Source: an uncultured Gammaproteobacteria bacterium (GTDB lineage: Bacteria > Patescibacteriota > Microgenomatia > Levybacterales > GWA1-39-11). Taken from it: a stretch of 64,000 nucleotides of DNA. How positions within the stretch are numbered: position 1 is the stretch's first letter; the number at the start of each line of letters is the position of its first letter. Below the pieces are notes generated by a model that did no database searches, was not told the origin of the DNA, and saw nothing but the letters and a program-made list of their open reading frames with translations. The translations under genes and the position numbers were made by a program. This document shows positions 1-64,000 of the stretch, piece after piece. The DNA lies in the NCBI GenBank assembly GCA_964406795.1, contig CAYOTA010000003.1, positions 49,252 through 113,251 of the forward strand, written 5' to 3'.

Positions 1-640
1 AGTTGTGGCAGCTCACTTTACGCAAGTAGATCATGATGCGGAAAATATAGTAGAGGACTTCATGACCATCGTTCCTTTTGATGAACATTCTAAAAAACAC
101 TTAACAGATCAGGTAAGAGATTTTAAAACACAACCTGAGATTGTAAATTTTCTAAAAGGACTTGTAAAACAGCTGGAAGAAAATAGGCAAAAACAATTTG
201 GAAAAGAAGCTATTAATAATGTGCTTAAAATGGTTTCTTTGACATCTATAGATAATGTATGGATGGAACACTTAACCGCTATGGAAGATTTGCGTACCGG
301 AATAGGTCTGAGAGGGTATGGTCAGCGTGATCCATTAGTTGAGTACAAAAATGAAGCGTATACTATGTTTGAACGATTACTAAATGCGATAGATGACGGT
401 ATAGCCCACAGAGCGTACAAAATAAATATACAGGCTGTTCCTCAAAAACCATTAGATGAATTAGAGGGTCACGTTCATGTTCACACAAATGCACCTGAGT
501 CAGAAGTTAGTGCCAGTAATAAGCCCGTTAAGTCAGCTCATAAAAAATCAGATGAAGATAGTAAGAAAAAGTTAGGCCGCAATGACCCATGCTGGTGCGG
601 AAGTGGAAAAAAGTATAAAAAATGTCACTATCCTAACTAG
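1..640 (+). CDS. secA: Preprotein translocase SecA, C-terminal fragment (5' part lies outside window)
   Basis: ORF open at window edge; C-terminal zinc-binding tail CWCGSGKKYKKCH characteristic of SecA. Confidence 0.8.
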   Translation, partial: VVAAHFTQVDHDAENIVEDFMTIVPFDEHSKKHLTDQVRDFKTQPEIVNFLKGLVKQLEENRQKQFGKEAINNVLKMVSLTSIDNVWMEHLTAMEDLRTGIGLRGYGQRDPLVEYKNEAYTMFERLLNAIDDGIAHRAYKINIQAVPQKPLDELEGHVHVHTNAPESEVSASNKPVKSAHKKSDEDSKKKLGRNDPCWCGSGKKYKKCHYPN

Positions 641-777
641 ATGCATTTTTTTCTTACAGATAAGAAATGTCATTACCCTAATTAATTAGGTACACTTCTT
701 TACTTCGGATAAAAAATTTCACTATACCAATTGGAGAATAAGCTGGTTGTTCCCAAAATGCCTGTATGGTTTTTATA

Positions 778-1356
778 TTAAATTTTTACATTTAGTGAGG
801 CGAGGTCTTTCATGAGTGCTTCGTCCGTTGTGTAGAGAAGTCCTTTCATCCCAATGTTATTTGCACCCTCTACATTAATCTGTCTGTCATCTATAAAAAC
901 AGATTCGGATGGCTTCACTCCTAGCCTTTCAAGCATAATATGGAAGATTTTTGAATCTGGCTTAATTACTTTTTCTTTCGATGAGATTACAATTTCATCA
1001 AAATAAACAGCTAGATTATGAGAAGTAATTGTGTGGGTAATCCATTCGGTTATGTGGTTTGTTAAAAGGCCGATTTTATAATTTTTTCTTAATTTCTTAA
1101 GTAGTTGAATCATAGAGGGGTTAATGGTAATGAGACTAAATATCTCAGGCCAAACGTCTTCAGGGTTTTTCCCTGTATCTTTACCTAAAATTCGTGAGAA
1201 TTCAGCTGCGCTTATTTTCCCACTGTCTACCTGATAAGATAGGTCTAAATAAATTTGTTTTTTATTATTAAAATCTGGAATGTTTTCTGACAGCCATATC
1301 ATGAAGCTTTCAGTTGCGATAACGCCAGCAAAGTCAAAAATAATTGCCTTAATCAT
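778..1356 (-). CDS. HAD-superfamily hydrolase (beta-phosphoglucomutase-like phosphatase)
   Basis: N-terminal DFAGV (DxDGT/V-like) HAD motif I, C-terminal DD motif region; 192 aa. Confidence 0.65.
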   Translation of the reverse strand: MIKAIIFDFAGVIATESFMIWLSENIPDFNNKKQIYLDLSYQVDSGKISAAEFSRILGKDTGKNPEDVWPEIFSLITINPSMIQLLKKLRKNYKIGLLTNHITEWITHTITSHNLAVYFDEIVISSKEKVIKPDSKIFHIMLERLGVKPSESVFIDDRQINVEGANNIGMKGLLYTTDEALMKDLASLNVKI

Positions 1357-2435
1357 ATCTTCATTCTTGCACCTTTTTTATAAATATTCAACACCTTTTT
1401 GGTTTTTTGTTTTTTAATGTTTTCTTTATAAAATTCAATTGCTGGTGTAGGGGTGGGATTTTGACTATATAACATTGAAAGATGAAAAGATATTAAAGAC
1501 GAAATAAAAAGCCCTTTTAGTATTAGCTCAGATTTGCTGCTTGCTTTAATTTTAATTTTAACGAGACGTAAATTATTAAGCAATAAGTATTTACTTAAAA
1601 TTTCAAGATCATTAAAATCTTCCAATTGAAGTAGATCACTGGTTAGCACACAAAAAGCCGTAGGTGATTTTTTGGGATTCCTTATTCCTTCTCCAATATG
1701 GTGCATAGCTTCAGGAACAAGAGCTAATGAGGAGAATTGTTTTGAGTTCCAGTTTAACTGTTTTTGCAATAATTCAGCATTCCCAGTTAGCGTGCCACCA
1801 GATAATACATACACATGATGCTGTTTAAGTTTTTGAGAATACCTCTCTGCTTGTTTTTCTAACGCTTTTATATTTAGTGAATTTATGATTTGAATTGTAG
1901 TGGGGATAGTACCTTTAGGTAGCTTCAATACCTGTAGCTTATTCAGCAGCTTGAGATAGATGCCATATGAGAATCCTATAGTCATTCTGGGCTGCTGACA
2001 TGGATTTAGTAATGTTTTATCCAGTTTATATATGAAATGCGCCTTATTTTTAAGTATATTCATTAATTCGCCTCCGGTTGTAATGCCAACTGTTATGCAT
2101 CCCTGCTTGACTGCATCCCTTGCACATTGCAATGTTTCGATAGAGCTACCTGAATAACTTGATAAAATTACTAGAGTATTTTTGTTTGCCCAGGTCGGTA
2201 TAGATGGTGTATTAACGCAGAAAGTAGGTTTTGCGAGATACTCTGAATATAAAGATTCAATTAGCTTATAAGCAATTAATGAGCTTCCCATTCCAACAAT
2301 AATTACGGAGTCGATTCTCGTACTGGGGGCATGGAGTGATGTGAATTGAATATCATTTAATGCATGATTTATTTGCTTTCCAAAATATAGAATTGAGCTT
2401 CGCATATCATTTTCATCATGTATAAAAGTTCTCAT
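1353..2435 (-). CDS. Double-SIS-domain phosphosugar isomerase (PGI/PMI- or AgaS-like)
   Basis: Two SIS-like segments with GxGSS-type motifs (VGMGSSL, SSYSGSS); 4-nt overlap with flanking genes suggests operon. Confidence 0.55.
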   Translation of the reverse strand: MRTFIHDENDMRSSILYFGKQINHALNDIQFTSLHAPSTRIDSVIIVGMGSSLIAYKLIESLYSEYLAKPTFCVNTPSIPTWANKNTLVILSSYSGSSIETLQCARDAVKQGCITVGITTGGELMNILKNKAHFIYKLDKTLLNPCQQPRMTIGFSYGIYLKLLNKLQVLKLPKGTIPTTIQIINSLNIKALEKQAERYSQKLKQHHVYVLSGGTLTGNAELLQKQLNWNSKQFSSLALVPEAMHHIGEGIRNPKKSPTAFCVLTSDLLQLEDFNDLEILSKYLLLNNLRLVKIKIKASSKSELILKGLFISSLISFHLSMLYSQNPTPTPAIEFYKENIKKQKTKKVLNIYKKGARMKI

Positions 2436-4060
2436 AGTATGTCCTCCTTCCAGGCTAAGTAGTCTCCAATGGCAAGATAATCAATGTCAGTTTTTAAGAA
2501 GGTTGATACAGCGTCAGCCGGTGTTTCCACGATTGGTTCATTGTCGTTAAATGATGTATTTAGAATAACTGGTATTGTGGTTAGAGCATAAAACTCCTTT
2601 ATTAAATTATGGAAGATATCATTATCTTCAGCCGTTGTAGTCTGCAGTCTTCCTGTTCCATCAACATGTGTTACAGATGGTATTTTTTTTCTTGCAGTTT
2701 TTTTAATAGGTATAACATATAACATAAATGGTGAAGGAACAGGAAAGTTAAAATAATCTTTCATGTGTTCCAACATGCAACTTGGAGCAAATGGTCTAAA
2801 AGTTTCTCTGTGCTTTACTCGTTTATTCAGTATTTGCTTCATTTTTGGATTACGTGGGTCACAAAGAATACTTCTGTGTCCTAGAGACCTTGGCCCAAAT
2901 TCGCTTCCACCCTGAAACCATCCAAGTATTTTTCCATCAGCTAGAATCTTCGCGGCTATTTTTGCTATATTTTTTTCTTTTTTAAATAGCAATTTCTTTC
3001 TTGGGATTATTTTTGCAACATTTGCAAAAGGATCTCTGCTTAGAGCTTGTAGTATTTCCTTTTCTGAATAAGATCTTCCTAGATAATCAGATTTTAATAC
3101 TTGTTTTGGGATATGTCCTGAAATTACTTGGTGTCCATATAGCGCATTCCCTATTGGTTGACCCCTATCAGATGCTGCTGGAAGTATAAAAATTTCATCA
3201 ACAATTTTATTTTGAATCAACTTGGCATTAATGCTTGAATTAAGCGCAACCCCTCCTGCCAGACAAAGATTACGTTTTCCCGTCTTTTTTACGAGTTCTT
3301 TAATAAGTTTTAGAACCGCAATCTCTGTTTGTTCCTGGATAAAAGAGGCTACACGTTTTCCACTAGTAGATTTTCCTAGTGAATATGGACTTCCAAAGTC
3401 AAGACCCTCCTTTAGTTGATAATTTACAGCTCCCAGTTCATACTTTTCTTTGAGGTTGCTCTCTATTTTTGTTTTGTGCATTTTATATAAGCTGCTATTA
3501 ATGTTTGAAGGTCTTCCATAAGGGGCAAGACCCATTGTTTTCCCTGCATCTTGATCTGTCCATCCTATAAAATTCGTAAACGCCTCGTATGTTCTTCCTA
3601 TTCCCCTTGCTGTCGCTCTCCTGCGGTTGTTTCCTCCAATTTTAGTCAGTTTTTGTCCTTCAGCAATGTAGTAACTTTCTGTTGTGTTATTATTTCCTTC
3701 ACCATCAAGAATAACGACAAGAGAATCGTTAAAAGGTGAAAGAAAGTATACGCTATATGCGTGGGAAAGATGATGGTCTACATTTAAGAATTTGTTTGGT
3801 TCTATTCCTAATGCTTTTAGCTCTCCCATGTAACCTGATGGGAGAGGTTTTCCGTAAGAACTAAAGACAATTTTTGTTACTTCACCTATGTTAATTTTTG
3901 CTGCATTTAAGCAATAAAAAAATGAATTTAGATATCCCGATGAGTAGCGTTTTCTGTTTAGTCTTTCTTCAGATATTGCATACTTAAGTTTTCCATTTAC
4001 AACAATTGCTGCGCCGCCGTCATGTCCCGTATTAACACCTATTACAATTATTTTTTTCAT
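2432..4060 (-). CDS. Carbamoyltransferase, NodU/CmcH family
   Basis: N-terminal GHDGGAAIV Kae1/HypF-like fold; length 542 aa and overall pattern typical of NodU/CmcH O-carbamoyltransferases. Confidence 0.75.
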   Translation of the reverse strand: MKKIIVIGVNTGHDGGAAIVVNGKLKYAISEERLNRKRYSSGYLNSFFYCLNAAKINIGEVTKIVFSSYGKPLPSGYMGELKALGIEPNKFLNVDHHLSHAYSVYFLSPFNDSLVVILDGEGNNNTTESYYIAEGQKLTKIGGNNRRRATARGIGRTYEAFTNFIGWTDQDAGKTMGLAPYGRPSNINSSLYKMHKTKIESNLKEKYELGAVNYQLKEGLDFGSPYSLGKSTSGKRVASFIQEQTEIAVLKLIKELVKKTGKRNLCLAGGVALNSSINAKLIQNKIVDEIFILPAASDRGQPIGNALYGHQVISGHIPKQVLKSDYLGRSYSEKEILQALSRDPFANVAKIIPRKKLLFKKEKNIAKIAAKILADGKILGWFQGGSEFGPRSLGHRSILCDPRNPKMKQILNKRVKHRETFRPFAPSCMLEHMKDYFNFPVPSPFMLYVIPIKKTARKKIPSVTHVDGTGRLQTTTAEDNDIFHNLIKEFYALTTIPVILNTSFNDNEPIVETPADAVSTFLKTDIDYLAIGDYLAWKEDIL

Positions 4061-5145
4061 TTTGATATATATCTCCTTTTTAGTAGATCTGCAGCATGAG
4101 TAAGAGAACTTGGGTCTTTAGGGTCTCTTAAATATAGATACTGTATGTTTGGTGTTTGAGTTAGATTTTGAGAAAAAAGATTATCAACTTGACCTTTATG
4201 TACTGTAGATTCAATATTCCAGTATCCTATTTCTTCTGCTATGTATAACGGGTTTTTCTGAAGCTGTTTTGTTAAATCGGCTTTTCCTTCTTCCCCGAAA
4301 AGAGTTCGGCCATATTGTGCAGGATTTTGAATTGAAGCTAAGGGAGATATACAGATAAACTCTTCAATTTCATACGGTCTTTTAATATCTGCCCAGATAG
4401 ATGGGTCGAAGCGTATCATTTCAGTAATATAAATTTGCGCCTGCATAATTGCTGGATTAACCCTGTCATAGTCGTCAATTAATTTTCTTGCAGAGCTTCT
4501 GGATATATCAAATGCAAAGTCTTCTCTAGTTCCAGATGTTGCAGCTGCAACGAGTCTGTGGTTTTGCCCCGAACTTACAAATGTCACATCACCCGCAAGC
4601 AATTTGATTCCTCCGCTTTTATTGGGAGTAACATCAATTGTATTATTTTCATCTAGTCTTTTTTGCTCGAGTCTTTCCATAAGTATTCTGGATGGAACTT
4701 TTTGGTTAGGTGGTATGCCCAAAGATTTTCGTATGTCATTTTCAATAGGCGTAATTCCTAGAAGTTGTAAAGTAATCGTTGATTTCCCCATTGTGTATGA
4801 AGTTTCCCCTTGATGCACATGGTCTTCAATTATTGTGATTGCTTTGCCTCCTATAATTACTGTAGGCGCAATAATGTCTATAGCAGGTCCTGTAATATTA
4901 TCTAAGATTTCAGGACCTGGTTGCATAGGCTGATTTGCTGGTTTTTTGTCTGTATTTTTATGTATATTTCCTATGCCTTCGTAAAATTTGGCTTGAGATC
5001 TTCTAAACAGTTCAGCTTCAGTTCCTATTGCGTACCTACTTCCTAACGCAGAATGCCAAGTGAGTGCGGGGAGTCTATTTCTTCCTTCATTGTCCATGAG
5101 GAGAGGATGATGTGTGTATGTCTCCATTGTTTTAATAACTTCCAC
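4057..5145 (-). CDS. Hypothetical protein co-transcribed with carbamoyltransferase
   Basis: 362-aa ORF, 4-nt overlap with downstream gene; no family recognised. Confidence 0.4.
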   Translation of the reverse strand: MEVIKTMETYTHHPLLMDNEGRNRLPALTWHSALGSRYAIGTEAELFRRSQAKFYEGIGNIHKNTDKKPANQPMQPGPEILDNITGPAIDIIAPTVIIGGKAITIIEDHVHQGETSYTMGKSTITLQLLGITPIENDIRKSLGIPPNQKVPSRILMERLEQKRLDENNTIDVTPNKSGGIKLLAGDVTFVSSGQNHRLVAAATSGTREDFAFDISRSSARKLIDDYDRVNPAIMQAQIYITEMIRFDPSIWADIKRPYEIEEFICISPLASIQNPAQYGRTLFGEEGKADLTKQLQKNPLYIAEEIGYWNIESTVHKGQVDNLFSQNLTQTPNIQYLYLRDPKDPSSLTHAADLLKRRYISK

Positions 5146-5218
5146 TGCATATTACACCTCTATTGTTTAAAAAACAAGCGTGCTTGACTTCTCTTGAATA
5201 TTACTGAAGAATAATATT

Positions 5219-6100
5219 GTGGGAGACTCGTCATTATTTCAGGATTTAAAAACCAAATTTTCTCAAAAGCACGAAGACATAAAATCAAGTGTTCTAGAAA
5301 AGCATAAAAATTCCCTAGCCCTTATAACAAATTATCCAGCTCAGATTTCAGCTGGGGTTATGGGAGCGGCCCTCTTGGTAACCAATTCGCTTCCAGTTTT
5401 ACCCACAAACTCATTAGTTGACAATAAATCAATGGTAGTTGAGTCATCCGTTTTAAATCCTACAGGATTTCTTATATCTAATTTACAGAGGGTGTTGCCT
5501 CACGAAGTTCGCCCTTTATCAACTGATGAAGAAAAAAATGTTGCAGAAATTTTGTCCAGAGATTTTAAAATGCCGGTTTCAGCGGAATTAGAAGGAATAA
5601 AACTTAATAGATCATATGGTTTAATTGGTGCAGAGCAGCATCTAGCGCGTTACCCTGGGGACAACATGGCAACACATTTTGATAACACTGAGGATTCTCA
5701 AAAGTACTACTCATCTGGAATGGCTCCTGGATTGGGGGCGTGGGGATATTTTGCGCCAAGTAGTTATGACTTAACAAAGGAAGATATTGACCGCGAAAAG
5801 TATTATATTGCAACGCAGACATTTTTGGCTTCCGGATTTGATGAAAACGTATACAAATATATAACTTTTTTTAAGCACAGAAAAATGTTAGTTGTTAATC
5901 CTCAAAATGGGAAAGCTATGGTAGTAGTTATTGGAGACGCAGGTCCAGGGCGCTCTACGGGAAAACATTTGGGTGGTTCTCCTGAAGTTATGAAATATTT
6001 AGAACGTGTAGATGGCGCGCAAAAGGGTCCAGTGTTATACTTTTTTGTGGATGACCCGGAAGACACAATTCCTTTAGGACCTATAGAAATACAAAGATAA
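5219..6100 (+). CDS. RlpA-like double-psi beta-barrel domain protein (putative secreted cell-wall protein)
   Basis: C-terminal VVNPQNGKAMVVVIGDAGPGRSTGKHLGGSPEVM resembles RlpA/expansin DPBB signature; start codon uncertain (GTG). Confidence 0.4.
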   Translation: MGDSSLFQDLKTKFSQKHEDIKSSVLEKHKNSLALITNYPAQISAGVMGAALLVTNSLPVLPTNSLVDNKSMVVESSVLNPTGFLISNLQRVLPHEVRPLSTDEEKNVAEILSRDFKMPVSAELEGIKLNRSYGLIGAEQHLARYPGDNMATHFDNTEDSQKYYSSGMAPGLGAWGYFAPSSYDLTKEDIDREKYYIATQTFLASGFDENVYKYITFFKHRKMLVVNPQNGKAMVVVIGDAGPGRSTGKHLGGSPEVMKYLERVDGAQKGPVLYFFVDDPEDTIPLGPIEIQR

Positions 6101-6215
6101 TATGAAATCACAATGTTACTTTTTGAGCTTGCGAAAAAAGGAAGGTTCCGAAGCATAGCGAGTGGTTCTTACTTTTTGAGCTTGTGATAAAAGCATAATT
6201 GTATACAAAAATATT

Positions 6216-6548
6216 ATGATAAAAAAGCAATTTTACAGTCATTTACTAGAGATAGAATTCTTACATGCAGAGTTGGACACACTGGATTTATCTGAATCTG
6301 AAAAAGATGAATTAAAAAAACACGTACATGGAGGTGTGCATTATATTGCACTAGATATTGTGTTGTCAGAATTAGCTCCAGAACACAAAACAACTTTTAT
6401 AAAGCATTTGAATCAAGAAAGTCACGACGAATTATGGGCACACTTAAAAGAAAATACACAGGATATAGAAGAGAAATTAAAAGTAGGAATTCGCAAAATT
6501 ATTCAGGAATTTTATAATGATGTAAAGAAGATTAAAGAAAAGGCTTGA
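6216..6548 (+). CDS. Hypothetical protein
   Basis: 110-aa ORF, no recognised domain. Confidence 0.3.
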   Translation: MIKKQFYSHLLEIEFLHAELDTLDLSESEKDELKKHVHGGVHYIALDIVLSELAPEHKTTFIKHLNQESHDELWAHLKENTQDIEEKLKVGIRKIIQEFYNDVKKIKEKA

Positions 6549-6583
6549 TTTCTGGAAAGTAATATGGGAGAATAATCAAAATC

Positions 6584-7294
6584 ATGGCAACAAGAACTAC
6601 AAAAAACGCAACAAAGAAGGTGGCAGTGCGCAAAAAAACAACTTCAAAAACAAGTGTTTCGTCCCCTGTGGTTGAAAAAACATCTACTAAATCTAATTCT
6701 TCAATTAAACAATATATAACAAAAAGAAATGGAATTATTCTTTTGGCAATCTTTTTGTTAGCATTTGCAATTTATTTCTTCAGAGATTTATTTGTTGCAG
6801 CAACTGTAAATGGTCAGCCTATTTCCAGACTTCAGGTAGTACAAGAGCTTGAAAAACAAAACGGGAAGCAGACGCTTGAGTCATTAGTCACAAAAAATCT
6901 TATCTTACAGGAAATGGAAAAAAAGAATATTACTGTTACAAATGAAGAAGTAACATCTGAAATTAAAAAAATAGAAAGTGCATTAAAAGCTCAGAATAGA
7001 TCCTTATCTGATGCACTGTCCCAGCAAGGATTGAGTAGGCCAGAGCTTGAAGATCAATTAAAAATCCAAAAAATGATTGAAAAATTATTTTCAAAAGACG
7101 CTGTTGTGTCTGATAAAGAAGTAAATGCATACATAGAAAAAAATAAAGATGCACTTCCAACAGATCAAGAGGAAAGCGCTTTAAAGGCAACCATTAAGGA
7201 ACAATTAAAGCAGCAAAAGCTGACCACAAAGTTCCAGTCATGGTTAGAAGGAATTCAGAAACAGGCGAAAATCAACTACTACGTGAAATATTAA
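6584..7294 (+). CDS. SurA N-terminal-domain-like membrane-anchored chaperone
   Basis: Lys-rich N-terminus, single TM helix, then helical segment resembling the SurA N-terminal chaperone domain, no PPIase domain. Confidence 0.45.
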   Translation: MATRTTKNATKKVAVRKKTTSKTSVSSPVVEKTSTKSNSSIKQYITKRNGIILLAIFLLAFAIYFFRDLFVAATVNGQPISRLQVVQELEKQNGKQTLESLVTKNLILQEMEKKNITVTNEEVTSEIKKIESALKAQNRSLSDALSQQGLSRPELEDQLKIQKMIEKLFSKDAVVSDKEVNAYIEKNKDALPTDQEESALKATIKEQLKQQKLTTKFQSWLEGIQKQAKINYYVKY

Positions 7295-7366
7295 TTAACG
7301 GAGCAGGAGTACCCGAATACTACGTAAGTCTTAAATCTCCGGTTTCATAAATTCTGATACAATACC

Positions 7367-9091
7367 TTGGTGAAGAAGTTATTGCTTGCTGCATTTCCAT
7401 TTATTTTTATCATTGGTCTTTCGTTATTTGCCTCTCAAAAACTTTTCAATCCACTTTTCTATACTTCTCATGATGGAGAGGGACATGTAATTCGGCTAAT
7501 TGAATTTAATAAAGCCTTGTCAGATGGTCAATTTCCCGTGCGTCTTGCAGGACGCGTGAATTACGGGTTATCGTATCCTTTTTTTAATTTTAACTATCCA
7601 CTCGTTTACTATACGGGTAACGCAATTTACACTCTTGGGCTTTCTTTTATTGAATCATTTAAGGCACTATTGTTTATAGCTGTTTTAATTGGTGCATTTG
7701 GAGTGTATTTTTTAGTCAAAAGATACTGTGGTGTTTTATCAGGCTTTGTATCTTCATTTTTTTATATATTTGCACCGTATACATTTTTAAATATGTATGT
7801 GCGTGCAGATGTTGCAGAGCTGTTAGGGTTATCATTTTTTATAATTTTTATTGTAAGTATAGATAGTTTTGTAAGGTCTAAAAGAAGCTATTTATTTGTT
7901 GTATTTGCATGGTCGTTATTGCTTTTGTCACATAATATTACGGCAGCTATTGGAAGTATTTTTGGATGTATATATTTTCTCCTTTTGCTAAAAAATCAAA
8001 AAAATAAAAAAAGCATATTTATGAAGTTTGTTGTTGTCGGGTTTCTTGTAACACTTCTTACTTCGTTTTTTTGGGTACCAATTTTATTTGAAACACAAAA
8101 AACTAAACTTATTGAATTAACAGAAGACTATAAACATTTCTTTCCTACCATTCAAGAACTTATATATTCTCCATGGGGATTTGGTCCATTTAAAGAAGGT
8201 ATAAATCCGGGAAAAATGTCGCCGCAATTAGGAATTGTTCACTCATTAGTTTTTTTGATCAGTATTCCAATTTTGGTACTGTTATTATTAAAAAAGAAAA
8301 TAGATAACAAGAAAATATTTCTTATGACATTTTTAGGTATTGGACTATTTAGTTTTTTTATAGCTTCTCCATTTTCAGAATTTCTTTGGGACTTACTTCT
8401 ACCATTACGTTTTGTACAAATTCCTTGGCGTCTTGTCGGGTATGTTAGTATTTCCTCATCAATTTTTGCAGGGTATTTGCTATATGTAATAAAAAACAAA
8501 AAATTAAAAATTTTAGTATCAGTACTTCTTTTTATATTGTTACTGTATGCATCCAGAAACCAAATACGCGTTAATCAATATATATCGTTTAATAATCCTT
8601 TTGAAAATTCTTTAACATACGGGCCCAGTACAACTTCTAAAGATGAGCATATGCCGCGTCACGCGCCAAGAATTTTTGAGCAACCACCTGAAGGAGACTT
8701 GTTTGCAAGCACTTCGGGCACATTTACACGAGAGGTTTGGAAATCCAATTATCACAAGTTTTCACTTAATTTAACACAAGACGCAGAGTTTCGGGATAAT
8801 ACGTCATACTTTCCTGGTTGGGAAGTTTATATAGATGGTAAAAAAGCCACTTTGCTTTACGCAAAAGATGAATATTATAGATTGCGAGTTTTAGTTCCCA
8901 AAGGGCAGCACATTGTTGAGTCAAGATTTGGAGAACCTTGGTATAGGATGGTTGCAAATATTGTAAGTATTATAACATTTACTTGTGTTGTTGGATTAGG
9001 TATTCTACAATGTGTTTTGTGGCAAAAACAAAAAAAGAAAGACTTTCCGAAATTGCAGAAGAGATCCTTTCCTGTGAAGAATGCAAAATAG
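7367..9091 (+). CDS. Polytopic membrane protein, possible GT-C-fold glycosyltransferase
   Basis: 574 aa, >10 predicted TM helices, large first extracytoplasmic loop; TTG/GTG start. Confidence 0.4.
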   Translation: MVKKLLLAAFPFIFIIGLSLFASQKLFNPLFYTSHDGEGHVIRLIEFNKALSDGQFPVRLAGRVNYGLSYPFFNFNYPLVYYTGNAIYTLGLSFIESFKALLFIAVLIGAFGVYFLVKRYCGVLSGFVSSFFYIFAPYTFLNMYVRADVAELLGLSFFIIFIVSIDSFVRSKRSYLFVVFAWSLLLLSHNITAAIGSIFGCIYFLLLLKNQKNKKSIFMKFVVVGFLVTLLTSFFWVPILFETQKTKLIELTEDYKHFFPTIQELIYSPWGFGPFKEGINPGKMSPQLGIVHSLVFLISIPILVLLLLKKKIDNKKIFLMTFLGIGLFSFFIASPFSEFLWDLLLPLRFVQIPWRLVGYVSISSSIFAGYLLYVIKNKKLKILVSVLLFILLLYASRNQIRVNQYISFNNPFENSLTYGPSTTSKDEHMPRHAPRIFEQPPEGDLFASTSGTFTREVWKSNYHKFSLNLTQDAEFRDNTSYFPGWEVYIDGKKATLLYAKDEYYRLRVLVPKGQHIVESRFGEPWYRMVANIVSIITFTCVVGLGILQCVLWQKQKKKDFPKLQKRSFPVKNAK

Positions 9092-9573
9092 ATAGAGTAG
9101 GTGTTGCGGTAGTAGGTGAAGGAAACGCTGATGCTGACGTAGTGTTTATTGGAGAAGCGCCTGGAAAAACAGAAGCTGAAATAGGAAGACCGTTTATAGG
9201 CAGGTCTGGAAAATTACTCAGAAGTCTGATTATTGCATCAGGATTAAAAGAGGAAGATGTGTACATAACAAGTCCCGTAAAATATTTGCCTGTGTACGTA
9301 ACTCCCAAACCTTCAGACATCACACATGGCAGAATTCATTTAGAAAAACAATTAAATGTTATAGAGCCAAAGTATATTGTGCTCTTAGGAAATACAGCAA
9401 TTACAGCGGTAATTGGAAAAAAGATACCCGCTTTAACTTCACATGGTACCACAATTCGAGAAGGAAACAGGACTTATTACCTAACAATTCATCCGGCTGC
9501 CGCAATTAGATTTCAGAAATTTAAAAAAGTAATAGAGGAAGATTTTATAAAACTCAAAAAATTACTTGGGTGA
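9010..9573 (+). CDS. Uracil-DNA glycosylase, family 4
   Basis: Motifs CxxC and GEGNADADVVFIGEAPGKTE...GRPFIGRSGKLL typical of family-4 UDG; start uncertain because 5' part overlaps upstream ORF (track start 8983). Confidence 0.75.
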   Translation: MCFVAKTKKERLSEIAEEILSCEECKIDRVGVAVVGEGNADADVVFIGEAPGKTEAEIGRPFIGRSGKLLRSLIIASGLKEEDVYITSPVKYLPVYVTPKPSDITHGRIHLEKQLNVIEPKYIVLLGNTAITAVIGKKIPALTSHGTTIREGNRTYYLTIHPAAAIRFQKFKKVIEEDFIKLKKLLG

Positions 9574-9915
9574 TTTTTCGTGGTCGGAAAGATACTTGTG
9601 TTCAATTTTTTTAAGCTTGTCTCCAACCGCACGGTCTATATCCACTCCTGCTGCTACTGCCAACTGGATGGTGGTAATTATAACATCTGCAAACTCTTCA
9701 TACATGTGAGTTTTATTAAACTTATCTAATTTTGATTTTCTCTGTAATTTTAGTATTGCCAGGATATCGTTGCAAAGTTCTCCTACTTCTTCGTTCAGTT
9801 TTACCGTTTTAGTTAATACCTCTTTTTCAAGAGGGGAATACAGCTTGTAGTGGGGCTTTGTTTTATCATTTAGTTCTTTTACTCGTTCCTGAAGACTTTT
9901 GAGATTCATGTGCAT
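9562..9915 (-). CDS. MazG-like nucleotide pyrophosphohydrolase
   Basis: EExGEL and EFADV motifs of MazG/NTP-PPase fold; 117 aa. Confidence 0.65.
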   Translation of the reverse strand: MHMNLKSLQERVKELNDKTKPHYKLYSPLEKEVLTKTVKLNEEVGELCNDILAILKLQRKSKLDKFNKTHMYEEFADVIITTIQLAVAAGVDIDRAVGDKLKKIEHKYLSDHEKSPK

Positions 9916-9953
9916 AGTATATCACGTTTATAAATACGTGATACAATTATTAC

Positions 9954-10349
9954 ATGAGGCGAAAAATTGAGAAAGATGAAGGATTTACTGATGGGGAAGT
10001 GGTTGAGAGGTGGAGCGGTAAGAGAATTATTTTGGGACTGACATTATTGGTAATTTTACTAGTTGGGTCCATTATGTTTATTTCAAATCTTCAGGAAAAA
10101 ACCTCACAAGTTTTAGGATCTAGGACACAGCTGGAAAAAGCTGCCTTGGAGCAGGACATAAAACTTCCATCAAAAGAGGCAGCAGAAGACTTACTTGAAA
10201 CAGCAAAAAAAGAATTAAGTAATTTGACTCCCGAACAGGCTTCAAATTCAGGAGATATACTAACCAAAATAATTCAAGATATCCAAAAAATTAAAGACGG
10301 AGAAACTACTCCTCTTGATACACTGTGTAGTGTGGTGTGTGGAAACTAA
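9954..10349 (+). CDS. Hypothetical membrane-anchored protein
   Basis: Single TM helix then charged region. Confidence 0.3.
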   Translation: MRRKIEKDEGFTDGEVVERWSGKRIILGLTLLVILLVGSIMFISNLQEKTSQVLGSRTQLEKAALEQDIKLPSKEAAEDLLETAKKELSNLTPEQASNSGDILTKIIQDIQKIKDGETTPLDTLCSVVCGN

Positions 10350-10526
10350 CTCTTCCACTTTTCAACCGTAAAAAGTGGAGCAAAAACTCTCGTCACCATC
10401 CCGTTCATGCATTTCAGAATTCGATTTTTCACTGAAAGGGCCGGAGAATACCTTTCCCCTTTCCGGGCGTTCAAAATCTCATTCCTCCAAGCTTTCACGG
10501 TTTGAAGTGACGAATATGTATTTACA

Positions 10527-11552
10527 TTGTATAATAGCTTTATGAACAACACTGAATTAAAAGAACGCGCAGAGATTATTCTTCAAAAGTTAAATCTTCC
10601 TGAAAAAGAAATAGAACTCAAAAAAATAGAAACAGAGAGTATGAGTCCTGACTTTTGGAAAGATACCCAAAATGCTACCTCTTTGATGAAGGAAATGGGT
10701 AATCTTCAAAAAGAATTGGAATCTGCAAGAAGGTTAAAAGAATTATTAGACTTAGGGCATTTTTCTGAATTAGAACACTTTATAAAGGATTTAGAGTTGT
10801 ATTTATATCTGGCAGGTCCTCATGATAAACAGAATGTCATTATGACCATCTCAGCGGGTCAGGGCGGAGTGGATGCTATGGATTGGACACAGATGTTGTA
10901 TAGATTGTATGTTCGCTACTGTGAGAGGCGTGGATGGAAGACTGAGGAGATAGATCTGGCAACTGGTGAGGAGGCAGGAATTAAAAAAGTGGCATTTGAA
11001 ATTAAAGGAGATTTTGCGTATGGATACTTAAAAGGCGAGCAGGGTGTGCACAGGCTTGTTAGACTATCTCCGTTTAATTCTGCAAATTTACGACAAACAT
11101 CATTTGCGCTAATTGAAGTGCTGCCTCAAATAGAAAAGGTTGAGGGACTTGAGATTAAGGACGATGATTTGGAGTGGGACTTTTTTAGAAGTGGAGGGCA
11201 TGGTGGGCAAAACGTAAATAAAGTGTCTACTGCAGTGCGGTTAACGCATAAGCCGTCAGGGATTATTGTCACATGCTCTCAGGAGCGGTATCAAAACCAA
11301 AACCGCGAGAATGCCCTAAAAATGCTGAAAGCGCGGTTATGGGTAAAGCAAGAAGAGGACCGGGCAAAGGCAGAGAAAGATATGAAAGGTGTCTACATTG
11401 CGCCATCATGGGGAAATCAAATTAGGAATTATGTGCTTCACCCATATCAATTAGTGAAAGATACAAGAACTGGTATTGAAACCGGAAACACATCAGCCGT
11501 ATTGGATGGAGACATTGATATATTCATCGAAGCCGAACTCAAAACATCATAG
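10527..11552 (+). CDS. prfB: Peptide chain release factor 2
   Basis: SPF tripeptide motif and GGQ motif ([12 protein letters not shown]) present; uninterrupted ORF (no +1 frameshift site); track start is TTG, first ATG at about 10542. Confidence 0.9.
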
Positions 11553-11554
11553 GT

Positions 11555-12082
11555 ATGGATATTTTGAATGTTACTATTGAAACCGAAAGATTACTTCTTG
11601 TTCCAATCTCAGTTAAGTACTCACAAGAGATTTTTAAAGAATTTACTCCTGAAATCACTCGTTTCATGTATCCCAAGTCACCAGAAAAAATTGAAGAAAC
11701 CATGGCGTATATTCTGGACAGGACGGAAAGAATGAAAAAGGGCGAAGAGATTGTTATTACAATACTTGATAAAAATACAAAAGAGTTTCTTGGAGGTTCT
11801 GGTCTTCATCATCTAAATACGCGTGTGTTGGAGTTTGGTATTTGGATCAAAAAAGATGCTCATGGACACAAATATGGACAGGAGGCTATTGCAGGGATTA
11901 AAAAATGGGCTGAAGATAATTTAGAGTTTGATTATTTTATATATCCTGCAGATAGAGAAAATATAGCAAGCAGGAAGATCGCTGAATCCTTAGGAGGCAA
12001 AGTTCATAAAGAATATAAGCAAGAAAGTTTATCCGGAACACTATTAGATGAAGTGGAGTATAGGATTGAAAAGCAAAGCTAG
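11555..12082 (+). CDS. GNAT family N-acetyltransferase (RimJ/RimL-like)
   Basis: 175 aa with acetyl-CoA-binding-like core, immediately downstream of prfB. Confidence 0.6.
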   Translation: MDILNVTIETERLLLVPISVKYSQEIFKEFTPEITRFMYPKSPEKIEETMAYILDRTERMKKGEEIVITILDKNTKEFLGGSGLHHLNTRVLEFGIWIKKDAHGHKYGQEAIAGIKKWAEDNLEFDYFIYPADRENIASRKIAESLGGKVHKEYKQESLSGTLLDEVEYRIEKQS

Positions 12083-12206
12083 AAGGGTTGTAAAAACACT
12101 TCAAATATGTTTTACTTAATCTATGGAACAGGAACAGCCTGTTGTTCGTGCATTTGACGGGAAACCTGCGCAAACGCTAGAACAACCTGGTAATGAGGGT
12201 AAGATT

Positions 12207-12593
12207 ATGAGCAAACAAGCGGTACTTATATTTATTGGAATTATTATTCTAGGAATTGGAACGGGATTTCTTTTGGCTCCTAAAAAGTCAGACGTAACTA
12301 CCGTAACAGACACCACAAAGCTTGCAAACCTCCCAAAGGGAAGTGTTTTCGGCTCTCAGGACGAAAAAGCATTCAAGGATTCAGCCGAAGGGATATTACG
12401 CGAGGGTGGGATTGAGGGTGAGGGATCTCATCGCTTGGAGCGACCTGGTGGAGAATCTCAGAATGTGTATATAACCTCATCCGTTTTGGATTTAAATCAG
12501 TTAGTAGGAAAAAAAATTAAGGTGTGGGGTCAAACAAACACCGCCCAGACAGCGGGATGGTTAATGGATGTTGGACGCGCGCAAATCCTTTAA
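12207..12593 (+). CDS. Hypothetical membrane-anchored protein
   Basis: Internal ATG preceded by GAGGGT RBS; TM helix then soluble domain; track ORF starts at 12123. Confidence 0.35.
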   Translation: MSKQAVLIFIGIIILGIGTGFLLAPKKSDVTTVTDTTKLANLPKGSVFGSQDEKAFKDSAEGILREGGIEGEGSHRLERPGGESQNVYITSSVLDLNQLVGKKIKVWGQTNTAQTAGWLMDVGRAQIL

Positions 12594-12625
12594 TTTCCCT
12601 TTTTCAAGTTTTATAAAAAAATTCC

Positions 12626-13399
12626 ATGATTTTGTTTCATGAAGTATCAAAAAAGTACGGTAATGACTATGGAGCACTGGAAAGTGTTTCATTTACTATT
12701 CCTCAGGGCGAATTTGCCTATCTAATAGGTCCTACGGGTTCAGGAAAAACAACTATTTTTAGGCTTATCATAAGGGATCTTGTGCCAACTGATGGTAACA
12801 TCATGCTGGGCGAATGGGATATAGTAAAGCTACCCCGTAAAAAAGTACCTGTTTTAAGACGTAAGGTGGGAGTTATTTTCCAGGATTTAAAACTTTTATT
12901 TGATAGAACTGTATCTGAAAACGTTATGTTGCCGCTTTTGTTTTCAGGAGTAAAGGAAAAAGAGGCGCACGCACGAGCAGCAGAAGCCTTAACTGAAGTA
13001 GGGCTTGCAGAAAGCGCTGATAAATTTCCTATTCAGCTTTCAGGAGGAGAGAGGCAACGGGTAGCCATTGCTCGAGCACTTGTTTTTAGACCTGAGATAT
13101 TGTTAGCAGATGAACCTACCGGTAACTTAGATATAAAAACATCCCAACAAATTGTGGACTTGTTAAAAGCAATAAATAAAAAGGGAACCACCATTTTTAT
13201 GGCAACACACAATGAAGGACTTATAGGTGTGTCCGATAGGGTGATAAAATTAGAAAACGGAAAACTTGTGGAGGATAAAAATAAAAAGCAAGAAAAGCCT
13301 CATGCACAACCAAAAGAAGAAGACACAAAGCATTCTGAAAAATCAGAAAGTAAGAAAGAAGAAAAAGAAGAGCAAAAAAAAGAAGAAAAGGAAAAATAA
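12626..13399 (+). CDS. ftsE: Cell division ATP-binding protein FtsE with Lys/Glu-rich C-terminal tail
   Basis: Walker A GPTGSGKTT, ABC signature LSGGERQR, Walker B ILLADEP; followed by ftsX. Confidence 0.85.
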   Translation: MILFHEVSKKYGNDYGALESVSFTIPQGEFAYLIGPTGSGKTTIFRLIIRDLVPTDGNIMLGEWDIVKLPRKKVPVLRRKVGVIFQDLKLLFDRTVSENVMLPLLFSGVKEKEAHARAAEALTEVGLAESADKFPIQLSGGERQRVAIARALVFRPEILLADEPTGNLDIKTSQQIVDLLKAINKKGTTIFMATHNEGLIGVSDRVIKLENGKLVEDKNKKQEKPHAQPKEEDTKHSEKSESKKEEKEEQKKEEKEK

Positions 13400-13400
13400 T

Positions 13401-14264
13401 ATGTATCTTAAAACTGTTGCCAAATATATAAGACGCTCGCCATATCAAGCAATTTCGGCATTGCTCATTATGACGCTTACTTTTTTTGTTATAACATGTT
13501 TTGCGTTTCTGACAATAATTTCTGTTCGTCTCATAGATTATTTAGAATCTCGTCCCCAATTAACCGTGTTTTTTACAGATATAGCAACCTCTGAGGATAT
13601 TGTTGCTTTAAGATCCCAACTTGAGCAGACACAAAAAACTGTGTCAGTTAAGTATATTTCAAAAGAGGAAGCGTTGCAGATTTATCAACAGCAAAATAAA
13701 AATGATCCCATTTTACTAGATCTTGTTACAGCTGAAGTGCTTCCAGCATCTCTTGAAATCCAAACCTTACAAGCGGAAGACCTTTCCTCACTCGTCCCTA
13801 TTGTGAAAGATGCTCCCAGCGTTGAAGAGATTGTATACCAACAAGATATAGTAGATAAGCTTATTGCCTGGACAAATGGTTTGCGTATTGCAGGAGTTGG
13901 CATTATTTCGATTCTTATTGTAGTATCTATCTTTGTAATACTTACGATAATTGGAATTAAGATTACGATTAGGCGTGAGGAAATTGAAATAATGAAGCTT
14001 ATAGGAGCTTCAAATTGGTTTATAAGAACTCCGTTTTTACTTGAAGGAATGTTCTATGGATTTACGGGAGCACTCTTAGGATGGGCATTTTCATATGGAA
14101 TACTAGTTTTTTTGACTCCGCAAATCTCTTCTTTTCTCCAGGGGATGCCAGTATTCCCTATTTCGTATATTTTAGTTTTGGAAGTTTTGGGAGTACAGCT
14201 TATTGTCGCATGTATGCTAGGTGCATTTGCAAGTTTCATGGCAGTTTTGCGCTACCTTAAGTAA
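13401..14264 (+). CDS. ftsX: Cell division permease FtsX
   Basis: ATG 2 nt after ftsE stop; 4 TM helices with large periplasmic loop; track ORF 13266..14264 extended upstream in same frame through ftsE tail. Confidence 0.8.
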   Translation: MYLKTVAKYIRRSPYQAISALLIMTLTFFVITCFAFLTIISVRLIDYLESRPQLTVFFTDIATSEDIVALRSQLEQTQKTVSVKYISKEEALQIYQQQNKNDPILLDLVTAEVLPASLEIQTLQAEDLSSLVPIVKDAPSVEEIVYQQDIVDKLIAWTNGLRIAGVGIISILIVVSIFVILTIIGIKITIRREEIEIMKLIGASNWFIRTPFLLEGMFYGFTGALLGWAFSYGILVFLTPQISSFLQGMPVFPISYILVLEVLGVQLIVACMLGAFASFMAVLRYLK

Positions 14265-15499
14265 TGAAAAAATTTTTGTATGCAATCTTCTTTATTATTC
14301 TTCTAACCTTTGTTATACGACAAAGCGCTGGTATTGTGTATGCACAGGAGCAAACCGGAACACCTACCCCTACACCCACACAAGGAGTAGATAATTCAAA
14401 GCTAAACAGCCTACAAAGTCAGATTAATGAGTATCAAACCAAAGTAGTTGAGCTGCAGGGGCAGGCAAAGACTCTAAACTCCCAAATCCAGATAATGGAT
14501 AATCAGATAAAATTAACAGAATTAAAAATTGATGAGGCACGGGAGCGTTTATTAGAGATCACTGATAATATTGAAGCAGCTCAAAATAGAATTGGAGGTT
14601 TGGAGCAAGACATATCAGTTTCAGCAAAGGCGCTTATTGGCCGCATAAATGCCACCTATCAGGTGGGACGTATTGATCCATGGCAAGTTTTTCTAACGTC
14701 AGATAACATTTCCAATTTTTTAACTCGTCTTACCTATCTACGAGTAGTTCAGGCATATGATAAGAAAACGATTTATGCTGCCCAACAATCTAAAGAAAAT
14801 TATGAACGGGAAAAAACATTACTTGAAGATAAACAAGCAGAGGAAGAAACTGTGCGTGCTGAGTTAGAAGGTTATGGTACAAAATTAGAGCAAGAAAAAA
14901 AGCTAAAGGATGAGCTGCTTTCTGTAACCAAGAATTCAGAGCGTGAATACCAAAAGAGACTTTCCGACGCTATGCGGGAGCTGCAGCAGATCCAAAAAGC
15001 AGCACAAGTTCTTATTTCAACTGAACCACGGGATGTAAAACGAGGAGAATTAATTGGGTTAATGGGAAATACTGGTTATTCATTTGGGGCACATTTACAT
15101 TTTGGTGTTTATAATCTTACATCTCTTTCAGATTATAATTATTATGCCGGTCATGAAAATCCAGCTAATGTGCTAGAGAACAAATCGGTCAACTGGAAAA
15201 CTGGGTGTTTAGGAGACCCTTCCGGAATGTCAAACACGGGAAGTGGGGGGGTTTCTTGGCCGCTTGATACTGGAGATCTTCGTATATCACAAGGTTATGG
15301 ACAAACATGTTATAGCGATGTGTATTATAAAGGTAGGCCACATCCAGCATTTGATATGTACAACAACACTATCATTTTAATAAAAGCTGTTGACGATGGA
15401 AAAGCGTACTTTTGTAGAAATTGTACAGGTGATGGTGCAAATGGTGTATTTCTTTTTCACGCAAATGGGAAGATGACACTCTATTGGCATTTACAATAG
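14264..15499 (+). CDS. EnvC-like coiled-coil M23 (LytM) peptidase, catalytic motifs in permuted order
   Basis: Signal/TM, long coiled coil, then GNTGYSFGAHLHF (HxH motif) preceding ISQGYG...HPAFDM (HxxxD) and HANGKMTLYWHL at the C-terminus. Confidence 0.7.
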   Translation: MKKFLYAIFFIILLTFVIRQSAGIVYAQEQTGTPTPTPTQGVDNSKLNSLQSQINEYQTKVVELQGQAKTLNSQIQIMDNQIKLTELKIDEARERLLEITDNIEAAQNRIGGLEQDISVSAKALIGRINATYQVGRIDPWQVFLTSDNISNFLTRLTYLRVVQAYDKKTIYAAQQSKENYEREKTLLEDKQAEEETVRAELEGYGTKLEQEKKLKDELLSVTKNSEREYQKRLSDAMRELQQIQKAAQVLISTEPRDVKRGELIGLMGNTGYSFGAHLHFGVYNLTSLSDYNYYAGHENPANVLENKSVNWKTGCLGDPSGMSNTGSGGVSWPLDTGDLRISQGYGQTCYSDVYYKGRPHPAFDMYNNTIILIKAVDDGKAYFCRNCTGDGANGVFLFHANGKMTLYWHLQ

Positions 15500-15518
15500 T
15501 ATTGTAGTACGCTAAATA

Positions 15519-16313
15519 ATGTGTATGAGGGTGTTTCTAATTCTGTTTGCTTCCTTTGTATTTATTTCTTTTTATCCTTCACTTATTTTTGCTCGCGATA
15601 TCTCCATAACTGCTAATAAAAGTTCTTTATTTAGTGATGAAGAACTAGTTTTAACCGCCTCTGTGTCAGGATTTACTAAGGACGAGCAAGTATATATAAA
15701 AGGTGCATTTTTTCAAGAAGGGACAGCTAATTATTTTGGTTTTACGAAGTACAATAATGATTGGATTAAAAATAGTGTGTCCGCTCAGTCCCAAAGATTA
15801 ATTAAAATGAATGAGTGGGATTTTAATCTAATTGTCAAGAATGATGTGCAAGACACAGGATATAAAGGAAACGGAAGTTATAAGTTAAAACTAGGCTATT
15901 ATTATATAACATCAAGTGGGAATTTATCACCAGTAAATTGGTCAACAAACACAGTTGATATCTCGCTATCATATCCTAGTCCAACAGTAACACCCAATCC
16001 AACCTCAACGCCCGCTCCAACTAGTATCCCGTCACCTATCCCTACAAATGTACCTACATTTACGCCGATTCCCACAAATGCCGTTATAAAAGCCATAGCC
16101 CTTGAGCCGACTGGAAAAATTACAAGAGAGGTGCTTGGGATGCAGAGCAAAAACGATGATTTAAAGAAGCCAACTCCTACAGCAGAAGTAGAAACTTCAG
16201 GCAAATTTGTATTGCCGTCACCTTTTTTTCTTTTAGGTATCTCTGTAATTATTACAGGATGTGTTATACTACTTTTTCGCGAATGGAAAAAACAAAAAGA
16301 ATTTGATATATGA
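15519..16313 (+). CDS. Hypothetical cell-surface protein with Pro/Thr-rich linker and C-terminal TM anchor
   Basis: N-terminal signal-like hydrophobic segment, PT-rich low-complexity stretch, C-terminal TM helix plus basic tail. Confidence 0.4.
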   Translation: MCMRVFLILFASFVFISFYPSLIFARDISITANKSSLFSDEELVLTASVSGFTKDEQVYIKGAFFQEGTANYFGFTKYNNDWIKNSVSAQSQRLIKMNEWDFNLIVKNDVQDTGYKGNGSYKLKLGYYYITSSGNLSPVNWSTNTVDISLSYPSPTVTPNPTSTPAPTSIPSPIPTNVPTFTPIPTNAVIKAIALEPTGKITREVLGMQSKNDDLKKPTPTAEVETSGKFVLPSPFFLLGISVIITGCVILLFREWKKQKEFDI

Positions 16314-16723
16314 AAAAAACAATACATTCTAAATCAGAAAAAGATACTAAAGACGCAGGATATAATCTTGCAAAAGAGTTAAAAAAAGGAGACATTGTAC
16401 TACTCTACGGTGATTTAGGATTTGGGAAAACAACATTTGTCAAAGGGGTTGCGCGTGGTCTTACTATAAAAAACAGAATTATTTCACCCACATTTACAAT
16501 TATAAGAGAGCATAAGAATCTGTACCACATAGATTTGTATAGGATAGAAAGTAATGAACAAATAAAAGCGTTAGGGTTTAGTGAAATTATAGAAAGTGCT
16601 TTTGTGAAGCTTATTGAATGGCCAGAGAATATATATGGCTTCATGCCCAAAAAAAGAATTGATGTAAAAATTTTACTGAACAAAGATAATACTCGAACAA
16701 TTAATATAGCCAGATATGAATAA
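16310..16723 (+). CDS. tsaE: tRNA threonylcarbamoyladenosine biosynthesis protein TsaE
   Basis: P-loop GDLGFGKTTFVKG and overall YjeE pattern; 137 aa. Confidence 0.8.
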   Translation: MKKTIHSKSEKDTKDAGYNLAKELKKGDIVLLYGDLGFGKTTFVKGVARGLTIKNRIISPTFTIIREHKNLYHIDLYRIESNEQIKALGFSEIIESAFVKLIEWPENIYGFMPKKRIDVKILLNKDNTRTINIARYE

Positions 16724-17297
16724 AATTGACATAAAACATGCTGTTAAAGAATTTAAGTCCGGCAATATAGTAGTATTTCCAACAGACACTGCATATGGAA
16801 TTGGATGCAGGATGGATAATCCAGATTCTGTTGAAAAAATTTTTAAGATTAGGAATCGTGTAGAATCTAAGCCTTTGCTTATTTTGGCAAACAGTATGGA
16901 AATGGCTGAAAAATATGTTGTTCTGAATTCTCGTGTGAAAGAGTTTGTAAAAGATTATTGGCCCGGAGGAGTAACCCTGATTCTTCCTTGTGATACAGAT
17001 TTTGTTCCCGGGGTGGTGAGGGCAAATGAAAACACACTTGCCGTAAGAATTCCCAGACACGAAGCGCTTCTTGAGATAATAAAAAATATTGGGGTACCTA
17101 TAGTTGCGCCATCAGCTAACATCTCAGGAAATAAAACTCCCTATAGATTGGAAGAAGTAGAAAAAGACATACTAGATCAGGCGGATTTTGTATTGGCTGG
17201 GGAATGTACATATAAAAAAGAATCAACTATTATCGATACAGTTAGTAAGTCATGGAAAGTTGTTAGGAGTGGGGCAGTTGAAATAAAAAATCTTTAA
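16716..17297 (+). CDS. tsaC: L-threonylcarbamoyladenylate synthase TsaC/YrdC
   Basis: VVFPTDTAYGIGC and SANxSG motifs of YrdC/Sua5 domain. Confidence 0.8.
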   Translation: MNKIDIKHAVKEFKSGNIVVFPTDTAYGIGCRMDNPDSVEKIFKIRNRVESKPLLILANSMEMAEKYVVLNSRVKEFVKDYWPGGVTLILPCDTDFVPGVVRANENTLAVRIPRHEALLEIIKNIGVPIVAPSANISGNKTPYRLEEVEKDILDQADFVLAGECTYKKESTIIDTVSKSWKVVRSGAVEIKNL

Positions 17298-17302
17298 AAA
17301 TT

Positions 17303-17614
17303 ATGAACATATTTAAAATTGACACATCAGATAATTTAAGCACAACAGTAGAACTTGTAATGGACAATAAGCCATACATGCTTGTTGAAAAAAGAAAATC
17401 ACCGGGTGACCAAAATGTATTAGAGCTGATTGAAAAAATTCTTAAACAGAAGCAAATAAAACTTGAAGATATACATGATATACAGGTGAATACGGGCCCC
17501 GGTTCTTTTACGGGTTTGCGGGTGGGTGCAGCAATTGCCAACGCCCTTTCATTTGGAACCAGCATTCCTGTGAATGGTAACCTTTTAGGAAAAATTGTAA
17601 TACCTGAATACTAG
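17303..17614 (+). CDS. tsaB: TsaB-like protein, short form (N-terminal domain only)
   Basis: NTGPGSFTGLRVGAAIANAL matches TsaB/YeaZ core; only 103 aa. Confidence 0.55.
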   Translation: MNIFKIDTSDNLSTTVELVMDNKPYMLVEKRKSPGDQNVLELIEKILKQKQIKLEDIHDIQVNTGPGSFTGLRVGAAIANALSFGTSIPVNGNLLGKIVIPEY

Positions 17615-17656
17615 TTCTTGTTCTTTATTATTGTTTGTGCATAAGATAGTAGTGTT

Positions 17657-18532
17657 GTGAATTATCTTAAGCATTTATTACTACCCCATCAAACCAATAA
17701 CTTCAGAGCAAAAATATTACATCACAGTTTCTTAATTGTATTTGTAATAGGTTTTTTGTCGCTTTCTTGCGGAGTAATATTAGTAAAAAAATCTTACCCA
17801 CAGGTTTTGGGGATTTCTTATTCCATTAACGAAGCTCAGCTGCTTGAAGAAACAAATAAACAGCGTGTGATGCGTGGAGTTGAGCCATTGAGGCTGAGTT
17901 CAGCCTTAAGTCAGGCAGCTTCTCAGAAATCTAATTACATGTTTGAGAAAAACTACTGGGCACACTTTGCACCGGATGGAACAACACCCTGGTCGTTTAT
18001 TAAGTCTGCTGGATATGAATATTTATATGCTGGTGAGAATTTAGCTAAAGGCTTTACGGATTCGTCTGAAGTAGCAGATGCATGGATGAATTCACCAACA
18101 CATAGGGAAAACTTATTATCTTCAAAATATAGGGATATAGGTTTTTCAGTTCAAGAAGGGATCCTAAACGGAGAAAATACCGTAGTAGTTGTGCAATTGT
18201 TAGGTACACCATTGGGGTCGGAGCAGGGTAACAACATCAGTACCCCATTTCAACAAGTGGCGCAAGAAGCGCCCGCTGTTGCTGTGAAATCCGAGCAGGA
18301 GAGTACAGCCCCGCTAGATTCTGTTTCAAAGCCGTTTATAAATGCTCCTACAACCACCAGATCACTAAGCGTTATTTTCTTGTTCTTTATAATTACCGTT
18401 TTAATACTGGATTTAGTTATTGTGGAAAAGAAAAAACTTCCACGCATTTTGGGTCATAACTTAGATCACATCATTATTCTTACCTTATTTTTAGTTTTTA
18501 TATTCCTTGAGAAAACAGGAGGTGTTCTGTGA
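17657..18532 (+). CDS. CAP (SCP/PR-1-like) domain protein, membrane-anchored
   Basis: CAP signature region YWAHFAPDG...YAGENLAKG...HRENLL; N- and C-terminal TM helices. Confidence 0.55.
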   Translation: MNYLKHLLLPHQTNNFRAKILHHSFLIVFVIGFLSLSCGVILVKKSYPQVLGISYSINEAQLLEETNKQRVMRGVEPLRLSSALSQAASQKSNYMFEKNYWAHFAPDGTTPWSFIKSAGYEYLYAGENLAKGFTDSSEVADAWMNSPTHRENLLSSKYRDIGFSVQEGILNGENTVVVVQLLGTPLGSEQGNNISTPFQQVAQEAPAVAVKSEQESTAPLDSVSKPFINAPTTTRSLSVIFLFFIITVLILDLVIVEKKKLPRILGHNLDHIIILTLFLVFIFLEKTGGVL

Positions 18533-18783
18533 GAAAAAGCCATATAAGTTATTATCTTATTGAGGCCACAATTTTAGGTTTAGGATTTTTTGTGACATAC
18601 AGCTTGAATACGTTTAATCAACAAATTGTGGGACTTGCGGTTATAGTGGTGCTTTACAGCACTATGGGACTAATGCATCACAAGATAGATCATAACATAC
18701 ATCCAAAAATTGTGCTAGAATACATATTAATAAGCATACTTGTAGTATCGCTTTTTATATTTCTGAAAAGTAGCATTCTGTAA
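18529..18783 (+). CDS. Small integral membrane protein
   Basis: 84 aa, three hydrophobic helices, 4-nt overlap with upstream gene. Confidence 0.3.
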   Translation: MRKSHISYYLIEATILGLGFFVTYSLNTFNQQIVGLAVIVVLYSTMGLMHHKIDHNIHPKIVLEYILISILVVSLFIFLKSSIL

Positions 18784-18786
18784 AAC

Positions 18787-19509
18787 ATGAAAGGAATTAT
18801 TCTTGCTGGCGGATCCGCAACACGTCTGCGTCCCTTAACTAAAATCACTTCAAAACAGCTCCTACCGGTGTACGATAAGCCTATGATTTTTTATCCAATT
18901 GAGACTCTTGCTCGCGCAGGAATTAAGGAAATGCTTATTATAGTAGCCCCCCAATATGCAGGCCATTTTTTAAATCTTTTAGGATCAGGAAAAGATCTTG
19001 GTTTAAAATTTTCCTATGAGGTTCAGGAAGAGCCCAAAGGATTAGCTGACGCGTTTATAGTAGGTGAAAATTTTATAGGTTCTGATCCTGTAACTATGAT
19101 TTTAGGAGACAATATTTTTGAGCATGATTTTGCATCAGATATTCAAGAATTTAAACAAGGAGCCCGTATATTTGCAAAAGAAGTTCATGATCCGGAGCGA
19201 TTTGGAGTTGTTGAGTTTGATGAAAAATTTAAAGTTTTGTCAATTGTTGAAAAACCCGAACATCCAAAAAGCAATTTCGCAGCAGTTGGTATTTATATTT
19301 ACGACAACAGAGTTATTAAGTTTGCTAAAGAACTGCAACCATCTGAAAGAGGTGAAATTGAAATTGTTGATTTACACAATAAGTACTTAGAAAAAGGAGA
19401 GCTGGATGTGAGAATTATTGAAGGTATGTGGGAAGACGCTGGAACATTTGATAGTCTACTGAGAGTAAGTAACTTCATGGAAGCAAGGAAAAAAGATAAG
19501 TCCGCATAA
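18787..19509 (+). CDS. rmlA: Glucose-1-phosphate thymidylyltransferase (short form)
   Basis: N-terminal GIILAGGSATRLRPLT nucleotidyltransferase motif; followed by rmlB/rmlD. Confidence 0.8.
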   Translation: MKGIILAGGSATRLRPLTKITSKQLLPVYDKPMIFYPIETLARAGIKEMLIIVAPQYAGHFLNLLGSGKDLGLKFSYEVQEEPKGLADAFIVGENFIGSDPVTMILGDNIFEHDFASDIQEFKQGARIFAKEVHDPERFGVVEFDEKFKVLSIVEKPEHPKSNFAAVGIYIYDNRVIKFAKELQPSERGEIEIVDLHNKYLEKGELDVRIIEGMWEDAGTFDSLLRVSNFMEARKKDKSA

Positions 19510-19514
19510 ACACA

Positions 19515-20000
19515 ATGATACAATGTATTCTTGAAAATAATGCTAAGGTATCATTTCGTCATGTTACTGTGGGTGCTATCGTTATCAACGTGAACAAAGA
19601 AGTGCTCATGGTAAAACGCGCAAAGCATCTAACAAATGGGGGTAAGTATGCACTTCCAGGTGGATTTCTGGACCGCGATGAGACTACAACAGAAGCTGCA
19701 TTGCGAGAATTAAAAGAAGAGACTGGGTATGAAGGCAAGATAACGTCATTATTCCAGGTTATTGATACTCCTCAAAGGCCCAAAGAAGACAGACAAAATG
19801 TAGAATTTAAATATATCATTGATTTGACAGGAGGACAAAAAATAGATAATAATGAAGTCGAAAGTATTGACTGGATATCTTTAGATAATCTACCAAATGA
19901 AAATGATTGTGCATTTGATCATTTAGAAAGTATTCATCTATTTAAAAAATATTTAGAAAAACCGTTTCCACTTCCGGTAATGAATTGGAAAACAGTATGA
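19515..20000 (+). CDS. NUDIX hydrolase
   Basis: Nudix box GGFLDRDETTTEAALRELKEETG. Confidence 0.7.
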   Translation: MIQCILENNAKVSFRHVTVGAIVINVNKEVLMVKRAKHLTNGGKYALPGGFLDRDETTTEAALRELKEETGYEGKITSLFQVIDTPQRPKEDRQNVEFKYIIDLTGGQKIDNNEVESIDWISLDNLPNENDCAFDHLESIHLFKKYLEKPFPLPVMNWKTV

Positions 20001-20028
20001 AAATTTTAGTAACAGGTGGCGCAGGATT
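19996..20028 (+). repeat. 33-bp direct repeat copy 1 (duplicate of rmlB 5' end, encodes MKILVTGGAGF then stop)
   Basis: tatgaaaattttagtaacaggtggcgcaggatt occurs at 19996-20028 and again at 20098-20130. Confidence 0.8.
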
Positions 20029-20097
20029 CTAGGAACGAAGCCAGAATGGCGAGTACCGCAAATCCGTGTGTAAGAGTCAGTGGGCAGATTAATTTAT

Positions 20098-20130
20098 TAT
20101 GAAAATTTTAGTAACAGGTGGCGCAGGATT
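20098..20130 (+). repeat. 33-bp direct repeat copy 2 (true rmlB start)
   Basis: Identical to copy 1; separated by a 69-bp GC-richer spacer. Confidence 0.8.
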
Positions 20131-21121
20131 TATAGGAAGCAACTTTATTTTATATTGGTTGTCACACCACAAAAATGATTTGATTATAAATCTTGATAAA
20201 TTAACATATGCTGGTAATCCTGCAAATTTAAAATCTGTAGAATATGATCCTCGTTACAAATTTATAAAAGGAGATATTTGCGATGTAAATTTGGTAAAGG
20301 ACGTAATGGATGGGGTAGATACGGTAGTTCATTTTGCAGCAGAGTCTCATGTTGATAGATCAATTCATTCCCCTTCTCAATTCGTGGAAACAAACGTAGG
20401 CGGAACGCAAGTTTTGCTTGATGCTGCAGTTGAAAAAAAGATAAAACATTTTCATCACATTTCAACAGATGAGGTATTTGGGTCACTGGAGTTAAGCTCA
20501 ACTGAGAAATTTTCTGAAGCAACGTCTTATGATCCGCGCAGCCCGTATTCTGCTACGAAGGCATCATCTGATCATTTAGTCCGTGCATATTATCACACGT
20601 ATAATCTCCCTATAACAATTACTAATTGTTCTAATAATTTTGGACCATTTCAATTTCCTGAAAAGCTAATTCCTTTAGCAATAACAAATATATTGGATGA
20701 TAAAAAAGTACCTGTATATGGTGATGGATTATATGTCCGTGATTGGCTGCACGTAGCAGATCATTGTCGTGCTATTGAAGCAGTTTTGATGAATGGGATA
20801 ATTGGCGAAACATATTGTGTAGGCGGCTTGGGCTCTACTGACGAAATAAATAATATCTCAATTGTTAAAAAAATTCTTATGTTGCTGGGTCAGGATGAAA
20901 GTATGATAGAGTTTGTGAAAGATAGGCCGGGCCATGATAGGAGATATGCAATTGATTGGGGTAAAATTAACCGCGAGTTGGGATGGAAGCCTGAATTTGA
21001 TTTTGATACGTGGCTTGAAAAAACAGTCTTATGGTACAAAGATAATAGAGACTGGTGGAAGGCTTTAAAAAATGCCGAATTTGATAAATATTACGAAAAC
21101 CAGTATAAAACTGAGAAATAG
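20099..21121 (+). CDS. rmlB: dTDP-glucose 4,6-dehydratase
   Basis: TGGAGFIGSN Rossmann motif, YxxxK SDR motif, 340 aa with RmlB-like pattern. Confidence 0.85.
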   Translation: MKILVTGGAGFIGSNFILYWLSHHKNDLIINLDKLTYAGNPANLKSVEYDPRYKFIKGDICDVNLVKDVMDGVDTVVHFAAESHVDRSIHSPSQFVETNVGGTQVLLDAAVEKKIKHFHHISTDEVFGSLELSSTEKFSEATSYDPRSPYSATKASSDHLVRAYYHTYNLPITITNCSNNFGPFQFPEKLIPLAITNILDDKKVPVYGDGLYVRDWLHVADHCRAIEAVLMNGIIGETYCVGGLGSTDEINNISIVKKILMLLGQDESMIEFVKDRPGHDRRYAIDWGKINRELGWKPEFDFDTWLEKTVLWYKDNRDWWKALKNAEFDKYYENQYKTEK

Positions 21122-21139
21122 CTCTTCAACTTATATCCC

Positions 21140-22009
21140 ATGCAAAAAATATTAGGAACCGGCTTAACAGGACTTTTGGGTAGCCGGATCACGGAATTAC
21201 TTTCTGATTTTGAATTTACCTCAATTTCCAGAAGCACTGGGGTTGATATTTCAAACAAAGCGTCAGTAGAGAAGACGATTTCAAAGTTTGATGGTGATTG
21301 GGTACTGCATTTAGCGGCCAAGGCAGATGTGGATGGATGTGAGACTGACAGACAGGAAGGAGAATTGGGAGAGGCATGGAGAGTAAATGTTGAGGCAACC
21401 AAGAATATTGCCGAACTTTGCCGACAACATAATAAAAAAATTATATATATATCAACAGATTTTGTTTTTGATGGAACTAAATCCGTAGGAGAGTCATATA
21501 CGGAAGAAGATATTCCAAATCCATTAAATTGGTACGGGGAAACAAAATTTCAGGGTGAAAATGCTATCAAAAATTCAGGAGCGTCCTATCTTATTTTGAG
21601 AATTGCATATCCATATGGTGTATCTAGTGCAGACAAAAAAGATTTTGTACGGATTATTGGTGGAAGACTTAAAGAAGGAAAAGAAATAAGAGGAGTGTCA
21701 GATCATATAATTTGTCCTACTTTTATTGACGATATAGCACAAGGAATTCGCGTAGGTATGGCCAAGAATGCATCTGGTTTGTATCACATGGTTGGTCAAA
21801 CTCCATTGTCGCCTTATGATATCGCCTTAATACTAGCAAAAAAAGTTGGAGCACCATTATCTCTGGTATCAAAGACAACTAGAGATGAATATTTTAAGAA
21901 TAAAGCAGCAAGGCCTTTAAATCTGTACCTCAATAATGGTAAAATAAAAACCTTACAAGTTCCTTTAAAAACATTTGAAGAGGGCTTAAGCTTAGTTTCA
22001 GAATTTTAA
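21140..22009 (+). CDS. rmlD: dTDP-4-dehydrorhamnose reductase
   Basis: STDFVFDG motif and short N-terminal Rossmann fold typical of RmlD. Confidence 0.75.
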   Translation: MQKILGTGLTGLLGSRITELLSDFEFTSISRSTGVDISNKASVEKTISKFDGDWVLHLAAKADVDGCETDRQEGELGEAWRVNVEATKNIAELCRQHNKKIIYISTDFVFDGTKSVGESYTEEDIPNPLNWYGETKFQGENAIKNSGASYLILRIAYPYGVSSADKKDFVRIIGGRLKEGKEIRGVSDHIICPTFIDDIAQGIRVGMAKNASGLYHMVGQTPLSPYDIALILAKKVGAPLSLVSKTTRDEYFKNKAARPLNLYLNNGKIKTLQVPLKTFEEGLSLVSEF

Positions 22010-22013
22010 TTAC

Positions 22014-23303
22014 ATGAAAACAACATTTATTGGACATGGATATGTAGGGCTAGTAACAGCGGCTGTTTTTGCCGATTTAGGAAACACTGTATATGTCATT
22101 GGAAGAACTCCGGAAAAAATTGAAAATTTAAAAAAAGGAATACTCCCTATTTATGAGCCAGGACTTGACGAAATAGTTTTAAGAAACGTAGAGGCGGGAA
22201 GGCTTATTTTTACTCTTGATTATCAACCTGCAATTTCAGAATCTGAAATAGTGTTTATTGCCGTAGGTACACCACCACAAAAAACAGGCGACGCAGAGTT
22301 GTCCACTGTGTTTGATGTTGCACAAAAAGTAGCACAAAATCTGTCTGGCTACACGGTTATTGCTACAAAAAGCACTGTTCCACCAGGCACAAACAAAAGA
22401 ATTAAACAAATCATAGAAGAAAATAAAAGTAGTGCCGTGGAATTTGATATTGCCTCAGTGCCGGAGTTTTTAAGAGAAGGAACTGCAATTTCTGACACTC
22501 TGCATCCAGATAGGGTTGTAATAGGAAGTGAAAACAAGAAGGCGCAGGATTTACTTGCCGAAATACATAAACCATTAGGAGGTGAGCTTGTTTTAACAAA
22601 CCTTGAAACCGCAGAGCTTATAAAATATGCCTCAAACTCTTTCTTGGCCACTAAAATATCTTATGCTAACGCAATTGCAAAGCTTTCAGAATTGTGTGGG
22701 GCTGATGGTCCTGCAGTTTTGAAGGGTATAGGACTGGACAAGCGAATTAGTTCGGCATTTTTACAGGCCGGAGCTGGATATGGCGGAAGTTGTTTTCCAA
22801 AAGATGTAAAAGCACTTTTGGCGATTGCAAAAAACTATGACTATAATTTTGCACTGCTTGATGAAGTAGAAAAAATAAATGACTATGCAAAACGGGATAT
22901 TGTCAAAAAAATAAAAAAATTAACTGGAGACCTCAGGGGTAAAAGGGTTGGACTGCTAGGTTTAGCATTTAAGCCTGATACTGATGATATGAGAGATGCG
23001 TCTTCAATTACCATTACTCATTTGCTCAAAAATGAAGGGGCCCAAGTTACGGCATATGATCCGCAAGCAATGGAAAATGCAGTTAAAATTATGCCTGATA
23101 TTGACTATAAAAAAAATGCCTACGAAGTAGCAGAAGGTGCTGATTGTGTGGTTTTGTTAACGGAATGGAACGAGTTTAAAGAATTAGATTTAAAAAAACT
23201 TGCTTCTTTCATGAAGTCTTTAAATTTAGTTGATGCAAGGAATATTTATGATACAAATGAATTAAAAGAAATTGGATTTAATTTTTTTGGCGTTGGAAGA
23301 TAG
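22014..23303 (+). CDS. ugd: UDP-glucose 6-dehydrogenase family protein
   Basis: N-terminal GHGYVGL NAD-binding motif, catalytic GGSCFPKD motif. Confidence 0.85.
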   Translation: MKTTFIGHGYVGLVTAAVFADLGNTVYVIGRTPEKIENLKKGILPIYEPGLDEIVLRNVEAGRLIFTLDYQPAISESEIVFIAVGTPPQKTGDAELSTVFDVAQKVAQNLSGYTVIATKSTVPPGTNKRIKQIIEENKSSAVEFDIASVPEFLREGTAISDTLHPDRVVIGSENKKAQDLLAEIHKPLGGELVLTNLETAELIKYASNSFLATKISYANAIAKLSELCGADGPAVLKGIGLDKRISSAFLQAGAGYGGSCFPKDVKALLAIAKNYDYNFALLDEVEKINDYAKRDIVKKIKKLTGDLRGKRVGLLGLAFKPDTDDMRDASSITITHLLKNEGAQVTAYDPQAMENAVKIMPDIDYKKNAYEVAEGADCVVLLTEWNEFKELDLKKLASFMKSLNLVDARNIYDTNELKEIGFNFFGVGR

Positions 23304-24248
23304 ATGAAAAAGGCATATATAACTGGAATTTCAGGATTTGCTGGTAGTTTTTTGGCAGAACTTCTTTTGCAAAAAGGATATCAGGTAGGCGGCACTTATA
23401 TATCTGAAAATGTCAAAAACTTGGATCACATAAAACATGATTTGCAGCTTGACCGTGTTAACCTTCTTGAGCTATCAGAAATAGAAAAAAGCGTACAGAA
23501 TTTTTCACCAGATGTAGTATTCCATTTAGCAGCGTTAACTTCTCCGGCAGAAAGTTTTAAAGAACCGTCAAAGGTTTTTACCAATAACATTGCAGCTCAA
23601 ATAAATTTATTCGAAGCAATTCGGAAATCAAATGTTTCACCCCGTGTTTTAATTACTTCTTCCGCGGAGGTATACGGGCTTATTTCCGAACGCGATTTGC
23701 CCATTTCAGAGAAGACAGAGCTTCGTCCCGGAAGCCCATATGCCGTTTCAAAAATTGCCCAGGATTATTTAGGGCTCCAGTATTACTTGTCTTACGGTAT
23801 GGATATTATAAGAATCAGACCGTTTAATCATATAGGCCCTCGTCAAACGGAGCAGTTTGTTGTGGCTTCATTTGCAAAGCAGATTGCAGAAATTGAGAAA
23901 AAAGGAACAGGAACCATAAAGGTTGGAAATTTAGAAGCAAAACGGGACTTTACTGATGTACGCGATATGGTAAAGGCTTACGAAGTGTTGGCTAATGTTG
24001 GCGTAGGCGGAGAAGTTTACAATATTGGGTCAGGTAAATCTCACAAAATAGCTGAAATTTTGGATATGCTTCTTTCAAGTTCTTCAAAAAAAATAGATAT
24101 CGAAATAGATCCTTCAAAGCTTCGCCCAAGTGACACTCCAGATATTAGATCTAATAATCATAAAATTGAATCCTTAGGGTGGAAGCCTGAAATTGAATTG
24201 TTAAAAACGCTGAAAGATACACTTGATTATTGGAGGCAACTGGTTTAA
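23304..24248 (+). CDS. NAD-dependent epimerase/dehydratase, GDP-4-keto-6-deoxy-D-mannose reductase (Rmd)-like
   Basis: ITGISGFAGS Rossmann motif, SSAEVYG, PYAVSK (YxxxK) pattern resembling Rmd; adjacent to gmd. Confidence 0.6.
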   Translation: MKKAYITGISGFAGSFLAELLLQKGYQVGGTYISENVKNLDHIKHDLQLDRVNLLELSEIEKSVQNFSPDVVFHLAALTSPAESFKEPSKVFTNNIAAQINLFEAIRKSNVSPRVLITSSAEVYGLISERDLPISEKTELRPGSPYAVSKIAQDYLGLQYYLSYGMDIIRIRPFNHIGPRQTEQFVVASFAKQIAEIEKKGTGTIKVGNLEAKRDFTDVRDMVKAYEVLANVGVGGEVYNIGSGKSHKIAEILDMLLSSSSKKIDIEIDPSKLRPSDTPDIRSNNHKIESLGWKPEIELLKTLKDTLDYWRQLV

Positions 24249-24327
24249 GATTTTAAAGTTATATTAAAATGGCAAAGAAACGCGTACTTACTTTTAGAGT
24301 TTACGAAAAAAGGAAGGGATCTAATTA

Positions 24328-25305
24328 ATGAAAAAGAGAGCACTTATCACTGGAATTACCGGACAAGATGGATCTTATCTTGCAGAATTTTTACTTAAAA
24401 AAGACTATGAAGTTTATGGTCTTGTTAGACGCCTAAGTACTCCCAATACGGAAAACATTCGTCATATTGTAGATCAAGTAGAACTTATTTCCGGAGATCT
24501 TTTAGATCAAAAATCTTTGGACGATGCTGTAAAAGAGTCAAATCCAGATGAGGTATATAATTTAGCAGCACAGAGTTTTGTAAAAACATCATGGAATCAA
24601 GCTGTTTTGACCGGGGAATACACGGCGTTAGGTGTTACCAGAATGCTTGAGGCATTAAGAACCGTGAATCACAAGATCAAATTTTACCAAGCGTCCTCTT
24701 CTGAAATGTTTGGGAAAGTAACTGAAGTTCCACAAAAAGAAACAACACGATTTTACCCTAGATCCCCATACGGTGTTGCAAAAGTGTACGGACACTATAT
24801 AACACTTAATTACCGAGAAAGTTACGATATGTTTGCATGTTCCGGAATACTTTTCAATCACGAGTCACCCCGTCGTGGAATTGAATTTGTAACACGTAAA
24901 ATTTCAAATGCGGTTGCAAGAATTTCTTTAGGAAAGCAACAGAAAATAGTGTTGGGTAACCTAGACAGTAAGCGTGATTGGGGATTTGCAGGGGATTATG
25001 TAGAGGCTATGTGGATGATGCTGCAGCAGGATTCACCCGATGATTATGTTATTGCCACTGGGCAGACACATAGCATAGAAGAGTTTGTTCGTGAAGCATT
25101 TAAAATAGTAGGGATTGAAAATTGGCAGGATTATATAGAGGCAAACGATCCTAAATTTTTGCGTCCAGCAGAGGTAGACGCACTTATTGGTGATTATTCA
25201 AAAGCAAAAAATGTTCTAGGTTGGGAGCCTAAAACAAGCTTTAATGAGCTTGTTTCTATGATGGTAAAATCAGACATAGAACTTGAAAAGAAAAACAATC
25301 ACTAA
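24328..25305 (+). CDS. gmd: GDP-mannose 4,6-dehydratase
   Basis: [20 protein letters not shown]-terminus and overall Gmd pattern. Confidence 0.85.
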
Positions 25306-25373
25306 GCCCCTTTGTTCTCTTTTTTCAATCAAAAAATGGTATAATTGTAAGGACTGCATTTAGAATTTATTCT

Positions 25374-26504
25374 ATGACAAAGAAAACCGCTGTAATCGTT
25401 CTTCCCACGTATAATGAGAAGGAAAATATAGAATCTGTAATACTTCTTTTAGAAGATGAAGTGTTTCCCAAAATTAAAACGTATGAGATGAAGATTCTGG
25501 TCGCGGATGATTTATCTCCTGACGGTACTGCAGAAATAGTTCAAAAACTTTCCAAAAAATATAAAAATATTGAGTTGTCATCAGGGCCTAAAAAAGGCTT
25601 AGGAGCGGCCTATATTAGAGGTATGTCCCACGCAATTGATAAAATGGGTGCGGATGTATTATTTGAAATGGATGCTGATGGGCAACACGATCCCACAAAA
25701 ATTCCTCAATTTCTCCAAAAATTAGACGACGGATGCGATATAGTAATTGGTACTAGGTATAGTGATGGTGGATCCATTCCAAAAAATTGGCCGCTGCAAA
25801 GAAAGTTGTTTTCCATTTGTGCAAATTTATTTGTAAGAACTGTATTTACAAAATTTTCTGTTCACGATTGGACAGGAGGGTATAGAGCGTTAAAAAAGGA
25901 AGTATTTTTAAAAGAGAAGGCTGAGTTGGCAAACTATAACGGGTACATTTTTCAAATTTCATTTTTACATAAAGCTGTAAGAGATAAGTTTAAAATTGGG
26001 GAGGTTCCATTTCACTTTACTGATAGGACATTGGGTAAATCAAAGATTGCACCATTGGGATATATTTTTGACGTTTTGAAATTTGTTATAGCAACGAGGA
26101 TTCGTGAAGTGGCTTTTGGTAGATTTGGTAAATTTTTTGTAGTTGGTTTTTCAGGTCTTTTTATAAACCTTACCACGTATACAATTCTTGCAAATTACAC
26201 TAATATAAGCCTCGTTTTTGCAAATACAGTGGGTGCGCAGTTGGCAATATTTTCAAACTATAACCTTAATAATTTGTGGACATTTGGAAATAAAAAAACC
26301 AAGACAAAAGGAGCATACTTTTCAAAAATGTTACAATTTTTCTTAACATCCAACATAGGAGTATGGATTTTTCAAAATGGTACAATATTTTTAGGCGAGA
26401 AGTATTTTGGGCGAGAATACTATCTAATATACTTTGCTATCGGAACAAGCTTTTTAATGGTTTGGAATTTTACAATTTATAATAAGTTTATCTGGAAAGA
26501 GTAA
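25374..26504 (+). CDS. Polyprenyl-phosphate glycosyltransferase (GT2, DPM1-like) fused to C-terminal GtrA-like membrane domain
   Basis: N-terminal VLPTYNE GT2 motif and DAD motif; four C-terminal TM helices. Confidence 0.7.
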   Translation: MTKKTAVIVLPTYNEKENIESVILLLEDEVFPKIKTYEMKILVADDLSPDGTAEIVQKLSKKYKNIELSSGPKKGLGAAYIRGMSHAIDKMGADVLFEMDADGQHDPTKIPQFLQKLDDGCDIVIGTRYSDGGSIPKNWPLQRKLFSICANLFVRTVFTKFSVHDWTGGYRALKKEVFLKEKAELANYNGYIFQISFLHKAVRDKFKIGEVPFHFTDRTLGKSKIAPLGYIFDVLKFVIATRIREVAFGRFGKFFVVGFSGLFINLTTYTILANYTNISLVFANTVGAQLAIFSNYNLNNLWTFGNKKTKTKGAYFSKMLQFFLTSNIGVWIFQNGTIFLGEKYFGREYYLIYFAIGTSFLMVWNFTIYNKFIWKE

Positions 26505-26516
26505 TACCTTCTTCTT

Positions 26517-28133
26517 ATGTCTAAATACTTCAAAAGATTATTAGTCATAAAAAATGCTCCGATTGTTTTTATTTTAATACTGGCCGCTTTTTTACGTATA
26601 TCTAGAATAGATGAGTATCTTACATTTTTAGGTGATGAAGGACGCGATGTGCTTGTTGTAAAACACATTTTGGATGGATTTGCTGCACTTTTGTCAGGTA
26701 ACCTACAAGCTGGATCTGAGGGGTTGACACTCCTGGGTCCAACAGCCTCAGTTGGGGGATTTTTCTTAGGCCCAATCTATTATTACTTTATGGCGCCGTT
26801 TCTTTTACTTTTCAACTTTAATCCTGTAGGGCCCGCTGTCATGGTAGCTCTAGTTGGAGTTGCAACAGCTTTACTCATATATATAATTGCTAAAGATTTT
26901 TTTTCATACAGTGCGGCAATTGTAGTAAGCCTTTTATATGCAATTTCACCATTAGTCATTTTATATTCTCGGTCATCATGGAATCCAAATGTGGTTCCAT
27001 TTTTCGCACTCCTCATGTTTTACATGCTTTATAAAGCTGTTTTTAAAAAATCATGGAAACTTTTTGTATTCTCCGGATTTTTATTTGGAATACTGCTGCA
27101 ACTTCATTATCTAGCTACATTTTTAGGAGTTGTGGTGGGTTTTTATATTTTGGCTACAGCGTTCATAGATAATAAAAAAAAGATGCATGCACTATCCCAA
27201 ACTGTCACACAATATGTATATTTTTTGCTTGGAATTATAATTGGGTGGTCACCATTTTTATTGTTTGAAGTAAGGCATGGTTTTCCAAATCTCTGGAGTA
27301 TTTGGAGATTTATTACAACCTCTGGTGACACAGGCGGTAATGAGAGATACTTTGCCATTGTAAATGATGTATTTTTTAGGCTTTTTGGAAGACTTATTTT
27401 TACCTTTCCTAGAGTGGAAGATTTGGAGAAGTATTCCAGTAAGATTCTGGAACTATGGGGGCTAGGTATTTATCTTATAGCAATTTTATCTGTAGCCTTT
27501 TTAGTATATAGTTTATTTAAATCAATAAGGCTAAAAAACAGTTCTTATCACAAGTATTTACTGCTTCTTATCTGGCTTGTAATTACCTTAATTCTGTTTG
27601 GTTTCTATAAGAAGCCCATATACGACTATTATCTTGTTATTCTCTATCCACTGTCCTTTTTAATGTTGGCAGCGTTACTTTCATATCTGTTTACCAAAGG
27701 CAAAAAAGCTATTGGGATGATTCTAGTAATGCTTACTGGTGTTATATTTCTCAATTTACTTTACAATCCTTTTAGAACCCCAGGAAACCATCAATTGCGT
27801 CAGGTAAGAACTATCTCAGAGTTTGTGCTGTCAAAGACTGACGGAAAGCCATATAACTTTGCAGTAATTTCAAGCGGAGGGAATTCTGACCATGCATATA
27901 GGTACTTTTTTGAAATTAATAATATGAAGCCAGTTACTATTGAGTTTCCAGGCGTTGATCCAGAACGAAATTCTATCACAGATCAGTTGCTGATTGTATG
28001 TGAGAGTAACCCCTGTGCGCCCCTAGGATACCCGTTATGGGAGGTCGCAGGCTTTGGGCAAGCGGAGATAGAGGGTGAGTGGCCAGTATCAATTCTTAAA
28101 GTAATGAAATTAAAACACTACAAAGGCGAATAG
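26517..28133 (+). CDS. GT-C membrane glycosyltransferase (ArnT/PMT-like, family 39/83)
   Basis: Polytopic 538-aa protein with first-loop GDEGRD motif; follows polyprenyl-phosphate GT2. Confidence 0.6.
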   Translation: MSKYFKRLLVIKNAPIVFILILAAFLRISRIDEYLTFLGDEGRDVLVVKHILDGFAALLSGNLQAGSEGLTLLGPTASVGGFFLGPIYYYFMAPFLLLFNFNPVGPAVMVALVGVATALLIYIIAKDFFSYSAAIVVSLLYAISPLVILYSRSSWNPNVVPFFALLMFYMLYKAVFKKSWKLFVFSGFLFGILLQLHYLATFLGVVVGFYILATAFIDNKKKMHALSQTVTQYVYFLLGIIIGWSPFLLFEVRHGFPNLWSIWRFITTSGDTGGNERYFAIVNDVFFRLFGRLIFTFPRVEDLEKYSSKILELWGLGIYLIAILSVAFLVYSLFKSIRLKNSSYHKYLLLLIWLVITLILFGFYKKPIYDYYLVILYPLSFLMLAALLSYLFTKGKKAIGMILVMLTGVIFLNLLYNPFRTPGNHQLRQVRTISEFVLSKTDGKPYNFAVISSGGNSDHAYRYFFEINNMKPVTIEFPGVDPERNSITDQLLIVCESNPCAPLGYPLWEVAGFGQAEIEGEWPVSILKVMKLKHYKGE

Positions 28134-28134
28134 T

Positions 28135-28602
28135 ATGTATAACCACGCTCCTCCAGATTATATTTGTCCTATATGTATTGCACTTGAAGGCAAAGAGAAT
28201 GAAGATACCCTCATTGTGCAAAGTGATATTATTTATCGCGATGAATTAGTAATGGCATTTATCTCGTCATTTTTTATTGGAAATAGTCCAGGACATGTAG
28301 TGATAGTCCCAAATAAGCATTTTGAAAATATCTATGATTTGCCACAAGATTATGCAAATCGAATTCAAGGGGTCGCAAGAAAGGTCGCCCTCGCCGTAAA
28401 AGATTCATATCAAGCAAAAGGAATTACAACCCTACAAAATAACGAACCCGTAGGAGGGCAGCACGCATTCCATTACCATCTACATGTGTTTCCAAGATTC
28501 AGTAATGACGAGCTTTTTAAGAATATGCTTGAAAAGAAAAATACTACCCCTATAGAAAGAAAACCATATGCTGATAAGTTAAAAGCTATTTTAGAGGACT
28601 AG
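28135..28602 (+). CDS. HIT family protein
   Basis: Histidine triad HYHLHVFPR. Confidence 0.8.
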   Translation: MYNHAPPDYICPICIALEGKENEDTLIVQSDIIYRDELVMAFISSFFIGNSPGHVVIVPNKHFENIYDLPQDYANRIQGVARKVALAVKDSYQAKGITTLQNNEPVGGQHAFHYHLHVFPRFSNDELFKNMLEKKNTTPIERKPYADKLKAILED

Positions 28603-28620
28603 CTTATTTCTCTCCATACA

Positions 28621-28677
28621 AAAACCCGATCATTAAATGCTTCTTGAATCAAGCAACATTTGAATATCGGGTTTTTG
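28621..28677. terminator. Stem-loop with flanking A/T runs, putative bidirectional terminator between HIT gene and convergent small gene
   Basis: aaaacccgat ... atcgggttttt 10-bp stem; a second perfect hairpin gtcttcc-N8-ggaagac lies at about 28687-28708. Confidence 0.4.
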
Positions 28678-28724
28678 AGTTTTTGTGTCTTCCGAATTAA
28701 TGGAAGACTGAAAAAGAGAAAAGA

Positions 28725-28868
28725 CTAAGCTTTTCCAATTTTGTACATTCCTGTACCACAAACTGGACACTTTCCTTTCATAGCTGGTTTACCATTTTTC
28801 ATAGTGACTGGTGTTGCTTCAGGATCTTCTCTTTTTGCTCTACATTTTACACAGTACATGCTTGCCAT
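28725..28868 (-). CDS. Small zinc-ribbon protein (DUF5679-like), 47 aa
   Basis: ATG preceded by GGAGGTGA RBS; MASMYCVKCRAKREDPEATPVTMKNGKPAMKGKCPVCGTGMYKIGKA with CxxC...CxxC; below ORF-track size cut-off. Confidence 0.55.
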   Translation of the reverse strand: MASMYCVKCRAKREDPEATPVTMKNGKPAMKGKCPVCGTGMYKIGKA

Positions 28869-28917
28869 AGTTTAGACTCACCTCCTTTCAAGATTATTAC
28901 ATAACTTTTTAAACTGC

Positions 28918-29190
28918 TTAATAGCCAAATACAGATAGATTAATTAAGCGAATTTGAGCTGCAATAAATAAAACAATACTAAAAGAAAAAATAAATAAGG
29001 TTACATAGATGGTTTGTTTTATGTCATGTAAAACATACATATAATTTTTGGGTTGATGTGAGGTGTCTTTATTTTGAGAAGTTGGTTTGGAAGTATAGGT
29101 AAATGAAAGAACGGATGAATATGGTAACGGGGATTGGCTCAATTCAGCGTTTATGTTTCTGTCCTTTTTTACTTCTTTAATTTTAGTCAT
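28918..29190 (-). CDS. Hypothetical small membrane protein
   Basis: 90-aa ORF with C-terminal TM helix. Confidence 0.3.
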   Translation of the reverse strand: MTKIKEVKKDRNINAELSQSPLPYSSVLSFTYTSKPTSQNKDTSHQPKNYMYVLHDIKQTIYVTLFIFSFSIVLFIAAQIRLINLSVFGY

Positions 29191-29232
29191 GAAACTTATG
29201 CCTTAACAGGCCATGTCACAAAAAGTATCATA

Positions 29233-29261
29233 TTGACTTGAGCGTGTCAAGAGGCTAAAAT
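29233..29261 (+). promoter_or_regulatory. Sigma70-like promoter (TTGACT-17-TAAAAT) for DUF4446 gene
   Basis: -35 at 29233-38 and -10 at 29256-61 read directly; 52 nt upstream of ATG. Confidence 0.4.
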
Positions 29262-29313
29262 ATTTAAACTGTTGCTTTTGTTTGTGTTTCTCTGAAGCTA
29301 CAGCCTAATCTAG

Positions 29314-29778
29314 ATGAATTTCCAAATTTTAATTGTAATAAGTATCCTCTTAATTATTTGGAACATTGCACTCACCATTCTTTTTCTGCAATTCTATTTT
29401 TATTATTCACGAATAGCCAAAGGAAACAAAAAAGAGTCTCTTGTAAAGCTTCTGGATGATATAACATCTGATCAAGATAAAATAAAAAAGACTATTGACC
29501 TTTTAGCTGCAGCGTGTGATAAACTAGATAAAAGCGGTCTACTACATATTCAAAAAGTAGGCCTTTTGCGTTTTAATCCCTTCAAAGATACCGGAGGAGA
29601 CCAAAGCTTTATATTGGCTTTGGTGGATGCGCAAAATACTGGGGTTGTTATCTCAAGTTTGCATACTCGTACGGGAACTAGATGGTATGCAAAGCATGTA
29701 GTAAACGGGAAGGGAAGTGAATATGAGCTTTCAAAAGAAGAAGAAGAAGCACTCAAAAATGCAAAAGTTCATAAATAG
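29314..29778 (+). CDS. DUF4446 family protein
   Basis: N-terminal TM helix and conserved LLRFNPFKDTGGDQSFILALVD segment typical of DUF4446. Confidence 0.5.
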   Translation: MNFQILIVISILLIIWNIALTILFLQFYFYYSRIAKGNKKESLVKLLDDITSDQDKIKKTIDLLAAACDKLDKSGLLHIQKVGLLRFNPFKDTGGDQSFILALVDAQNTGVVISSLHTRTGTRWYAKHVVNGKGSEYELSKEEEEALKNAKVHK

Positions 29779-29781
29779 AGC

Positions 29782-30972
29782 ATGAAAACAAAAACGAAAA
29801 AAATAGCATTACTATCAATCATTTTATACGCGGTTTCATCTGTATTGTCATATGTAATTTTTGCCAATACTTCTCTGCTTTCGTCTACAGGTCTTATTAA
29901 TAATCCGGTTCCAGCACCAAAAAAAGAAGGCACTAAAGATTCAGAACGAGTTGTGTTTGATGATAGTTTGCCAAAGACTGAGGTATGTCCCACAAACGGT
30001 CAGAAATATTCAAAGCAACAAAAAAAGTGGTGGGAGCAGCGTAGACCACTGGGCGTGATGATTGAAAATTCTGTAGATGCCCGGCCTCAATCAGGTTTGC
30101 AGTCAGCTGATGTAGTTTACGAAGCGATAGCCGAAGGAGGCATAACACGTTTTTTGGCCGTTTTCTATTGTCAGGACGCAGGACAAATCGGACCCGTGCG
30201 TTCAGCTAGAACTTACTTTCTTGATTTCATTTCTGAATATGGAAACAACCCTCTTTACGCACATGTAGGTGGGGCCAATACTCCAGGTCCAGCAAATGCA
30301 CTAGGGCAAATTGGAGATTATGGTTGGAATTTTTATAATGACTTAAATCAATTCTCAGTACCATTCCCAATATTTAAAAGAATTGAGAGTATTAACGGAC
30401 GTCCGGTTGCAACGGAGCACACCATGTTTTCCAATACCGGAGCGCTTTGGGATTATGCAGCAGAGAAAAGAAAATTAACACAGGTAGATGTAGATGGTCT
30501 TTCTTGGGATACCACATTTACAGAATACAAGTATAAGGATGATGTTGTGACTTCATCTCGTCCGGCAGCTCAAACTGTATCCTTTGAGTTTTGGGATGGA
30601 TATAAAGATTTTGGAGTCAGTTGGGTATATGACAAAACCTCAAATACATACAAGAGAAAAAATGGAGGGATAGATCATCTAGACAGAAATACAAAAAAAC
30701 CACTGCAGGCAAAAAACGTTGTGATTCTTTTCATGCGGGAGTCGCGGGCAAACGATGGATATGAAGGAAATTTACATATGCTTTATGGAACAAAAGGTAC
30801 TGGCTCCGCGCTAGTATTTATGGATGGGAAAGAGATAGAGGCTAGATGGAGTAAGTCAGACAGAGAAGCAAGAACTAAATTGGTCGCAAGTAACGGTCAA
30901 GAGATTGAATTAAACAGAGGCTTAACATGGTTTGAAATTTTGGCTCCTGATACTGACGTAACAGTAAAATAA
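29782..30972 (+). CDS. DUF3048-like secreted/lipoprotein
   Basis: Signal/TM N-terminus; SADVVYEAIAEGGITRFLAVF and YAHVGG motifs recalled from DUF3048. Confidence 0.45.
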   Translation: MKTKTKKIALLSIILYAVSSVLSYVIFANTSLLSSTGLINNPVPAPKKEGTKDSERVVFDDSLPKTEVCPTNGQKYSKQQKKWWEQRRPLGVMIENSVDARPQSGLQSADVVYEAIAEGGITRFLAVFYCQDAGQIGPVRSARTYFLDFISEYGNNPLYAHVGGANTPGPANALGQIGDYGWNFYNDLNQFSVPFPIFKRIESINGRPVATEHTMFSNTGALWDYAAEKRKLTQVDVDGLSWDTTFTEYKYKDDVVTSSRPAAQTVSFEFWDGYKDFGVSWVYDKTSNTYKRKNGGIDHLDRNTKKPLQAKNVVILFMRESRANDGYEGNLHMLYGTKGTGSALVFMDGKEIEARWSKSDREARTKLVASNGQEIELNRGLTWFEILAPDTDVTVK

Positions 30973-31037
30973 TTCCCCTGCCCATAGACAACTTATTTTG
31001 AAGATGCTAAAATAATTTGTACATTCTGCATTTTTCT

Positions 31038-31613
31038 ATGCTTAAAGATTTAATTACATCAAAAACTCGCGTCAAATTATTAACATTATTTTTGGATAAT
31101 CAGTCTGAGATGTATCATGTTCGGGAAATTGTAAGACGAGTAAATGAAGAAATAAATGCCGTAAGACGTGAGTTAATTTTGCTTGAGAAAAAAGGTATTC
31201 TTTCCAGAGAACCACGAGCCAATAGAGTCTATTATTATTTAGATAAGAATTATCCATATTATTTTGATTTGCTTCGGTTACACGCAAAAACTAATGGTAT
31301 AGGTTTTGATATCATCAAGAACAGGGTAAAGCTTGGAAAAATTAAGTACGCAATGTTGTCAGGAAAGTTTGCACGAAGAGTTCGTGAAAATCCAGACGAT
31401 GTAGATTTATTAATTGTCGGTACCGTGGTTTTACCAGAACTCTCATTGGTTGTAAAACAAGAAGAAGCAAAAAGAGGAGAAGAAATAAATTATACAGTTA
31501 TGACAGAAGAAGAATTTATATTTAGAAAAAAAAGGCTTGACCCATTCATACTTAGTGTCATAACAGGTTCTCGAGTAATCCTCATAGGGGATGAGGAAGC
31601 GCTTCTCTCTTAA
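31038..31613 (+). CDS. Winged-helix transcriptional regulator with nucleotidyltransferase-like C-terminal half
   Basis: HVREIVRRVNEEINAVRRELILLEKKGIL wHTH-like segment; start chosen at internal Met (track 31017). Confidence 0.4.
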   Translation: MLKDLITSKTRVKLLTLFLDNQSEMYHVREIVRRVNEEINAVRRELILLEKKGILSREPRANRVYYYLDKNYPYYFDLLRLHAKTNGIGFDIIKNRVKLGKIKYAMLSGKFARRVRENPDDVDLLIVGTVVLPELSLVVKQEEAKRGEEINYTVMTEEEFIFRKKRLDPFILSVITGSRVILIGDEEALLS

Positions 31614-32955
31614 TCTTATGCGAAATTCAAAAGTATTTATTGGTTTTATTTTTGCTATTTCATTATTACTTTTAGTATTTGATCTACCATTTAGCTTTAA
31701 AATAGACAACGTCTTACTTCCTCCCCAAAACATAAATGCACAAATAGGAAATTTAAAGCTTTACAAAGACCTGTCCTATAAGTTGGGTCTAGATTTGCAA
31801 GGAGGAACGCAATTAACATATGCAGTGGATATGAAAAATATCCCAGAAAAGGAACGTGAACGGGCATTTGAAGGTGCAAGAAGTATTATTGATAGGAGAG
31901 TTAATTTTTTTGGAGTTGGAGAACCATCTATCCAAACCCTAAGATTAGGTGAAGAGTACAGGATAGTAATAGAACTTCCTGGTTTATCAGATGTTTCTTC
32001 TGCGACTCAGTTGATCGGGCGTACTGCAGAACTAACTTTTTGGGAAGCGGGACCGGAAATAAAAGGTGCTTCACCATCCGCTGACTTACCAGCAGGTTTG
32101 TCTGTATTTTTAGGAAACAATCCTCTCCAGACTAATCTGTCCGGAAAAGATCTTAAAAGCTCACAAGTAATTTTTGGGTCGACTGGTACTGGCGGGGCCC
32201 AGGTTCAACTGGATTTTACTCCAGCTGGTGCCAAAAGCTTTGCCCAAATTACCAAAAGAAATATAGGAAAACCTTTGGCTATAGTACTGGATAATCAGTT
32301 AGTTCAAGCCCCGCAAGTAAATTCAGAGATAGTTAGTGGACCGGCAATTATAACCGGTGGATTTACTCCGGAAACAGCAAGGGCACTTTCTATTCAATTA
32401 AATTCTGGTGCGCTTCCCGCACCACTTGAAATTATTGGCCAAAATACTGTTGGACCTTCTCTTGGAATTGACTCACTTAAAAAATCATTATTTGCCGGTG
32501 TTTTAGGATTTATATCAATTATTATTTTTATGATTTTTCTCTATAGAAAAGAGGGAGTGCTAGCTTCCACTGCTTTATGTATTTATATAATCATGACACT
32601 TGCTGTTTTCAAATTTATCCCAATCACGCTGACGCTTGCCGGAATTGCTGGATTTGTGTTATCAATTGGGATGGCAGTTGACGCAAATATTCTAATTTTT
32701 GAGCGAATGAAAGAGGAGTTGCGTGCGGGCAGAACTCGTGAACAGGCTATTTATCTAGGATTTCAGCGTGCATGGTCTTCCATTCGTGACTCAAACATTT
32801 CCAGTTTAATTACATCAGTAATTTTATATTATTTTGGGTCAGGCATTGTTCGCGGGTTTGCGATTACACTAGCAATAGGTATTTTAATTTCTATGTTTTC
32901 AGCAATTGTTGTAACACGTAATTTGCTAAAAGTATTTGACACTAAAAATACATGA
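31591..32955 (+). CDS. secD: Protein translocase subunit SecD
   Basis: Periplasmic domain plus six C-terminal TM helices; alternative start at about 31618 would avoid overlap with the upstream gene. Confidence 0.85.
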   Translation: MRKRFSLNLMRNSKVFIGFIFAISLLLLVFDLPFSFKIDNVLLPPQNINAQIGNLKLYKDLSYKLGLDLQGGTQLTYAVDMKNIPEKERERAFEGARSIIDRRVNFFGVGEPSIQTLRLGEEYRIVIELPGLSDVSSATQLIGRTAELTFWEAGPEIKGASPSADLPAGLSVFLGNNPLQTNLSGKDLKSSQVIFGSTGTGGAQVQLDFTPAGAKSFAQITKRNIGKPLAIVLDNQLVQAPQVNSEIVSGPAIITGGFTPETARALSIQLNSGALPAPLEIIGQNTVGPSLGIDSLKKSLFAGVLGFISIIIFMIFLYRKEGVLASTALCIYIIMTLAVFKFIPITLTLAGIAGFVLSIGMAVDANILIFERMKEELRAGRTREQAIYLGFQRAWSSIRDSNISSLITSVILYYFGSGIVRGFAITLAIGILISMFSAIVVTRNLLKVFDTKNT

Positions 32956-33860
32956 ACATAATAAAACACAGAAGAATATATTATCTCATTTCAGTTTTCT
33001 TACTAGTCCCAGGACTTATTTCACTTATCTTTTTTGGGCTCCTGCCTGCAATTGATTTTACGGGTGGTTCAGAAATTGAAGTGAAAATTTCTAATCAAAA
33101 AAAAATATCCACACAAGAAATTACTAACATAGTTGTTAAGCAAGGCTTTAATGTGCAAAATGTTAACTTAATTGAAAAAGATACATTTTCAATTAGAACA
33201 GAAGTTGTATCAGAAAATGAAAAACAAAAAATTGTGTCTAATCTTCAAAAGTCCTACCCAAAATTAACTGAAAAATCATTTGAAACGGTTGGTGCAACTA
33301 TTGGAAAGGAAACCGAATTAAATGCATTGAAAGCAGTAGGAATAGCGTCTGTTGTGATTCTCGTATACATAGCGTTTGTTTTCAGAAAAGTATCAAAGCC
33401 GGTTGCATCATGGAAATTTGGTGTATGTGCAATCATAGCATTACTGCATGATGTGCTTCTTGTGCTAGGGGTATTTTCATTGCTTGGGTTATTCTTTCAA
33501 GTAGAGGTAGACTCTTTGTTTATAACAGCCCTACTCACTGTTATGGGCTTTTCAGTACATGACACCATAGTTGTATTTGATAGAATTAGGGAAAATTTAA
33601 AAAACCACTCAGATTTACCATTTGAAAAATTAGTAAATAATTCAATTCTTGAAACAATTAATAGATCACTTAATACATCTGTTACGGTCGTGCTGGTTTT
33701 ATTTGCTCTATTACTATTTGGGGGGGAAAGCACAAGATGGTTTGTTGTAGCATTATTACTTGGTGTACTATCCGGAACATTCTCATCTATTTTTAATGCA
33801 TCTCCGCTTCTTGTTTCCTGGAATGAATTTGATCAAAAAAGGAACAAGAAAAAAGCATAA
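32952..33860 (+). CDS. secF: Protein translocase subunit SecF
   Basis: Follows secD with 4-nt overlap; SecF membrane topology. Confidence 0.85.
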   Translation: MNIIKHRRIYYLISVFLLVPGLISLIFFGLLPAIDFTGGSEIEVKISNQKKISTQEITNIVVKQGFNVQNVNLIEKDTFSIRTEVVSENEKQKIVSNLQKSYPKLTEKSFETVGATIGKETELNALKAVGIASVVILVYIAFVFRKVSKPVASWKFGVCAIIALLHDVLLVLGVFSLLGLFFQVEVDSLFITALLTVMGFSVHDTIVVFDRIRENLKNHSDLPFEKLVNNSILETINRSLNTSVTVVLVLFALLLFGGESTRWFVVALLLGVLSGTFSSIFNASPLLVSWNEFDQKRNKKKA

Positions 33861-33871
33861 GCACTATTTAA

Positions 33872-35026
33872 ATGTCATTTCAACTGTTTAACTCATTAAC
33901 TCGTCAAAAAGAAAATTTTGCGCCAAAATTTTCTCGTGAAGTTTTATTATATGTTTGCGGTATTACCCCCAACAATGCAACTCACTTGGGTCATGCATTT
34001 ACCTATGTGTCTTTTGATATTCTTGTAAGATATTTGAAATATAAAGGTTATAGTGTAAATTATTTACAAAATGCTACAGACATTAATGATTCTGATGATG
34101 TTATAAAACAAGCAAAGTTGGCTAAAAGAACCTGGAAGCAAGAAGCAACTCATTGGATAAAACACTTCCATAAACAAATGGACTCACTTAACGTTTTACG
34201 TCCAGATAAGTACATACTCGCAACATCTGTTATGGATGAAATTATTATTGTCATTTCAGATTTATTAAAAAAAGAATTAGCATATGAGAACGGTGGAAAT
34301 ATTTATTTTAATGTGGAAACATTTAAAAATTATGGGAAGTTATCTCATATGTCAAAAGATCAAATGTTAAAAGTGCCAGTAGATAGAGGTACTAATACTA
34401 CAGATCCACTCAAGAAAAACCCTTTAGATTTTGTTTTATGGTTTGGTGATTCCAAAAAACCAAATTGGAAATCACCTTGGGGTAATGGACGTCCGGGGTG
34501 GCATATTGAATGCAGTACTATGATCTATTCTAAGCTTGGTCCACAAATAGATATTCACGGAGGTGGAGAGGACCTTATTTACCCGCATCATGAGAGTGAA
34601 ATAGCGCAGTCAGAAAGCAATACTGGTAAGTCTCCCTTCGCAAAAGTTTGGATGCACACAGCATATGTGTTATTTGAAGGAGAGAAGATGAGTAAGTCCC
34701 TAGGCAACCTTGTACTGGTCGAAAACCTTCTTAAAAAATATTCCCCCAACACTATTCGTTGGCTATTACTGTCTCATCATTATAGAACTCCATGGGAATA
34801 TTCAGAAAAAGAACTACGTGAAGTGGATAAAAAAGTATTGAAAATTGAATCTAAATTAAGTGATGTAAAATCGGTAAAAAATAAGGATATTAGAGAAAAA
34901 TTTGAAAAACTGATGGAGGTTGACTTAAATACACCAAAAGTGCTAGATTTAGTGGAACAACTGATAATTGATAAAAAAAGCAGTGAAGCTCTTAAGATCT
35001 TAAAAGTGCTTGGATTTAATATATGA
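33872..35026 (+). CDS. cysS: Cysteine--tRNA ligase (short form)
   Basis: HIGH-type ATHLGHAF, zinc ligands CGITP / WHIECS / PHHESE, KMSKSLGN; only 384 aa. Confidence 0.85.
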   Translation: MSFQLFNSLTRQKENFAPKFSREVLLYVCGITPNNATHLGHAFTYVSFDILVRYLKYKGYSVNYLQNATDINDSDDVIKQAKLAKRTWKQEATHWIKHFHKQMDSLNVLRPDKYILATSVMDEIIIVISDLLKKELAYENGGNIYFNVETFKNYGKLSHMSKDQMLKVPVDRGTNTTDPLKKNPLDFVLWFGDSKKPNWKSPWGNGRPGWHIECSTMIYSKLGPQIDIHGGGEDLIYPHHESEIAQSESNTGKSPFAKVWMHTAYVLFEGEKMSKSLGNLVLVENLLKKYSPNTIRWLLLSHHYRTPWEYSEKELREVDKKVLKIESKLSDVKSVKNKDIREKFEKLMEVDLNTPKVLDLVEQLIIDKKSSEALKILKVLGFNI

Positions 35027-35175
35027 ACTGTGTAATCTGTAAAACAAAGATGGATTTAGTAAAAGTTGATATAAGTTTTGGAGAAAACAAAAAAGAATAC
35101 ACAAGGAGCTTGTATGAATGCAAGGATTGTGACGTTTGGATTAATGTAGAAATTCCCAAGAAAATGTTAGCTTAA
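35023..35175 (+). CDS. Small CxxC...CxxC zinc-ribbon protein, 50 aa
   Basis: ATG overlaps cysS stop (ATGA); MNCVICKTK...YECKDCDVW two Cys pairs; below ORF-track cut-off; tail overlaps convergent GatB/YqeY gene by 9 nt. Confidence 0.35.
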   Translation: MNCVICKTKMDLVKVDISFGENKKEYTRSLYECKDCDVWINVEIPKKMLA

Positions 35176-35613
35176 TTTTGCGCGTACAAGATTTGAAACC
35201 ATTCCTGAGTCTGCTTTGCCTTTTAAGTGTGGCATTAAAATTCCCATAACGCGTCCCATATCCTGCATGGTGGTGGCGCCACTTTGAGTGACTGCAGCGT
35301 CAATTAACGCTTTCACTTCATCTTCAGACATCTGATCAGGTAAATAGCTTTGCAAAATCTCAAGTTCTTTCTTTTCTTTATCTGCTAACTCTGCTCGTCC
35401 GCCTTTTTCATATAGCTCTATTGCTTCACGTCTTTTCTTAACTTCCTTTCCAATAACATCCAGTATGTCGTCATCTGTTGCCTTGTAATCAAGGCCTTTA
35501 TTTATCTCAGTGTATTGGACAGCGCTTTTTAGCATGCGAAGTGTTGAGAGTTTTTGCTCGTCGTGTGCCAACATCGCTGCCTTTATGTCTTCTTGTAATG
35601 TGTCGCTTAGCAT
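35167..35613 (-). CDS. GatB/YqeY domain protein
   Basis: 148 aa with typical YqeY pattern. Confidence 0.75.
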   Translation of the reverse strand: MLSDTLQEDIKAAMLAHDEQKLSTLRMLKSAVQYTEINKGLDYKATDDDILDVIGKEVKKRREAIELYEKGGRAELADKEKKELEILQSYLPDQMSEDEVKALIDAAVTQSGATTMQDMGRVMGILMPHLKGKADSGMVSNLVRAKLS

Positions 35614-35638
35614 ATTTGAATTATATCATGTAAAGAAT

Positions 35639-37015
35639 CTATTTTTGTAACTTGTCGTATTCTTCTTTAATTCTTTGAAGAAGATATTCCCTGGTGTTTA
35701 ATTCAAGATTCTCGTCAACTTCTTCAAACAAAGCCTGCAAAATCTTTCCAATCGCAGGTCCGGGCGGAATAACCAGTGTTTCCATAATGTCAGTTCCGTT
35801 TACAGTCAAATCATTAATTGAAAATGGCGGATTGAGTTCCGCTGTAATTCTTTCTTTAAATTTTTTAAGCCTCCATGATTCAGCTACTTGGGTTCCTCCA
35901 CCAAGTCTGTCGCCAATGCGCAAGTCCATCATATCTTTCACGTTTTCTACCCCCACGCGTCTTATAAAGCGTCTAATCGCGCTATCTGTGATGTGTTCGT
36001 CAACTGTAAACATATGCCACCGAATGAGAGTTATTATTTTTTCTTTTTGTTTTTTTGAGAGACGTAATCTTTCGCAAATTTCTTTTGCAATGCGTGCACC
36101 TGCTACTTCATGATTATAAAAAATTACAAGCCCGTTTTTATCCTCAGATCTGACTGTGGGTTTTCCCACATCGTGAAGGAGCGTTGCAAGTCTTACAACT
36201 GGGTCAGTAGAGGTGGTGTGTTTTAAAGACAATACATTGTGAGTAAAGACATCTGTTGTGTGATGGCGTCCTGGCCGTTCTTGAGAGACTCCTTTCCCGG
36301 CGTTTAATTCAGGTAGAATTAATTCAAGAATTCTTGTTGCGTCAAGCAACATAATTCCCTCATATGCATGATCTGACCCTAGAATTTTAAGTAGCTCGTC
36401 GCGAATGCGCTCACCTGATATATGTTTTATTAATGGCGCGTCTGAAGCTATTGCCGTTAGGGTATTTTTTTCAATTGAAAATGAAAGTTGAGTTGCAAAA
36501 CGAATCGCTCTCATGAGGCGCAGAGCATCTTCTTTAAAGCGTTCATCAGGATTTCCAACCGCTTTTATAAGTTTATTTCTTAAATCATTCTGCCCGCCAA
36601 AAGGGTCAATTACCTTTATTTCTGGACCGATTTTAAAAGCAATTGCATTTATAGTAAAGTCTCGTCTCTTAAGATCTTCCTGAATTGTTTTTCCCCATGC
36701 AACACGTTCCGGTTTTCTGTGATCTACGTATGCAGACTCAGTGCGGTAGGTGGTAATCTCGACGATTCCGGGATGCTCAATTTCAGGTGTCTCAGGAAGC
36801 GGTATTCCAACGGTCCCAAATGCATTGTCATAAAAAGAGTCAGGGAAAACAGCCTGAAGTTCTTCCGGCAAAGCATTTGTGGTTAGATCCCAGTCTTTTG
36901 GTGTTTGATTGAGAAGTAAATTCCTTACACTTCCTCCCACAAAGTATACTTCAAATCCAGCGCCCTCAAGCCGCTTATAAATTTGTAAAACGTCGGGATC
37001 AATTTTATCTATCAT
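35639..37015 (-). CDS. cca: CCA-adding tRNA nucleotidyltransferase with HD domain
   Basis: N-terminal GGSVRNLLL...DWDL polymerase-beta motif, HD motif HDVGK. Confidence 0.8.
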   Translation of the reverse strand: MIDKIDPDVLQIYKRLEGAGFEVYFVGGSVRNLLLNQTPKDWDLTTNALPEELQAVFPDSFYDNAFGTVGIPLPETPEIEHPGIVEITTYRTESAYVDHRKPERVAWGKTIQEDLKRRDFTINAIAFKIGPEIKVIDPFGGQNDLRNKLIKAVGNPDERFKEDALRLMRAIRFATQLSFSIEKNTLTAIASDAPLIKHISGERIRDELLKILGSDHAYEGIMLLDATRILELILPELNAGKGVSQERPGRHHTTDVFTHNVLSLKHTTSTDPVVRLATLLHDVGKPTVRSEDKNGLVIFYNHEVAGARIAKEICERLRLSKKQKEKIITLIRWHMFTVDEHITDSAIRRFIRRVGVENVKDMMDLRIGDRLGGGTQVAESWRLKKFKERITAELNPPFSINDLTVNGTDIMETLVIPPGPAIGKILQALFEEVDENLELNTREYLLQRIKEEYDKLQK

Positions 37016-37035
37016 GTGTTATATTTGATTTTATC

Positions 37036-38682
37036 ATGAAAAAGTGGAAAGTATTGAAAGATACTGGAGAACTGTCAAAAATGACAACTGGGCAAGTCAT
37101 TAAAACTCTTTTGGAAAATAGAAAAATTTTAACAAAAGCTGAGTATGAGCAGTATAGTCATCCCAGCCTTGAGTCTGTAAATTTTAAAAGTGTAGGAATA
37201 AGTATTTCAGACGTTGATAAAACAATTAAAAGAATAAAGGAGGCAATACAAAAAAACGAAGCTATTATAATTTACGGAGATTATGATGTAGATGGAATTT
37301 GCGCAACGGCAATTTTATGGGAGACTATTTACTCATTTTACAAAAATGTACATCCATATATTCCGCACCGAGTTGACGAAGGATACGGGTTATCGATACA
37401 AGGAATTCAGAATATAGAATCTAGAATCCAGAATATTGGATTGATAATTACAGTAGATAACGGGATTGTTGCCTATAAGGCACTGGATTTTGCAAAGACA
37501 CACGAAATAGATGTTATTGTTACAGACCATCATGTAGGGGGGCAAAAAATTCCCGATGCTCATGCTATAGTGCACACAACAAATGTGTGCGGCACGAGCG
37601 TTGCCTATTTATTATCAAAAAAAATAGAGGAAGAATTTAGTCTTTCCCCAAATGAGGCTCATTTGGAGCTGGTTGCACTAGCTACAGTTGCTGATTTGGT
37701 GCCGCTTAAAGAACAAAATAGAACTTTGCTTAAGTATGGATTAAAGGGGATTCAGAAAACACAAAGAAAAGGGTTATTAGCATTATTCCAAGAAGCTAAA
37801 GTAAAAAAAGAAGAGATAGATGTATACCACATAGGGCATGTCGTAGCTCCCAGACTAAATGCAAGTGGTAGGATAACTCACGCAATGGATGCGCTACGGT
37901 TGATTTGTACTACAGACACAGTCAGAGCCCAAAAGTTAGCTCGAGTACTCGAGGAAACTAACAAAAATCGTCAAACCTTAACGTTTGATTCTGCCAATCA
38001 AGCAAAAAACAGTATAGATAAAAATAATTTAGAAAATATTCTCATTGTTTCAGAACCGGAATATGATCAGGGAGTAATTGGACTTATTGCGTCAAAATTG
38101 GTTGAAGAATTTTACAGGCCATCTATTGCAATTTCAGTAGGGGATGAAATTTCAAAAGGTTCTGCGCGTTCTATTTCAGGCATAAATATTATTGAGTTAA
38201 TCAGATCAGTACCTGAATTTTTAAAAGAAGCAGGAGGACATCCTATGGCCGCTGGATTTAGTATTGAAACAAAAAATCTTGAAAACTTTAAAAATGCATT
38301 AGTAAAAAAAACTAAAAAGGAAATTGATCCTCAATTATTTGATCGTGTTTTATATATAGATATGGAGCTACCATTTGAGAATATAAATATGGAATTATAT
38401 AGTGGCATTCAAGCATTAGCGCCATTTGGTATGGGAAATTCTCAGCCTGTTTTTATAACTCGCGGAGTGACAGTTGCGGGAGTTAATAGGGTAGGAAAAA
38501 ATAAAGAACATGTGCAGCTAATGATTGAAAAGGATGCGAGCCTTTTTAAAGGCATTATGTTTCGTTATGAAAAAGAAGATTTGAAGCCTGGTGTGCTTGC
38601 CGACATAGCTTATTCTATAGAAAAAAATGAATGGAATGGGAGGGTAAATATTGAGCTGCGTCTAAAAGACATAGGTATCTAG
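37036..38682 (+). CDS. recJ: Single-stranded-DNA-specific exonuclease RecJ
   Basis: DHH motifs (DYDVDG, DHH at VTDHH) and DHHA1 domain with GGH motif. Confidence 0.85.
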   Translation: MKKWKVLKDTGELSKMTTGQVIKTLLENRKILTKAEYEQYSHPSLESVNFKSVGISISDVDKTIKRIKEAIQKNEAIIIYGDYDVDGICATAILWETIYSFYKNVHPYIPHRVDEGYGLSIQGIQNIESRIQNIGLIITVDNGIVAYKALDFAKTHEIDVIVTDHHVGGQKIPDAHAIVHTTNVCGTSVAYLLSKKIEEEFSLSPNEAHLELVALATVADLVPLKEQNRTLLKYGLKGIQKTQRKGLLALFQEAKVKKEEIDVYHIGHVVAPRLNASGRITHAMDALRLICTTDTVRAQKLARVLEETNKNRQTLTFDSANQAKNSIDKNNLENILIVSEPEYDQGVIGLIASKLVEEFYRPSIAISVGDEISKGSARSISGINIIELIRSVPEFLKEAGGHPMAAGFSIETKNLENFKNALVKKTKKEIDPQLFDRVLYIDMELPFENINMELYSGIQALAPFGMGNSQPVFITRGVTVAGVNRVGKNKEHVQLMIEKDASLFKGIMFRYEKEDLKPGVLADIAYSIEKNEWNGRVNIELRLKDIGI

Positions 38683-39017
38683 CGCGCTTTTTTAATCGTT
38701 TCAATTCCCTTAGGAATTGGATCTGTAACAAACTTGTCTAGAGTTTTTTTAACATCCTCTGCTGAAACATTTGCTCTTCTAAGTATCTGTCCATAGATAG
38801 GGGCAAGTTTTGCTGCCTCCAGAAATGCATTTCCCTCTTCTTGTCTTTGAAAACGGTTTCTGTCTGCCCATTTTTCTCGTTCATTTACGCTCATATTCTT
38901 CCATTCTGGGGGAAGATTCGAGTTGTTGTTTGGTATTTCAGATGATCTTGGCATATGTTTTGTCTTTTGTTCCTTAAAAAGGTCGCTTTGCTCTTTTTCT
39001 AAAGATACCTTCCTCAA
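38679..39017 (-). CDS. Hypothetical protein (start uncertain: TTG at 39017 or ATG at about 38954)
   Basis: ORF-track call; preceded on the minus strand by a promoter/terminator leader; 23-bp direct repeat spans start. Confidence 0.35.
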   Translation of the reverse strand: MRKVSLEKEQSDLFKEQKTKHMPRSSEIPNNNSNLPPEWKNMSVNEREKWADRNRFQRQEEGNAFLEAAKLAPIYGQILRRANVSAEDVKKTLDKFVTDPIPKGIETIKKAR

Positions 39018-39053
39018 AAGGTCGCTCCGCTCTTTTTCGTCGCAATGCTCCTC

Positions 39054-39087
39054 AAAATAAAAAAACTCCCATTTTTACTGGGAGTTT
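39054..39087 (-). terminator. Intrinsic terminator on minus strand (aaactccca-N7-tgggagttt followed by T-run on minus strand)
   Basis: Perfect 9-bp stem read directly; run of 7+ T on minus strand (A-run 39054-39065 on plus). Confidence 0.45.
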
Positions 39088-39170
39088 AAAACTGAATTAG
39101 TTTCAAACCCCAATTAAGGGAGTGCTGCAAAATTAATAAAATGTTGTGTACAACTCATACTATGGGTCTA

Positions 39171-39199
39171 ATTATACCACTTGAAGGGGTGTTTGTCAA
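39171..39199 (-). promoter_or_regulatory. Consensus sigma70 promoter on minus strand: TTGACA-17-TGgTATAAT
   Basis: Reverse complement of 39171-39199 reads TTGACAaacaccccttcaagtggTATAAT with TGn extension; divergent from aspS promoter. Confidence 0.5.
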
Positions 39200-39207
39200 G
39201 ATATCTC

Positions 39208-39236
39208 TTGCCAAGCAGGAGTACACAAGCTAAAAT
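39208..39236 (+). promoter_or_regulatory. Sigma70-like promoter for aspS (TTGCCA-17-TAAAAT)
   Basis: Spacing 17, -10 ends 6 nt before ATG region. Confidence 0.35.
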
Positions 39237-39242
39237 ACGAAT

Positions 39243-40613
39243 ATGTCAGAAAACCCACAAAGAACTTTAAACACAGAATGTCTTGAAAAAATTGGCCAAG
39301 AAGTGCAGCTGGAAGGCTGGGTGCAGGTGGTACGCGCACACGGAAAGATAGCGTTTATAGATTTAAGAGACAGAACAGGTATTATCCAGATTGGTGCATT
39401 TGAGGGTAGCTTGCCAGCTGAATTTGCAAAATTAGGCATGCAGGACGTGGTGAGAGTCTCAGGGCTTGTTAAAGCGCGTGGGGAAAAGTATGTAAATAAA
39501 AATTCGCTGCTTGGAACCATAGAGCTAGAGGCAAAAAGTCTTGAAATAATTCAAAAATCAGCAGAAATGCCATTTGATATGGGAGGGAAAGACTTAAATC
39601 TGGAGCTTCCCACACTACTTGATAATAGAGGGCTTACATTAAGACACCCTAAGGTTGCAGCAATTTTTAAAGTTCAGGAGACTGTAATTGATTCATTTAG
39701 AAAAGCACTTCAAGAGAAAGGTTTTACAGAATTTCAGGCACCAGTTATTATCCCCCAGGGAGCTGAAGGCGGCGCTGAAGTTTTTGAAGTAGACTACTTT
39801 GGCAAAAAAGCTTATTTATCCCAGAGTCCACAATTTTATAAGCAGATTTTGGTAGGTGTTTTTGAGCGAGTGTTTAGTGTTAACAAAACACTTCGCGCGG
39901 AACCATCCATTACAACCCGCCACTTGGCAGAGGCAACAACCCTTGACGCTGAGTTTGGATTTATTAACTCCTGGATAGATGTTTTGGATATGGCAGAGTA
40001 TGTTATTAGATATGTATTTGAAAAGGTAGCGCTTGAAAATGGGGCGGAGTTAGAAATGTATGGAGTAACAATTCCTCAAATTGCCTCAGAAATTCCAAGA
40101 ATAAAACTGAGAGAAGCACAAAAAATTATTTTAGAGCGAACGAGCAGAGATAATACAAATGAGCCTGATTTAACTCCTGAAGATGAGCGTGAGATTTGTA
40201 GATGGGCAACTGAGGAAAAAGGGTCAGAGTTGGTTTTTATAACTCACTATCCGGTTGAAAAGCGGCCATTTTACACATATGAAGACCCACAAGACCCGGG
40301 TTATACTCTGAGTGCTGATTTAATTGGACGCGGAACTGAGTGGATGACTGGAGGTCAAAGAATTCACACATTAGAAAAGTTAGTAGAAAATGCAAAAAAG
40401 CGCGGAATTGGTTTGGAGAAGAGTGAATTATATTTTCAAGCATTCAAATATGGAATGCCGCCTGAAGGTGGATTTTCATTTGGTTCAGAGCGTGTCACCA
40501 TGCACATTTTAGGCCTACAAAATGTCAGGGAAGCAAGCTTATTCCCTCGGGATATGGAAAGAGTTGATACTAGATTTTCTGCCTACCATGAAGAAAAAGA
40601 CAAAAAAGTATAA
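39243..40613 (+). CDS. aspS: Aspartate--tRNA ligase, archaeal/eukaryal-type (class II)
   Basis: Class II motifs incl. FRAE...RHLAE, QSPQFYKQ, GGQRIH; 456 aa with N-terminal OB fold. Confidence 0.75.
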   Translation: MSENPQRTLNTECLEKIGQEVQLEGWVQVVRAHGKIAFIDLRDRTGIIQIGAFEGSLPAEFAKLGMQDVVRVSGLVKARGEKYVNKNSLLGTIELEAKSLEIIQKSAEMPFDMGGKDLNLELPTLLDNRGLTLRHPKVAAIFKVQETVIDSFRKALQEKGFTEFQAPVIIPQGAEGGAEVFEVDYFGKKAYLSQSPQFYKQILVGVFERVFSVNKTLRAEPSITTRHLAEATTLDAEFGFINSWIDVLDMAEYVIRYVFEKVALENGAELEMYGVTIPQIASEIPRIKLREAQKIILERTSRDNTNEPDLTPEDEREICRWATEEKGSELVFITHYPVEKRPFYTYEDPQDPGYTLSADLIGRGTEWMTGGQRIHTLEKLVENAKKRGIGLEKSELYFQAFKYGMPPEGGFSFGSERVTMHILGLQNVREASLFPRDMERVDTRFSAYHEEKDKKV

Positions 40614-41568
40614 GAAAAAAATAGAACCCGTTTTCACTCCCACTATTGAAGCAAAAAGCTCTCTTAACCCGCTTATTATTGTAGTCTCAACACTAATAGT
40701 TTTATTAATTGCGGTAGTTATCCTCATACTGCTTCTATTGCTTCAAGTAAGGTTTAATAAAATTGAGCCAATTCCAATACGAGCTACAAATGGGGTAAAT
40801 TTTTCGTATTTTGTTAAAAGGCCCGATGCTCTAGCGTCTGCAAAAGCACTTATAGTGTATGACGCAAATGAAAATGTTTCATTGCTTTCAAAAAATGAAA
40901 ATGTGCGGTTTGCTCCTGCTTCAACCGCCAAAATTATGTCAGCACTTGTTGTACTTGATCATTACGCTTTGGATGATGTGCTTGAATACTCTCAAATTTT
41001 GGCTGGAGTTGATAATTCCAAAATGGGTTTATTTTTAAATGAGCGAATGAGTGTACGAAATTTAATATACGGTATGATGCTGCCTTCTGGAAATGATGCG
41101 GCTCAGCTTTTGGCGCGTAATTATCCGGGAGGGGTTGAGGGTTTTGTTTTGGCAATGAATAAAAAAGCAAGGGAGTTAGGACTTTCCAATACGCTTTTTG
41201 TTGATCCAGCAGGGTACAAAGATGAAAACTATTCCACCGCATATGATTTGGCTCGTTTAGGCTCAAAGGCCCTTGAAGATCCCTTTTTGTCTGAGGTAAT
41301 AAAGACAAGGAGTGTGACTGTGTATGATAATTCAGGTACTATTCCTCATGTTCTTGAAAACTTAAATGAGTTGCTTGAAATTCCTGGTGTAAATGGTATT
41401 AAAACCGGCTTCACAAATGAGGCAGAGGGCGTGCTAACTACTTCGTTTTTACACAACGCAAAACAATATGTAATAGTAGTTTTAAGAAGTAAGGATAGAT
41501 TTGCTGATACAAGAGAACTTATCAATGGAATTATAAATGATTTGAAAAGTGAGCAGGTAAAGCTTTAA
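40588..41568 (+). CDS. D-alanyl-D-alanine carboxypeptidase (PBP5/6-like, peptidase S11)
   Basis: SxxK motif ASTAK, SGN motif LPSGND, KTG motif; start at internal Met (track 40522) overlapping aspS tail. Confidence 0.7.
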   Translation: MKKKTKKYKKKIEPVFTPTIEAKSSLNPLIIVVSTLIVLLIAVVILILLLLLQVRFNKIEPIPIRATNGVNFSYFVKRPDALASAKALIVYDANENVSLLSKNENVRFAPASTAKIMSALVVLDHYALDDVLEYSQILAGVDNSKMGLFLNERMSVRNLIYGMMLPSGNDAAQLLARNYPGGVEGFVLAMNKKARELGLSNTLFVDPAGYKDENYSTAYDLARLGSKALEDPFLSEVIKTRSVTVYDNSGTIPHVLENLNELLEIPGVNGIKTGFTNEAEGVLTTSFLHNAKQYVIVVLRSKDRFADTRELINGIINDLKSEQVKL

Positions 41569-42587
41569 TTTCTAACAGCCGGGACGTATGCTTCAAAGTT
41601 ATCCAACCCCTTAAACACCACTATTGGTAGGAGATATTCTTGAGTGTCAGTATTATTTAAATAGTAGCCAAGCAAAACTTCAGTAATTCCTATAGATTTA
41701 TTTTCGGTTGGTTTTACTATGTAGCCCTTTCCACTCATTAATTCATCATAGGCCTCCTGAGCCGTTTTTATGTAGTAGGTTGACCCTTCTGAGAGGTTGG
41801 GGGTGAAGTGATGGTATGATGCTTCAACGACGTTAGGATCTCGTTCCAGGAGTGCTAGTGTAAAATATAATGTGCTTCCTGTTTCAGAAGGATAATAAAT
41901 AGGAAGATCATTTACGTTTTTTTGAAACAGCTCAAGACGTGCCAACGGTGCCGTGTCAGTATCGGTAGTTGGAACCATACCGGATGATGAGGGAATATAA
42001 TAACTAACTGTTGTTTTTTCTGTGTTAATATCATCAATATTTCCACCTAGGGAAGAAATAAATGCTGTCGCCACACTCATGAGATCACTTTTGCTAAATC
42101 CACCCATTGGCAAGAAACTTGCAGAATTTGCAAATGTTGTAGTTACTGAAAAGTTTAAATTATAAATTTCATAAAACAAGCTAGTGTCCAAGCTGGGGTT
42201 ATTCCATTTATACTCAGATGTTGAAAGTGCTTGTTCACCGTCGGTATATCCAATTGCTGCCGCTTTTACTTTTGCGTCAGGAAGTGCAGTAATTGTGGGC
42301 TCACTTTTTTTAAGTTTATAAATAGGAAGAGTAGTTGGGAATGTAGGAAGAAATCCGGTAACCGTTTCAATCCTATATTCAAATCCCTCATTGTTTTCCA
42401 GAGGAAACCCAATAGAAGGTAGTATTCCAAATTTTGCTTCAGCAGGAGCAGGTGGGTCAGGAAAATAAACATTTTTCACAAATTGTCCACCTTTAAACAA
42501 GAAAAACCCAATAACACCCAATACGCCTACTACGGCAGCTACCTTAAGGAAAATTCTTGTATCTTTTGTGACTTCAACAAGCGACAT
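41565..42587 (-). CDS. Hypothetical membrane-anchored extracytoplasmic protein
   Basis: N-terminal TM helix, 340 aa, convergent 4-nt overlap with dacA-like gene. Confidence 0.35.
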   Translation of the reverse strand: MSLVEVTKDTRIFLKVAAVVGVLGVIGFFLFKGGQFVKNVYFPDPPAPAEAKFGILPSIGFPLENNEGFEYRIETVTGFLPTFPTTLPIYKLKKSEPTITALPDAKVKAAAIGYTDGEQALSTSEYKWNNPSLDTSLFYEIYNLNFSVTTTFANSASFLPMGGFSKSDLMSVATAFISSLGGNIDDINTEKTTVSYYIPSSSGMVPTTDTDTAPLARLELFQKNVNDLPIYYPSETGSTLYFTLALLERDPNVVEASYHHFTPNLSEGSTYYIKTAQEAYDELMSGKGYIVKPTENKSIGITEVLLGYYLNNTDTQEYLLPIVVFKGLDNFEAYVPAVRN

Positions 42588-42637
42588 AAATAGGGATATA
42601 TTGAGTATAGGTGAAATTTTGAGTAAAATGCAAGGTA

Positions 42638-43852
42638 ATGGTAAAAGTTAGATTCGCACCATCGCCTACCGGAATCCCACATGTGGGAAACATACGGACT
42701 GCATTATTTGATTTTTGTTTTGCAAAAGCAAACGGCGGGATTTTTGTGCTGCGAATTGAAGATACAGATCAGGCACGGAAAATAGAAGGAGCAGTGGACA
42801 AAATACAGGAGTCACTTGCCTGGCTTGGAGCATCATGGGATGAATTTGTAACACAGTCGGAAAGACTGGATGTATATAAAAAACATGCTCAGGAATTGGT
42901 AGAAAAGGGGCTAGCCCGCGAAGATGATGGTGCTATTAGATTTGTTACCCCAAGTGACGGAAAAACTTCATGGGTGGACGCCATAGGAAACAAAGAGATA
43001 GTGTTTGAAAATAAAGATGTGGAGGATTTTATTATTCTTAAGAAAGATGGGTTTCCTACATATCATTTAGCCAATGTTATTGATGACCACATAATGGAGA
43101 TAACACATGTAATTAGAGGTGAGGACTGGATTTCTTCAGCACCTAAACACATTATGTTGTATGAAGCGTTTGGATGGAATGCTCCTGTTTTTGCACATGT
43201 ACCAAATGTGTTGGGAACGGACGGGAAAAAACTATCTAAGAGAAAAGGCGCCAAGTCTGTCTTAGATTTTAAAACGGAAGGGATACTGCCCGAGGCACTT
43301 TTTAATTACTTAATGCTTTTGGGGTGGTCCCCTAAAAATGACCGCGAAATACTACAGCGTTTTGAGATTGAAAAGGAATTTAAGCTGGAAAACATTAACA
43401 CCGCTCCCGCCATTTTTGATGAAAGAAAGCTTTTGTGGATGAATGGGGAATATATTAGGGAAATGGTACTTGAAGATCTTAAAAAGAGACTCCTCGAGTT
43501 TAATCCAAGTTTTACTCAAGTAGAGAACTTTGATAAGTTAGTTTTTTGGGCTCAGACAAGGATGAAGACACTTGCTGATTTTGCAAATTTTGTTATTGAG
43601 GATGAAAATGTAGCTCTAAACGACAAACAGGAACTTCTTCGAAAAGAATTATTGAGCGACTATTCAAATTTAGAGAGTTGGACAAGTCAACATATTTTGG
43701 AAATTTCCTTAGAAGCTCGAAATAAAGTTGGAGCCAGCACAAAAGACATATACATAGTTTTAACGGGACGTTCGACTGGATTGCCATTTAATGAAAAAAT
43801 TGTAATTGATGGGAGAGAAAAAACATTGAGTCGATTAAGAAATAAAACATGA
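42638..43852 (+). CDS. gltX: Glutamate--tRNA ligase (short form)
   Basis: PSPTGIPHVGNIRTALF HIGH-type motif and KLSKRKG; 404 aa. Confidence 0.85.
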   Translation: MVKVRFAPSPTGIPHVGNIRTALFDFCFAKANGGIFVLRIEDTDQARKIEGAVDKIQESLAWLGASWDEFVTQSERLDVYKKHAQELVEKGLAREDDGAIRFVTPSDGKTSWVDAIGNKEIVFENKDVEDFIILKKDGFPTYHLANVIDDHIMEITHVIRGEDWISSAPKHIMLYEAFGWNAPVFAHVPNVLGTDGKKLSKRKGAKSVLDFKTEGILPEALFNYLMLLGWSPKNDREILQRFEIEKEFKLENINTAPAIFDERKLLWMNGEYIREMVLEDLKKRLLEFNPSFTQVENFDKLVFWAQTRMKTLADFANFVIEDENVALNDKQELLRKELLSDYSNLESWTSQHILEISLEARNKVGASTKDIYIVLTGRSTGLPFNEKIVIDGREKTLSRLRNKT

Positions 43853-44445
43853 TTACATTTGCGGCGCAGGTCATATCTGTCTTATTTCATCCTGCAGTAA
43901 TTTCTATAGCAACCCCCATCGTTTTGATGTTTTTTATTCAGCGTGAAGTACCTTATCACATTTTTTGGTTTTTCTTCCCACTTATATTTGTAGGAATAGT
44001 TATTCTTTTTACGTACGTTGGTGTTAGAACTAAGTTGTTTTCTGACTTTGACGTGACAAAAAGATCCGAGAGAAAACCTCTTTATTTTTTTGTAATTATT
44101 ATCTCTCTTTTATATATTGCATTATTGTTTTTCTTTCAAGGCCCTAAGTCATTAATAGTTTTGGGGGTGGGGGTGTTAACAGGAGCCATTATATTTGAGT
44201 TGGTAAATAAAAAACTTAAGGCAAGTATTCATGTGGCAGCCGTTTCTGCATTTTTCTGTGTTTTAGCACTATTGTATGGGGGAATTTTTTTCTTTTTCCC
44301 GTTACTTATACCCGTAATAGCATGGTCCAGAATTCACATGAAGCGGCATACATTTTCTGAGGCGGTGGTTGGGGGAAGTGTAGGGATCGGGTTAACGCTT
44401 GTAATGTATCTTATGGTAGAATACATACTATACTTATATGGTTGA
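43849..44445 (+). CDS. PAP2-family membrane phosphatase (possible undecaprenyl-diphosphatase)
   Basis: Six TM helices; SRIHMKRHTFSE resembles PAP2 motif 3. Confidence 0.45.
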   Translation: MITFAAQVISVLFHPAVISIATPIVLMFFIQREVPYHIFWFFFPLIFVGIVILFTYVGVRTKLFSDFDVTKRSERKPLYFFVIIISLLYIALLFFFQGPKSLIVLGVGVLTGAIIFELVNKKLKASIHVAAVSAFFCVLALLYGGIFFFFPLLIPVIAWSRIHMKRHTFSEAVVGGSVGIGLTLVMYLMVEYILYLYG

Positions 44446-44803
44446 GCATAGAACACTCATGAAGTCATTCCAATACGCATCCGAAGGCATATGGTTTGCG
44501 ATAAAAGATAATCAAAACATGCGTTTGCATCTTTTGGCGGCAGTTGTGGTGGTAATTTTAGCAATTATTTTTAAAGTAGGGGCGTTTGAAATGGGGATCT
44601 TGGGAGTTATGATACTACTCGTATTATGTACTGAAATGATAAACACTTCTATTGAAGAGATGACAAATTTAATTTCCAGGGAACACAGTAAGGAAGCGAA
44701 AATTGCTAAAGATGTTTCTGCAGGAATGGTATTGTTAACTTCAGTGGGTTCTGTAATTGTGGGAATTTTAGTATTTCTTCCCTACGTTCTTAAATTCTTC
44801 TAA
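44438..44803 (+). CDS. dgkA: Diacylglycerol/undecaprenol kinase DgkA family
   Basis: 121 aa, three TM helices, conserved E...N...E/D pattern of prokaryotic DAGK. Confidence 0.75.
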   Translation: MVEHRTLMKSFQYASEGIWFAIKDNQNMRLHLLAAVVVVILAIIFKVGAFEMGILGVMILLVLCTEMINTSIEEMTNLISREHSKEAKIAKDVSAGMVLLTSVGSVIVGILVFLPYVLKFF

Positions 44804-45057
44804 TTTTTTACTTCATTTTTGGTGTCTGTACTTGTTAGCGCAATAATTTCTGAAAGTTTTTTTACAAACTTTCTGGCGTGTTCCTTGCTCATTCCAATGC
44901 GAGTTACTACCTGATATTGATTTGGTGAAGCTCCTTTTTGGCACACATCTATAATAACCCCATCATCATTCACATTCATGAAAACCATATCCGTATAAAG
45001 AATCGGAATATTTGGCATATTCACGTGAATATTTTGTTCCTCTTTTTGTTTTGCCAT
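44800..45057 (-). CDS. DUF3467 family protein
   Basis: INMPNIPILYTDMVFMNVNDDGVIIDVCQ matches DUF3467 core; start at internal Met (track 45156). Confidence 0.5.
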   Translation of the reverse strand: MAKQKEEQNIHVNMPNIPILYTDMVFMNVNDDGVIIDVCQKGASPNQYQVVTRIGMSKEHARKFVKKLSEIIALTSTDTKNEVKN

Positions 45058-45058
45058 A

Positions 45059-45385
45059 TTAGTGTATTGCGGATCCATTTGGGACTGGAAATTCAGGTGA
45101 CAAAAGAACCGTTCCGTTTTCATTATCTGTCGCCAGCAACATGCCTTGGGACTCAAGACCCATTATTTGTCTTGGCTCTAGGTTTACAATAAATAACGCT
45201 TGTTTTCCCACTAGCTCTTCTGGGGTAAAAGATTTTTGTATTCCTGAAAGTATTTGTCTGCTTCCCAAATCCGGCCCAAAGTCTACCATTTCTTTATAGA
45301 GCTTTTCTGAGCCTTCTACTGCTTCAACAGAAATAAATGTTCCAACCCTCATATCCAGTTTTTGTAAGTCATCAATGGTCGCCAT
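45059..45385 (-). CDS. tRNA-binding domain protein (CsaA/MetRS C-terminal-like)
   Basis: DLQKLDMRVGTFISVE...GSEKLY OB-fold tRNA-binding signature; start at internal Met. Confidence 0.65.
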   Translation of the reverse strand: MATIDDLQKLDMRVGTFISVEAVEGSEKLYKEMVDFGPDLGSRQILSGIQKSFTPEELVGKQALFIVNLEPRQIMGLESQGMLLATDNENGTVLLSPEFPVPNGSAIH

Positions 45386-45430
45386 ACGCCTATTGTACCA
45401 TAGAGGGGTATGGCGTGATATAATAAAAGC

Positions 45431-46435
45431 ATGGAAGCAGTTGAGCACAGTTTAAAGCACTACTTTATTAAAAACCAGATCGTGGCAGCACTTATCTTGG
45501 TTTTGGTGGGATGGTTTATTCTGCAAATAAAAGAAATACTTATCCTTTTCTTTATTGCGTATATTTTGATGGCAGCACTTATGCCATATGTTAAAGTTCT
45601 TAACAGGAATAGGGTACCACGTGTTTTAGCCTCAGGTATTGTGTATGTCATCACATTATTTTTAGTTGTATTGTTAGTTGTTCCAATCGTTCCCTTTTTT
45701 GTGTCCCAAATGCAGTCACTATTCTTAAACCTTCCGGTATTTATAAATGATTTTTCCAAAGTCATTGGTTTTCAATTTGAGGCATCAAACTTGCAGGATT
45801 ATGCAACTTCGCAGCTGGGCAGTATTAGTGCAAGTGCAGTGGCCATTACAACCCAGGCGTTCTCCATAATATTTTCTCTTATTTTAGTATTTGTTTTGTC
45901 ATTTTACCTTATGATAGATCAGAGTCGAGTACGGCGCGAGCTAGTGTCTATTTTTCCAAAAAAACAGGAAGAAAAAATCTTATCAGTAATAGAGCTTATT
46001 GAGGACAAGTTAGGAGCATGGTTTAGAGGGCAAATTACACTTTGTATTTTTATAGGGTTTTTAACATGGGTAGTATTAACAGTTATTGGAATTCCGTTTG
46101 CACTCCCGCTCGCTATTTTAGCTGGTATACTTGAAATTATTCCAACCCTGGGTCCCATATTGTCAGCAGTTCCTGCGGTTATCGTGGCGCTTTCTATTTC
46201 TCCTGTTACAGCTCTCATAGTTGTTATTGCGTATGTGATTATTCAAATGCTGGAAAATAACTTGCTGGTTCCAAAAATCATGCAGAAAGCTGTGGGTCTC
46301 AATCCCATTGTTATTATACTAGTTATCACTATAGGAGCTAAACTTCTGGGAATATTAGGAGCACTTTTGGCAATTCCATTTGTGGCAATGCTTATTATCA
46401 TCTTTAAGCACGTAAGAAGTGCCAAAATTTCTTAA
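45431..46435 (+). CDS. AI-2E family transporter (PerM-like permease)
   Basis: 334 aa, 8 TM helices, typical AI-2E layout. Confidence 0.7.
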   Translation: MEAVEHSLKHYFIKNQIVAALILVLVGWFILQIKEILILFFIAYILMAALMPYVKVLNRNRVPRVLASGIVYVITLFLVVLLVVPIVPFFVSQMQSLFLNLPVFINDFSKVIGFQFEASNLQDYATSQLGSISASAVAITTQAFSIIFSLILVFVLSFYLMIDQSRVRRELVSIFPKKQEEKILSVIELIEDKLGAWFRGQITLCIFIGFLTWVVLTVIGIPFALPLAILAGILEIIPTLGPILSAVPAVIVALSISPVTALIVVIAYVIIQMLENNLLVPKIMQKAVGLNPIVIILVITIGAKLLGILGALLAIPFVAMLIIIFKHVRSAKIS

Positions 46436-46451
46436 TTCTCTCTTTTACCTA

Positions 46452-46481
46452 CTTGATTTTTAATCTTCGCATTCATATAAT
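46452..46481 (+). promoter_or_regulatory. Sigma70-like promoter (TTGATT-17-TATAAT) for winged-helix gene
   Basis: Read directly; about 55 nt upstream of ATG. Confidence 0.4.
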
Positions 46482-46536
46482 TCTGCTACTGCTTAAATCA
46501 CTCTAACTTTCCTCTGCCCGGAGAAATTACGGGCTT

Positions 46537-46824
46537 ATGAAAGACACAATTGAAATAGATCTTAAATCAAAAACTGCAGTCAGAAGCGGCAAAAAGATTA
46601 AATTATCCCCTAAAGAATGTAAGCTTCTTTTTTACTTCATAGAAAATAAAGACACAGTTGTAGAACGTAAAAAGATTCTCAAACACATTTGGAAATATGC
46701 CCCAGATATTGAGACGAGAGTAGTTGACGTATATGTAGGATACTTAAGACGAAAAATTGACGGCGGATTTTCTCACAAATTAATACACTCAGTCAGAGGA
46801 GTTGGATATACCTTCAGAGATTAG
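46537..46824 (+). CDS. Stand-alone OmpR/PhoB-type winged-helix DNA-binding domain protein (no receiver domain)
   Basis: VDVYVGYLRRKI...IHSVRGVGYTF trans_reg_C signature; 95 aa. Confidence 0.55.
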   Translation: MKDTIEIDLKSKTAVRSGKKIKLSPKECKLLFYFIENKDTVVERKKILKHIWKYAPDIETRVVDVYVGYLRRKIDGGFSHKLIHSVRGVGYTFRD

Positions 46825-46849
46825 TGAGCCTTTAATAAATTCCCAAAAG

Positions 46850-46883
46850 AAAACGAGCAGGCTTTATTAGCATGCTCGTTTTT
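46850..46883. terminator. Rho-independent terminator (aaaacgagca-N13-tgctcgtttt + T-run), bidirectional
   Basis: 10-bp stem read directly, 26 nt after stop of 46537..46824, also downstream of convergent 46947..47144 gene. Confidence 0.5.
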
Positions 46884-46946
46884 GATGTACTCAACTTAAA
46901 GTTTCGCGCCTTTGCATTGCAAAAGAACGAAACTACAAAACCTGAA

Positions 46947-47144
46947 TTACATACTAGGCTGTGCAGGTGGAGTTTGTTCTTCTCCGCCAGTTGTTGGTGC
47001 TTCTTCTCCATGAGCTGGTGCTTCTGGAGCAGGTGTTCCACCTCCCATTCCTCCTTGGTCTCCTGCTGGAGTGGTTGGTTCTGGTGTAGAAGTCATTCCT
47101 CCTTGGTCTCCTTGTGTTGGGTTTGTTTGTCCTTGATCGTCCAT
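46947..47144 (-). CDS. Small acidic Gly/Pro/Thr-rich disordered protein
   Basis: Strong RBS GGAGGTGA 8 nt upstream of ATG; GDQGGM repeats; GC-richer than surroundings; antisense + ORF 46872..47222 rejected. Confidence 0.4.
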   Translation of the reverse strand: MDDQGQTNPTQGDQGGMTSTPEPTTPAGDQGGMGGGTPAPEAPAHGEEAPTTGGEEQTPPAQPSM

Positions 47145-47195
47145 AATATTAATTCACCTCCTATCTTTTTTGAAACTATTTTATTAATTTCAATT

Positions 47196-47210
47196 TGTAA
47201 CATTGTTACA
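47196..47210. promoter_or_regulatory. 15-bp palindrome TGTAACA-T-TGTTACA in promoter region of acidic small gene
   Basis: Perfect 7-bp inverted arms read directly, about 52 nt upstream of the minus-strand ATG. Confidence 0.3.
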
Positions 47211-47257
47211 CATAATTGTTAACTCTGCAATACGTTTGTGTAAAATATATGTAAGAA

Positions 47258-48964
47258 TCAGTCCCTTTTGAGGTTCATCTGATTTTCGATTGTTGTTATA
47301 ACATTTTGAGATTTATAGTCTGGAAAAATTTCATAAGATTTTTTTGCATAGAGTAACGCTTCAGTTAGATTTTCTTGTTCATAATATGCAAGTGAAAGTG
47401 TAAGAAATAATGTTGCGGAAAAAGGATAAATTTTTAATGCAGGTTTAATGAATTCTATTGCCTCCTTATATTTTTTACTCAACACTAAAACACGTGCAAT
47501 ATTTTCATAAACCGGGAGTCGTTTATTTTTAGCAAAAGCCTTTCTGTAGTATACTAGTGCTTTTGTATAATTTTTCTTATCTTCCTCTATAACTCCTAAA
47601 TTATTGTAAGCAATCCATAGATTTGGATTAATTGTGAGCGCATTTCTGAAGTGTATTTCGGCATTCTTAAGATCTCCCATTTTAAAATATTCATCACCCA
47701 GGTTATTTTCCATGAGTGCACTCTGGGCTCTATAGGTGTCATTACTATAAAGAGTGAATGCATCTTTCCATTCCATATTTCTAGTAAATGTTCTTGTGCT
47801 TAGGATCAAGCATGCTGCAATTACAATTGTGAAAATGAGTGTTTGTCTTTTTTTATATTTTGTATAAATATACTGAAGTCCTATGCCACCTATCCCAATA
47901 AGCCCAACTGATGAGAAATAGAACCATCTGTCGGCCACAGTAGCATCAAGCGCTATGATTTGCATGTGTGGAAGAATACCAATAAAAAACCATATAGAGA
48001 AAAACAAAAAAAGAATGAATGATTTTGATTTTTTAAAAAAAAGCAAGAAGTTTGCACATAGTATTGATGATATAAAAATGACGCTCCCAATAAGCGGAAA
48101 TATAACATTTTGTATCTGAAATTCTTTTAAAATCCATTGTTGATTAAAGGTTAGAATATTTGGGTAAAAAAAAGTTTTTATATAGTAAAAGAATAGAAGT
48201 GGTGCATGTTGTAGTCGTTTTATAGCAGGTATCTGGGACATGGGGGACGGTTCAATCCAAAATACGCTTGTTCCCTGAGACATAATTCTAAAAAAGAAAT
48301 AGACAACTATAGTGCTTAAGAACACAATTAGATATTTTTTATAATCAGTTTTTTTGAATAAAATTACATACATAACACTGATTAAGAAAAATAAAATTCC
48401 TGTTTCTTTTGATAACAGTGAGCACAAAAGAAGTAAACCAGAAACCACAATTTGTTTTGTACTTTTAGCATTTGAAATAAGAATAAGTGCTGACATCCCA
48501 AAGACAAAAAACAAAATCTCCTGAATATTTGAAACATATGCCATCGTTTCCTGGTTTATTGGATGAATAAGAAAGATAAGGGTACCAAAAAACGCAATTT
48601 CCTGTTTTAAAAATTTTTTTAAAAAAATATAAACAAGAAATGAATTTATTATTCCTAAAATAATTTGAGGTGTGTGATAGAAAAATGGATGTATACCAAA
48701 AAATATACGCGTTGTATAGAAATAAAGTAGCATAAGCGGTTTGTAGTAGCCACTCAAAATGCTGCCGTTGTGTTCCAGTACTTCGTGATGATAGAAAAAT
48801 ACCTTGGGTAGGTCAATAAAGTTATTCACGAGTCCGTAATTATAGATTTGTTCTTTATCATCCCCCACGAATCCATTAAAAAACACGCTTATATAAACGG
48901 TAACACCAATAATTAGTAATGTGAGAAATACGTTGGCGTTGCTTGCTTTTTTCAAAAATTCCAT
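47258..48964 (-). CDS. TMTC-like membrane protein: GT-C/DUF1736-type polytopic N-domain with C-terminal TPR repeats
   Basis: N-terminal FVGDDKEQI motif, >8 TM helices, C-terminal TPR-like repeats (LGDEYFKMGDLKNAEIHFRNAL...). Confidence 0.55.
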   Translation of the reverse strand: MEFLKKASNANVFLTLLIIGVTVYISVFFNGFVGDDKEQIYNYGLVNNFIDLPKVFFYHHEVLEHNGSILSGYYKPLMLLYFYTTRIFFGIHPFFYHTPQIILGIINSFLVYIFLKKFLKQEIAFFGTLIFLIHPINQETMAYVSNIQEILFFVFGMSALILISNAKSTKQIVVSGLLLLCSLLSKETGILFFLISVMYVILFKKTDYKKYLIVFLSTIVVYFFFRIMSQGTSVFWIEPSPMSQIPAIKRLQHAPLLFFYYIKTFFYPNILTFNQQWILKEFQIQNVIFPLIGSVIFISSILCANFLLFFKKSKSFILFLFFSIWFFIGILPHMQIIALDATVADRWFYFSSVGLIGIGGIGLQYIYTKYKKRQTLIFTIVIAACLILSTRTFTRNMEWKDAFTLYSNDTYRAQSALMENNLGDEYFKMGDLKNAEIHFRNALTINPNLWIAYNNLGVIEEDKKNYTKALVYYRKAFAKNKRLPVYENIARVLVLSKKYKEAIEFIKPALKIYPFSATLFLTLSLAYYEQENLTEALLYAKKSYEIFPDYKSQNVITTIENQMNLKRD

Positions 48965-49042
48965 ATCCTCACTATAACAAATCTTGCATACCTCTTACAC
49001 ACTTATGTTTTGTTTCTAAAGTAAGAAATATATCATAAGTAT

Positions 49043-49249
49043 ATGAAAAGACAAAATTCGGTTAAGACAATTAAAGACCATGTGGCATTAGATGCGAAAA
49101 AGGGTAAACAAGGATTTGCATCCATGAGTAAAGATGCGCAGCGCGAGATTGCTGCAAGCGGAGGACGCGCTGCACATAAAAAAGGAACGGCGCATAAGTG
49201 GAATTCTCAAGAAGCAGCAGCTGCGGGAAAGAAAGGAGGTAGAAGCTAA
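49043..49249 (+). CDS. KGG-repeat general stress protein (YciG-like)
   Basis: 68 aa with GG(R/K) repeats GGRAAHKKG...GKKGGRS. Confidence 0.5.
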   Translation: MKRQNSVKTIKDHVALDAKKGKQGFASMSKDAQREIAASGGRAAHKKGTAHKWNSQEAAAAGKKGGRS

Positions 49250-49386
49250 TATGTTACAAGTAACAAAAAAACAAAATAAGTTTATAGTAAAGTCATCAAA
49301 TACAAGAAGAAAAGTAGATTTTATGCCAACAAATTTCTTATCAGTAATTAGAAGTTTTTGGAGCGTCGTTACCTATCAAATATAAT

Positions 49387-49665
49387 ATGGAATTACTCTT
49401 ATGGACATTTTTTGGAGTAATGGGCGGATGGATAGCTTCTGTCATCTATGAAAGTAAGGATACATATGGCTTCCAAAAAGATGTGCTGTTGGGGATTATT
49501 GGTGCAGTTGCCGCAGGTTTAGTCATTAATTCCTTAGGCTATAGAGGCATTACAAGTTATAATGCGTTTTCTGTACTTACTGCAAGTATTTTTATAATCT
49601 CTCTTATTGGAGCAAAAAGATTATTTGAAATACAGAATAAAGGAAAAGAGTTGTGGCAGAGTTAA
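49387..49665 (+). CDS. GlsB/YeaQ/YmgE family stress-response membrane protein
   Basis: 92 aa, GGWIASVI...GIIGAVAAGLV glycine-zipper TM helices. Confidence 0.65.
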   Translation: MELLLWTFFGVMGGWIASVIYESKDTYGFQKDVLLGIIGAVAAGLVINSLGYRGITSYNAFSVLTASIFIISLIGAKRLFEIQNKGKELWQS

Positions 49666-49788
49666 AATTAAAAGGTGGTGATAAAAATGGAGCATAAAAA
49701 AGGATATTTAAAATGGTTTGAGGATATACAGTCGGAGACTGATGAAAATTCAGGATACGAATATTCAGCCATCGAAAATAAATAAGTA

Positions 49789-50859
49789 TGTCTAGGTTGG
49801 GATACATGCAGAACGGTTGAGAGTTAATTGTCACACAGATATACTGACGTAACCATGCGTCACTACAACATTGTTCCTTGGAACCAACTGAAAGATTCAT
49901 TCATATCAACAGATGGTTTGAAAAGACTTTCTTGGATGGACTGGTACTATGCTCACGGCAAGAATGCAGAAGCAACCTGCAGGCACCTTGGTTTGTCAAG
50001 ACCGTGTTCTACCGGTGGCTCAATGGATTTGACAAGAAATCTTCTAAGCCTTGAATTTGACACAAAAACCAAAAGACCTACAAGCGTCAGAGCTCCTCAG
50101 ATTGACACTGCAATATCTCAAAGAATCTGTGACATTCGAAAAGAAGATCTTGAGAAATCCAAGTACGAAATACAGGAAGAGTTAAAACGAGAAGGAATAC
50201 ATATTGGCCAATCTGCTATTCAACGTGCTATTAATTCCCACAAAGAACTACAAAATCTCCAGCACAGACGGAAGATGAGGAGGTACAGAAACTACAAAAT
50301 TACCAGAATCAAGGCTGCAGTTGAGCTCAGAGAGAAAAGCTTGGGTTCGTTAGTCCAGGTTGACACCAAGTACTTCTACGTCTTGAATCACAAGTTCTAC
50401 ATCTTCTCAGCTATTGATTGCAAATCTCGATATGGGTTTCTCTACTGTTACCGATCTATCTTATCTCACTGCGCCAAAGACTTTATTAAAAGAGTCAGAG
50501 AGTACTTCCCCTTTGAAATCTTGGCTATTAACACTGACAATGGCTCAGAATATCTCCTTGAATTTCACCGTGAGATTGAATCTTGGGGTATCCCTCACTA
50601 TTTCACAAGTCCTCACTCCCCAAAACAAAACGGGAGAGTGGAAAGACTGCACCAGACAGCAGAGTATGAATACTTTAACTACCAAGAAGATCTCCTCGAC
50701 AATCTTTCAGCGATTAACCAACGCTGCACTGCTTTTAACACCACATACAACACAAAACGATTCCACCGTTCCCTTTCCTACAAAACACCTCTAGAAGTTG
50801 TGCTAAAATGCAAACAACAGAAAGGAGAACAACCGTTCTTTATCTAACCAACCAGGATA
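49789..50859 (+). mobile_element. IS481-family insertion sequence (about 1.07 kb) with about 31-bp imperfect terminal inverted repeats
   Basis: IRL TGTCTAGGTTGG...AGAACGGTTG at 49789-49819, IRR CAACCGTTCT...CCAACCAGGATA at 50830-50859; encloses DDE transposase; no clear target-site duplication seen. Confidence 0.6.
49828..50847 (+). CDS. IS481-family DDE transposase (HTH + rve integrase core)
   Basis: N-terminal HTH (AEATCRHLGLSR), DDE core with ...TDNGSEY... and SPKQNGRVERLHQT; TTG track start, ATG at about 49855. Confidence 0.75.
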   Translation: MSHRYTDVTMRHYNIVPWNQLKDSFISTDGLKRLSWMDWYYAHGKNAEATCRHLGLSRPCSTGGSMDLTRNLLSLEFDTKTKRPTSVRAPQIDTAISQRICDIRKEDLEKSKYEIQEELKREGIHIGQSAIQRAINSHKELQNLQHRRKMRRYRNYKITRIKAAVELREKSLGSLVQVDTKYFYVLNHKFYIFSAIDCKSRYGFLYCYRSILSHCAKDFIKRVREYFPFEILAINTDNGSEYLLEFHREIESWGIPHYFTSPHSPKQNGRVERLHQTAEYEYFNYQEDLLDNLSAINQRCTAFNTTYNTKRFHRSLSYKTPLEVVLKCKQQKGEQPFFI

Positions 50860-50885
50860 AAACCTTGACTTTGAAATAAAGTAAA

Positions 50886-50896
50886 TACACAATGTA
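50886..50896. promoter_or_regulatory. TACA-N3-TGTA dyad (BlaI/MecI/CopY-type operator) immediately upstream of blaI-like gene
   Basis: TACACAATGTA 8 nt upstream of ATG at 50904. Confidence 0.45.
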
Positions 50897-50903
50897 TATT
50901 TAG

Positions 50904-51293
50904 ATGAGAACTAAAAAAAATGTAGGTAAAGTGCTTGGAGAATTAGAGACCGATGTAATGGAAATTATTTGGAAAGCTGAAAATCCAGTCTCGGTTTTAG
51001 ATGTAGTGAAAGTTCTTGGTAAGAAACGAAAGAGTGCCTACACTACGGTCATGACAATTATGTGGAGGCTTGTTTATAAGGGTATATTAATACGTAAACT
51101 TCATGGGACAAGTTATCTTTATCAACCGAAAGTGAATCGGGAAAAATTTGTAGCAAGCTCAGTCCATGCTATCTTTACATCTGCTGTGTCAACTCTTGGA
51201 CAAGAAGTAGTTTTGCATTTTGCAAAAGAGATCCAGAAAATGAGTCCGGAAAAACGAAAAGATTTGCTTACTATGCTTAATACAGATAAATGA
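50904..51293 (+). CDS. blaI: BlaI/MecI/CopY family transcriptional repressor
   Basis: Winged-helix penicillinase-repressor pattern (METDVMEIIWK... TVMTIMWRLVYKG). Confidence 0.8.
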   Translation: MRTKKNVGKVLGELETDVMEIIWKAENPVSVLDVVKVLGKKRKSAYTTVMTIMWRLVYKGILIRKLHGTSYLYQPKVNREKFVASSVHAIFTSAVSTLGQEVVLHFAKEIQKMSPEKRKDLLTMLNTDK

Positions 51294-51296
51294 TGT

Positions 51297-52346
51297 ATGA
51301 GAATATATAAATTTAATGGAAGCTTTTTATCATTACTTCTTGTAACAGCAACTACAGCTTCACTTGTTATATTATTATTGGTAAAGTTTTTTCCATTCGT
51401 TTCAGTAAAAACATTGTATTTCTGCCAGCAATTTATCTCCAATACTCTTTATCAAATACCTCAGCTAGTTCAAAACACCTTTCTTATCGCAATAATCATT
51501 GCGCTTACTCTGGGAAGCTTGTCATTTCTTATTCAGATGGTAAAAACCAGACAATTAGTAAAATCACTCCTGAAAAATCGAGTTGCTCTTTCGCAAAGAG
51601 TGAAGAATTTGACGATTTCTCTCGGGCTTGAAGGTAAGGTTGATGTCCTTGAGGATGTTAATTGTTTTTCTTTATGTGTAGGAATTATTCATCCGCGCAT
51701 TTTAATTACAAACGCTCTTGTCACATCATTAACTGACAAAGAGCTTGAGTCAGTTTTTCTCCATGAAAAAGCGCATATCCGCAATTTTGATCCTTTTAAA
51801 ATACTATTTGGGAAAACGATAAGTTGGTTATTTTTCTTTTTACCAATATTCTCTGAAATCAATAAGAATATGCAAGCAACGAATGAAATTTTAGCTGATC
51901 AATTTGTAACGTCTTTTCAACAGGATGACATGTACTTACGCAGTGCGTTGAAGAAAATTATCATGTCTCCGCAAAAGAGCTTTTCGATAGTGCCAGCTAT
52001 AGCAAATCCGGACTATTTAGAAATACGTATTTACCGACTTATTAATCCGACAGTAAGCCAAAAATTTCATATATCATGGATAAGTATTGGTACAAGTATA
52101 CTATTTTTCTTATTTATGATGATTCTTCTGCAGGTCCCCGTGAGCGCTTTTTATATGGAAAGCTCAAAAGAAGAATCATACATTGCATGTTCTTCTGATA
52201 AATCTTGTAGCCAGGAGTGTCAGCTTACAGTTCAAGCATCAAGCGTCTCAACCCCAGAGCAATTATTTTCTCCTATTCAACAAGAAAGGAAAAATTCTAG
52301 CTCTCCTCTTCAATCTTCAAAATCTCAATCATTGAGATATAAATAA
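51297..52346 (+). CDS. blaR1: BlaR1/MecR1-like M56 metalloprotease signal transducer lacking penicillin-binding sensor; Cys/Ser-rich C-terminal tail
   Basis: Four TM helices, HEKAHI zinc motif, C-terminal ...ACSSDKSCSQECQ... instead of a PBP domain. Confidence 0.7.
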   Translation: MRIYKFNGSFLSLLLVTATTASLVILLLVKFFPFVSVKTLYFCQQFISNTLYQIPQLVQNTFLIAIIIALTLGSLSFLIQMVKTRQLVKSLLKNRVALSQRVKNLTISLGLEGKVDVLEDVNCFSLCVGIIHPRILITNALVTSLTDKELESVFLHEKAHIRNFDPFKILFGKTISWLFFFLPIFSEINKNMQATNEILADQFVTSFQQDDMYLRSALKKIIMSPQKSFSIVPAIANPDYLEIRIYRLINPTVSQKFHISWISIGTSILFFLFMMILLQVPVSAFYMESSKEESYIACSSDKSCSQECQLTVQASSVSTPEQLFSPIQQERKNSSSPLQSSKSQSLRYK

Positions 52347-52355
52347 AACCACTCC

Positions 52356-52393
52356 TTGACAAAACAGGGACTTTATTACTACAATTTGTAGTA
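52356..52393 (+). promoter_or_regulatory. Promoter (TTGACA -35) overlapped by 17-bp palindrome TACTACAA-T-TTGTAGTA (TACA-N3-TGTA operator)
   Basis: -35 at 52356-61; perfect 8-bp inverted arms at 52377-52393 covering the -10 region; 13 nt before ORF 52407 and RBS GGAGGTG. Confidence 0.5.
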
Positions 52394-52424
52394 GAAAATA
52401 TTTTACATGAAAGGAGGTGTCAAT

Positions 52425-52709
52425 ATGGCAGAACAAAAAGAAGCAACAACAGCGGCAATTCATACAATTCCAAAACAACGGGTAGATAACACAATTACCT
52501 TTCGTGTTCCAAGGCCAAATATGCAAGTCGCAGTATTAGGAATTGTTGCCTTTATCACTTTATTTCAAACAGTGCAACTATTAAGAATTAGCGGCAGTAC
52601 AGAAACTGCATCGGTGAGAGCAGTAGCAGCAACTACTAGTACAGGGGCGAGCGGCACAGGAAGTGGATCAGACGCTAGCACACCGCAATCAATGGTAGGC
52701 GGTTGCTAA
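52425..52709 (+). CDS. Small single-TM protein with Ala/Thr/Ser/Gly-rich region and C-terminal GGC
   Basis: ATG at 52425 preceded by AAGGAGGTG; TM VAVLGIVAFITLF; ends ...QSMVGGC; first gene after operator. Confidence 0.4.
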   Translation: MAEQKEATTAAIHTIPKQRVDNTITFRVPRPNMQVAVLGIVAFITLFQTVQLLRISGSTETASVRAVAATTSTGASGTGSGSDASTPQSMVGGC

Positions 52710-52736
52710 AATTGCTATTTTACTGTCTTAGAATTT

Positions 52737-53978
52737 ATGAGAAAGAAAACAACAGCACCTGTTGGTGATGTAATAATTGATGAAGCTGAAAAGAAGCAAA
52801 ATATTTCTATTGAGAAGTCCAGAGTAGTTAATTTTCCTTGGCCAAAGATATTTCTAGGAGTAGCGCTTATCGCAACAGTTGCGGGTGCACTTTTTGCCAC
52901 GAAGACACTCTCCGGAATTGATAAGAATATTGCAAATGCAAAAGAGGATGCACGGGCGGCAGATATAAAACTGATAAAAATTACAACTCCTAGTTGTGTT
53001 GACTGTTTTAACATTGATACTGCTGTCTCAACACTTAAAAAACAAAATGTATCTGTGGGGGATGAAAAAGCAGTAAACTCAGATTCTAAAGAAGGAAAAA
53101 TGCTCATTAAGCAGTTTGGGATTAAGCGACTGCCGACATATGTTGTAACCGGCGAGATATCAAAAAAGACACTAGAAAGTTTTGTTAAAAATAATGGTGA
53201 GATAAAAAGTAGAACATTTGTATTTAATAAAGTTACACCTGTTTTTGTTGATGCAACGACAAAGAAAGAAATGGGAAAAGTAACGGCAACAATTCTTATT
53301 GATCCAACATGTATCCAATGTGTTGATCCAAAACTAACAGTTGAGGCATTTAAAAAAGCAGGAGTAAAAATTATAGAGGAAAAAGAAGTTATATGGGATT
53401 CTGCAGAAGGACAAGCGCTTATTAGTCAGTATAATGTTACCCAACTTCCTACATTTCTTCTTTCAGAAGATATTGATCTTTACGATGATGTGAAAACAAA
53501 CTGGACACGAATTGGGACAGTTGAAACCGACAAAACTTACGTTGCTCGTAACTTACTGCTGCCCTACCGAGATCTCAAAAGAGGACAAATAGTTGGTCTT
53601 GTCGATCTTATCTACTTAACTGATACAACGTGTAGCGAATGTTATGATTCACAACAAGTGCAGCGGCCTATCTTAACGCAAAGTTTTGGTATAGGAATTT
53701 CTTCCGAGCGCACTGTTGACGTAAACTCTTCTGTTGGACAAGAATTAGTTAATCAATATAAGATTGTAAAAGTTCCTACAGTTCTATTATCATCTGATGC
53801 TGGTCAATATCCGGGGTTAAAAAACGTTTGGTCTAGTGTGGGAACGATTGAATCTGATGGTTGGTATGTCTTTCGAGAAATGGCTCAGATTGGCAATGTT
53901 ATCTACAAAGATTTAGCAAGCAATCAAGTAATTCGCCCAGCACAGCAAGCAGTAACTGGAAATCCAGCAAATCAATAA
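52737..53978 (+). CDS. Membrane-anchored protein with three tandem thioredoxin-fold domains (CVDC, CIQC, CSEC)
   Basis: N-terminal TM helix then three repeats each with CxxC and a cis-Pro-like (L/V)PT segment. Confidence 0.55.
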   Translation: MRKKTTAPVGDVIIDEAEKKQNISIEKSRVVNFPWPKIFLGVALIATVAGALFATKTLSGIDKNIANAKEDARAADIKLIKITTPSCVDCFNIDTAVSTLKKQNVSVGDEKAVNSDSKEGKMLIKQFGIKRLPTYVVTGEISKKTLESFVKNNGEIKSRTFVFNKVTPVFVDATTKKEMGKVTATILIDPTCIQCVDPKLTVEAFKKAGVKIIEEKEVIWDSAEGQALISQYNVTQLPTFLLSEDIDLYDDVKTNWTRIGTVETDKTYVARNLLLPYRDLKRGQIVGLVDLIYLTDTTCSECYDSQQVQRPILTQSFGIGISSERTVDVNSSVGQELVNQYKIVKVPTVLLSSDAGQYPGLKNVWSSVGTIESDGWYVFREMAQIGNVIYKDLASNQVIRPAQQAVTGNPANQ

Positions 53979-53979
53979 T

Positions 53980-55266
53980 ATGGAAAAACTATTTGCATCA
54001 TTTAAGATCATTTTTAAAGAACCTAGCTATATAAAAATTGCTGCATTTACGTCACTTGTTGTTACGTATATATCATATTGGTTATTTAGCCAGACCACGA
54101 CAGCTTCCTCTTTTATTAATAGTATGCAGAGTGGAGACTTTGGCAAGTATAGTTTTGCTTATGGTATTACATATATTATTACAACTATTTTTATTATCCT
54201 CTTATCAGGGGTGAGTATTGCTACGACAGTATGGTTATTTCGACATTCAAAACTGGGGTTGCAAAAAGCGGCAGGTGGGAATGTTGGTGGTCTTATTAGT
54301 GCAGCATTTGCGATGGGCTGCCCTGTTTGCGGAGGATTCTTATTATCTTTTCTTGGCATTGCAGGTGGTCTTACTATTTTCCCTTTTCAAGGTTTAGAGT
54401 TAAAACTTTTAAGCTTGGTACTTCTTGGTATATCTGCTTGGTACGGTTTATCTAAGGTCAACAAAAAAGACTGTGAAGACTGTATGGATATTCGTAACCA
54501 CACTGTATTAAAAAGTCAAGGTATCAAAATTGGAGGAAAACGACTAATTGTTTTACCTCTTGATAAAGCAATTGTGACTATTATTACGCTTTTATTTGTC
54601 ATAAATCAGCTTTTTATTAGTCAAATTGCTATGGCAATGGGGATTGCTCCACAAGGGGGATCTTTGGCAAGCCTTTTAGGAATTCGTCAGGCTAATGCGT
54701 ATGCAATAATAGCACCTAAAATCAATCCTGATGGTAAGACGACTGTTCTGGTTGAACAGCCAACAATTTCAGAGGTATTGGCAAATCCGAATACTGGAAA
54801 TGTTTTAGAGGATGCGAAAGTTGTTATGATGGCAACGGGAAAGCCATTTTATGCTCCTGAAGATATTTCTTTTGATGACCCTATTAATGCGCAAAATAAA
54901 TGGGGTGCATATGAAAGCAGTATCCAGCTATCAAGTGCATTACAAGCCAGATTTGATACTATGATTAATACAATGATGGTATGCAGTTACTGTTGTGGAT
55001 CTCCTAGCAATGTTACTCTCATTGGTAATTGTGGTTGTGCACATGCAAGGGCGGTAAGAGGATTTTATAAATATATGCTGCAAACGTATGGTGATAAATA
55101 TACAAATGAACAGTTAGTAGGAGAATCACACCGCTGGTATGGTATCTGGTATCCAAAAGGTATGCTTGAAGATTATTTACTTGCAACTGGCAAAGGAAGC
55201 GCGCTGCCTCATGAGACACATGGAGGAGCGGGGGTCGATGGTATGCATGGACTCACTACACAGTAG
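53980..55266 (+). CDS. Cys-rich polytopic membrane protein with His/Met-rich C-terminus (putative metal/redox membrane protein)
   Basis: GCPVCGG in TM region, KDCEDC, CSYCCGSPSN...GNCGC, C-terminal HETHGGAGVDGMHG. Confidence 0.4.
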   Translation: MEKLFASFKIIFKEPSYIKIAAFTSLVVTYISYWLFSQTTTASSFINSMQSGDFGKYSFAYGITYIITTIFIILLSGVSIATTVWLFRHSKLGLQKAAGGNVGGLISAAFAMGCPVCGGFLLSFLGIAGGLTIFPFQGLELKLLSLVLLGISAWYGLSKVNKKDCEDCMDIRNHTVLKSQGIKIGGKRLIVLPLDKAIVTIITLLFVINQLFISQIAMAMGIAPQGGSLASLLGIRQANAYAIIAPKINPDGKTTVLVEQPTISEVLANPNTGNVLEDAKVVMMATGKPFYAPEDISFDDPINAQNKWGAYESSIQLSSALQARFDTMINTMMVCSYCCGSPSNVTLIGNCGCAHARAVRGFYKYMLQTYGDKYTNEQLVGESHRWYGIWYPKGMLEDYLLATGKGSALPHETHGGAGVDGMHGLTTQ

Positions 55267-55274
55267 AATTATTT

Positions 55275-55688
55275 ATGAAAAAGAGTATTATTTTTTGGGT
55301 AATTATTGCACTTCTTATTCTTTTAGGAATTTTTGGTCGCGGCATTTTTAATCCGCAACCAAAAAACATACCTCAATTGGGGACTGAAACTCCTGCTCAA
55401 AATTCATCATCTTCTATGGCAGGAACTATAACGGTCAAAGGATTCAATAGTGGATTTTCTCCAAAAACTATTACAGTTAAACAGGGAGATATGGTAATGC
55501 TCAATCTCGTTAGTGATGATTCACCCCACACATTTACTATTGATGAGCTGAATATAAATCAACAGTTTACCTATGGTAAAGATGCATCTGTCATGTTTAC
55601 TGCAAGCAAGAAAGGAACATTTCAGTTTTATTGTGTTGTGCCGGGTCATAAAGAAGCAGGAATGGTCGGATCGCTAATCATTGAATAA
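55275..55688 (+). CDS. Cupredoxin-like (type-1 copper) domain protein, membrane-anchored
   Basis: SPHTF His plus FYCVVPGHKEAGM (C-x4-H-x4-M) ligand spacing as in azurin-type blue copper proteins. Confidence 0.5.
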   Translation: MKKSIIFWVIIALLILLGIFGRGIFNPQPKNIPQLGTETPAQNSSSSMAGTITVKGFNSGFSPKTITVKQGDMVMLNLVSDDSPHTFTIDELNINQQFTYGKDASVMFTASKKGTFQFYCVVPGHKEAGMVGSLIIE

Positions 55689-56133
55689 GCTTACACCAAT
55701 AATGACTGAATTCATCCGTGATATAAAAACAAGAATCGGTTTTACGATTAGCTCTTTTTTGTCTGCGTTGGGAGCTGGAGGGGGTGCGACTTCGGCTGTC
55801 TGTCAGACAACATGCTCTACCGGAAGCGCATTGCCATTTTTTTTAGGCTTAACTCTTTCAGCAACACCATTTGCCTTTATAGAGGATTATCAAATCCCGC
55901 TATGGTGGCTCTCTTTTGCAGTGTTTGGAATATTGACATTTCTTTTTATGAAAAAAATACTTTATTCAAAGACTGACAGGGCATTGTTGTTTCTTAACTT
56001 TGGATTTTTACTCATTGGTTTTCCTTATTTTCGTGATACACTTACTATGCTTCCTTGGATTGGATTGTTTGTTTCTATTATGGCGTTATATTTACTACTT
56101 TTAGCAAAACGTATAATTATTCAATGGACATAA
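55681..56133 (+). CDS. Small polytopic membrane protein with CxxxC (CQTTC)
   Basis: 150 aa, overlaps cupredoxin gene by 8 nt. Confidence 0.35.
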   Translation: MNKLTPIMTEFIRDIKTRIGFTISSFLSALGAGGGATSAVCQTTCSTGSALPFFLGLTLSATPFAFIEDYQIPLWWLSFAVFGILTFLFMKKILYSKTDRALLFLNFGFLLIGFPYFRDTLTMLPWIGLFVSIMALYLLLLAKRIIIQWT

Positions 56134-56134
56134 A

Positions 56135-56284
56135 ATGAAAAAAACAGAAAGTTCAGGTGTAAAAGAGGCAGGATGGGAATTTACTGTTCCAGGCTATGTT
56201 GCCAGCCCAGTTACCTGGCTGATACTTCTCCTAGCAGGAGTTGCTCTTTTACTATTATTTATTCTGATAAATAAAGTTTTATAA
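56135..56284 (+). CDS. Small C-terminally TM-anchored protein, 49 aa
   Basis: ATG 1 nt after previous stop (coupling); below ORF-track cut-off; followed by AGGAGGAG RBS of next gene. Confidence 0.3.
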   Translation: MKKTESSGVKEAGWEFTVPGYVASPVTWLILLLAGVALLLLFILINKVL

Positions 56285-56332
56285 GCTAGCAATACTTAGT
56301 CCTCACATTACGCCAGGAGGAGAAAAAATGCA

Positions 56333-57244
56333 ATGAGAACACGAGCAAAAAATATTACTGTTAAAAATAGACAAAAAATATTATTCAGTGTAGGTATTTT
56401 GCTCCTATCTTTGGCATTTATACCTTTTGTCAGGGAGTATAGAGATTTTTTCCTCTTTGCTGGTATAATTTTTCTTCTTATTGGTGTTATTCAGCTGACT
56501 TTTCATCCAAAAGTTGTTTATAGAGACTTATCGGAAACAGGTAGTGGTTTTGAGGATGCCAAGCAAACTACTCAAGAGAACCCAGTATTAAAAATGCCGT
56601 TTTCCATGAAGCAAAGCCCAATGACCTTATTCCTATTCTTTCTTATAATTGGTGGATTTATTATCAATCAAGTGTTTATAATGCGATATAATAAAATTTC
56701 TGCATCAAAAAATGTTGAGAATACTACACCTGTACAGAGCGCAGTTAAAGTTCCGGTAGTTAGTGCCGCTGATGAGATTATTAAAACAGAATTACAACAA
56801 CAAGGAAAAGAAGTACCCGTTTTAGGTACTGCACATGATCATGCTGATTTAAATGTGTACATTAATGGACAAAGGCAGATACTTGCAAAACCTGAAAATT
56901 ATATGAAGAGCTCATTTATGCATATTGATAATAATCCAAATTTGGACGATGCCAATAGTGTTTTACACATGCATGCAAAGAGCGTACTATTATGGACATT
57001 CTTTACAAGTCTTGGCATGAACCTAACACAAGATAGCTTGACTCTAACCGATGGACAAATATTAAAAAACGAAAATGGAAATACATTAAAATTTTACCTT
57101 AATGGACAAAAAGTAGATGAGTTAGGCGATTATTCGTTCCAGCCACTTGATAAAATGCTCATAAGTTATGGCCCGGAAAACGATCCTAATGTGCAAGAGC
57201 AATTGAGAGTAATGACGAATTTTGCGAAAGATCACCAAAAATGA
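56333..57244 (+). CDS. Membrane-anchored extracytoplasmic protein with paired His motifs (HDH...HMH), paralog A
   Basis: Two N-terminal TM helices; TAHDHADLNVYINGQRQ ... HMHAK ... FYLNGQK pattern shared with next gene. Confidence 0.4.
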   Translation: MRTRAKNITVKNRQKILFSVGILLLSLAFIPFVREYRDFFLFAGIIFLLIGVIQLTFHPKVVYRDLSETGSGFEDAKQTTQENPVLKMPFSMKQSPMTLFLFFLIIGGFIINQVFIMRYNKISASKNVENTTPVQSAVKVPVVSAADEIIKTELQQQGKEVPVLGTAHDHADLNVYINGQRQILAKPENYMKSSFMHIDNNPNLDDANSVLHMHAKSVLLWTFFTSLGMNLTQDSLTLTDGQILKNENGNTLKFYLNGQKVDELGDYSFQPLDKMLISYGPENDPNVQEQLRVMTNFAKDHQK

Positions 57245-57792
57245 GTAAACACACCAAATATAATACGTTTATAGAGCAGCCACAACAAAAAAGGAGCTTT
57301 TTAAAAAATCCACTAGCGTTCCTAGAAGGATTGAATACGGAAGCAAAGGTTATTGGTGGGATTGGGTTATTAACCCTTGTAATTTTAGTGGGTGGCATTA
57401 CTCTTCTGTCATTACAGCAGGCAAAAGAGGCTTCTATTCCAGAAGGAGATGTGGTATCTCGCAGTGGTATACACTGGCATCCACAGGTTTCAATCTCTAT
57501 TAAAGGGAAGCAGCAACAGATTCCAGCTAACTTAGGTATTGGCGGTGTTCACCAACCAGTTCATACACATGATACGAGTGGTCAGCTCCATGTGGAAATA
57601 GGCGGTGTCGTTACAAGAGATAATATAAAACTTAATAATTTTTTCAAAATTTGGGGCAAGAAGCTTAGTTCTGAATGTGTTGTTGATGAATGTGGAGGCA
57701 AAACAATAATGCTTGTTAATGGGAAAGAAAATAAGGAATTTGGCAATTATTTGATGAAAGATAAAGATAATATAGAAATACGATATGAATAG
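57241..57792 (+). CDS. Membrane-anchored extracytoplasmic protein with paired His motifs (HWH...HTH), paralog B
   Basis: IHWHPQVSISIKGKQQQ ... HTHDTSGQLH ... IMLVNGKEN; 4-nt overlap with paralog A. Confidence 0.4.
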   Translation: MSKHTKYNTFIEQPQQKRSFLKNPLAFLEGLNTEAKVIGGIGLLTLVILVGGITLLSLQQAKEASIPEGDVVSRSGIHWHPQVSISIKGKQQQIPANLGIGGVHQPVHTHDTSGQLHVEIGGVVTRDNIKLNNFFKIWGKKLSSECVVDECGGKTIMLVNGKENKEFGNYLMKDKDNIEIRYE

Positions 57793-57807
57793 TATCATTC
57801 AAGCTTA

Positions 57808-58485
57808 ATGGATGCTGTTTTACTATCTTTTGCCTTTCTTGCAGGATTGCAAGCTTTTTTTGCACCTTGCAGTATCGCTTTAATTCCTGCCTATGTTGGG
57901 TATTATGTTAGCGAAGAAAATCAGCCAGTAGGTCACGCGCAGCAGTTATTTTACGGTTTGAAAGCAGGCAGTATTGCAAGCTTGGGTTTAATTAGTATTT
58001 ATGCTATTTTTGGCGTTATTCTTGCACTTTTAGGAAGGCTTATTGCTCCTTTTATGTCGTGGATTGAGCTTTCAACCGGAGGATTGTTACTATTTTTAGG
58101 GGTTGCGACGCTTTTGGGATATGAATTTGCGCTGCGGCCTCCTGTTGCTATCAACAGTCGTGCGAAAGGAGCAGGACGCTTCTATTTTTTTGGTATCGCT
58201 TATGCGCTTGGAGCAATCGGTTGTACATTACCTATATTTCTTTTAGTCATCTTTCAAGCGCTTGCGCAAAAGGGCATGCTGGGAGGATTTGCAAATTTTC
58301 TTGCATATAGTGTAGCGATGGTGAGTCTCATGATTCTTTTTTCACTTATTGCCGCAGTTTCAAAAACTGCTATTTCACGCTTTTTAAAACGATACATGCT
58401 AGTAATTCAAAAAAGTGCAGGGATACTCGTGCTTCTTGCTGGTGTATACATGGTATATCTTGCATTAAAAGTAATCACAATATGA
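57808..58485 (+). CDS. ccdA: Cytochrome c biogenesis/thiol-disulfide transporter CcdA (DsbD family)
   Basis: Six TM helices with the two conserved Cys (FAPCSIAL and AIGCTLPIF). Confidence 0.8.
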   Translation: MDAVLLSFAFLAGLQAFFAPCSIALIPAYVGYYVSEENQPVGHAQQLFYGLKAGSIASLGLISIYAIFGVILALLGRLIAPFMSWIELSTGGLLLFLGVATLLGYEFALRPPVAINSRAKGAGRFYFFGIAYALGAIGCTLPIFLLVIFQALAQKGMLGGFANFLAYSVAMVSLMILFSLIAAVSKTAISRFLKRYMLVIQKSAGILVLLAGVYMVYLALKVITI

Positions 58486-59009
58486 AACTTCCAAAAATAG
58501 AATGGACAAATAGTCCATTATTTAAAAAAACGCCATTGCTTCTTGTTATTGGCGTTGTTTTGTTTGTTGGGTTTAATGTCTATCTTTACCTCAAAATTCA
58601 AAAAGCATCAAGTGATATAGTGCAAATGCAAGCTACTGTCACAAAACCAGCACGGAAAGTTTCTACGGAATTTTCAAAAAAGATTCAGCTTGGTGAGAAA
58701 CAATGTCCGTACCAAAAAGCAGGTAATCCCAATGCACCTTTAAAATTCAAACTATTTGAGTCAGAAACATGCCCCTATTGTATCGCGCAAAATAAAGTGA
58801 TGGATGAAATCTTACCGGAATATGGTGATCTCATGTACATTGAGTGGTATGAAGTAATCGAATGCGAAAAAGAATCTGAGCAGTATAAAATCTCCGGTGT
58901 GCCTACTTTTGTCTTTACTGCTCAGGGAATTGAAAAACCACCTGCATATGGATTTTTAGATAAGCAGCAAATAGTTGATTATATTTGTAGGGTTTCAGGA
59001 GAATGCTAG
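58482..59009 (+). CDS. Membrane-anchored thioredoxin-like protein (CPYC)
   Basis: N-terminal TM helix, ETCPYCIAQ active site and downstream VPTFVF cis-Pro region. Confidence 0.6.
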   Translation: MKLPKIEWTNSPLFKKTPLLLVIGVVLFVGFNVYLYLKIQKASSDIVQMQATVTKPARKVSTEFSKKIQLGEKQCPYQKAGNPNAPLKFKLFESETCPYCIAQNKVMDEILPEYGDLMYIEWYEVIECEKESEQYKISGVPTFVFTAQGIEKPPAYGFLDKQQIVDYICRVSGEC

Positions 59010-59303
59010 ACATTTTGTATTTTAGATAGTTCTACGAAGTGTTGTAGCTTCAATTACATGCACGAAAAACCAAATTAAAAAAACGTCATCAAAAGCCTTA
59101 TCACACTTGATCTTATACCGAAAATGATTGTAATATGCTATCTCAGCATTTTTAATAGGGTCGCTATATACTAAAGTGTAATATCTTGAAAAAGTGGAGG
59201 CAACACAGTTGTCACCAAACTGTTAAGCTGACTGCTACCGCTGGAATAACAACCCGCAAGCTTTATTAAACCATGTGAGCACAAATTACGGTATAATATA
59301 GGT

Positions 59304-59951
59304 ATGAATACCTCGGTAAAAAATAAGGTAGAGGAGTTTTTTTCTCAATTCACCCTACAAGAATACATAAAAAACCAAATTATCATCTCTCCTGAGGAAA
59401 ATATACAATCTATTTATTTTCTTAAAAAAGGTTTGGTGCGGATGTATATTATTTCAGAAGATGGTGTAGAGGCAACCATTCATGTCTTTCGCCAAGGTTC
59501 TTTTTTCCCAATTATGCTTTCGTTAAGGAGTAGACCAAATAAATACTATTTTGAGGCAATGAAAGAAGTCGAGACAGTGAAGGCTCCGGCAGACAAGGTG
59601 ATCGCTTTTATTAAAACTGACCCGGAAGTATTATTTGATTTAACAACACGCTTCGCAGATGCAATTAATGGGCTAATGAATCGGATAGAACAATTAGTCT
59701 CACAAGGCGCGTATTCCAAAATTGCGTCACTGCTTTTATACTACGCTGATACATTCGGTCAAAAAAAAGGAAATATGTATTATTTTGAACTTCCATTTAG
59801 TCATGACCAGATTGGTACATGGGTGGGAACAACCCGCGAAACTGTCAGCAGACAGATGGAAATACTAGAGAAAAAAAGGATCATTACTCATAAAAATCAC
59901 AAAATTATTATAAACAATCTTGTAAGACTTAGGGATGAGGTCACAAAATAA
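59304..59951 (+). CDS. Crp/Fnr family transcriptional regulator
   Basis: cNMP-binding-like beta-roll plus C-terminal HTH (TRETVSRQMEILEKKRII). Confidence 0.75.
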   Translation: MNTSVKNKVEEFFSQFTLQEYIKNQIIISPEENIQSIYFLKKGLVRMYIISEDGVEATIHVFRQGSFFPIMLSLRSRPNKYYFEAMKEVETVKAPADKVIAFIKTDPEVLFDLTTRFADAINGLMNRIEQLVSQGAYSKIASLLLYYADTFGQKKGNMYYFELPFSHDQIGTWVGTTRETVSRQMEILEKKRIITHKNHKIIINNLVRLRDEVTK

Positions 59952-59961
59952 ACTATCGTTA

Positions 59962-60324
59962 TTAGTCTTTACCTGCCGTTTTGGTAATACATTCCTTTGT
60001 AACAAGTATGCTCTTTTCAGGACTATTTTTGTTTGGTAGGCCTGTAGGTAATATATAACAATTCCATTTTCCCATACCCACACTTAACTCCAAGTATACG
60101 CCGTTTTTAAAAGACTGTTCATTTTTAACTTCATATTTGCGATACTTGCCTGTTATTACATCTTTTGTAAAACTAAATTCACTCTTGGTGATAAAAGTAA
60201 TTTTCCCCTGTCCGTCAGTGAGAAAAAAACGATACACTTTTTCTGATTCTTGCTCATCTCTCAACATGAGAAGTACAGGAGCGCTCGTTAACCAGTGTGT
60301 TCCTCTACTCATAACTGTAATCAT
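59962..60324 (-). CDS. Hypothetical protein
   Basis: 120-aa ORF, no domain recognised. Confidence 0.3.
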   Translation of the reverse strand: MITVMSRGTHWLTSAPVLLMLRDEQESEKVYRFFLTDGQGKITFITKSEFSFTKDVITGKYRKYEVKNEQSFKNGVYLELSVGMGKWNCYILPTGLPNKNSPEKSILVTKECITKTAGKD

Positions 60325-60433
60325 ATATGTAGCCTACTACTATCTCTTTTGTTCTTCCGTGACATTTATCACGGATCTCTTAATATATTCAGAGTAGGAT
60401 AAGAACATATAAGAGAAATGGAGGTGAATAAAT

Positions 60434-60661
60434 ATGCAAAAAGATACAACAATGGAATCATTAGCTGATAAAACAGGAGATAGTTTTGATATAGCATTTG
60501 TCGTGGCTATGACAGATCATCATAATAAAGCTATAGAAATGGCTAAACTTGCAAAAGAAAAAAGCAGCCGTAAAGAAACCCTAGAGCTTTCGGAAAATAT
60601 TATTTCCGCCCAGACAAAAGAAAATGAGCAGATGGAAATATGGAAGTCCGAATGGAAGTAG
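60434..60661 (+). CDS. DUF305 mini-protein (single half-repeat)
   Basis: GGAGGTGA RBS; FDIAFVVAMTDHHNKAIEMAK matches DUF305 His motif; only 75 aa. Confidence 0.5.
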   Translation: MQKDTTMESLADKTGDSFDIAFVVAMTDHHNKAIEMAKLAKEKSSRKETLELSENIISAQTKENEQMEIWKSEWK

Positions 60662-61176
60662 CCAAAGATTTACTTATGGAACAAGAAAAGCAACCCGAAC
60701 ATGACTTTAGTCAAATAAGAAGGAGTATTGTAGTCGTGGCAATGAAACTATTGGTGTTGCTTATTTTATTTGAAGCATTGTATATAACACTCTTTTATTT
60801 TCTGAAAGTCTTTTTTAATCTTCCGCTTGAGTGGCATCACCATTCATCAATCATCTTGCTTGGAATAAATGTAGTTAAAATCATATTGGAATTTTCCTTT
60901 ATTCTTTATTTATTTTTCCAGTGGGCAGGAACAAGTTATTTTATTGCCAAAAAACATATTATCAAACGAGTTGGCATTATGAGTAGCCGGGAAGAGGTTT
61001 TTCATTTTGATAATATTCGCTCGCTTACTGTTAGTCAATCTTTTTTAGGAAAAATATTTAACTATGGAGATATTGAAGTCAAAACTAGCGCTTCAGGTGG
61101 ATACCAAGCAACATTAGTTCTTGTAAGTATAAATGATCCTCATAAGTACGAAGCTCATCTAAAAACACTTTTTTAA
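60640..61176 (+). CDS. YdbS-like membrane protein with bacterial PH (bPH_2) domain
   Basis: Two TM helices then IAKKHIIKRVGIMSSREEVFHFDNIRSLTVSQSFLGKIFNYGDIEVKT. Confidence 0.5.
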   Translation: MEVRMEVAKDLLMEQEKQPEHDFSQIRRSIVVVAMKLLVLLILFEALYITLFYFLKVFFNLPLEWHHHSSIILLGINVVKIILEFSFILYLFFQWAGTSYFIAKKHIIKRVGIMSSREEVFHFDNIRSLTVSQSFLGKIFNYGDIEVKTSASGGYQATLVLVSINDPHKYEAHLKTLF

Positions 61177-61209
61177 TCATTAGTTTTGCTTAGCTGTTTA
61201 CCAATTCCT

Positions 61210-62007
61210 TTATTTTCTTTTTAAAAGTAATGACAAAATAAACATGGTAATAGTAAATAGTACGATTGTTCCTCCGGTTGAAAGATTTAGATAAAAGGAG
61301 GTAACGATTCCAGAAATAACTGAAAAGACTGATATTGCCTCAGCGATAAAGATAGTTTTTTTAAAGCTTGTTTTTAGCTGTAAAGCGGTAACGACAGGAA
61401 TTACAATCAAAGCTGATATAAGTAGAACCCCGACAATAGGGATGGCTAATGATACCGTAAATGCAGCAAGAATGATAAGAAGTATATTTATAGGCTTTGT
61501 TGGGATACCACTCACCCTGGCCGCTTCTTCATCAACGGTTACATAGACGAGTTCTTTATAAAAGACAATAATTGCGGCAATAACAAAAATTCCTAAAGTA
61601 CCAATAATATAGACATCGCTCTGCTTAACAGTTGTAATACTTCCAAAAAGATAGCTAAATAAATTCACACCAAATCCACCCGACAGACTAATAAGTACGA
61701 TTGCTAAGGCCAGGCTTCCAGATAAGAAAATAGACAATGCTGATTCGCCAAATACCTGTTTACTAATCCTCAGTCTTTCAATGGCAATAGAGGATATGAC
61801 AGCTGCAATTATAGCGGTAATTAAGGGATTAATTTTTAGTAATAGCCCAATTGCTATTCCGGCAAGAGAGACGTGGGATAGCGTATCGGCAATCAATGAG
61901 TAACGCCGTAAAACGAGGAAGATACCAATCAGCGGAGCTATAATTGCAATAATTATTCCAGCCTGAAACCCCCTAACCATGAAACCATATTGAAAGAGAT
62001 CTAGCAT
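61210..62007 (-). CDS. znuB: Metal (Zn/Mn) ABC transporter permease
   Basis: ZnuB/MntB-like 8-TM permease. Confidence 0.75.
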   Translation of the reverse strand: MLDLFQYGFMVRGFQAGIIIAIIAPLIGIFLVLRRYSLIADTLSHVSLAGIAIGLLLKINPLITAIIAAVISSIAIERLRISKQVFGESALSIFLSGSLALAIVLISLSGGFGVNLFSYLFGSITTVKQSDVYIIGTLGIFVIAAIIVFYKELVYVTVDEEAARVSGIPTKPINILLIILAAFTVSLAIPIVGVLLISALIVIPVVTALQLKTSFKKTIFIAEAISVFSVISGIVTSFYLNLSTGGTIVLFTITMFILSLLLKRK

Positions 62008-62029
62008 AGTTCGATCTACTCACTACAAG

Positions 62030-62779
62030 TTAGTGGTGGAGTCCTCCTTTTCCGATCAGTTCATGAAAGTATTTCCCTTTTAGGAATTCTTCAGGTTCTC
62101 CATAATATTCAAGCGTACGGTTAATATATCCAAGCTCCGTAGCCTCATGTGCCACGACATCAAGTTCATGTGTTACTAAAACAAGCGTTAGCTCAAGATC
62201 TTTATTAAGTTTTCGTAGAAGAGTATAAAATTGCTTCTGTGTTTTAACATCAACCCCGACGGTTGGTTCATCCAGGAAAATAATTTCTGGTTCTGATGCT
62301 AGGGCTCTGGCAATAAACACACGTTGTTGCTGACCTCCGGATAAATCATGTATCTGCCTGTCTTTGTAATCAATCATATCGACCTGTTTTAATGCTTCAA
62401 GTGTTTTCCTTTTATCCTCTTTTGTCGGAAAACGGAAAAGACCACGTTTCCCATATCTTCCCATTGCTACCATCTCTTCAGCTGTGACTGGAAAGTTCAT
62501 TTCAACATGGGTGTTTTGCGGAACATAGCCAATTCTTGACCACTCTTTGAATTCTTTAATATCTGTACCAAAGAATTTAATTACTCCCCCGTCAGGTCGC
62601 AATAGTCCAAGCATCAACTTGAGCAGCGTTGTCTTGCCTCCACCATTTGGTCCGACAATGCCCACATAATCACCTTTATGGATTTTCAAAGTCACATTTT
62701 TAACAACTTCTTCTGTGGAATAAGAGAAATAAATGTTATTTAGCTCAACGATGGTATGGGTATGAGTTAGTTTTTGCAT
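62030..62779 (-). CDS. znuC: Metal ABC transporter ATP-binding protein
   Basis: Walker A GPNGGGKTT, LSGGQQQR, Walker B IFLDEP. Confidence 0.8.
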   Translation of the reverse strand: MQKLTHTHTIVELNNIYFSYSTEEVVKNVTLKIHKGDYVGIVGPNGGGKTTLLKLMLGLLRPDGGVIKFFGTDIKEFKEWSRIGYVPQNTHVEMNFPVTAEEMVAMGRYGKRGLFRFPTKEDKRKTLEALKQVDMIDYKDRQIHDLSGGQQQRVFIARALASEPEIIFLDEPTVGVDVKTQKQFYTLLRKLNKDLELTLVLVTHELDVVAHEATELGYINRTLEYYGEPEEFLKGKYFHELIGKGGLHH

Positions 62780-63708
62780 TGTAAGGCTGTCTGCAAGTTT
62801 TTCAAATTGCCTTCCATGACTGTGAAGTAATTTTTTCCTTGCTTACTTTCTTCATCTGAAATTCCTTCGATAGGATCAAGTACTAAAGTCTGTGCTCCTA
62901 TTTCCTGCGCTATTGTTTCGGATAATTTAGGGCTTACCAATGTTTCAAAAAAAATGTATTTTACGTTATTTTCTTTGGCAAATTGTGAAACTTGTGCCAG
63001 CTGTTGGCTTGATGGCTCCTGGTCAGGAGATAGTCCTGAAATAGCGACTTGTGTCAACCCGTACTCCTGTGCCAAATATCCAAAGGCAGCATGTGAGGTA
63101 ATAAAGGTTTTACTGGAACAATTAGTTAGTCCGTCTCTAAATTTCTGGTCAAGCTCTTCAAAGCGTTTTCCAAGTATGCTCATATTTGCTTCGTATATTG
63201 TGCTATTCTGGGGATCAATTGCAATAAGAGCGTCTTTTATTATTTCAGCTTCTTTTCTGGCAAGAATGGGGCTAAGCCAGATGTGAGGATCCCGTACCTT
63301 TTCACCTTCATCATCCTGATAGTCAAGTGTTGCCAAATCTTTTGTCATTTCCAGTATTAGGGTTTGTTTGTTTTTGAGATTATCCTTTTGTTTATCTCCC
63401 CACGGATCAAAAGACGCACCGTTGTAAATAAACAGATCACTTTCCTCAACTTGTGCAATTTGCCGTGCTGTAGGCTCGTAGTTATGCGGTTCTGATCCTG
63501 CGGGGATAATGTTAGTTATATTTGCTCTGTCTTTGGCAATCTCACTGGCAAAGTAATAAAGCGGATAAAAAGATGTGCTTACCTGAGGCTTATCAGTGTC
63601 TACCTGAGACGTTTGGGATCTTTTGAAGATGCCAATATTTAAAAGAAAACTTAAGACACCTATAAATATGATTCCTAAAATAAAGAAGAGTAATTTATTA
63701 TTTCTCAT
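62767..63708 (-). CDS. znuA: Metal ABC transporter substrate-binding protein (TroA/ZnuA family)
   Basis: Signal/TM then cluster-9 SBP pattern with His ligands. Confidence 0.75.
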   Translation of the reverse strand: MRNNKLLFFILGIIFIGVLSFLLNIGIFKRSQTSQVDTDKPQVSTSFYPLYYFASEIAKDRANITNIIPAGSEPHNYEPTARQIAQVEESDLFIYNGASFDPWGDKQKDNLKNKQTLILEMTKDLATLDYQDDEGEKVRDPHIWLSPILARKEAEIIKDALIAIDPQNSTIYEANMSILGKRFEELDQKFRDGLTNCSSKTFITSHAAFGYLAQEYGLTQVAISGLSPDQEPSSQQLAQVSQFAKENNVKYIFFETLVSPKLSETIAQEIGAQTLVLDPIEGISDEESKQGKNYFTVMEGNLKNLQTALQCKN

Positions 63709-63711
63709 ATA

Positions 63712-64000
63712 TTAGTTTTGACAATTTGAACAAATTCCAAAAAATTCAAGCGTGTGACTGGTAACTTTAAATTTCTTTTTACTTTCAATATCTTTTTCGA
63801 GTTGGTTAATATTACAATCAGAAATATCTTCTATATTTCCACAGCTCTCACAGACTAAGTGGTGATGATCAGCATTTGAAGAAAGTTCATAGCGAAATTT
63901 TCCTTCCTGAAAATGCACCTTTTTCGTTAATCCTTTTTCTGTAAAAATATTCATGATGCGAAAAGTTGTAACAGGATCAGCATCTATCTCGCGAATTTTA
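63712..64000 (-). CDS. Fur-family metalloregulator (probably Zur), 5' end outside window
   Basis: C-terminal HHHLVC..CG...C..C metal-binding motifs; frame stays open to window edge; directly upstream of znuABC. Confidence 0.6.
   Translation of the reverse strand, partial: KIREIDADPVTTFRIMNIFTEKGLTKKVHFQEGKFRYELSSNADHHHLVCESCGNIEDISDCNINQLEKDIESKKKFKVTSHTLEFFGICSNCQN

What the first reader, a model, noticed from the sequence alone, without database searches (positions are those of the whole stretch)
14264..15499. FtsEX-associated EnvC-like protein carries an apparently circularly permuted M23/LytM domain
After the coiled coil, the segment VKRGELIGLMGNTGYSFGAHLHF comes first in the protein; it is normally the C-terminal HxH part of LytM. 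A ~55-aa linker follows. Then comes the canonical N-terminal part, ISQGYG...HPAFDM (HxxxD) and FLFHANGKMTLYWHL, and the protein ends there. All catalytic motifs are present but in swapped order. I am not aware of this arrangement being described for EnvC or LytM proteins. It may yield a functional permuted fold, or two complementary half-domains.
Basis: seen in the sequence. Interest (0 to 1): 0.55.

Follow-up and report, generated by a model that had tools for sequence, protein, structure and literature searches.

The report
Circularly permuted M23 cell-division peptidase
The cell-wall-cutting enzyme encoded next to the division genes ftsE and ftsX in this uncultured Patescibacteria genome has its two catalytic halves in swapped order; this rearrangement is real, is conserved across a whole class of these bacteria, and was not found described in the literature searched.

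Summary
ORF 14264-15499 (411 aa) overlaps the ftsX stop codon by one base in a prfB…ftsE-ftsX operon. It encodes a signal peptide, an EnvC/PcsB-like coiled coil and an M23 (LytM) domain. In that domain the C-terminal HxH segment (residues 256-305) comes before the N-terminal HxxxD…YxH segment (330-411).

Re-joining the two segments in canonical order turns split, out-of-order matches into one collinear match. This holds for Pfam (profile positions 3-89 of 96), for PDB chain 3slu (E 2.6e-9) and for a profile-profile comparison (E 3e-36, against 5e-17 for the native order).

It is not an assembly artefact. All 120 closest homologues listed and 52 loci in reference genomes share the order, as do about 75 of the best 150 clusters at 50% identity. 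The named hosts are Levy-, Woese- and Gottesmanbacteria and WWE3. A canonical-order relative sits downstream of ftsEX and aligns collinearly except for the swapped segment.

All five catalytic residues are conserved, so this is probably an active endopeptidase controlled by FtsEX, not an EnvC-type activator. AlphaFold2 gives one confident compact domain (pLDDT 91), but Foldseek found no M23 match, so the fold is not confirmed. No paper found describes a permuted M23. I rate it a new variant of a known kind, of moderate interest.

The parts
12626..13399 (+). ftsE (ABC ATPase)
   Evidence: Pfam ABC_tran E 6e-34. It lies upstream of ftsX in about 40 of 52 related loci.
13401..14264 (+). ftsX (probable ATG start at 13401; the mechanical ORF starts at 13266)
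   Evidence: Pfam FtsX_ECD E 2e-15 and FtsX E 3.7e-13. Its stop codon overlaps the ATG of the next gene (TAATG).
14264..15499 (+). Whole gene: coiled-coil protein with a circularly permuted M23 domain (411 aa plus stop codon)
   Evidence: An identical protein, P0001, lies on a 120-kb public contig.
14264..14344 (+). Signal peptide or N-terminal membrane helix (residues 1-27; VYA|QE looks like a cleavage site)
   Evidence: Read from the sequence. AlphaFold2 predicts a helix at residues 2-21. No signal-peptide predictor was run.
14396..15004 (+). Coiled-coil hairpin (residues 45-247; helices 45-66, 71-134 and 149-247; tip 135-148)
   Evidence: AlphaFold2 secondary structure. EnvC matches: PDB 8hd0_E residues 36-232, E 4.9e-5; NCBIfam EnvC E 2.4e-13, below its cut-off. 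Foldseek best hits are EnvC in the FtsEX complex (8tzl_E, 6tpi_A), then the RipA and RipC coiled coils.
14894..15013 (+). Highly conserved last stretch of the coiled coil (residues 211-250), a candidate restraining-arm-like helix
   Evidence: Mean column identity is 0.79 here, 0.61-0.64 for the rest of the coiled coil and 0.81-0.82 for the catalytic segments. Twenty of its 40 columns are at least 90% conserved, and the invariant ones are spaced 3-4 residues apart.
15029..15178 (+). Segment A (residues 256-305): the C-terminal part of a canonical M23 domain, namely the GD-box-like strand VKRGELIG, the HxH motif (H277, H279) and the tail ending NPANVLE
   Evidence: Matches Pfam profile positions 59-89 of 96. 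Aligns to residues 370-416 of canonical P0169. H277 is invariant and H279 is at least 90% conserved.
15179..15250 (+). Junction (residues 306-329) that joins the canonical C-terminus to the canonical N-terminus; it contains invariant W311 and C315
   Evidence: AlphaFold2 predicts two strands here with high pLDDT. The junction is reduced to 4 residues (KQYG) in P0149.
15251..15496 (+). Segment B (residues 330-411): the N-terminal part of a canonical M23 domain, namely WPL…ISQGYG, HxxxD (H360, D364) and LYWH409LQ
   Evidence: Aligns to 3slu residues 227-295 and to P0169 residues 278-367. hhalign E 4.6e-17. H360, D364 and H409 are invariant.
15497..15499 (+). Stop codon two residues after the catalytic His409
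   Evidence: All 120 close homologues, and 68 of 75 permuted 50%-identity cluster representatives, end exactly two residues after this His.
15519..16313 (+). Conserved downstream gene (264 aa; signal peptide, Pro/Thr-rich stretch, C-terminal membrane anchor); whether it belongs to the module is uncertain
   Evidence: No Pfam match. It is found downstream of the permuted-M23 gene in about 25 of 52 loci.

Best explanation
The gene encodes the extracytoplasmic partner of the FtsEX division ABC complex in a Microgenomatia (Levybacteria-like) bacterium. The protein has a secretion signal, an EnvC/PcsB-type antiparallel coiled coil that should dock on the FtsX extracellular domains, and a zinc M23 (lysostaphin/LytM-type) peptidoglycan endopeptidase domain that is circularly permuted.

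The canonical order is [WP…HxxxD…YxHL][GD-box…HxH…NPxxYL]. Here the second block comes first, attached by about 8 residues to the end of the coiled coil. The canonical C- and N-termini are fused through a short junction. The chain ends two residues after the catalytic His of the YxHL strand.

The three zinc ligands (H360, D364, H279) and the two catalytic histidines (H277, H409) are all kept. The domain is therefore most likely an active hydrolase that cuts septal peptidoglycan cross-links itself, under ATP-driven control by FtsEX. It is unlikely to be an EnvC-type amidase activator.

The permutation most likely arose from a canonical FtsEX-linked coiled-coil-M23 ancestor by tandem duplication and loss of the outer halves, before the Levy-, Woese- and Gottesmanbacteria and WWE3 lineages diverged.

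What is shown: the permutation, its conservation, the operon linkage, the retention of catalytic residues, and the existence of canonical-order FtsEX-linked relatives. What is inferred: enzymatic activity, binding to FtsX, the regulation mechanism and the duplication route.

The confidence of 0.8 is a composite: about 0.95 for the permutation itself and about 0.7 for the functional reading.
For: - Out-of-order matches to M23.
- Single collinear matches after de-permutation: Pfam positions 3-89 of 96 at 51.2 bits; 3slu E 2.6e-9; hhalign 99.9%, E 3e-36, 128 columns against 79 columns in native order; one-piece tblastn alignments spanning the artificial junction in all 40 listed phage records, most annotated as M23-type peptidases, of 121 matched.
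- Conservation: 670 homologues, and the top 120 are all full-length with the same order. H277, H360, D364 and H409 are invariant and H279 is at least 90% conserved.
- About 75 of the best 150 clusters at 50% identity are permuted and keep the catalytic set.
- Taxa named in the records are Levyibacteriota, Gottesmanbacteria, Woesebacteria, WWE3 and Microgenomates.
- The synteny prfB…ftsE-ftsX-gene is seen in about 40 of 52 loci and in Woesebacteria locus L053.
- Canonical-order P0169 and P0283 lie directly after ftsE-ftsX. P0169 aligns collinearly over the coiled coil and segment B, with only segment A swapped.
- AlphaFold2 folds residues 248-411 into one compact domain, pLDDT 91.3 and pTM 0.89.
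- The full-length model's best structural hits are EnvC in FtsEX complexes and the RipA and RipC coiled coils.
- Tandem M23-M23 proteins exist (P0159, P0203). P0149 joins the canonical end DPFPYL to the canonical start WPL by 4 residues.
Against: - Foldseek of the confident domain model found no M23 chain in the PDB (best E 0.25). In BFVD there were only three weak hits, to cyanophage virion proteins whose M23 content I could not verify.
- No biochemical data exist for any family member.
- A subset of loci carry the coiled-coil permuted-M23 gene away from ftsEX (L008, L010-L012, L015, L017, L019), so FtsEX coupling is not universal.
- The match to the NCBIfam EnvC model and the window protein's own match to the Pfam PcsB coiled-coil model are both below their cut-offs.
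Confidence: 0.8

Rival explanations
1. It is a sequencing or assembly rearrangement, or a frameshifted or truncated remnant of a tandem M23-M23 gene, and not a real protein architecture.
For: Tandem M23-M23 proteins do exist, and the permuted profile matches across their internal junction (P0159, P0161, P0203, P0205). One related record (L030) has a run of N inside the gene.
Against: The order, the length (about 400-430 aa) and the stop codon two residues after the last His are identical in all 120 closest homologues. They hold in 68 of 75 permuted 50%-identity clusters drawn from independent assemblies and sources (NCBI, JGI, ENA, Logan), and the order holds in 52 loci of reference genomes. 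The coiled coil always precedes segment A in frame. No half-domain is left over at either end.
Confidence: 0.01
2. It is an EnvC-type regulator: the M23-like domain does not cut peptidoglycan but activates a separate amidase or other hydrolase.
For: It has the same operon position and coiled coil as EnvC. LytM factors commonly act as activators (PMC11627006). A degenerate paralogue without a coiled coil exists in Gottesmanbacteria, with KLH in place of HLH and NNGID in place of HPAFD (L052 / P0142), which shows that the permuted domain can lose its catalytic residues.
Against: EnvC lacks the zinc ligands (PMC11627006). Here H277, H360, D364 and H409 are invariant and H279 is at least 90% conserved among 56 aligned homologues, and the set is kept in nearly all permuted clusters. 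A Tyr is also conserved near the position of the LytM oxyanion Tyr204 (Y355 invariant; role of Tyr204 from PMC9662197). Such conservation is not expected for a non-catalytic scaffold.
Confidence: 0.1
3. The two segments are half-domains that complement each other between chains, in a domain-swapped dimer, instead of folding within one chain.
For: PcsB, another FtsEX partner, is a dimer in its crystal (PDB 4cgk appears among the hits; the dimer statement is from my own knowledge). The junction is only 4 residues in some members (P0149), which might strain an intramolecular fold.
Against: AlphaFold2 folds the single chain confidently (pTM 0.89), with a structured junction. The permuted domain also occurs alone behind a signal peptide (P0123, P0125, P0138) and at the end of an unrelated 1118-aa protein (P0162), so it behaves as an autonomous module. 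EnvC binds FtsX as one copy per two FtsX extracellular domains (PMC11627006).
Confidence: 0.05

Closest known systems
EnvC (E. coli, V. cholerae, P. aeruginosa), the FtsEX-bound coiled-coil LytM factor
   Same: The gene follows ftsE-ftsX. It has an N-terminal secretion signal, a long antiparallel coiled-coil hairpin and an M23/LytM-type domain at the C-terminal end. Sequence and structural matches run along the coiled coil.
   Different: EnvC's LytM domain is in canonical order and has lost its zinc ligands; it activates AmiA/AmiB through a groove covered by a separate restraining arm (PMC11627006). Here the domain is circularly permuted, keeps all catalytic residues and follows the coiled coil after about 8 residues. 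The score against the NCBIfam EnvC model is 49.9 bits, against a cut-off of 270.
PcsB (S. pneumoniae), CwlO (B. subtilis) and RipC (M. tuberculosis), FtsEX-controlled coiled-coil hydrolases
   Same: The logic is the same: the coiled-coil partner of FtsX is itself the peptidoglycan hydrolase. The Pfam PcsB coiled-coil model hits many family members, and weakly the window protein. RipA and RipC coiled coils are among the best structural hits. One homologue is named 'CwlO-like' by JGI.
   Different: Their catalytic domains are CHAP or NlpC/P60 cysteine peptidases, not a zinc M23 domain.
Canonical M23B peptidases (LytM, lysostaphin, ShyA/MepM, Csd3) and the canonical FtsEX-linked coiled-coil-M23 proteins of other uncultured bacteria, probably Patescibacteria (P0169, P0283)
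   Same: The same motifs are present: HxxxD, HxH, the additional His, a conserved Tyr before HxxxD, and the GD-box-like strand. P0169 and P0283 also share the operon position and a homologous coiled coil.
   Different: The order of the two halves is swapped. The 'additional' His lies about 30 residues before HxH in all described M23 enzymes (PMC9662197), but 130 residues after it here. Canonical P0169 links the coiled coil to the domain by a charged linker of about 40 residues; the permuted form uses about 8 residues.
Circularly permuted NlpC/P60 families (YaeF/poxvirus G6R, LRAT-like), and the permuted topologies of the hybrid barrel-sandwich (HABAS) fold
   Same: They set a precedent for circular permutation of a peptidoglycan-hydrolase catalytic domain (PMC6403190), and within the β-fold class that includes a module of M23 peptidases (PMC11515920).
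   Different: The first is a different fold and a different chemistry. The second concerns topological variants between distant superfamily members, not a permutation inside the M23 peptidase family.

Membership tests
Peptidase family M23 (MEROPS M23B / Pfam PF01551) | Sequence match above the Pfam gathering score | tested here: met
   41.8 bits against a cut-off of 28.7, E 1.3e-10, but in two out-of-order stretches. The de-permuted construct scores 51.2 bits in one stretch.
Peptidase family M23 (MEROPS M23B / Pfam PF01551) | Zinc-binding motifs H(x)nD and HxH, plus the additional catalytic His | tested here: met
   H360-x3-D364, H277-L-H279 and H409 are present. They are invariant or nearly invariant in 56 homologues and in nearly all permuted clusters. 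Motif definitions are from PMC9662197.
Peptidase family M23 (MEROPS M23B / Pfam PF01551) | Canonical order HxxxD … His … HxH along the chain | tested here: not met
   The order here is HxH (277-279) … HxxxD (360-364) … His (409). This is the permutation itself.
Peptidase family M23 (MEROPS M23B / Pfam PF01551) | M23 β-sheet fold with the catalytic residues around one zinc site | tested here: inconclusive
Peptidase family M23 (MEROPS M23B / Pfam PF01551) | Peptidoglycan endopeptidase activity | not testable with these tools
   No experimental data were found for any family member.
EnvC (NCBIfam NF008644, murein hydrolase activator) | Match above the equivalog cut-off | tested here: not met
   49.9 bits against a cut-off of 270. 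Only the coiled coil matches (residues 44-241).
EnvC (NCBIfam NF008644, murein hydrolase activator) | Degenerate LytM domain lacking zinc ligands | tested here: not met
   All ligands are present and conserved. The degeneracy of EnvC is described in PMC11627006.
EnvC (NCBIfam NF008644, murein hydrolase activator) | Gene linked to ftsEX, and a coiled coil that binds the FtsX extracellular domain | tested here: inconclusive
   Linkage is met: there is a 1-nt overlap with ftsX and the synteny holds in about 40 of 52 loci. Binding was not tested.
FtsEX-regulated coiled-coil hydrolases (PcsB / CwlO / RipC type) | N-terminal coiled coil plus a C-terminal catalytically competent hydrolase domain, genetically linked to ftsEX | tested here: met
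   The architecture and the operon are shown. Catalytic competence is inferred from residue conservation only. The window protein scores 16.6 bits against the Pfam PcsB coiled-coil model (cut-off 27), but that model is recorded for many homologues.

The most novel reading that the evidence does not exclude
The permutation is adaptive and is not a neutral rewiring. It moves the attachment point of the FtsEX-driven coiled coil, and the free C-terminus, to the rim of the active site, because the break lies two residues after catalytic His409. The very conserved last helix (residues 211-250) would then act as a built-in restraining arm that plugs or opens the catalytic groove directly when FtsE hydrolyses ATP. 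The rigidly fixed two-residue C-terminal tail would be part of this gate or of the active site. If so, this would be a mechanically gated M23 endopeptidase, a mode of control not described for any M23 enzyme.
Probability: 0.25. Interest if true: 0.7.

Novelty: new variant of a known kind. Interest (0 to 1): 0.5.

Why it matters
M23/LytM peptidases are among the most studied cell-wall hydrolases, as lysostaphin-type antibacterials and as division regulators. InterPro delimits the M23 domain from Hx3D up to HxH (PMC9662197). A large natural family with the halves swapped has four consequences.

- It shows that the fold tolerates a new chain break right beside the catalytic His.
- It explains why these proteins are poorly annotated. 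Most are called 'hypothetical', and the Pfam hit was flagged only 'faint' for the one divergent member checked (P0195).
- It provides a natural experiment on how FtsEX transmits force to a hydrolase. Canonical-order and permuted versions occupy the same operon slot, the canonical one in unnamed metagenome-derived genomes. One has a charged tether of about 40 residues and the other a tether of about 8 residues placed next to the active site.
- It identifies the likely septal hydrolase of a large group of uncultured, ultra-small bacteria whose cell division is otherwise unstudied.

Tried and rejected
- **Literature.** Searches combining 'circular permutation', 'circularly permuted', 'permuted' or 'permut' with M23, LytM domain or lysostaphin, and searches on Patescibacteria with FtsEX, found no description of a permuted M23. 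They returned only permuted NlpC/P60 and the permuted HABAS topologies.
- **Taxon names.** Cluster look-ups returned no name for the window protein or for the canonical relatives P0169 and P0283. More distant canonical relatives are from Ryanbacteria and unclassified Patescibacteria.
- **A-B-A hits as duplication intermediates.** The apparent 'A-B-A' proteins (P0207, P0203) turned out to be ordinary tandem M23-M23 proteins, one of them N-terminally truncated.
- **The four invariant cysteines as a family feature.** C315, C349, C384 and C387 are restricted to the closest (Levybacteria-type) subfamily.
- **RNA genes.** No tRNA or Rfam match was found anywhere in the window.
Full report
**1. What is at the site**

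It is the last gene of a run made up of prfB (10527-11552), a GNAT acetyltransferase, a small membrane protein, ftsE (12626-13399) and ftsX (about 13401-14264). The two division genes are identified by Pfam ABC_tran, FtsX_ECD and FtsX. The ATG of the gene overlaps the ftsX stop codon (TAATG), which indicates co-transcription and translational coupling.

**2. Anatomy of the protein**

| Residues | Feature |
|---|---|
| 1-27 | Hydrophobic signal sequence, ending VYA\|QE |
| 28-44 | Pro/Thr-rich spacer |
| 45-247 | Long helices in the AlphaFold2 model (45-66, 71-134, 149-247), forming a coiled-coil hairpin |
| 248-411 | β-rich domain |

- The AlphaFold2 full-length model has pLDDT 77.5.
- The helical part matches EnvC by sequence: PDB 8hd0_E residues 36-232 at E 4.9e-5, and the NCBIfam EnvC model at E 2.4e-13, far below its cut-off.
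- The full-length model's best structural hits are EnvC in FtsEX complexes (8tzl_E, 6tpi_A), followed by the RipA and RipC coiled coils.

**3. The permutation is real**

- Pfam Peptidase_M23 passes its threshold (41.8 bits against 28.7), but in two stretches. The first stretch in the protein (254-284) matches the end of the profile (positions 59-89 of 96).
- Against PDB chain 3slu, query 340-410 aligns to chain 227-295, and query 256-281 aligns to chain 303-328.
- I built a de-permuted sequence (residues 328-411 followed by 251-307).
  - It gives one contiguous Pfam match (profile positions 3-89, 51.2 bits).
  - It gives contiguous alignments to solved M23 enzymes. For 3slu the E-value is 2.6e-9, against 0.0019 for the native order. 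ShyA, lysostaphin, Csd3 and zoocin A also match.
  - It gives one-piece tblastn alignments that span the artificial junction in all 40 listed phage records, most of them annotated as M23-type peptidases, out of 121 records matched.
- In a profile-profile comparison against 57 canonical M23 domains, the de-permuted family alignment gives 99.9% probability, E 3.3e-36 and 128 aligned columns. The native order aligns only the second half (79 columns, E 4.6e-17).

The break lies between '…LYWHLQ' and 'VLISTEPRDVKRGELIG…', that is, two residues after the His equivalent to LytM His260. [quoted passage not shown] Here it lies 130 residues after it.

**4. It is not an artefact, and it is old**

- A search of 5.8 billion proteins returned 670 homologues. 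The best 120 are all 388-450 aa long, and all end two residues after the last His.
- In an alignment of 56 of them, H277, H360, D364 and H409 are invariant and H279 is at least 90% conserved.
- A scan of one genome per GTDB species found 52 loci. Record titles name Levyibacteriota, Gottesmanbacteria, WWE3 and Microgenomates. Many other MAGs are titled 'Gammaproteobacteria', which looks like a labelling error.
- An exhaustive HMM search of 1.84 billion 50%-identity representatives, using the permuted-domain profile, gave 7198 hits at E ≤ 1e-3 and 169 at E ≤ 1e-10.
- I classified the best 150 by the order of the two halves:
  - about 75 are permuted, and 68 of these stop exactly two residues after the His;
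  - 60 are canonical and end with '…NPxxYL';
  - about 9 are multi-domain M23 proteins with tandem domains, which the permuted profile matches across the internal junction.
- Named divergent permuted members are from Woesebacteria, WWE3/Katanobacteria and unclassified Patescibacteria.

**5. Genomic context**

- The order prfB … ftsE - ftsX - permuted gene is found in about 40 of the 52 loci, and in a Woesebacteria contig (L053).
- A minority of Levybacteria-type loci carry the coiled-coil permuted-M23 gene elsewhere, for example next to the ATP synthase operon in L017.
- The permuted domain also occurs without a coiled coil. It is found behind a signal peptide (P0123, P0125, P0138). It also closes an unrelated 1118-aa protein (P0162). 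And it appears as a 217-aa paralogue with degenerate motifs (KLH, NNGID) in Gottesmanbacteria (L052). It therefore behaves as an autonomous module.

**6. Origin**

- Canonical-order proteins P0169 (434 aa) and P0283 (430 aa) lie directly downstream of ftsE-ftsX.
- BLASTP of the window protein against P0169 aligns the coiled coil and segment B collinearly. There is a gap exactly where segment A is inserted, and segment A aligns separately to the C-terminal end of P0169. This is the pattern expected of a circular permutation.
- P0169 even shares the unusual Tyr-rich insertion after HLHF.
- Other canonical relatives sit in a different context, ftsW-murG-gltX-M23; one with the same context is from Ryanbacteria.
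- In P0149 the canonical end 'DPFPYL' is joined to the canonical start 'WPL' by only four residues.
- Tandem M23-M23 proteins exist (P0159, P0203). Together these fit the classical route of tandem duplication followed by loss of the outer halves. That route is inferred, not shown.

**7. Function and mechanism**

- What is shown: operon linkage to ftsEX; an EnvC-like coiled coil; a complete and conserved M23 catalytic set, including a conserved Tyr near the position of the LytM oxyanion Tyr204; and a confident single-domain AlphaFold2 model for residues 248-411 (pLDDT 91.3, pTM 0.89).
- What is inferred: the protein docks on the FtsX extracellular domains, as EnvC, RipC and PcsB do (PMC11627006). 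It is itself the septal endopeptidase, following the PcsB/CwlO/RipC logic, and not an amidase activator, because EnvC-type LytM factors have lost the zinc ligands.
- Two further observations suggest how it might be controlled.
  - The last 40 residues of the coiled coil (211-250) are as conserved as the catalytic domain: 0.79, against 0.61-0.64 for the rest of the coiled coil. The invariant residues are spaced 3-4 apart, on one helix face.
  - The permutation attaches this helix, through about 8 residues, next to the strand that carries catalytic His409. Canonical P0169 instead uses a charged tether of about 40 residues to the far end of the domain.
- A restraining-arm-like gate at the active site is therefore plausible but untested.

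**8. Weak points**

- No experiment exists for any member of the family.

**9. Novelty**

- Seven full-text searches found no description of a permuted M23 or LytM domain.
- The nearest precedents are the permuted NlpC/P60 families (PMC6403190) and the permuted topologies of the hybrid barrel-sandwich fold, to which an M23 module belongs (PMC11515920).
- Circular permutation is a well-known evolutionary event, so this is a new variant of a known kind and not a new category.
- It is of moderate interest. It is a clean, ancient permutation that spans several candidate phyla, in a heavily studied enzyme family. It lies at a mechanistically informative position and has a canonical-order relative in the same operon slot for comparison.

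Noticed in passing
window 15519-16313 (+): A 264-aa ORF with a signal peptide, a Pro/Thr-rich stretch and a C-terminal membrane anchor. It has no Pfam match, yet it is conserved directly downstream of the permuted-M23 gene in about 25 of 52 related loci. It may be a further component of the division/cell-wall module.
   Followed up: partly
L052 4818-5471 (Gottesmanbacteria LCFP01000001, about 17 kb from the ftsEX-linked copy L048): A second 217-aa paralogue of the permuted domain, without a coiled coil. Its catalytic motifs are degenerate (KLH for HLH, NNGID for HPAFD) and the Cys pair is lost. It could be a LytM-factor-like regulator derived from the permuted form. It sits next to a CAP-domain membrane protein similar to window 17657-18532.
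   Followed up: partly
window 15206-15208, 15308-15310, 15413-15415, 15422-15424 (codons of C315, C349, C384, C387): Four cysteines are invariant in the 56 closest homologues but are replaced (by Pro, Tyr, Gly and others) in more distant permuted members. They could form two disulfides or a second metal site specific to the Levybacteria-type subfamily.
   Followed up: partly
window 14894-15013 (residues 211-250): The last part of the coiled coil is as conserved as the catalytic domain, with invariant residues every 3-4 positions (K215, L219, T222, E226, Y229, L233, A236, E239, I243, A246, L250). Part of the motif (LLS.TK..E..YQ) is shared with canonical P0169.
   Followed up: partly
window 15488-15499, and the C-termini of homologues: The chain end is fixed. 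All 120 close homologues and 68 of 75 permuted 50%-identity clusters stop exactly two residues after the last catalytic His (…Y[WL]H[LV][QKR]).
   Followed up: yes
L001-L051 record titles: About half of the reference-genome MAGs that carry this typical Patescibacteria operon are titled 'uncultured Gammaproteobacteria bacterium' (one is titled 'Saccharibacteria'). These look like placeholder or wrong taxonomic labels.
   Followed up: no
L017 4311-5495; also L008, L010-L012, L015, L019: A Levybacteria-type subgroup carries the coiled-coil permuted-M23 gene away from ftsEX. In L017 it lies between surface-glycan genes (GT87, Wzy_C) and the ATP synthase operon. Whether these genomes also have an ftsEX-linked copy is unknown.
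   Followed up: partly
P0162 (1118 aa, metagenomic): A permuted M23 domain closes a very long protein. Its first roughly 970 residues have no Pfam match and no coiled coil, so the permuted module has been recruited into another architecture.
   Followed up: partly
L030 5080-5230: A run of masked or unknown bases (N) interrupts the homologous gene in this public record and splits it into two ORFs. This is an artefact of that record, not biology.
   Followed up: yes
window 1-64000: No tRNA gene and no Rfam family reaches threshold anywhere in the 64-kb window.
   Followed up: yes

Follow-up and report, generated by a model that had tools for sequence, protein, structure and literature searches.

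A putative ribosome-dependent transcription attenuator conserved at the aspS–recJ site of Levybacteria

The minus strand of the DNA analysed here (a stretch of 64,000 nucleotides, called "the window" at its full length) carries, next to the aspartyl-tRNA synthetase gene aspS, a promoter that is soon followed by an intrinsic terminator and then by a small gene. What might such a short unit be for? The original prediction, which was made from the letters of this stretch, left two answers side by side, namely a stand-alone small RNA (sRNA) or a terminator-based leader that controls the downstream gene. The second answer has gained from comparison with related genomes, in which mutually exclusive RNA pairings are conserved, and the first has lost by it, as the gene follows closely behind the leader in the relatives. 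In its more specific form, the reading favored here is that the leader is a cis-acting, ribosome-dependent (leader-peptide) transcription attenuator that would control the gene at 38954–38679, for which the likelihood is put at about 70%.

The promoter-to-terminator unit beside aspS

The leader promoter was found by reading the sequence and by a consensus scan of the minus strand. It consists of the −35 hexamer TTGACA (39199–39194) and, after a 17-nt spacer, of the extended −10 element TGgTATAAT (39179–39171), which confirms the promoter originally described: all 12 hexamer positions match, the TG is present in addition, and no other site between 38000 and 40500 reaches 12/12. From the usual distance of 7 nt to the −10 element, transcription is predicted to start at about 39164–39163. 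The promoter of aspS diverges from it on the plus strand, with TAAAAT at 39231–39236 and the ATG at 39243. The neighbours of the leader are the genes for a class II AspRS (39243–40613, plus strand), RecJ (37036–38682, plus strand), a CCA-adding enzyme and a D-Ala-D-Ala carboxypeptidase.

Behind a predicted 5′ untranslated region of only ~5–6 nt lies an upstream open reading frame (uORF) of 14 codons plus stop (39158–39114, minus strand), seen on reading the sequence, that would encode the peptide MSCTQHFINFAALP*, in which no codon forms a run. Its ATG is at 39158–39156 and its TAA, in a Pro-stop context, at 39116–39114. Folding and pairing tests define two segments at its end: segment 1, ACUCCC, lies within the last codons (39123–39118), and segment 2, UUGGGGUUUG (39113–39104), follows at once, 3 nt from the first base of the stop codon. 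The presence of a 14-codon frame between promoter and terminator, without a Shine–Dalgarno (SD) sequence, had been recorded correctly in the original prediction, which then discounted the frame for want of a ribosome-binding site. That dismissal cannot be upheld: SD sequences are hardly used in this genome, most of whose genes have none, so that a missing one is no argument against translation of the uORF, and the placement of start and stop is conserved among relatives, as described below. Many first genes of the genome, aspS among them, have the form TAnnnT-N6-ATG, i.e., they are leaderless. The uORF starts 12 nt after its −10 element as against the 6 nt that are typical of these leaderless genes, and initiation would take place on a leader of 5–6 nt without SD, a point that counts against the attenuator reading.

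The terminator hairpin, AAACUCCCA-GUAAAAA-UGGGAGUUU (39087–39063, minus strand), is made of segments 3 and 4 and was recovered by consensus scan, alignment folding and a covariance model. Its stem has 9 bp, 4 of them GC, and leads into the U-tract UUUUAUUUU (39062–39054, by sequence reading and consensus scan), in which U's run to 39059 and are followed by an A and then by UUUU to 39054; the perfect 9-bp stem with its run of U's, from 39087 to 39054, is thus as first reported. The U-tract is the expected 3′ end of an attenuated transcript of ~105–110 nt. The exact pattern CTCCC-N3-16-GGGAGNTTTT occurs once in the 64 kb of the window against an expectation of 0.01. No second unit with such a promoter, terminator and ORF exists there, and pattern searches and the covariance model, which matches this element alone, found no further copy.

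A leader family with exclusive pairings

Relatives of the window's AspRS come from metagenome-assembled genomes of Candidatus Levybacteria/Patescibacteria, and nhmmer detected the leader in the two closest genomes, where it again stands divergent from aspS. Inspection of 31 genome loci and 48 metagenome loci gave a family of ~36 distinct leaders (16 clusters at 70% identity) at the same site in Levybacteria-type contigs, with more leader copies in L080, L084 and L086. The synteny is constant, the carboxypeptidase gene and aspS diverging from the leader, behind which the small gene converges with recJ and cca; the divergent position relative to aspS, noted originally for the window, is thus shared by many related contigs. 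The unit always reads TTGACA, 17-nt spacer, −10 element, start codon, ORF, hairpin, terminator and then gene, with TTGACA or TTAACA as the −35 hexamer of all ~36 leaders, a terminator in every member, and the U-run 138–167 nt from the −35 in most. Part of what would have refuted the original prediction was a lack of conservation of hairpin or promoter in related genomes, and both are kept across the ~36 leaders. Invariant columns, counted across 29 leaders, are confined to the start codon and the terminator, and loops and junctions have no sequence conservation. As judged from these alignments, the leader is a member of a previously undescribed family conserved at the aspS–recJ site in Levybacteria.

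No other features of this family keep their position as tightly as the start and the stop of the uORF. An ATG is found 7–15 nt after the −10 element in 33 of 36 leaders, where 0.077 would be expected per leader (the leaders being related sequences), and in L021 a GTG takes the place of the ATG. The length of 14 codons is conserved in L001, L002 and L080, different leader groups have 13 to 22 codons, and relatives differ by whole codons, as do L056 and L061 by one; 33 of the 35 leaders scored fall between 13 and 26 codons, the two outliers having 33 and 38. With segment 2 defined in each leader as the best upstream complement of the terminator 5′ arm, the first in-frame stop codon begins 0–7 nt 5′ of it in 30 of 35 leaders, again related sequences, against 1/35 and 2/35 for the control frames read from the same AUG.

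The double occurrence of ACTCCC, with the mutually exclusive pairings that it would allow, had been pointed out for the window and has turned out to be part of a larger scheme. The two ACUCCC copies (39123–39118 and 39085–39080) and two G-rich partners make up a four-segment system (1:2, 2:3 and 3:4, plus 1:4) that is conserved and co-varies across the family. Segment 2 can pair with segment 1 as an anti-antiterminator or with segment 3 as an antiterminator, and segment 4 pairs with segment 3 in the terminator or, in the minimum-energy fold, with segment 1. A middle hairpin predicted by folding, GUUUGAAACU/AGUUUUAAAC (39108–39084, minus strand), whose 3′ arm shares AAAC with the terminator 5′ arm, lengthens the 2:3 antiterminator to 16 bp; in the minimum-energy fold this helix sets segment 2 and the following GUUUGAAACU against AGUUUUAAAC-U-CCCAGU, the terminator 5′ arm included. 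The minimum free energy of the leader transcript is −29.9 kcal/mol, below that of all 200 dinucleotide shuffles (z = −3.6). The best fold of the window's leader with both 1:2 and 3:4 reaches −23.4 kcal/mol versus −29.9 for 2:3 with 1:4, and its 1:2 hairpin has just 4 bp, which counts against the attenuator reading.

With plain MAFFT alignments as input, RNAalifold returned the terminator and small hairpins but missed a long-range helix, and among the five members of the window's subgroup it saw no pair changed on both sides; for these reasons alignment-free tests of cognate versus non-cognate duplexes and a covariance model were adopted. Permutation across the family gave mean energies of −10.2 kcal/mol for cognate and −8.2 for non-cognate 2:3 duplexes, and of −10.5 and −8.6 for the 1:2 duplexes, with p ≤ 2e-4 in both cases, so that the covariation across related genomes that had been proposed as a check is present for both pairings. 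The flanks of the pairing segments change jointly from leader to leader (GGGGUUUG/AAACUCCC, GGGGGAGUCA/GAUUCCUCGC, GCGGAGGUUGG/UAACCUCCGUU), and segment 2 of the window begins with GGGGUUUG. In ~19 leaders, uORF codons 2–6 pair with the stretch before the terminator to form the long-range helix P1, which co-varies clearly (ACUUUUUGCC/GGCAAAAAGU, UCUUUCCAAG/CUUGUUGGAAAGA, CUACACACAA/UUGUGUAGG); by the duplex test it is absent from the window's subgroup (the window itself, L001, L002 and L080), which again counts against the attenuator reading, and present in L077. The covariance model, built from the window's subgroup, recovered the other leader groups full-length at the expected site with E-values from 2e-4 to 1. 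In its alignment, which is fitted to the structure and misaligns distant groups, so that the 2:3 alternative was not counted on it, 92.8% of cells pair and both sides have changed in 14 of 18 pairs; 500 shuffles gave no result as good, and the covariation score of 0.40 compares with no more than 0.12 when the partners are slid.

The candidate regulated gene, whose start was set from its homologue and from synteny, occupies 38954–38679 of the minus strand, its 3′ end overlapping that of recJ by 4 nt, and would encode a hydrophilic, helical protein of 91 amino acids. A HMMER search of 1.8 billion representatives returned one homologue, P0002 (39% identity, in L080 and in the same synteny). The distance of 36 nt that had been given between terminator and gene rested on a TTG at 39017 and has to be revised: P0002, the sole homologue, begins MPRS..., like the window protein when read from the ATG at 38954, and the spacer is therefore in fact ~100 nt long. 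This spacer (39053–38955, minus strand; sequence reading and scan) contains three copies of GAGC-N3-GCGAC, two of which fall within a tandem duplication of 39 nt, and the consensus scan found no promoter-like site on its minus strand. L080, the homologous locus that is closest to the window's, has no such spacer, its ATG lying 14 nt after the U-run. Among the relatives generally, the structural gene starts 0–68 nt after the U-run and mostly within ~25–30 nt, and because most of them leave little or no room for a promoter there, the gene would depend on read-through of the terminator.

A proposed ribosome-dependent switch, and the rival readings

In the mechanism that is proposed, the strong promoter would start an RNA with the 14-codon uORF ~5–6 nt from its 5′ end. 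On a leader that carries no ribosome, a hairpin would abut the U-tract, be it 3:4 or the stack of 2:3 and 1:4, and transcription would stop near 39059–39054. A fast ribosome that has come to the stop codon, after proline, would cover segment 2, allowing 3:4 to form and leading again to termination. A ribosome delayed at about codons 10–12 (Phe-Ala-Ala) would instead cover segment 1 and leave segment 2 free for pairing with segment 3, whereupon segment 4 would be left with no partner and RNA polymerase would read into the gene. As a delay at codons 10–12 is what would yield read-through, the signal would be slowed translation of the leader, brought about by general translation stress or by a shortage of one charged tRNA, for which Phe is the sole lead.

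The proposal was modelled with a footprint scan, in which a ribosome was masked at each A-site codon in turn and the equilibrium pairing probability of the terminator 3′ arm was computed. For the window this probability is 0.8 with no ribosome, 0.7–0.8 at codons 1–9, 0.0–0.2 at codons 10–12, and 0.8–1.0 from codon 13 through the stop. In the model, read-through is thus expected when one of codons 10–12, UUU GCA GCA (39131–39123, minus strand), is in the A site, a sensitive window that shifts one codon in either direction depending on the footprint size assumed. About two-thirds of the family show such a sensitive window in the equilibrium scan, and about one-third just a shallow dip in terminator pairing, which counts against the attenuator reading. 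The features by which attenuators of this class are recognized are, for the most part, in place: a position-conserved uORF near the start of the transcript, an intrinsic terminator between uORF and gene, and exclusive 2:3 and 1:2 pairings. Regulatory codons that match the regulated pathway were found in L035 and L050 only, and not in the window, whose leader peptide, having no codon run, counts in this respect against the attenuator reading.

These two relatives, whose AspRS is 70% and 65% identical to that of the window, share the layout and have uORFs that read MQNQRRHFSFFFTFA and MSQAVKFFSFYFNFQKGGGLT, with five Phe codons each in frame versus 0–2 in the other frames. Behind their leaders lie prephenate dehydratase genes (PF00800), the sensitive windows predicted by the footprint scan coincide with the Phe runs, and L050 scores 48.3 bits (E = 3e-5) on the Rfam model Phe_leader, below the threshold of 55. 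This suggests that such a layout is able to act as a ribosome-mediated attenuator with the classical pheL–pheA logic, and no other indirect evidence speaks as strongly for a scaffold that works through translation of the uORF. The two form a single lineage, and the Phe version may be ancestral or derived. Phe was also considered as a signal for the whole family and was rejected: it makes up 13.3% of codons in frame and 11.7% in frame +2, so that the excess, which is not frame-specific outside L035 and L050 and is matched by frame +2, reflects U-richness, and U-richness likewise accounts for the Phe content of the window's own peptide. Across the family, the predicted sensitive windows show no enrichment of any amino acid. 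The idea that the small genes are decayed prephenate dehydratases was likewise dropped, as tblastn found no remnants.

Might the window's leader nevertheless be the same device in a decayed or minimal form that senses Phe specifically, the single UUU at codon 10 being the regulatory codon? Besides the Phe-rich relatives, it is in keeping with this that UUU is the first codon of the read-through window not only in the window but also in L001, L077 and L004, as it is in L035 and L050, and that the window's leader weakly matches the Phe_leader model. A single codon, however, gives little sensitivity, and the position is not kept, with Val in L080, the sole locus with an orthologous downstream gene, and Ile in L002; the enrichment of Phe in the family is not specific to the frame, and nothing recognisable connects the regulated gene, which carries no trace of a prephenate dehydratase, with Phe. 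Specific sensing of Phe is accordingly held to be unlikely. A riboregulator independent of translation, set by temperature, by a ligand or by a protein (the product of the small gene, perhaps), with the uORF as an incidental feature, is less probable still. Alternative structures do exist and co-vary, and because the uORF coincides over much of its length with helix arms (P1 and segment 1), its conservation could in part be structural; the frame-specific placement of start and stop (30/35 against 1–2/35) and the exchange of ATG for GTG in L021 would go unexplained without translation, however, and the invariant columns, at start codon and terminator, are unlike a ligand pocket. No conserved loop or junction pocket of the riboswitch kind was found in the leader, nor did it match a riboswitch in Rfam even at E ≤ 10 or any Rfam family at threshold.

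The possibility that the unit makes a stand-alone, trans-acting sRNA of ~105–110 nt, with the downstream gene expressed separately, draws on the perfect promoter and strong terminator, on the ~100 nt that separate terminator and gene in the window, unlike in its relatives, and on the known sRNAs derived from attenuators, such as rnTrpL. It is rated as very improbable, since a same-strand gene follows the leader in every family member found, mostly 0–30 nt from the U-run, since the window's spacer has no promoter-like site, and since there is one leader copy per locus, always in cis to the gene; an additional role in trans for the terminated leader could exist beside attenuation. The default null, a strong promoter that stands by chance ahead of a leaky terminator and serves no regulation, hardly comes into consideration, given that 16 sequence clusters keep the whole architecture, in which the segments co-vary and the geometry of the uORF is fixed. 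Attenuation by a translating ribosome is therefore the reading that is carried forward here.

A variable gene position and the known attenuators

The 91-aa protein had no significant match in Pfam and none in PADLOC or PHROGs, a word-index search with it returned itself alone, and its exact sequence is not on record in assemblies. AlphaFold2, run on the two-sequence alignment, gave an all-helical model (pLDDT 61, pTM 0.25) of a quality too low to be used in looking for similar folds. The dN/dS of the gene against its L080 homologue is 0.52, and other cargo families in the slot range from 0.15 to 0.45, for which reason the small genes of the slot are taken to be real genes. They belong to several unrelated families that do not track the leader types: L014, L036 and L038 have near-identical leaders (uORF MYTF[CY]LFRVVITP) and three different proteins, and the L036 protein is homologous to that of L012, though the L012 leader differs. 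In pairwise DNA comparisons the leader is 80–98% and the end of recJ 80–92% identical, whereas the 300–400 nt between them fall to 25–45%, about the level of random sequence, and every member looked up of one cargo family sits in the aspS–recJ slot. As the flanks on both sides are conserved and the genes between them unrelated, a conserved attenuator appears to front a cassette-like, hypervariable gene position. It is possible, though rather unlikely, that the leader is a generic sensor of translation stress and a fixed regulatory "socket" for this small-protein slot, being either an orphaned Phe attenuator or the source of the Phe versions. The pattern of the slot would be in keeping with genes of a conflict or host-interaction type whose expression is turned on by a disturbance of the cell's translation.

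The Rfam scan, which had been named as a check, gave no match at gathering thresholds in the whole window; at E ≤ 10 there were sub-threshold matches to PyrG_leader and Phe_leader, plus chance CRISPR and miRNA matches. The leader scores 25.6 bits on Phe_leader (RF01859, gathering score 55) and 29.6 bits on the PyrG leader (RF02371, gathering score 65), the second-ranked weak match by E-value. With the PyrG leader it shares a CUCCC/GGGAG terminator after a short A/U-rich leader, but hardly anything beyond the terminator takes part in the match, a 5′ GGGC start, as used in reiterative transcription, is missing, and the downstream gene is not pyrG. The likeness to pheL–pheA and to the trp, his, leu and thr attenuators of Proteobacteria goes further: these too have a promoter-proximal uORF of ~14–15 codons whose stop lies just before segment 2, four segments in which 2:3 competes with 3:4, and termination both in the absence of translation and under fast translation, as is proposed for the leader, and in L035 and L050 the likeness extends to the Phe runs and the prephenate dehydratase gene. 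Unlike pheL–pheA, the window's leader has no run of regulatory codons and no SD, and its uORF lies ~5–6 nt from the predicted 5′ end; the regulated gene codes for a small protein without assigned function and not for a biosynthetic operon, the host belongs to the CPR, and many relatives add the long-range helix P1.

Genes can also be switched on by the slowing of a ribosome in a uORF that has no run of amino-acid codons, as reported for bmrB–bmrCD of B. subtilis (PMC4191407), mef/mel (PMC4335068) and toiL–topAI–yjhQ of E. coli (PMC12121999). Leader peptides of this stress or antibiotic class are reported to sense general translation stress or ribosome-targeting antibiotics (PMC4191407, PMC4335068, PMC12121999), and for bmrCD (PMC4191407) and mef/mel (PMC4335068) the switching is ascribed to an exchange of terminator and antiterminator. 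The leaders bmrB, mef/mel and toiL resemble the window's leader in having a short uORF without a codon run. They differ from it in what lies downstream, the window's gene being no transporter, resistance gene or recognisable toxin–antitoxin pair. For toiL, the use of an intrinsic terminator is not known. A third comparison is offered by the leaderless polycysteine short ORFs of mycobacteria, which are reported to be cysteine-responsive attenuators (bioRxiv 10.1101/834739). These likewise are SD-less regulatory ORFs at or near the mRNA 5′ end that control operonic genes, but they have runs of Cys codons and are truly leaderless, whereas the window's leader has a predicted 5′ UTR of ~5–6 nt, no run and an intrinsic-terminator read-out. 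The window's leader is therefore closest in form to pheL–pheA, in its lack of codon bias to bmrB, mef/mel and toiL, and in its 5′-proximal, SD-less uORF to the leaderless regulatory short ORFs of mycobacteria.

No description of leader-peptide attenuation in CPR/Patescibacteria was found in the searchable literature. The putative 14-codon gene and the premature terminator, which automatic annotation misses, are now flagged, and with the leader family come a covariance model that can be used as it stands and a definite locus at which metatranscriptomes can be mined. If the proposed reading is true, these ultra-small, largely uncultured bacteria would couple transcription and translation tightly enough for attenuation, they would carry it out with SD-less uORFs close to the 5′ end, and one scaffold would serve both a classical Phe circuit and fast-turnover small proteins without assigned function.

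Initiation signals and gene boundaries around the leader

The genes of this stretch are for the most part preceded by no recognizable ribosome-binding site, the Shine-Dalgarno sequence being absent from nearly all of them over the whole window. Common among the first genes in the window is instead the arrangement TAnnnT-N6-ATG, which is seen at aspS (39231-39243) and, for example, at 35613-35625, 45419-45431 and 59292-59304. Judged from the sequence, the first genes carrying it, aspS among them, are transcribed as leaderless mRNAs. The aspS promoter itself (TTGCCA at 39208-39213, TAAAAT at 39231-39236) and the promoter of the leader lie next to each other and point in opposite directions. At the other end of aspS, the D-Ala-D-Ala carboxypeptidase reading frame as listed (ATG at 40522) shares 92 nt with the end of the gene (40522-40613), and its true start probably lies downstream of that ATG.

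Pro-stop terminus of the uORF and other leader designs

In three independent leader groups, the uORF ends in a prolyl codon followed directly by the stop (CCU UAA, CCC UAA, CCC UAG or CCU UAG), found on the minus strand of the window at 39114-39119 and at the equivalent positions of seven related loci (L001, L080, L004, L039, L014, L036 and L038). Pro-stop is a context of slow termination, and such a terminus could keep the ribosome on segment 2, the pairing stretch just 3′ of the stop codon, which would strengthen transcription termination. Equally, the motif may simply follow from the high C content of segment 1.

A shorter leader variant was observed upstream of aspS in two related loci (L032 and L033), measuring about 107 nt from the −35 element to the end of the U-run. 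It contains neither an ATG-initiated uORF nor the 1:2 segments; one frame from a TTG would terminate within the loop of the terminator hairpin, pointing to a design that is either of another kind (pyrBI-like) or degenerate.

We know of no description of a Phe attenuator in a CPR lineage. In two Levybacteria-type relatives a Phe-rich leader peptide precedes a retained prephenate dehydratase gene, the leader lying on the minus strand at 439-587 in L035 (gene at 1-425) and at 2326-2479 in L050 (gene at 513-2301). The Rfam Phe_leader model matched L050 with 48.3 bits (E = 3e-5), slightly below its gathering score of 55.

The gene slot between the terminator and recJ

Between the terminator and the ATG of the small gene lies a minus-strand spacer (38955-39053) with three copies of GAGC-N3-GCGAC, two of which are contained in a 39-nt tandem duplication (38977-38999 and 39016-39038). 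The spacer is absent from L080, the closest homologous locus, where only 14 nt separate the U-run from the ATG; a duplication of recent date or a site bound by a protein could account for it. The small gene and recJ are convergent and their 3′ ends share 4 nt (38679-38682), and there is therefore no terminator between the two.

P0015, a 91-aa member of one family of the small genes carried as cargo (L084, 2501-2776), is named “phosphoenolpyruvate carboxylase” in NCBI/nr, almost certainly a misannotation given its size and its lack of a domain of any kind.

The interval from the terminator to the 3′ end of recJ (38679-38954 in the window; also L014, L036, L038, L012, L061 and others) is a cassette-like hypervariable slot. 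Among the related genomes compared, identity is 80-98% over the leader and over the recJ flank and falls to random level in the small gene between them. All members looked up of one cargo family occupy this same slot. The small genes found there belong to different protein families, and the family is not correlated with the leader type.

What the first reader, a model, noticed from the sequence alone, without database searches (positions are those of the whole stretch)
50886..59009. IS-adjacent, BlaI/BlaR1-controlled island encoding an extracytoplasmic thiol-redox and copper-handling system
A BlaI/CopY-family repressor and a sensor-less BlaR1-like M56 protease sit just after an IS481 element. 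The protease carries a Cys/Ser-rich ectodomain in place of a penicillin-binding domain. They precede a tightly packed, same-strand run of about 12 genes with overlaps or short gaps. That run encodes a GGC-terminated mini membrane protein, a triple thioredoxin-fold protein, a Cys-rich polytopic protein with a His/Met-rich tail, and an azurin-type cupredoxin. It also encodes two small membrane proteins, two paralogous HxH-motif ectoproteins, CcdA and a CPYC thioredoxin. The combination reads as a regulated envelope system that supplies reducing equivalents (CcdA to Trx domains) and binds or handles copper, or another thiophilic metal. BlaR1-type proteases with non-beta-lactam sensors coupled to such a cargo do not match any characterised operon I know of. 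The lineage is apparently fermentative and reduced, so the cupredoxin is also unexpected. Downstream Crp/Fnr, DUF305 and zur-znuABC genes reinforce a metal theme.
Basis: partly seen in the sequence, partly recalled or inferred. Interest (0 to 1): 0.8.

Follow-up and report, generated by a model that had tools for sequence, protein, structure and literature searches.

The report
Copper-linked cysteine-arm envelope operon
This is not a mobile island but an operon conserved across the tiny Patescibacteria (with relatives in DPANN archaea); a BlaI/M56 repressor-protease pair controls uncharacterised membrane proteins built around an invariant C-terminal "MVGGC" cysteine arm, thioredoxin domains and a new cysteine-rich domain, and its neighbours point to copper handling at the cell surface.

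Summary
The "IS-adjacent island" reading is wrong. The IS481 copy is unique to this genome. The block is conserved across Patescibacteria: small100, triple-Trx and CysMem occur in essentially all 37 related loci and BlaI-M56 in most.

A perfect BlaI-type operator, TACTACA-N3-TGTAGTA, overlaps the -10 of the cargo promoter. It co-occurs with the regulator pair across loci.

New findings:
- The small protein's tail ...PxSMVGGC-COOH is invariant.
- In the wider superfamily (about 1,300 clusters, including DPANN archaea) the same LPx(M/Q)VGGC tail is fused to the Cys-rich ectodomain (CxxCC...CxCxH).
- That ectodomain weakly resembles CcmH.
- The HxH proteins are beta-grasp domains with five invariant His, sometimes fused to cupredoxin.
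- Copper-type P1B ATPases lie within 10 kb in 10 of 34 Patescibacteria loci and 4 of 7 distant loci, often with HMA, CsoR, YHS or cupredoxin genes.

Best reading: a copper-responsive (PetRP-like), BlaI/M56-repressed extracytoplasmic cysteine-relay and copper-handling system, kept reduced by CcdA/Trx. The exact chemistry is unresolved. The regulators are a known kind; the cargo families are uncharacterised.

The parts
49795..50853 (+). IS481-family insertion sequence. It is adjacent to the system but is NOT part of the conserved system.
   Evidence: The transposase carries rve and rve_3 domains. Imperfect terminal inverted repeats lie at 49795-49819 and 50830-50853. No homologue occurs in any of the 37 related loci.
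50865..50897 (+). blaI promoter (TTGACT-17-CACAAT) with a degenerate BlaI-type palindrome, ATACAcaaTGTAT (50885-50897).
   Evidence: Better copies of the palindrome sit at the same place upstream of blaI in L004, L006, L007 and L029.
50904..51293 (+). BlaI/CopY-family winged-helix repressor with no Cys residues.
   Evidence: Penicillinase_R, E 7.5e-26. The NCBIfam CopY_TcrY score is 54.7 bits, below the cutoff. There is no conserved Cys.
51297..52346 (+). Sensor-less M56 zinc metalloprotease (BlaR1/PetP-like). It has TM helices, a cytoplasmic HExxH domain and a 69-aa extracytoplasmic Ser/Cys tail.
   Evidence: Peptidase_M56, E 8.8e-15. H156/H160 and C127 are conserved. The match to BlaR1 structure 8exs covers residues 179-327 only.
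52356..52393 (+). Cargo promoter, TTGACA-18-TACAAT. Its -10 lies inside a perfect operator, TACTACAATTTGTAGTA (52377-52393).
   Evidence: This is the best promoter match in the region, 11 of 12 positions. It is the only operator match in 64 kb even with 2 mismatches allowed. The site is conserved upstream of small100 in 17 of 25 loci that carry BlaI, and near-matches occur in others. It is absent from loci without the regulators.
52407..52709 (+). small100, the 'cysteine-arm' protein. It has an N-in TM anchor, a Ser/Thr/Gly/Ala-rich linker and an invariant C-terminus ...vPqSMVGGC-COOH.
   Evidence: Alignment of 33 orthologues. The same tail is fused to the Cys-rich domain in 65 of 101 distant representatives. 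It is also present on a second small protein in all 7 distant loci.
52737..53978 (+). Membrane-anchored protein with three thioredoxin-like domains, each with a conserved CxxC (C87/C90, C192/C195, C299/C302).
   Evidence: Pfam Thioredoxin and Thioredoxin_2 hits. Cys conservation in 34 sequences. The protein is present in all informative loci.
53980..55266 (+). CysMem, with three regions. The N-domain (about residues 1-170) is a polytopic membrane domain with an invariant TM motif C114-P-x-C117-G; it is followed by a cytoplasmic-side C165xxC168. TM5 carries an F..NQ motif. The extracytoplasmic C-domain (about residues 240-400) carries C335xxC338C339...C351xC353xH355. The tail is HxxHGGAGxDGxHG.
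55275..55688 (+). Membrane-anchored type-1 (blue) cupredoxin.
   Evidence: Cupredoxin_1, E 8e-13, and Copper-bind, E 6.5e-8. H85, C120, H125 and M130 are conserved. The closest solved structures are the tethered cupredoxin of Cu nitrite reductases and nitrosocyanin.
55681..56133 (+). mem150, a small polytopic membrane protein with a conserved VCxxxC (C41/C45).
   Evidence: It has no family hit.
56135..56284 (+). mem49, a 49-aa single-pass membrane protein.
   Evidence: Homologues occur in several related loci, for example L006 and L007.
56333..57244 (+). HxH303, which combines TM helices (DYxDFF... and IIGGFxxNQ motifs) with an extracytoplasmic His-cluster domain.
   Evidence: It is not in Pfam.
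57241..57792 (+). HxH183, a TM anchor plus a beta-grasp ectodomain with five invariant His and one Glu (HWH...HTH...HxE).
57808..58485 (+). CcdA/DsbD-like six-TM thiol-disulfide transporter.
   Evidence: Weak DsbD_TM and DsbD_2 hits. C21 (FAPC) and C139 (GCTLP) are conserved. Six TM helices are predicted.
58482..59009 (+). Membrane-anchored thioredoxin (CPYC). It also has conserved C75 and C128, and a conserved Cys as its last residue (C175).
   Evidence: Pfam Thioredoxin scores 25.3 bits against a cutoff of 23.5.

Best explanation
This is a chromosomal operon conserved across the phylum. It encodes an extracytoplasmic cysteine-relay and copper-handling system under BlaI/M56 control.

Regulation
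- Shown: a BlaI-type repressor gene and a sensor-less M56 protease gene precede the cargo. A perfect TACTACA-N3-TGTAGTA operator overlaps the -10 of the cargo promoter. A weaker copy sits at the blaI promoter.
- Inferred: without a signal, BlaI blocks transcription. A signal at the outer face of the membrane, most likely copper as for cyanobacterial PetP, activates the M56 protease. The protease cleaves BlaI and the operon is derepressed.

Cargo
- All cargo proteins are membrane-anchored with their domains outside the cell.
- The invariant core has three parts. The first is a tethered flexible arm ending in ...PxSMVGGC-COOH. The second is a protein with three CxxC thioredoxin domains. The third is CysMem.
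- CysMem has an ectodomain carrying a CxxCC...CxCxH cluster in a CcmH-like helical scaffold. It also has a CPxC pair inside the membrane and a CxxC on the cytoplasmic side.
- Inferred: the terminal Cys of the arm works with the Cys cluster. In distant relatives the two are one polypeptide. Together they either bind and pass on Cu(I) by thiolate ligand exchange, or shuttle a mixed disulfide.
- Inferred: the triple-Trx protein and the CcdA-to-Trx175 pathway keep these thiols reduced in an oxidising, copper-exposed envelope.
- Inferred: the cupredoxin and the His-cluster beta-grasp proteins bind or redox-cycle copper.
- Inferred: the membrane CPxC and cytoplasmic CxxC pairs carry either Cu(I) or reducing equivalents across the membrane. 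I cannot decide which.

Net role (inferred): copper tolerance or copper handling at the surface of cells that have no outer membrane, no quinones and no DsbB.
For: Conservation
- small100, triple-Trx and CysMem occur in all informative loci among 37. BlaI-M56 occurs in at least 26 of about 33. The accessory genes vary between loci.

Regulation
- The operator overlaps the best promoter in the region.
- It is conserved upstream of small100 in 17 of 25 regulator-bearing loci under a strict pattern. It is absent where the regulators are absent.
- The M56 protein has HExxH but no sensor domain.
- PetR/PetP is a precedent for copper-dependent proteolysis by a sensor-less M56 protease (PMC7896320, bioRxiv 10.1101/2020.07.31.226407).

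Link between the arm and the Cys cluster
- The MVGGC-COOH tail is invariant.
- Of 101 distant C-domain representatives, 65 end in LPx(M/Q)VGGC.
- Each of the 7 distant loci has both a tail-fused C-domain protein and a small tail protein. The two tails match at the M/Q position in 7 of 7 loci.
- The six Cys/His residues of the cluster are more than 90% conserved over 102 divergent proteins.

Thiol-redox evidence
- Three conserved CxxC motifs in the triple-Trx protein, the two CcdA cysteines and the CPYC thioredoxin.
- Redoxin plus DsbD_TM genes flank the distant homologues.

Copper evidence
- A type-1 cupredoxin is in the operon.
- The HxH domain is fused to cupredoxin in P0192 and P0218.
- TIGR01511 copper P1B ATPases, all scoring above cutoff, lie within 10 kb in 10 of 34 Patescibacteria loci.
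- CopA-type ATPases lie within 6 kb in 4 of 7 distant loci. HMA, CsoR, YHS, DUF2933 and Cupredoxin_1 genes accompany them.
- In L040 a BlaI-M56 pair directly precedes HMA-HMA-DsbD-cupredoxin-CopA.
- DUF2933 is a recurrent member of copA-cupredoxin loci (PMC8478169).
Against: - There is no experimental data, and no core protein has a characterised homologue.
- The BlaI protein lacks CopY's metal-binding Cys motif, so copper sensing must reside in M56. No conserved Met/His/Cys sensor motif was established there; only semi-conserved Cys residues in the tail were seen.
- The operator differs from PetR's GACN5GTC.
- The Met of the tail is replaced by Gln in many distant members. This weakens the idea of Met-Cys Cu(I) ligation.
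- This window itself holds no CopA or HMA gene.
- The extracytoplasmic location rests only on a hydropathy and charge-bias heuristic and on partner logic.
- The neighbourhood counts are not corrected for phylogenetic relatedness.
Confidence: 0.5

Rival explanations
1. A metal-independent envelope thiol-disulfide system. It would act as a Dsb-, PDI- or reductase-like folding or repair machine for surface proteins, induced by thiol or oxidative stress rather than by copper. The Cys arm and the CxxCC domain would be pure redox relays.
For: - The invariant core is dominated by CxxC and Trx elements.
- CcdA/DsbD, Redoxin and DsbA-like genes are the most constant neighbours.
- The Cys-rich ectodomain resembles CcmH.
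- Some loci (L002, L019, L025-L027, L041) show no copper gene in view.
Against: - Copper P1B ATPases, HMA, CsoR, YHS and cupredoxins are strongly over-represented next to the family.
- The HxH domain is fused to cupredoxin.
- CysMem has a His-rich tail.
- The regulator family has copper-sensing precedents in CopY and PetRP.
Confidence: 0.2
2. The same architecture, but for another thiophilic metal (Hg, Ag, Cd, Zn). It would work as a Mer-like Cys-pair relay that moves the metal across the membrane.
For: - The layout of Cys pairs (extracytoplasmic, in-membrane CPxC, cytoplasmic CxxC) mirrors MerP/MerT logic (established knowledge of the Mer pathway).
- The neighbouring HMA domains also score on MerP and MerTP models.
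- Zinc genes lie downstream in the window.
Against: - All ten neighbouring ATPases exceed the cutoff of the copper subfamily model TIGR01511; they also pass the generic heavy-metal (TIGR01525) and Cd-subfamily (TIGR01512) cutoffs, but score highest on the copper and generic models, and none reaches the ZntA cutoff.
- The neighbours include cupredoxins, CsoR and YHS.
- No MerA, MerB or MerR genes are present, and there are no Pfam Mer hits.
- znuABC is not a conserved neighbour.
Confidence: 0.1
3. A sulfur-carrier system. The C-terminal GGC arm would carry covalent sulfur adducts (persulfide or thiosulfonate), as the SoxY GGCGG arm does, and the Cys-rich domain and Trx proteins would process them.
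For: - The invariant Gly-Gly-Cys at the end of a flexible tail resembles the SoxY carrier arm (own knowledge).
- One distant N-domain protein is fused to a cytochrome c domain.
- A DsrE-family gene lies near L044.
Against: - No Sox, Dsr or rhodanese genes are conserved nearby.
- The arm sits on a disordered tether, not on a SoxY fold.
- The host lineages lack the respiratory chains that use Sox.
- Copper genes dominate the neighbourhoods.
Confidence: 0.07
4. A variant cytochrome c or heme maturation pathway (CcdA, ResA-like Trx, CcmH-like protein).
For: CcdA, a membrane-anchored Trx and a CcmH-like domain are the thiol branch of cytochrome c maturation.
Against: - No operon protein contains a CxxCH motif.
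- No CcsBA/ResBC or CcmABCEF genes occur in any locus.
- There is no Pfam CcmH hit.
- The conserved partners are cupredoxins and copper exporters.
Confidence: 0.03
5. One reading: a horizontally acquired metal-resistance island that travels with IS elements.
For: An IS481-family element ends 12 bp before the blaI -35 box.
Against: - The IS is absent from all 37 related loci.
- GC content matches the flanks.
- Gene order is conserved across Daviesbacteria, WWE3, Levy-, Roizman-, Woese-, Pace- and Uhrbacteria and Parcubacteria, in varied chromosomal contexts.
- The blaI promoter and operator are intact downstream of the IS.
Confidence: 0.03

Closest known systems
PetR/PetP of cyanobacteria (Synechocystis slr0240/slr0241)
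   Same: - A BlaI/CopY-family repressor without the CopY Cys motif is encoded next to a BlaR1-like M48/M56 membrane protease that lacks the penicillin-binding sensor.
- The two genes abut.
- The regulated genes include a type-1 cupredoxin.
- In PetRP, degradation of the repressor requires the protease and copper (PMC7896320; bioRxiv 10.1101/2020.07.31.226407).
   Different: - The operator here is TACTACA-N3-TGTAGTA (S. aureus bla/mec-like), not GACN5GTC.
- The cargo is a 10-gene thiol, Cys-arm and copper set rather than petE/petJ.
- The host is non-photosynthetic.
- The copper response is untested here.
BlaI/BlaR1 and MecI/MecR1 of staphylococci
   Same: - A winged-helix repressor and an M56 zinc protease with HExxH.
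- An operator built on TACA/TGTA half-sites that overlaps the promoter.
- Probable autoregulation.
   Different: - There is no extracellular penicillin-binding sensor domain.
- The regulon contains no beta-lactamase or PBP gene.
ScsABCD (suppressor of copper sensitivity) and the TlpA-Sco-CoxB reductive pathway
   Same: - Envelope thioredoxin-fold proteins are fed by a DsbD/CcdA-type membrane reductase.
- They are coupled functionally to copper tolerance or to the metallation of cupredoxin-type sites.
- This comparison rests on established knowledge of these systems, and it is an analogy of kind only.
   Different: - There is no sequence membership.
- The core here consists of unrelated families: the Cys-arm protein, the CxxCC...CxCxH domain, the CPxC membrane domain and the triple-Trx protein.
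- Control is by BlaI/M56 rather than CpxR or similar regulators.
CcmH (System I cytochrome c maturation thiol-oxidoreductase)
   Same: - Profile alignment puts C335xxC338 on the CcmH CxxC after helix 1.
- The protein is partnered with CcdA and a membrane-anchored Trx.
   Different: - There is no HMMER or Pfam similarity.
- An extra CC, a CxCxH and a beta-hairpin subdomain are present.
- There is no heme machinery and no CxxCH substrate.
- The domain is linked to a C-terminal Cys arm.
SoxY carrier arm, the MerA C-terminal Cys tail and the Erv2 shuttle arm (swinging-arm cysteines)
   Same: A Gly-rich flexible C-terminal segment presents a reactive Cys to partner active sites. This comparison rests on established knowledge and is an analogy of mechanism only.
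   Different: - The arm here is on a membrane-tethered disordered linker or on the Cys-rich domain.
- The consensus is LPx(M/Q)VGGC-COOH with Cys as the last residue.
- What the arm carries (metal, disulfide or adduct) is unknown.

Membership tests
BlaI/MecI/CopY (Penicillinase_R) repressors | Winged-helix Penicillinase_R domain | tested here: met
   PF03965, E 7.5e-26, 91 bits against a cutoff of 22.6, covering profile positions 1-114 of 115.
BlaI/MecI/CopY (Penicillinase_R) repressors | Inverted-repeat operator with TACA/TGTA half-sites at the regulated promoter | tested here: met
   TACTACAATTTGTAGTA at 52377-52393 overlaps the -10. It is the only match in 64 kb. It is conserved in orthologous loci that carry the regulators. 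Actual binding was not tested.
CopY/TcrY copper repressors | C-terminal CxCxxxxCxC metal-binding motif, and a score above the NCBIfam equivalog cutoff | tested here: not met
   The protein has no Cys and the family has no conserved Cys. TIGR02698 scores 54.7 bits against a cutoff of 121.95.
BlaR1/MecR1 beta-lactam sensor-transducers | M56 zinc-protease domain with HExxH between TM helices | tested here: met
   PF05569, E 8.8e-15. H156 and H160 are conserved. The protein aligns to BlaR1 structure 8exs over residues 179-327.
BlaR1/MecR1 beta-lactam sensor-transducers | C-terminal extracellular penicillin-binding (acyl-serine) sensor domain | tested here: not met
   The protein ends 69 aa after the last TM helix and has no transpeptidase-type hit. 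NCBIfam blaR1_generic scores 28.5 bits against a cutoff of 400.
PetR/PetP-type copper switch | A BlaI-type repressor without a Cys motif, encoded next to a sensor-less M56 protease | tested here: met
   The two genes are 3 nt apart, and the domain content is as above.
PetR/PetP-type copper switch | Copper-dependent degradation of the repressor by the protease | not testable with these tools
   This needs in vitro or in vivo proteolysis assays with and without Cu. The only evidence here is circumstantial, from copper genes in the neighbourhoods.
PetR/PetP-type copper switch | GACN5GTC operator core | tested here: not met
   The operator here is TACTACA-N3-TGTAGTA.
CcdA/DsbD thiol-disulfide transporters | Six TM helices, one conserved Cys in TM1 and one in TM4 (Pro-Cys context), and a Pfam match | tested here: inconclusive
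   Six TM helices are predicted, and C21 (FAPC) and C139 (GCTLP) are conserved. However, DsbD_TM scores 20.1 bits against a cutoff of 27.1, and DsbD_2 scores 17.4 against 24.9.
Thioredoxin-fold oxidoreductases (triple-Trx protein and Trx175) | Thioredoxin-like domain with a CxxC active site | tested here: met
   The triple-Trx protein scores 28.0 bits on Thioredoxin (cutoff 23.5) and 28.6 on Thioredoxin_2 (cutoff 27). Its hits fall in all three repeats, and it has three conserved CxxC motifs. Trx175 scores 25.3 bits on Thioredoxin (cutoff 23.5) and has a conserved CPYC.
Type-1 (blue) cupredoxins | Cupredoxin fold with His-Cys-His-Met copper ligands | tested here: met
   Cupredoxin_1 scores 48.7 bits (cutoff 27) and Copper-bind scores 33.3 (cutoff 21.2). 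H85, C120 and H125 are at least 90% conserved and M130 at least 60%. PDB relatives are listed. Copper binding itself was not tested.
CcmH | Three-helix bundle with CxxC after helix 1, a Pfam CcmH match, and partnership with heme lyase or apocytochrome | tested here: inconclusive
   [not shown]
SoxY sulfur carrier | A C-terminal GGCGG arm on a SoxY fold, partnered with SoxZ/AX/B | tested here: not met
   Only the Gly-Gly-Cys resemblance holds. There is no family hit, and no Sox genes occur in the neighbourhoods.
IS-borne genomic island | Atypical base composition, and an association with mobile elements that recurs in relatives | tested here: not met
   GC content is 0.34-0.39, as in the flanks. 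The IS occurs in 0 of 37 related loci.

The most novel reading that the evidence does not exclude
The LPx(M/Q)VGGC-COOH tail is a previously undescribed swinging-arm carrier cysteine.
- It would work with a new extracytoplasmic CxxCC...CxCxH domain (distantly CcmH-like), a new CPxC membrane conduit and a triple-Trx protein.
- Together these would form a surface machine specific to Patescibacteria and DPANN archaea.
- The machine would move Cu(I), or a covalent adduct, between sites.
- That would make it a new type of metal or thiol trafficking device shared by the two ultra-small episymbiont radiations.
Probability: 0.3. Interest if true: 0.8.

Novelty: new variant of a known kind. Interest (0 to 1): 0.62.

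Why it matters
Patescibacteria and DPANN archaea make up a large share of microbial diversity. Most of their conserved surface proteins have no known function.

What this locus offers:
- It defines a widespread, tightly organised system of about 1,300 sequence clusters, built from at least three families absent from Pfam and NCBIfam.
- It provides an unmistakable motif, a terminal ...MVGGC cysteine arm.
- It provides a clear regulatory handle, a BlaI operator.
- It carries a strong genomic link to copper export genes.

If the copper reading holds, it would:
- extend the PetRP paradigm of a protease-gated BlaI-type copper switch far beyond cyanobacteria;
- show how cells without quinones, DsbB or an outer membrane keep surface thiols functional under copper stress;
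- give biochemists a compact, soluble ectodomain-plus-peptide pair to test.

Tried and rejected
- Rfam scan of the window: nothing found.
- Pfam and NCBIfam on small100, CysMem, mem150, mem49, HxH303 and HxH183: no families.
- PDB sequence searches with HxH183, the CysMem profile and the triple-Trx protein: no significant hits.
- Foldseek of the full CysMem model against the PDB: nothing with E < 0.7. The TM half of that model has low confidence.
- hhalign of the C-domain family against the neighbouring PCYCGC protein: not significant. The PCYCGC protein itself is CcmH-like at its C-terminus.
- Cluster look-up of ten distant representatives: no names or taxonomy.
- Literature search for the MVGGC motif: only irrelevant hits.
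- Look-up of the window's own CysMem in the contig index: not on record, so the source assembly was not identified.
- Beta-lactam resistance was considered and rejected. There is no sensor domain and no bla or PBP cargo.
- Cytochrome c maturation was considered and rejected. There is no CxxCH motif and no heme lyase.
- A RiPP precursor reading of small100 was considered and rejected. It has a TM anchor, a low-complexity linker and no modifying enzymes.
- An Fe-S CCG-domain reading of the Cys cluster was considered and rejected. There is no PF02754 hit and the domain is exported behind an N-in anchor.
- The idea that the CysMem N-domain simply replaces CcdA was tested and not upheld. C-domain-only forms are nearly always followed by CcdA/DsbD plus Trx, but most full-length forms have CcdA too.

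Full report
**1.

- BlaI (50904-51293) matches Penicillinase_R with E 7.5e-26.
- The M56 protease (51297-52346) matches Peptidase_M56 with E 8.8e-15. It has a conserved HExxH but no penicillin-binding domain.
- The M56 protein aligns to the solved S. aureus BlaR1 only over the protease region and the last TM helix. It ends in a 69-aa Ser/Cys-containing tail.
- The cargo, in order, is:
  - a 100-aa protein ending in GGC;
  - a 413-aa protein with three CxxC thioredoxin-like repeats;
  - a 428-aa Cys-rich polytopic protein;
  - a type-1 cupredoxin with His85, Cys120, His125 and Met130;
  - two small membrane proteins;
  - two HxH proteins;
  - a CcdA-like six-TM protein;
  - a CPYC thioredoxin.
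- The IS481-type element is real, with inverted repeats at 49795-49819 and 50830-50853.
- Crp/Fnr, a truncated DUF305, a Fur-family gene and znuABC lie downstream.

**2. It is a conserved operon, not an island**

- The Cys-rich membrane protein (CysMem) has more than 260 close homologues. All named ones come from Patescibacteria; the nearest named relatives are Daviesbacteria.
- I examined 37 related loci: 34 from species-representative genomes plus three others.
- A phmmer survey of those loci with the window's proteins gave three results:
  - small100, triple-Trx and CysMem occur together, in that order, wherever the contig allows.
  - BlaI-M56 precede them in at least 26 of about 33 informative loci.
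  - The downstream genes (cupredoxin, mem150, mem49, HxH303, HxH183 or DUF3105, CcdA, Trx175) come and go.
- The IS transposase, Crp/Fnr, DUF305 and the PH-domain gene have no counterpart in any related locus.
- GC content is native.
- The IS ends 12 bp upstream of an intact blaI promoter. Its adjacency is therefore incidental.

**3. Regulation**

- The M56-small100 spacer holds the best sigma-70-type promoter of the region, TTGACA-18-TACAAT.
- The -10 box lies inside a perfect palindrome, TACTACAATTTGTAGTA (52377-52393). This is the only match in the 64-kb window even with two mismatches allowed.
- The same site, at the same place, occurs in 17 of 25 regulator-bearing loci under a strict pattern. 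Most of the others have near-matches.
- The site is missing from loci that lack BlaI-M56, which carry ordinary promoters instead.
- Several loci also have the site just upstream of blaI. The window has a degenerate copy there, ATACAcaaTGTAT at 50885-50897.
- From my own knowledge, the half-sites are those of the staphylococcal bla/mec operators.
- Repression of the cargo by BlaI is therefore well supported by sequence. The inducing signal is not.
- The repressor has no cysteine at all, so it cannot sense metal the way CopY does.
- The closest characterised pair is cyanobacterial PetR/PetP. There, a sensor-less M48/M56 protease degrades a BlaI-type repressor only when copper is present, and so controls plastocyanin (PMC7896320, bioRxiv 10.1101/2020.07.31.226407).

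**4. The core proteins**

*small100*
- It has a conserved LRVPKPNxQ motif, one TM helix, a Ser/Thr/Gly/Ala-rich linker and an invariant C-terminus ...vPqSMVGGC in all 33 orthologues.

*CysMem* (alignment A1) is a fusion of two modules. A profile search of 1.84 billion cluster representatives finds these modules separately: 1,297 clusters at E <= 1e-3.
- The N-domain is polytopic. It carries an invariant C114-P-x-C117-G inside a TM helix and a PxxGLExK motif. About half of the members also have a CxxC on the predicted cytoplasmic side.
- The C-domain follows a TM helix with an F..NQ motif. It carries C335xxC338C339...C351xC353xH355, and each of these residues is more than 90% conserved over 102 divergent proteins.
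- AlphaFold models the C-domain with confidence (pLDDT 80-98). The membrane part is modelled poorly.
- Foldseek finds nothing for the model in the PDB.
- Two independent profile-profile comparisons align helix-plus-CxxC of the C-domain to helix 1 plus LRCPKC of CcmH. Statistics are weak: E about 2e-3, probability 13-15%.
- I treat the CcmH-like assignment as tentative.

**5. The arm and the Cys cluster belong together**

- Of 101 C-domain-containing representatives, 65 end in exactly ...LPx(M/Q)VGGC.
- The exceptions are fragments, a subfamily with another tail, and the window's own subfamily. That subfamily ends in HxxHGGAGxDGxHG and has the MVGGC tail on the separate small100 protein.
- The tail-fused family occurs in DPANN archaea (Micrarchaeia, Diapherotrites, Woesearchaeota) as well as in bacteria.
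- In seven such loci the C-domain protein is followed by a small TM protein that also ends in LPxxVGGC.
- Next in those loci comes a two- or three-repeat Trx protein, or Redoxin plus DsbD genes; one locus (L039) instead has an unassigned 404-aa protein with a DsbD_2 gene further downstream.
- The variable M/Q position agrees between the two tails in 7 of 7 loci. This suggests a shared partner.
- This fusion-and-fission pattern is the strongest evidence that the terminal cysteine works with the CxxCC...CxCxH site.

**6. The copper link**

- Inside the operon sit a type-1 cupredoxin and two His-cluster proteins.
- HxH183 has 112 homologues with five invariant His and one Glu. Two of them are fused to cupredoxin domains.
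- The HxH183 ectodomain folds with mean pLDDT 94 into a beta-grasp. This is most like the structural-genomics 'putative metal binding protein' 3u7z and the transcobalamin beta domains.
- In other loci the same slot is occupied by DUF3105.
- Outside the operon, 10 of 34 Patescibacteria loci have a P1B ATPase within 10 kb that scores above the cutoff of the copper-translocating subfamily TIGR01511.
- Among the seven distant loci, four have a CopA-type ATPase within 6 kb. HMA proteins, Cupredoxin_1, CsoR, YHS, DUF2933 and an HMA-DsbD-cupredoxin fusion accompany them.
- In L040 a BlaI-M56 pair directly precedes HMA-HMA-DsbD-cupredoxin-cupredoxin-CopA.
- DUF2933 is a regular member of copA-cupredoxin loci in copper-resistant Alteromonas (PMC8478169).
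- These counts are not corrected for phylogeny. They are still far above what a roughly 1-Mb genome with one copA gene would give by chance.

**7. Mechanism**

*Shown*
- The gene set and its conservation.
- The operator at the cargo promoter.
- The Cys/His motifs.
- The fusion link between arm and cluster.
- The copper-gene neighbourhood.

*Inferred*
- M56 is activated by copper, or less likely by thiol oxidation, and cleaves BlaI.
- The cargo domains face outward. This rests on charge bias, CcdA logic and the low-complexity linkers.
- The arm cysteine and the Cys cluster bind and pass on Cu(I), or exchange disulfides.
- The triple-Trx protein and the CcdA-to-Trx175 pathway keep them reduced. 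The analogy is TlpA-Sco-CoxB and ScsABCD, from established knowledge.
- The cupredoxin and the HxH proteins bind or redox-cycle copper.

*Open*
- Whether the in-membrane CPxC and the cytoplasmic CxxC carry metal (Mer-like ligand exchange) or electrons (DsbD-like) cannot be decided.
- Stand-alone N-domain paralogues sit next to a Trx or a cupredoxin.
- One distant member is fused to cytochrome c.
- C-domain-only forms are almost always followed by CcdA/DsbD plus Trx, but so are most full-length forms.

**8. Rivals**

- A metal-independent Dsb-like system is the main alternative, since the most constant parts are thiol-redox parts.
- Another thiophilic metal is possible.
- A SoxY-like sulfur carrier is possible but lacks supporting genes.
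- Cytochrome c maturation is unlikely. There is no CxxCH motif and no heme lyase.
- Beta-lactam sensing and an IS-borne island are effectively excluded.

**9. Verdict**

- The regulators are a new member of the BlaI/M56 (PetRP-like) kind.
- The cargo core consists of uncharacterised families with a striking invariant motif, shared by Patescibacteria and DPANN archaea.
- I class the whole as a new variant of a known kind: copper-linked envelope thiol systems.
- I put a real chance, about 0.3, on the cysteine-arm device being mechanistically new.

Noticed in passing
window 49795-50853: An IS481-family element of about 1.06 kb, with imperfect 24-25-nt terminal inverted repeats (GGTTGG...AACGGTTG). 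It ends 12 bp before the blaI -35 box. No obvious target-site duplication was seen, and no second copy was looked for elsewhere in the window.
   Followed up: partly
window 60434-60661 and 60640-61176: The DUF305 ORF is only 75 aa long and matches just the C-terminal half of the family (profile positions 81-150 of 151). It is probably a truncated remnant. It overlaps the start of a bPH_2 (bacterial PH domain) membrane protein gene.
   Followed up: no
window 49043-49249 and 49387-49665: A KGG-repeat stress protein gene lies just upstream of the IS, followed by an ORF with only a sub-threshold Transgly_assoc (GlsB-like) match. A PMT_2/TPR glycosyltransferase-like membrane protein is encoded at 47258-48964 on the minus strand.
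   Followed up: no
CysMem TM5 (window about 54570-54640), HxH303 TM3 (about 56630-56690), small100 TM (about 52530-52590); also A5 proteins: A shared polar motif sits at the outer end of the anchor helices: F/L-x-x-N-Q-(L/F) in CysMem TM5, in HxH303 and in the anchors of distant C-domain proteins, and F-Q-T-x-Q-L in small100. It may mark helix-helix assembly of a membrane complex.
   Followed up: no
window 58482-59009 (Trx175): The CPYC thioredoxin also ends in a conserved C-terminal cysteine (...SGEC-COOH, C175). It has two further conserved Cys, C75 and C128.
   Followed up: no
L038 5480-5986: A PCYCGC-family (PF13798) protein lies next to the Micrarchaeal C-domain gene. Its C-terminal segment is clearly CcmH-like (hhalign probability 93.5%, E 2.3e-7, against E. 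coli and P. aeruginosa CcmH). A link between PCYCGC and CcmH appears not to have been noted before.
   Followed up: partly
P0352 (434 aa, metagenomic): A protein that fuses a cytochrome c domain (PF00034, E 1.5e-10) to the CPxC membrane N-domain. This hints at an electron-transfer role for that domain in some lineages.
   Followed up: no
P0240, P0286 (about 500 aa): The N-domain is fused to a different C-terminal domain with a YRPCCGNSxAxPDCxHG motif. This may be a sister version of the Cys-rich ectodomain.
   Followed up: no
L038 8058-8297, L039 8977-9219, L040 6949-7206, L043 8296-8523, L044 7560-7820: A recurrent protein of 75-86 aa in the DPANN-type loci. It has a TM anchor followed by C-x-x-P-P-G...W-x-x-H-x-x-H-H-P-D-x-Y-x-x-C. 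This is another unassigned small protein that looks like a Cys/His metal binder.
   Followed up: no
L009, L013, L022, L024 (HxH303 orthologues): Longer HxH303 forms carry two additions: an N-terminal extension of about four TM helices with a C-H-x-x-C motif (mem150-like), and an inserted Cys-rich segment DKNNDGICDxCGMPxQxCIDxGQxDC.
   Followed up: no
Genome contigs record titles: Many MAG records that carry this Patescibacteria-type locus are titled 'uncultured Gammaproteobacteria bacterium'. These titles are probably placeholder or mislabelled taxonomy in the deposited records.
   Followed up: no
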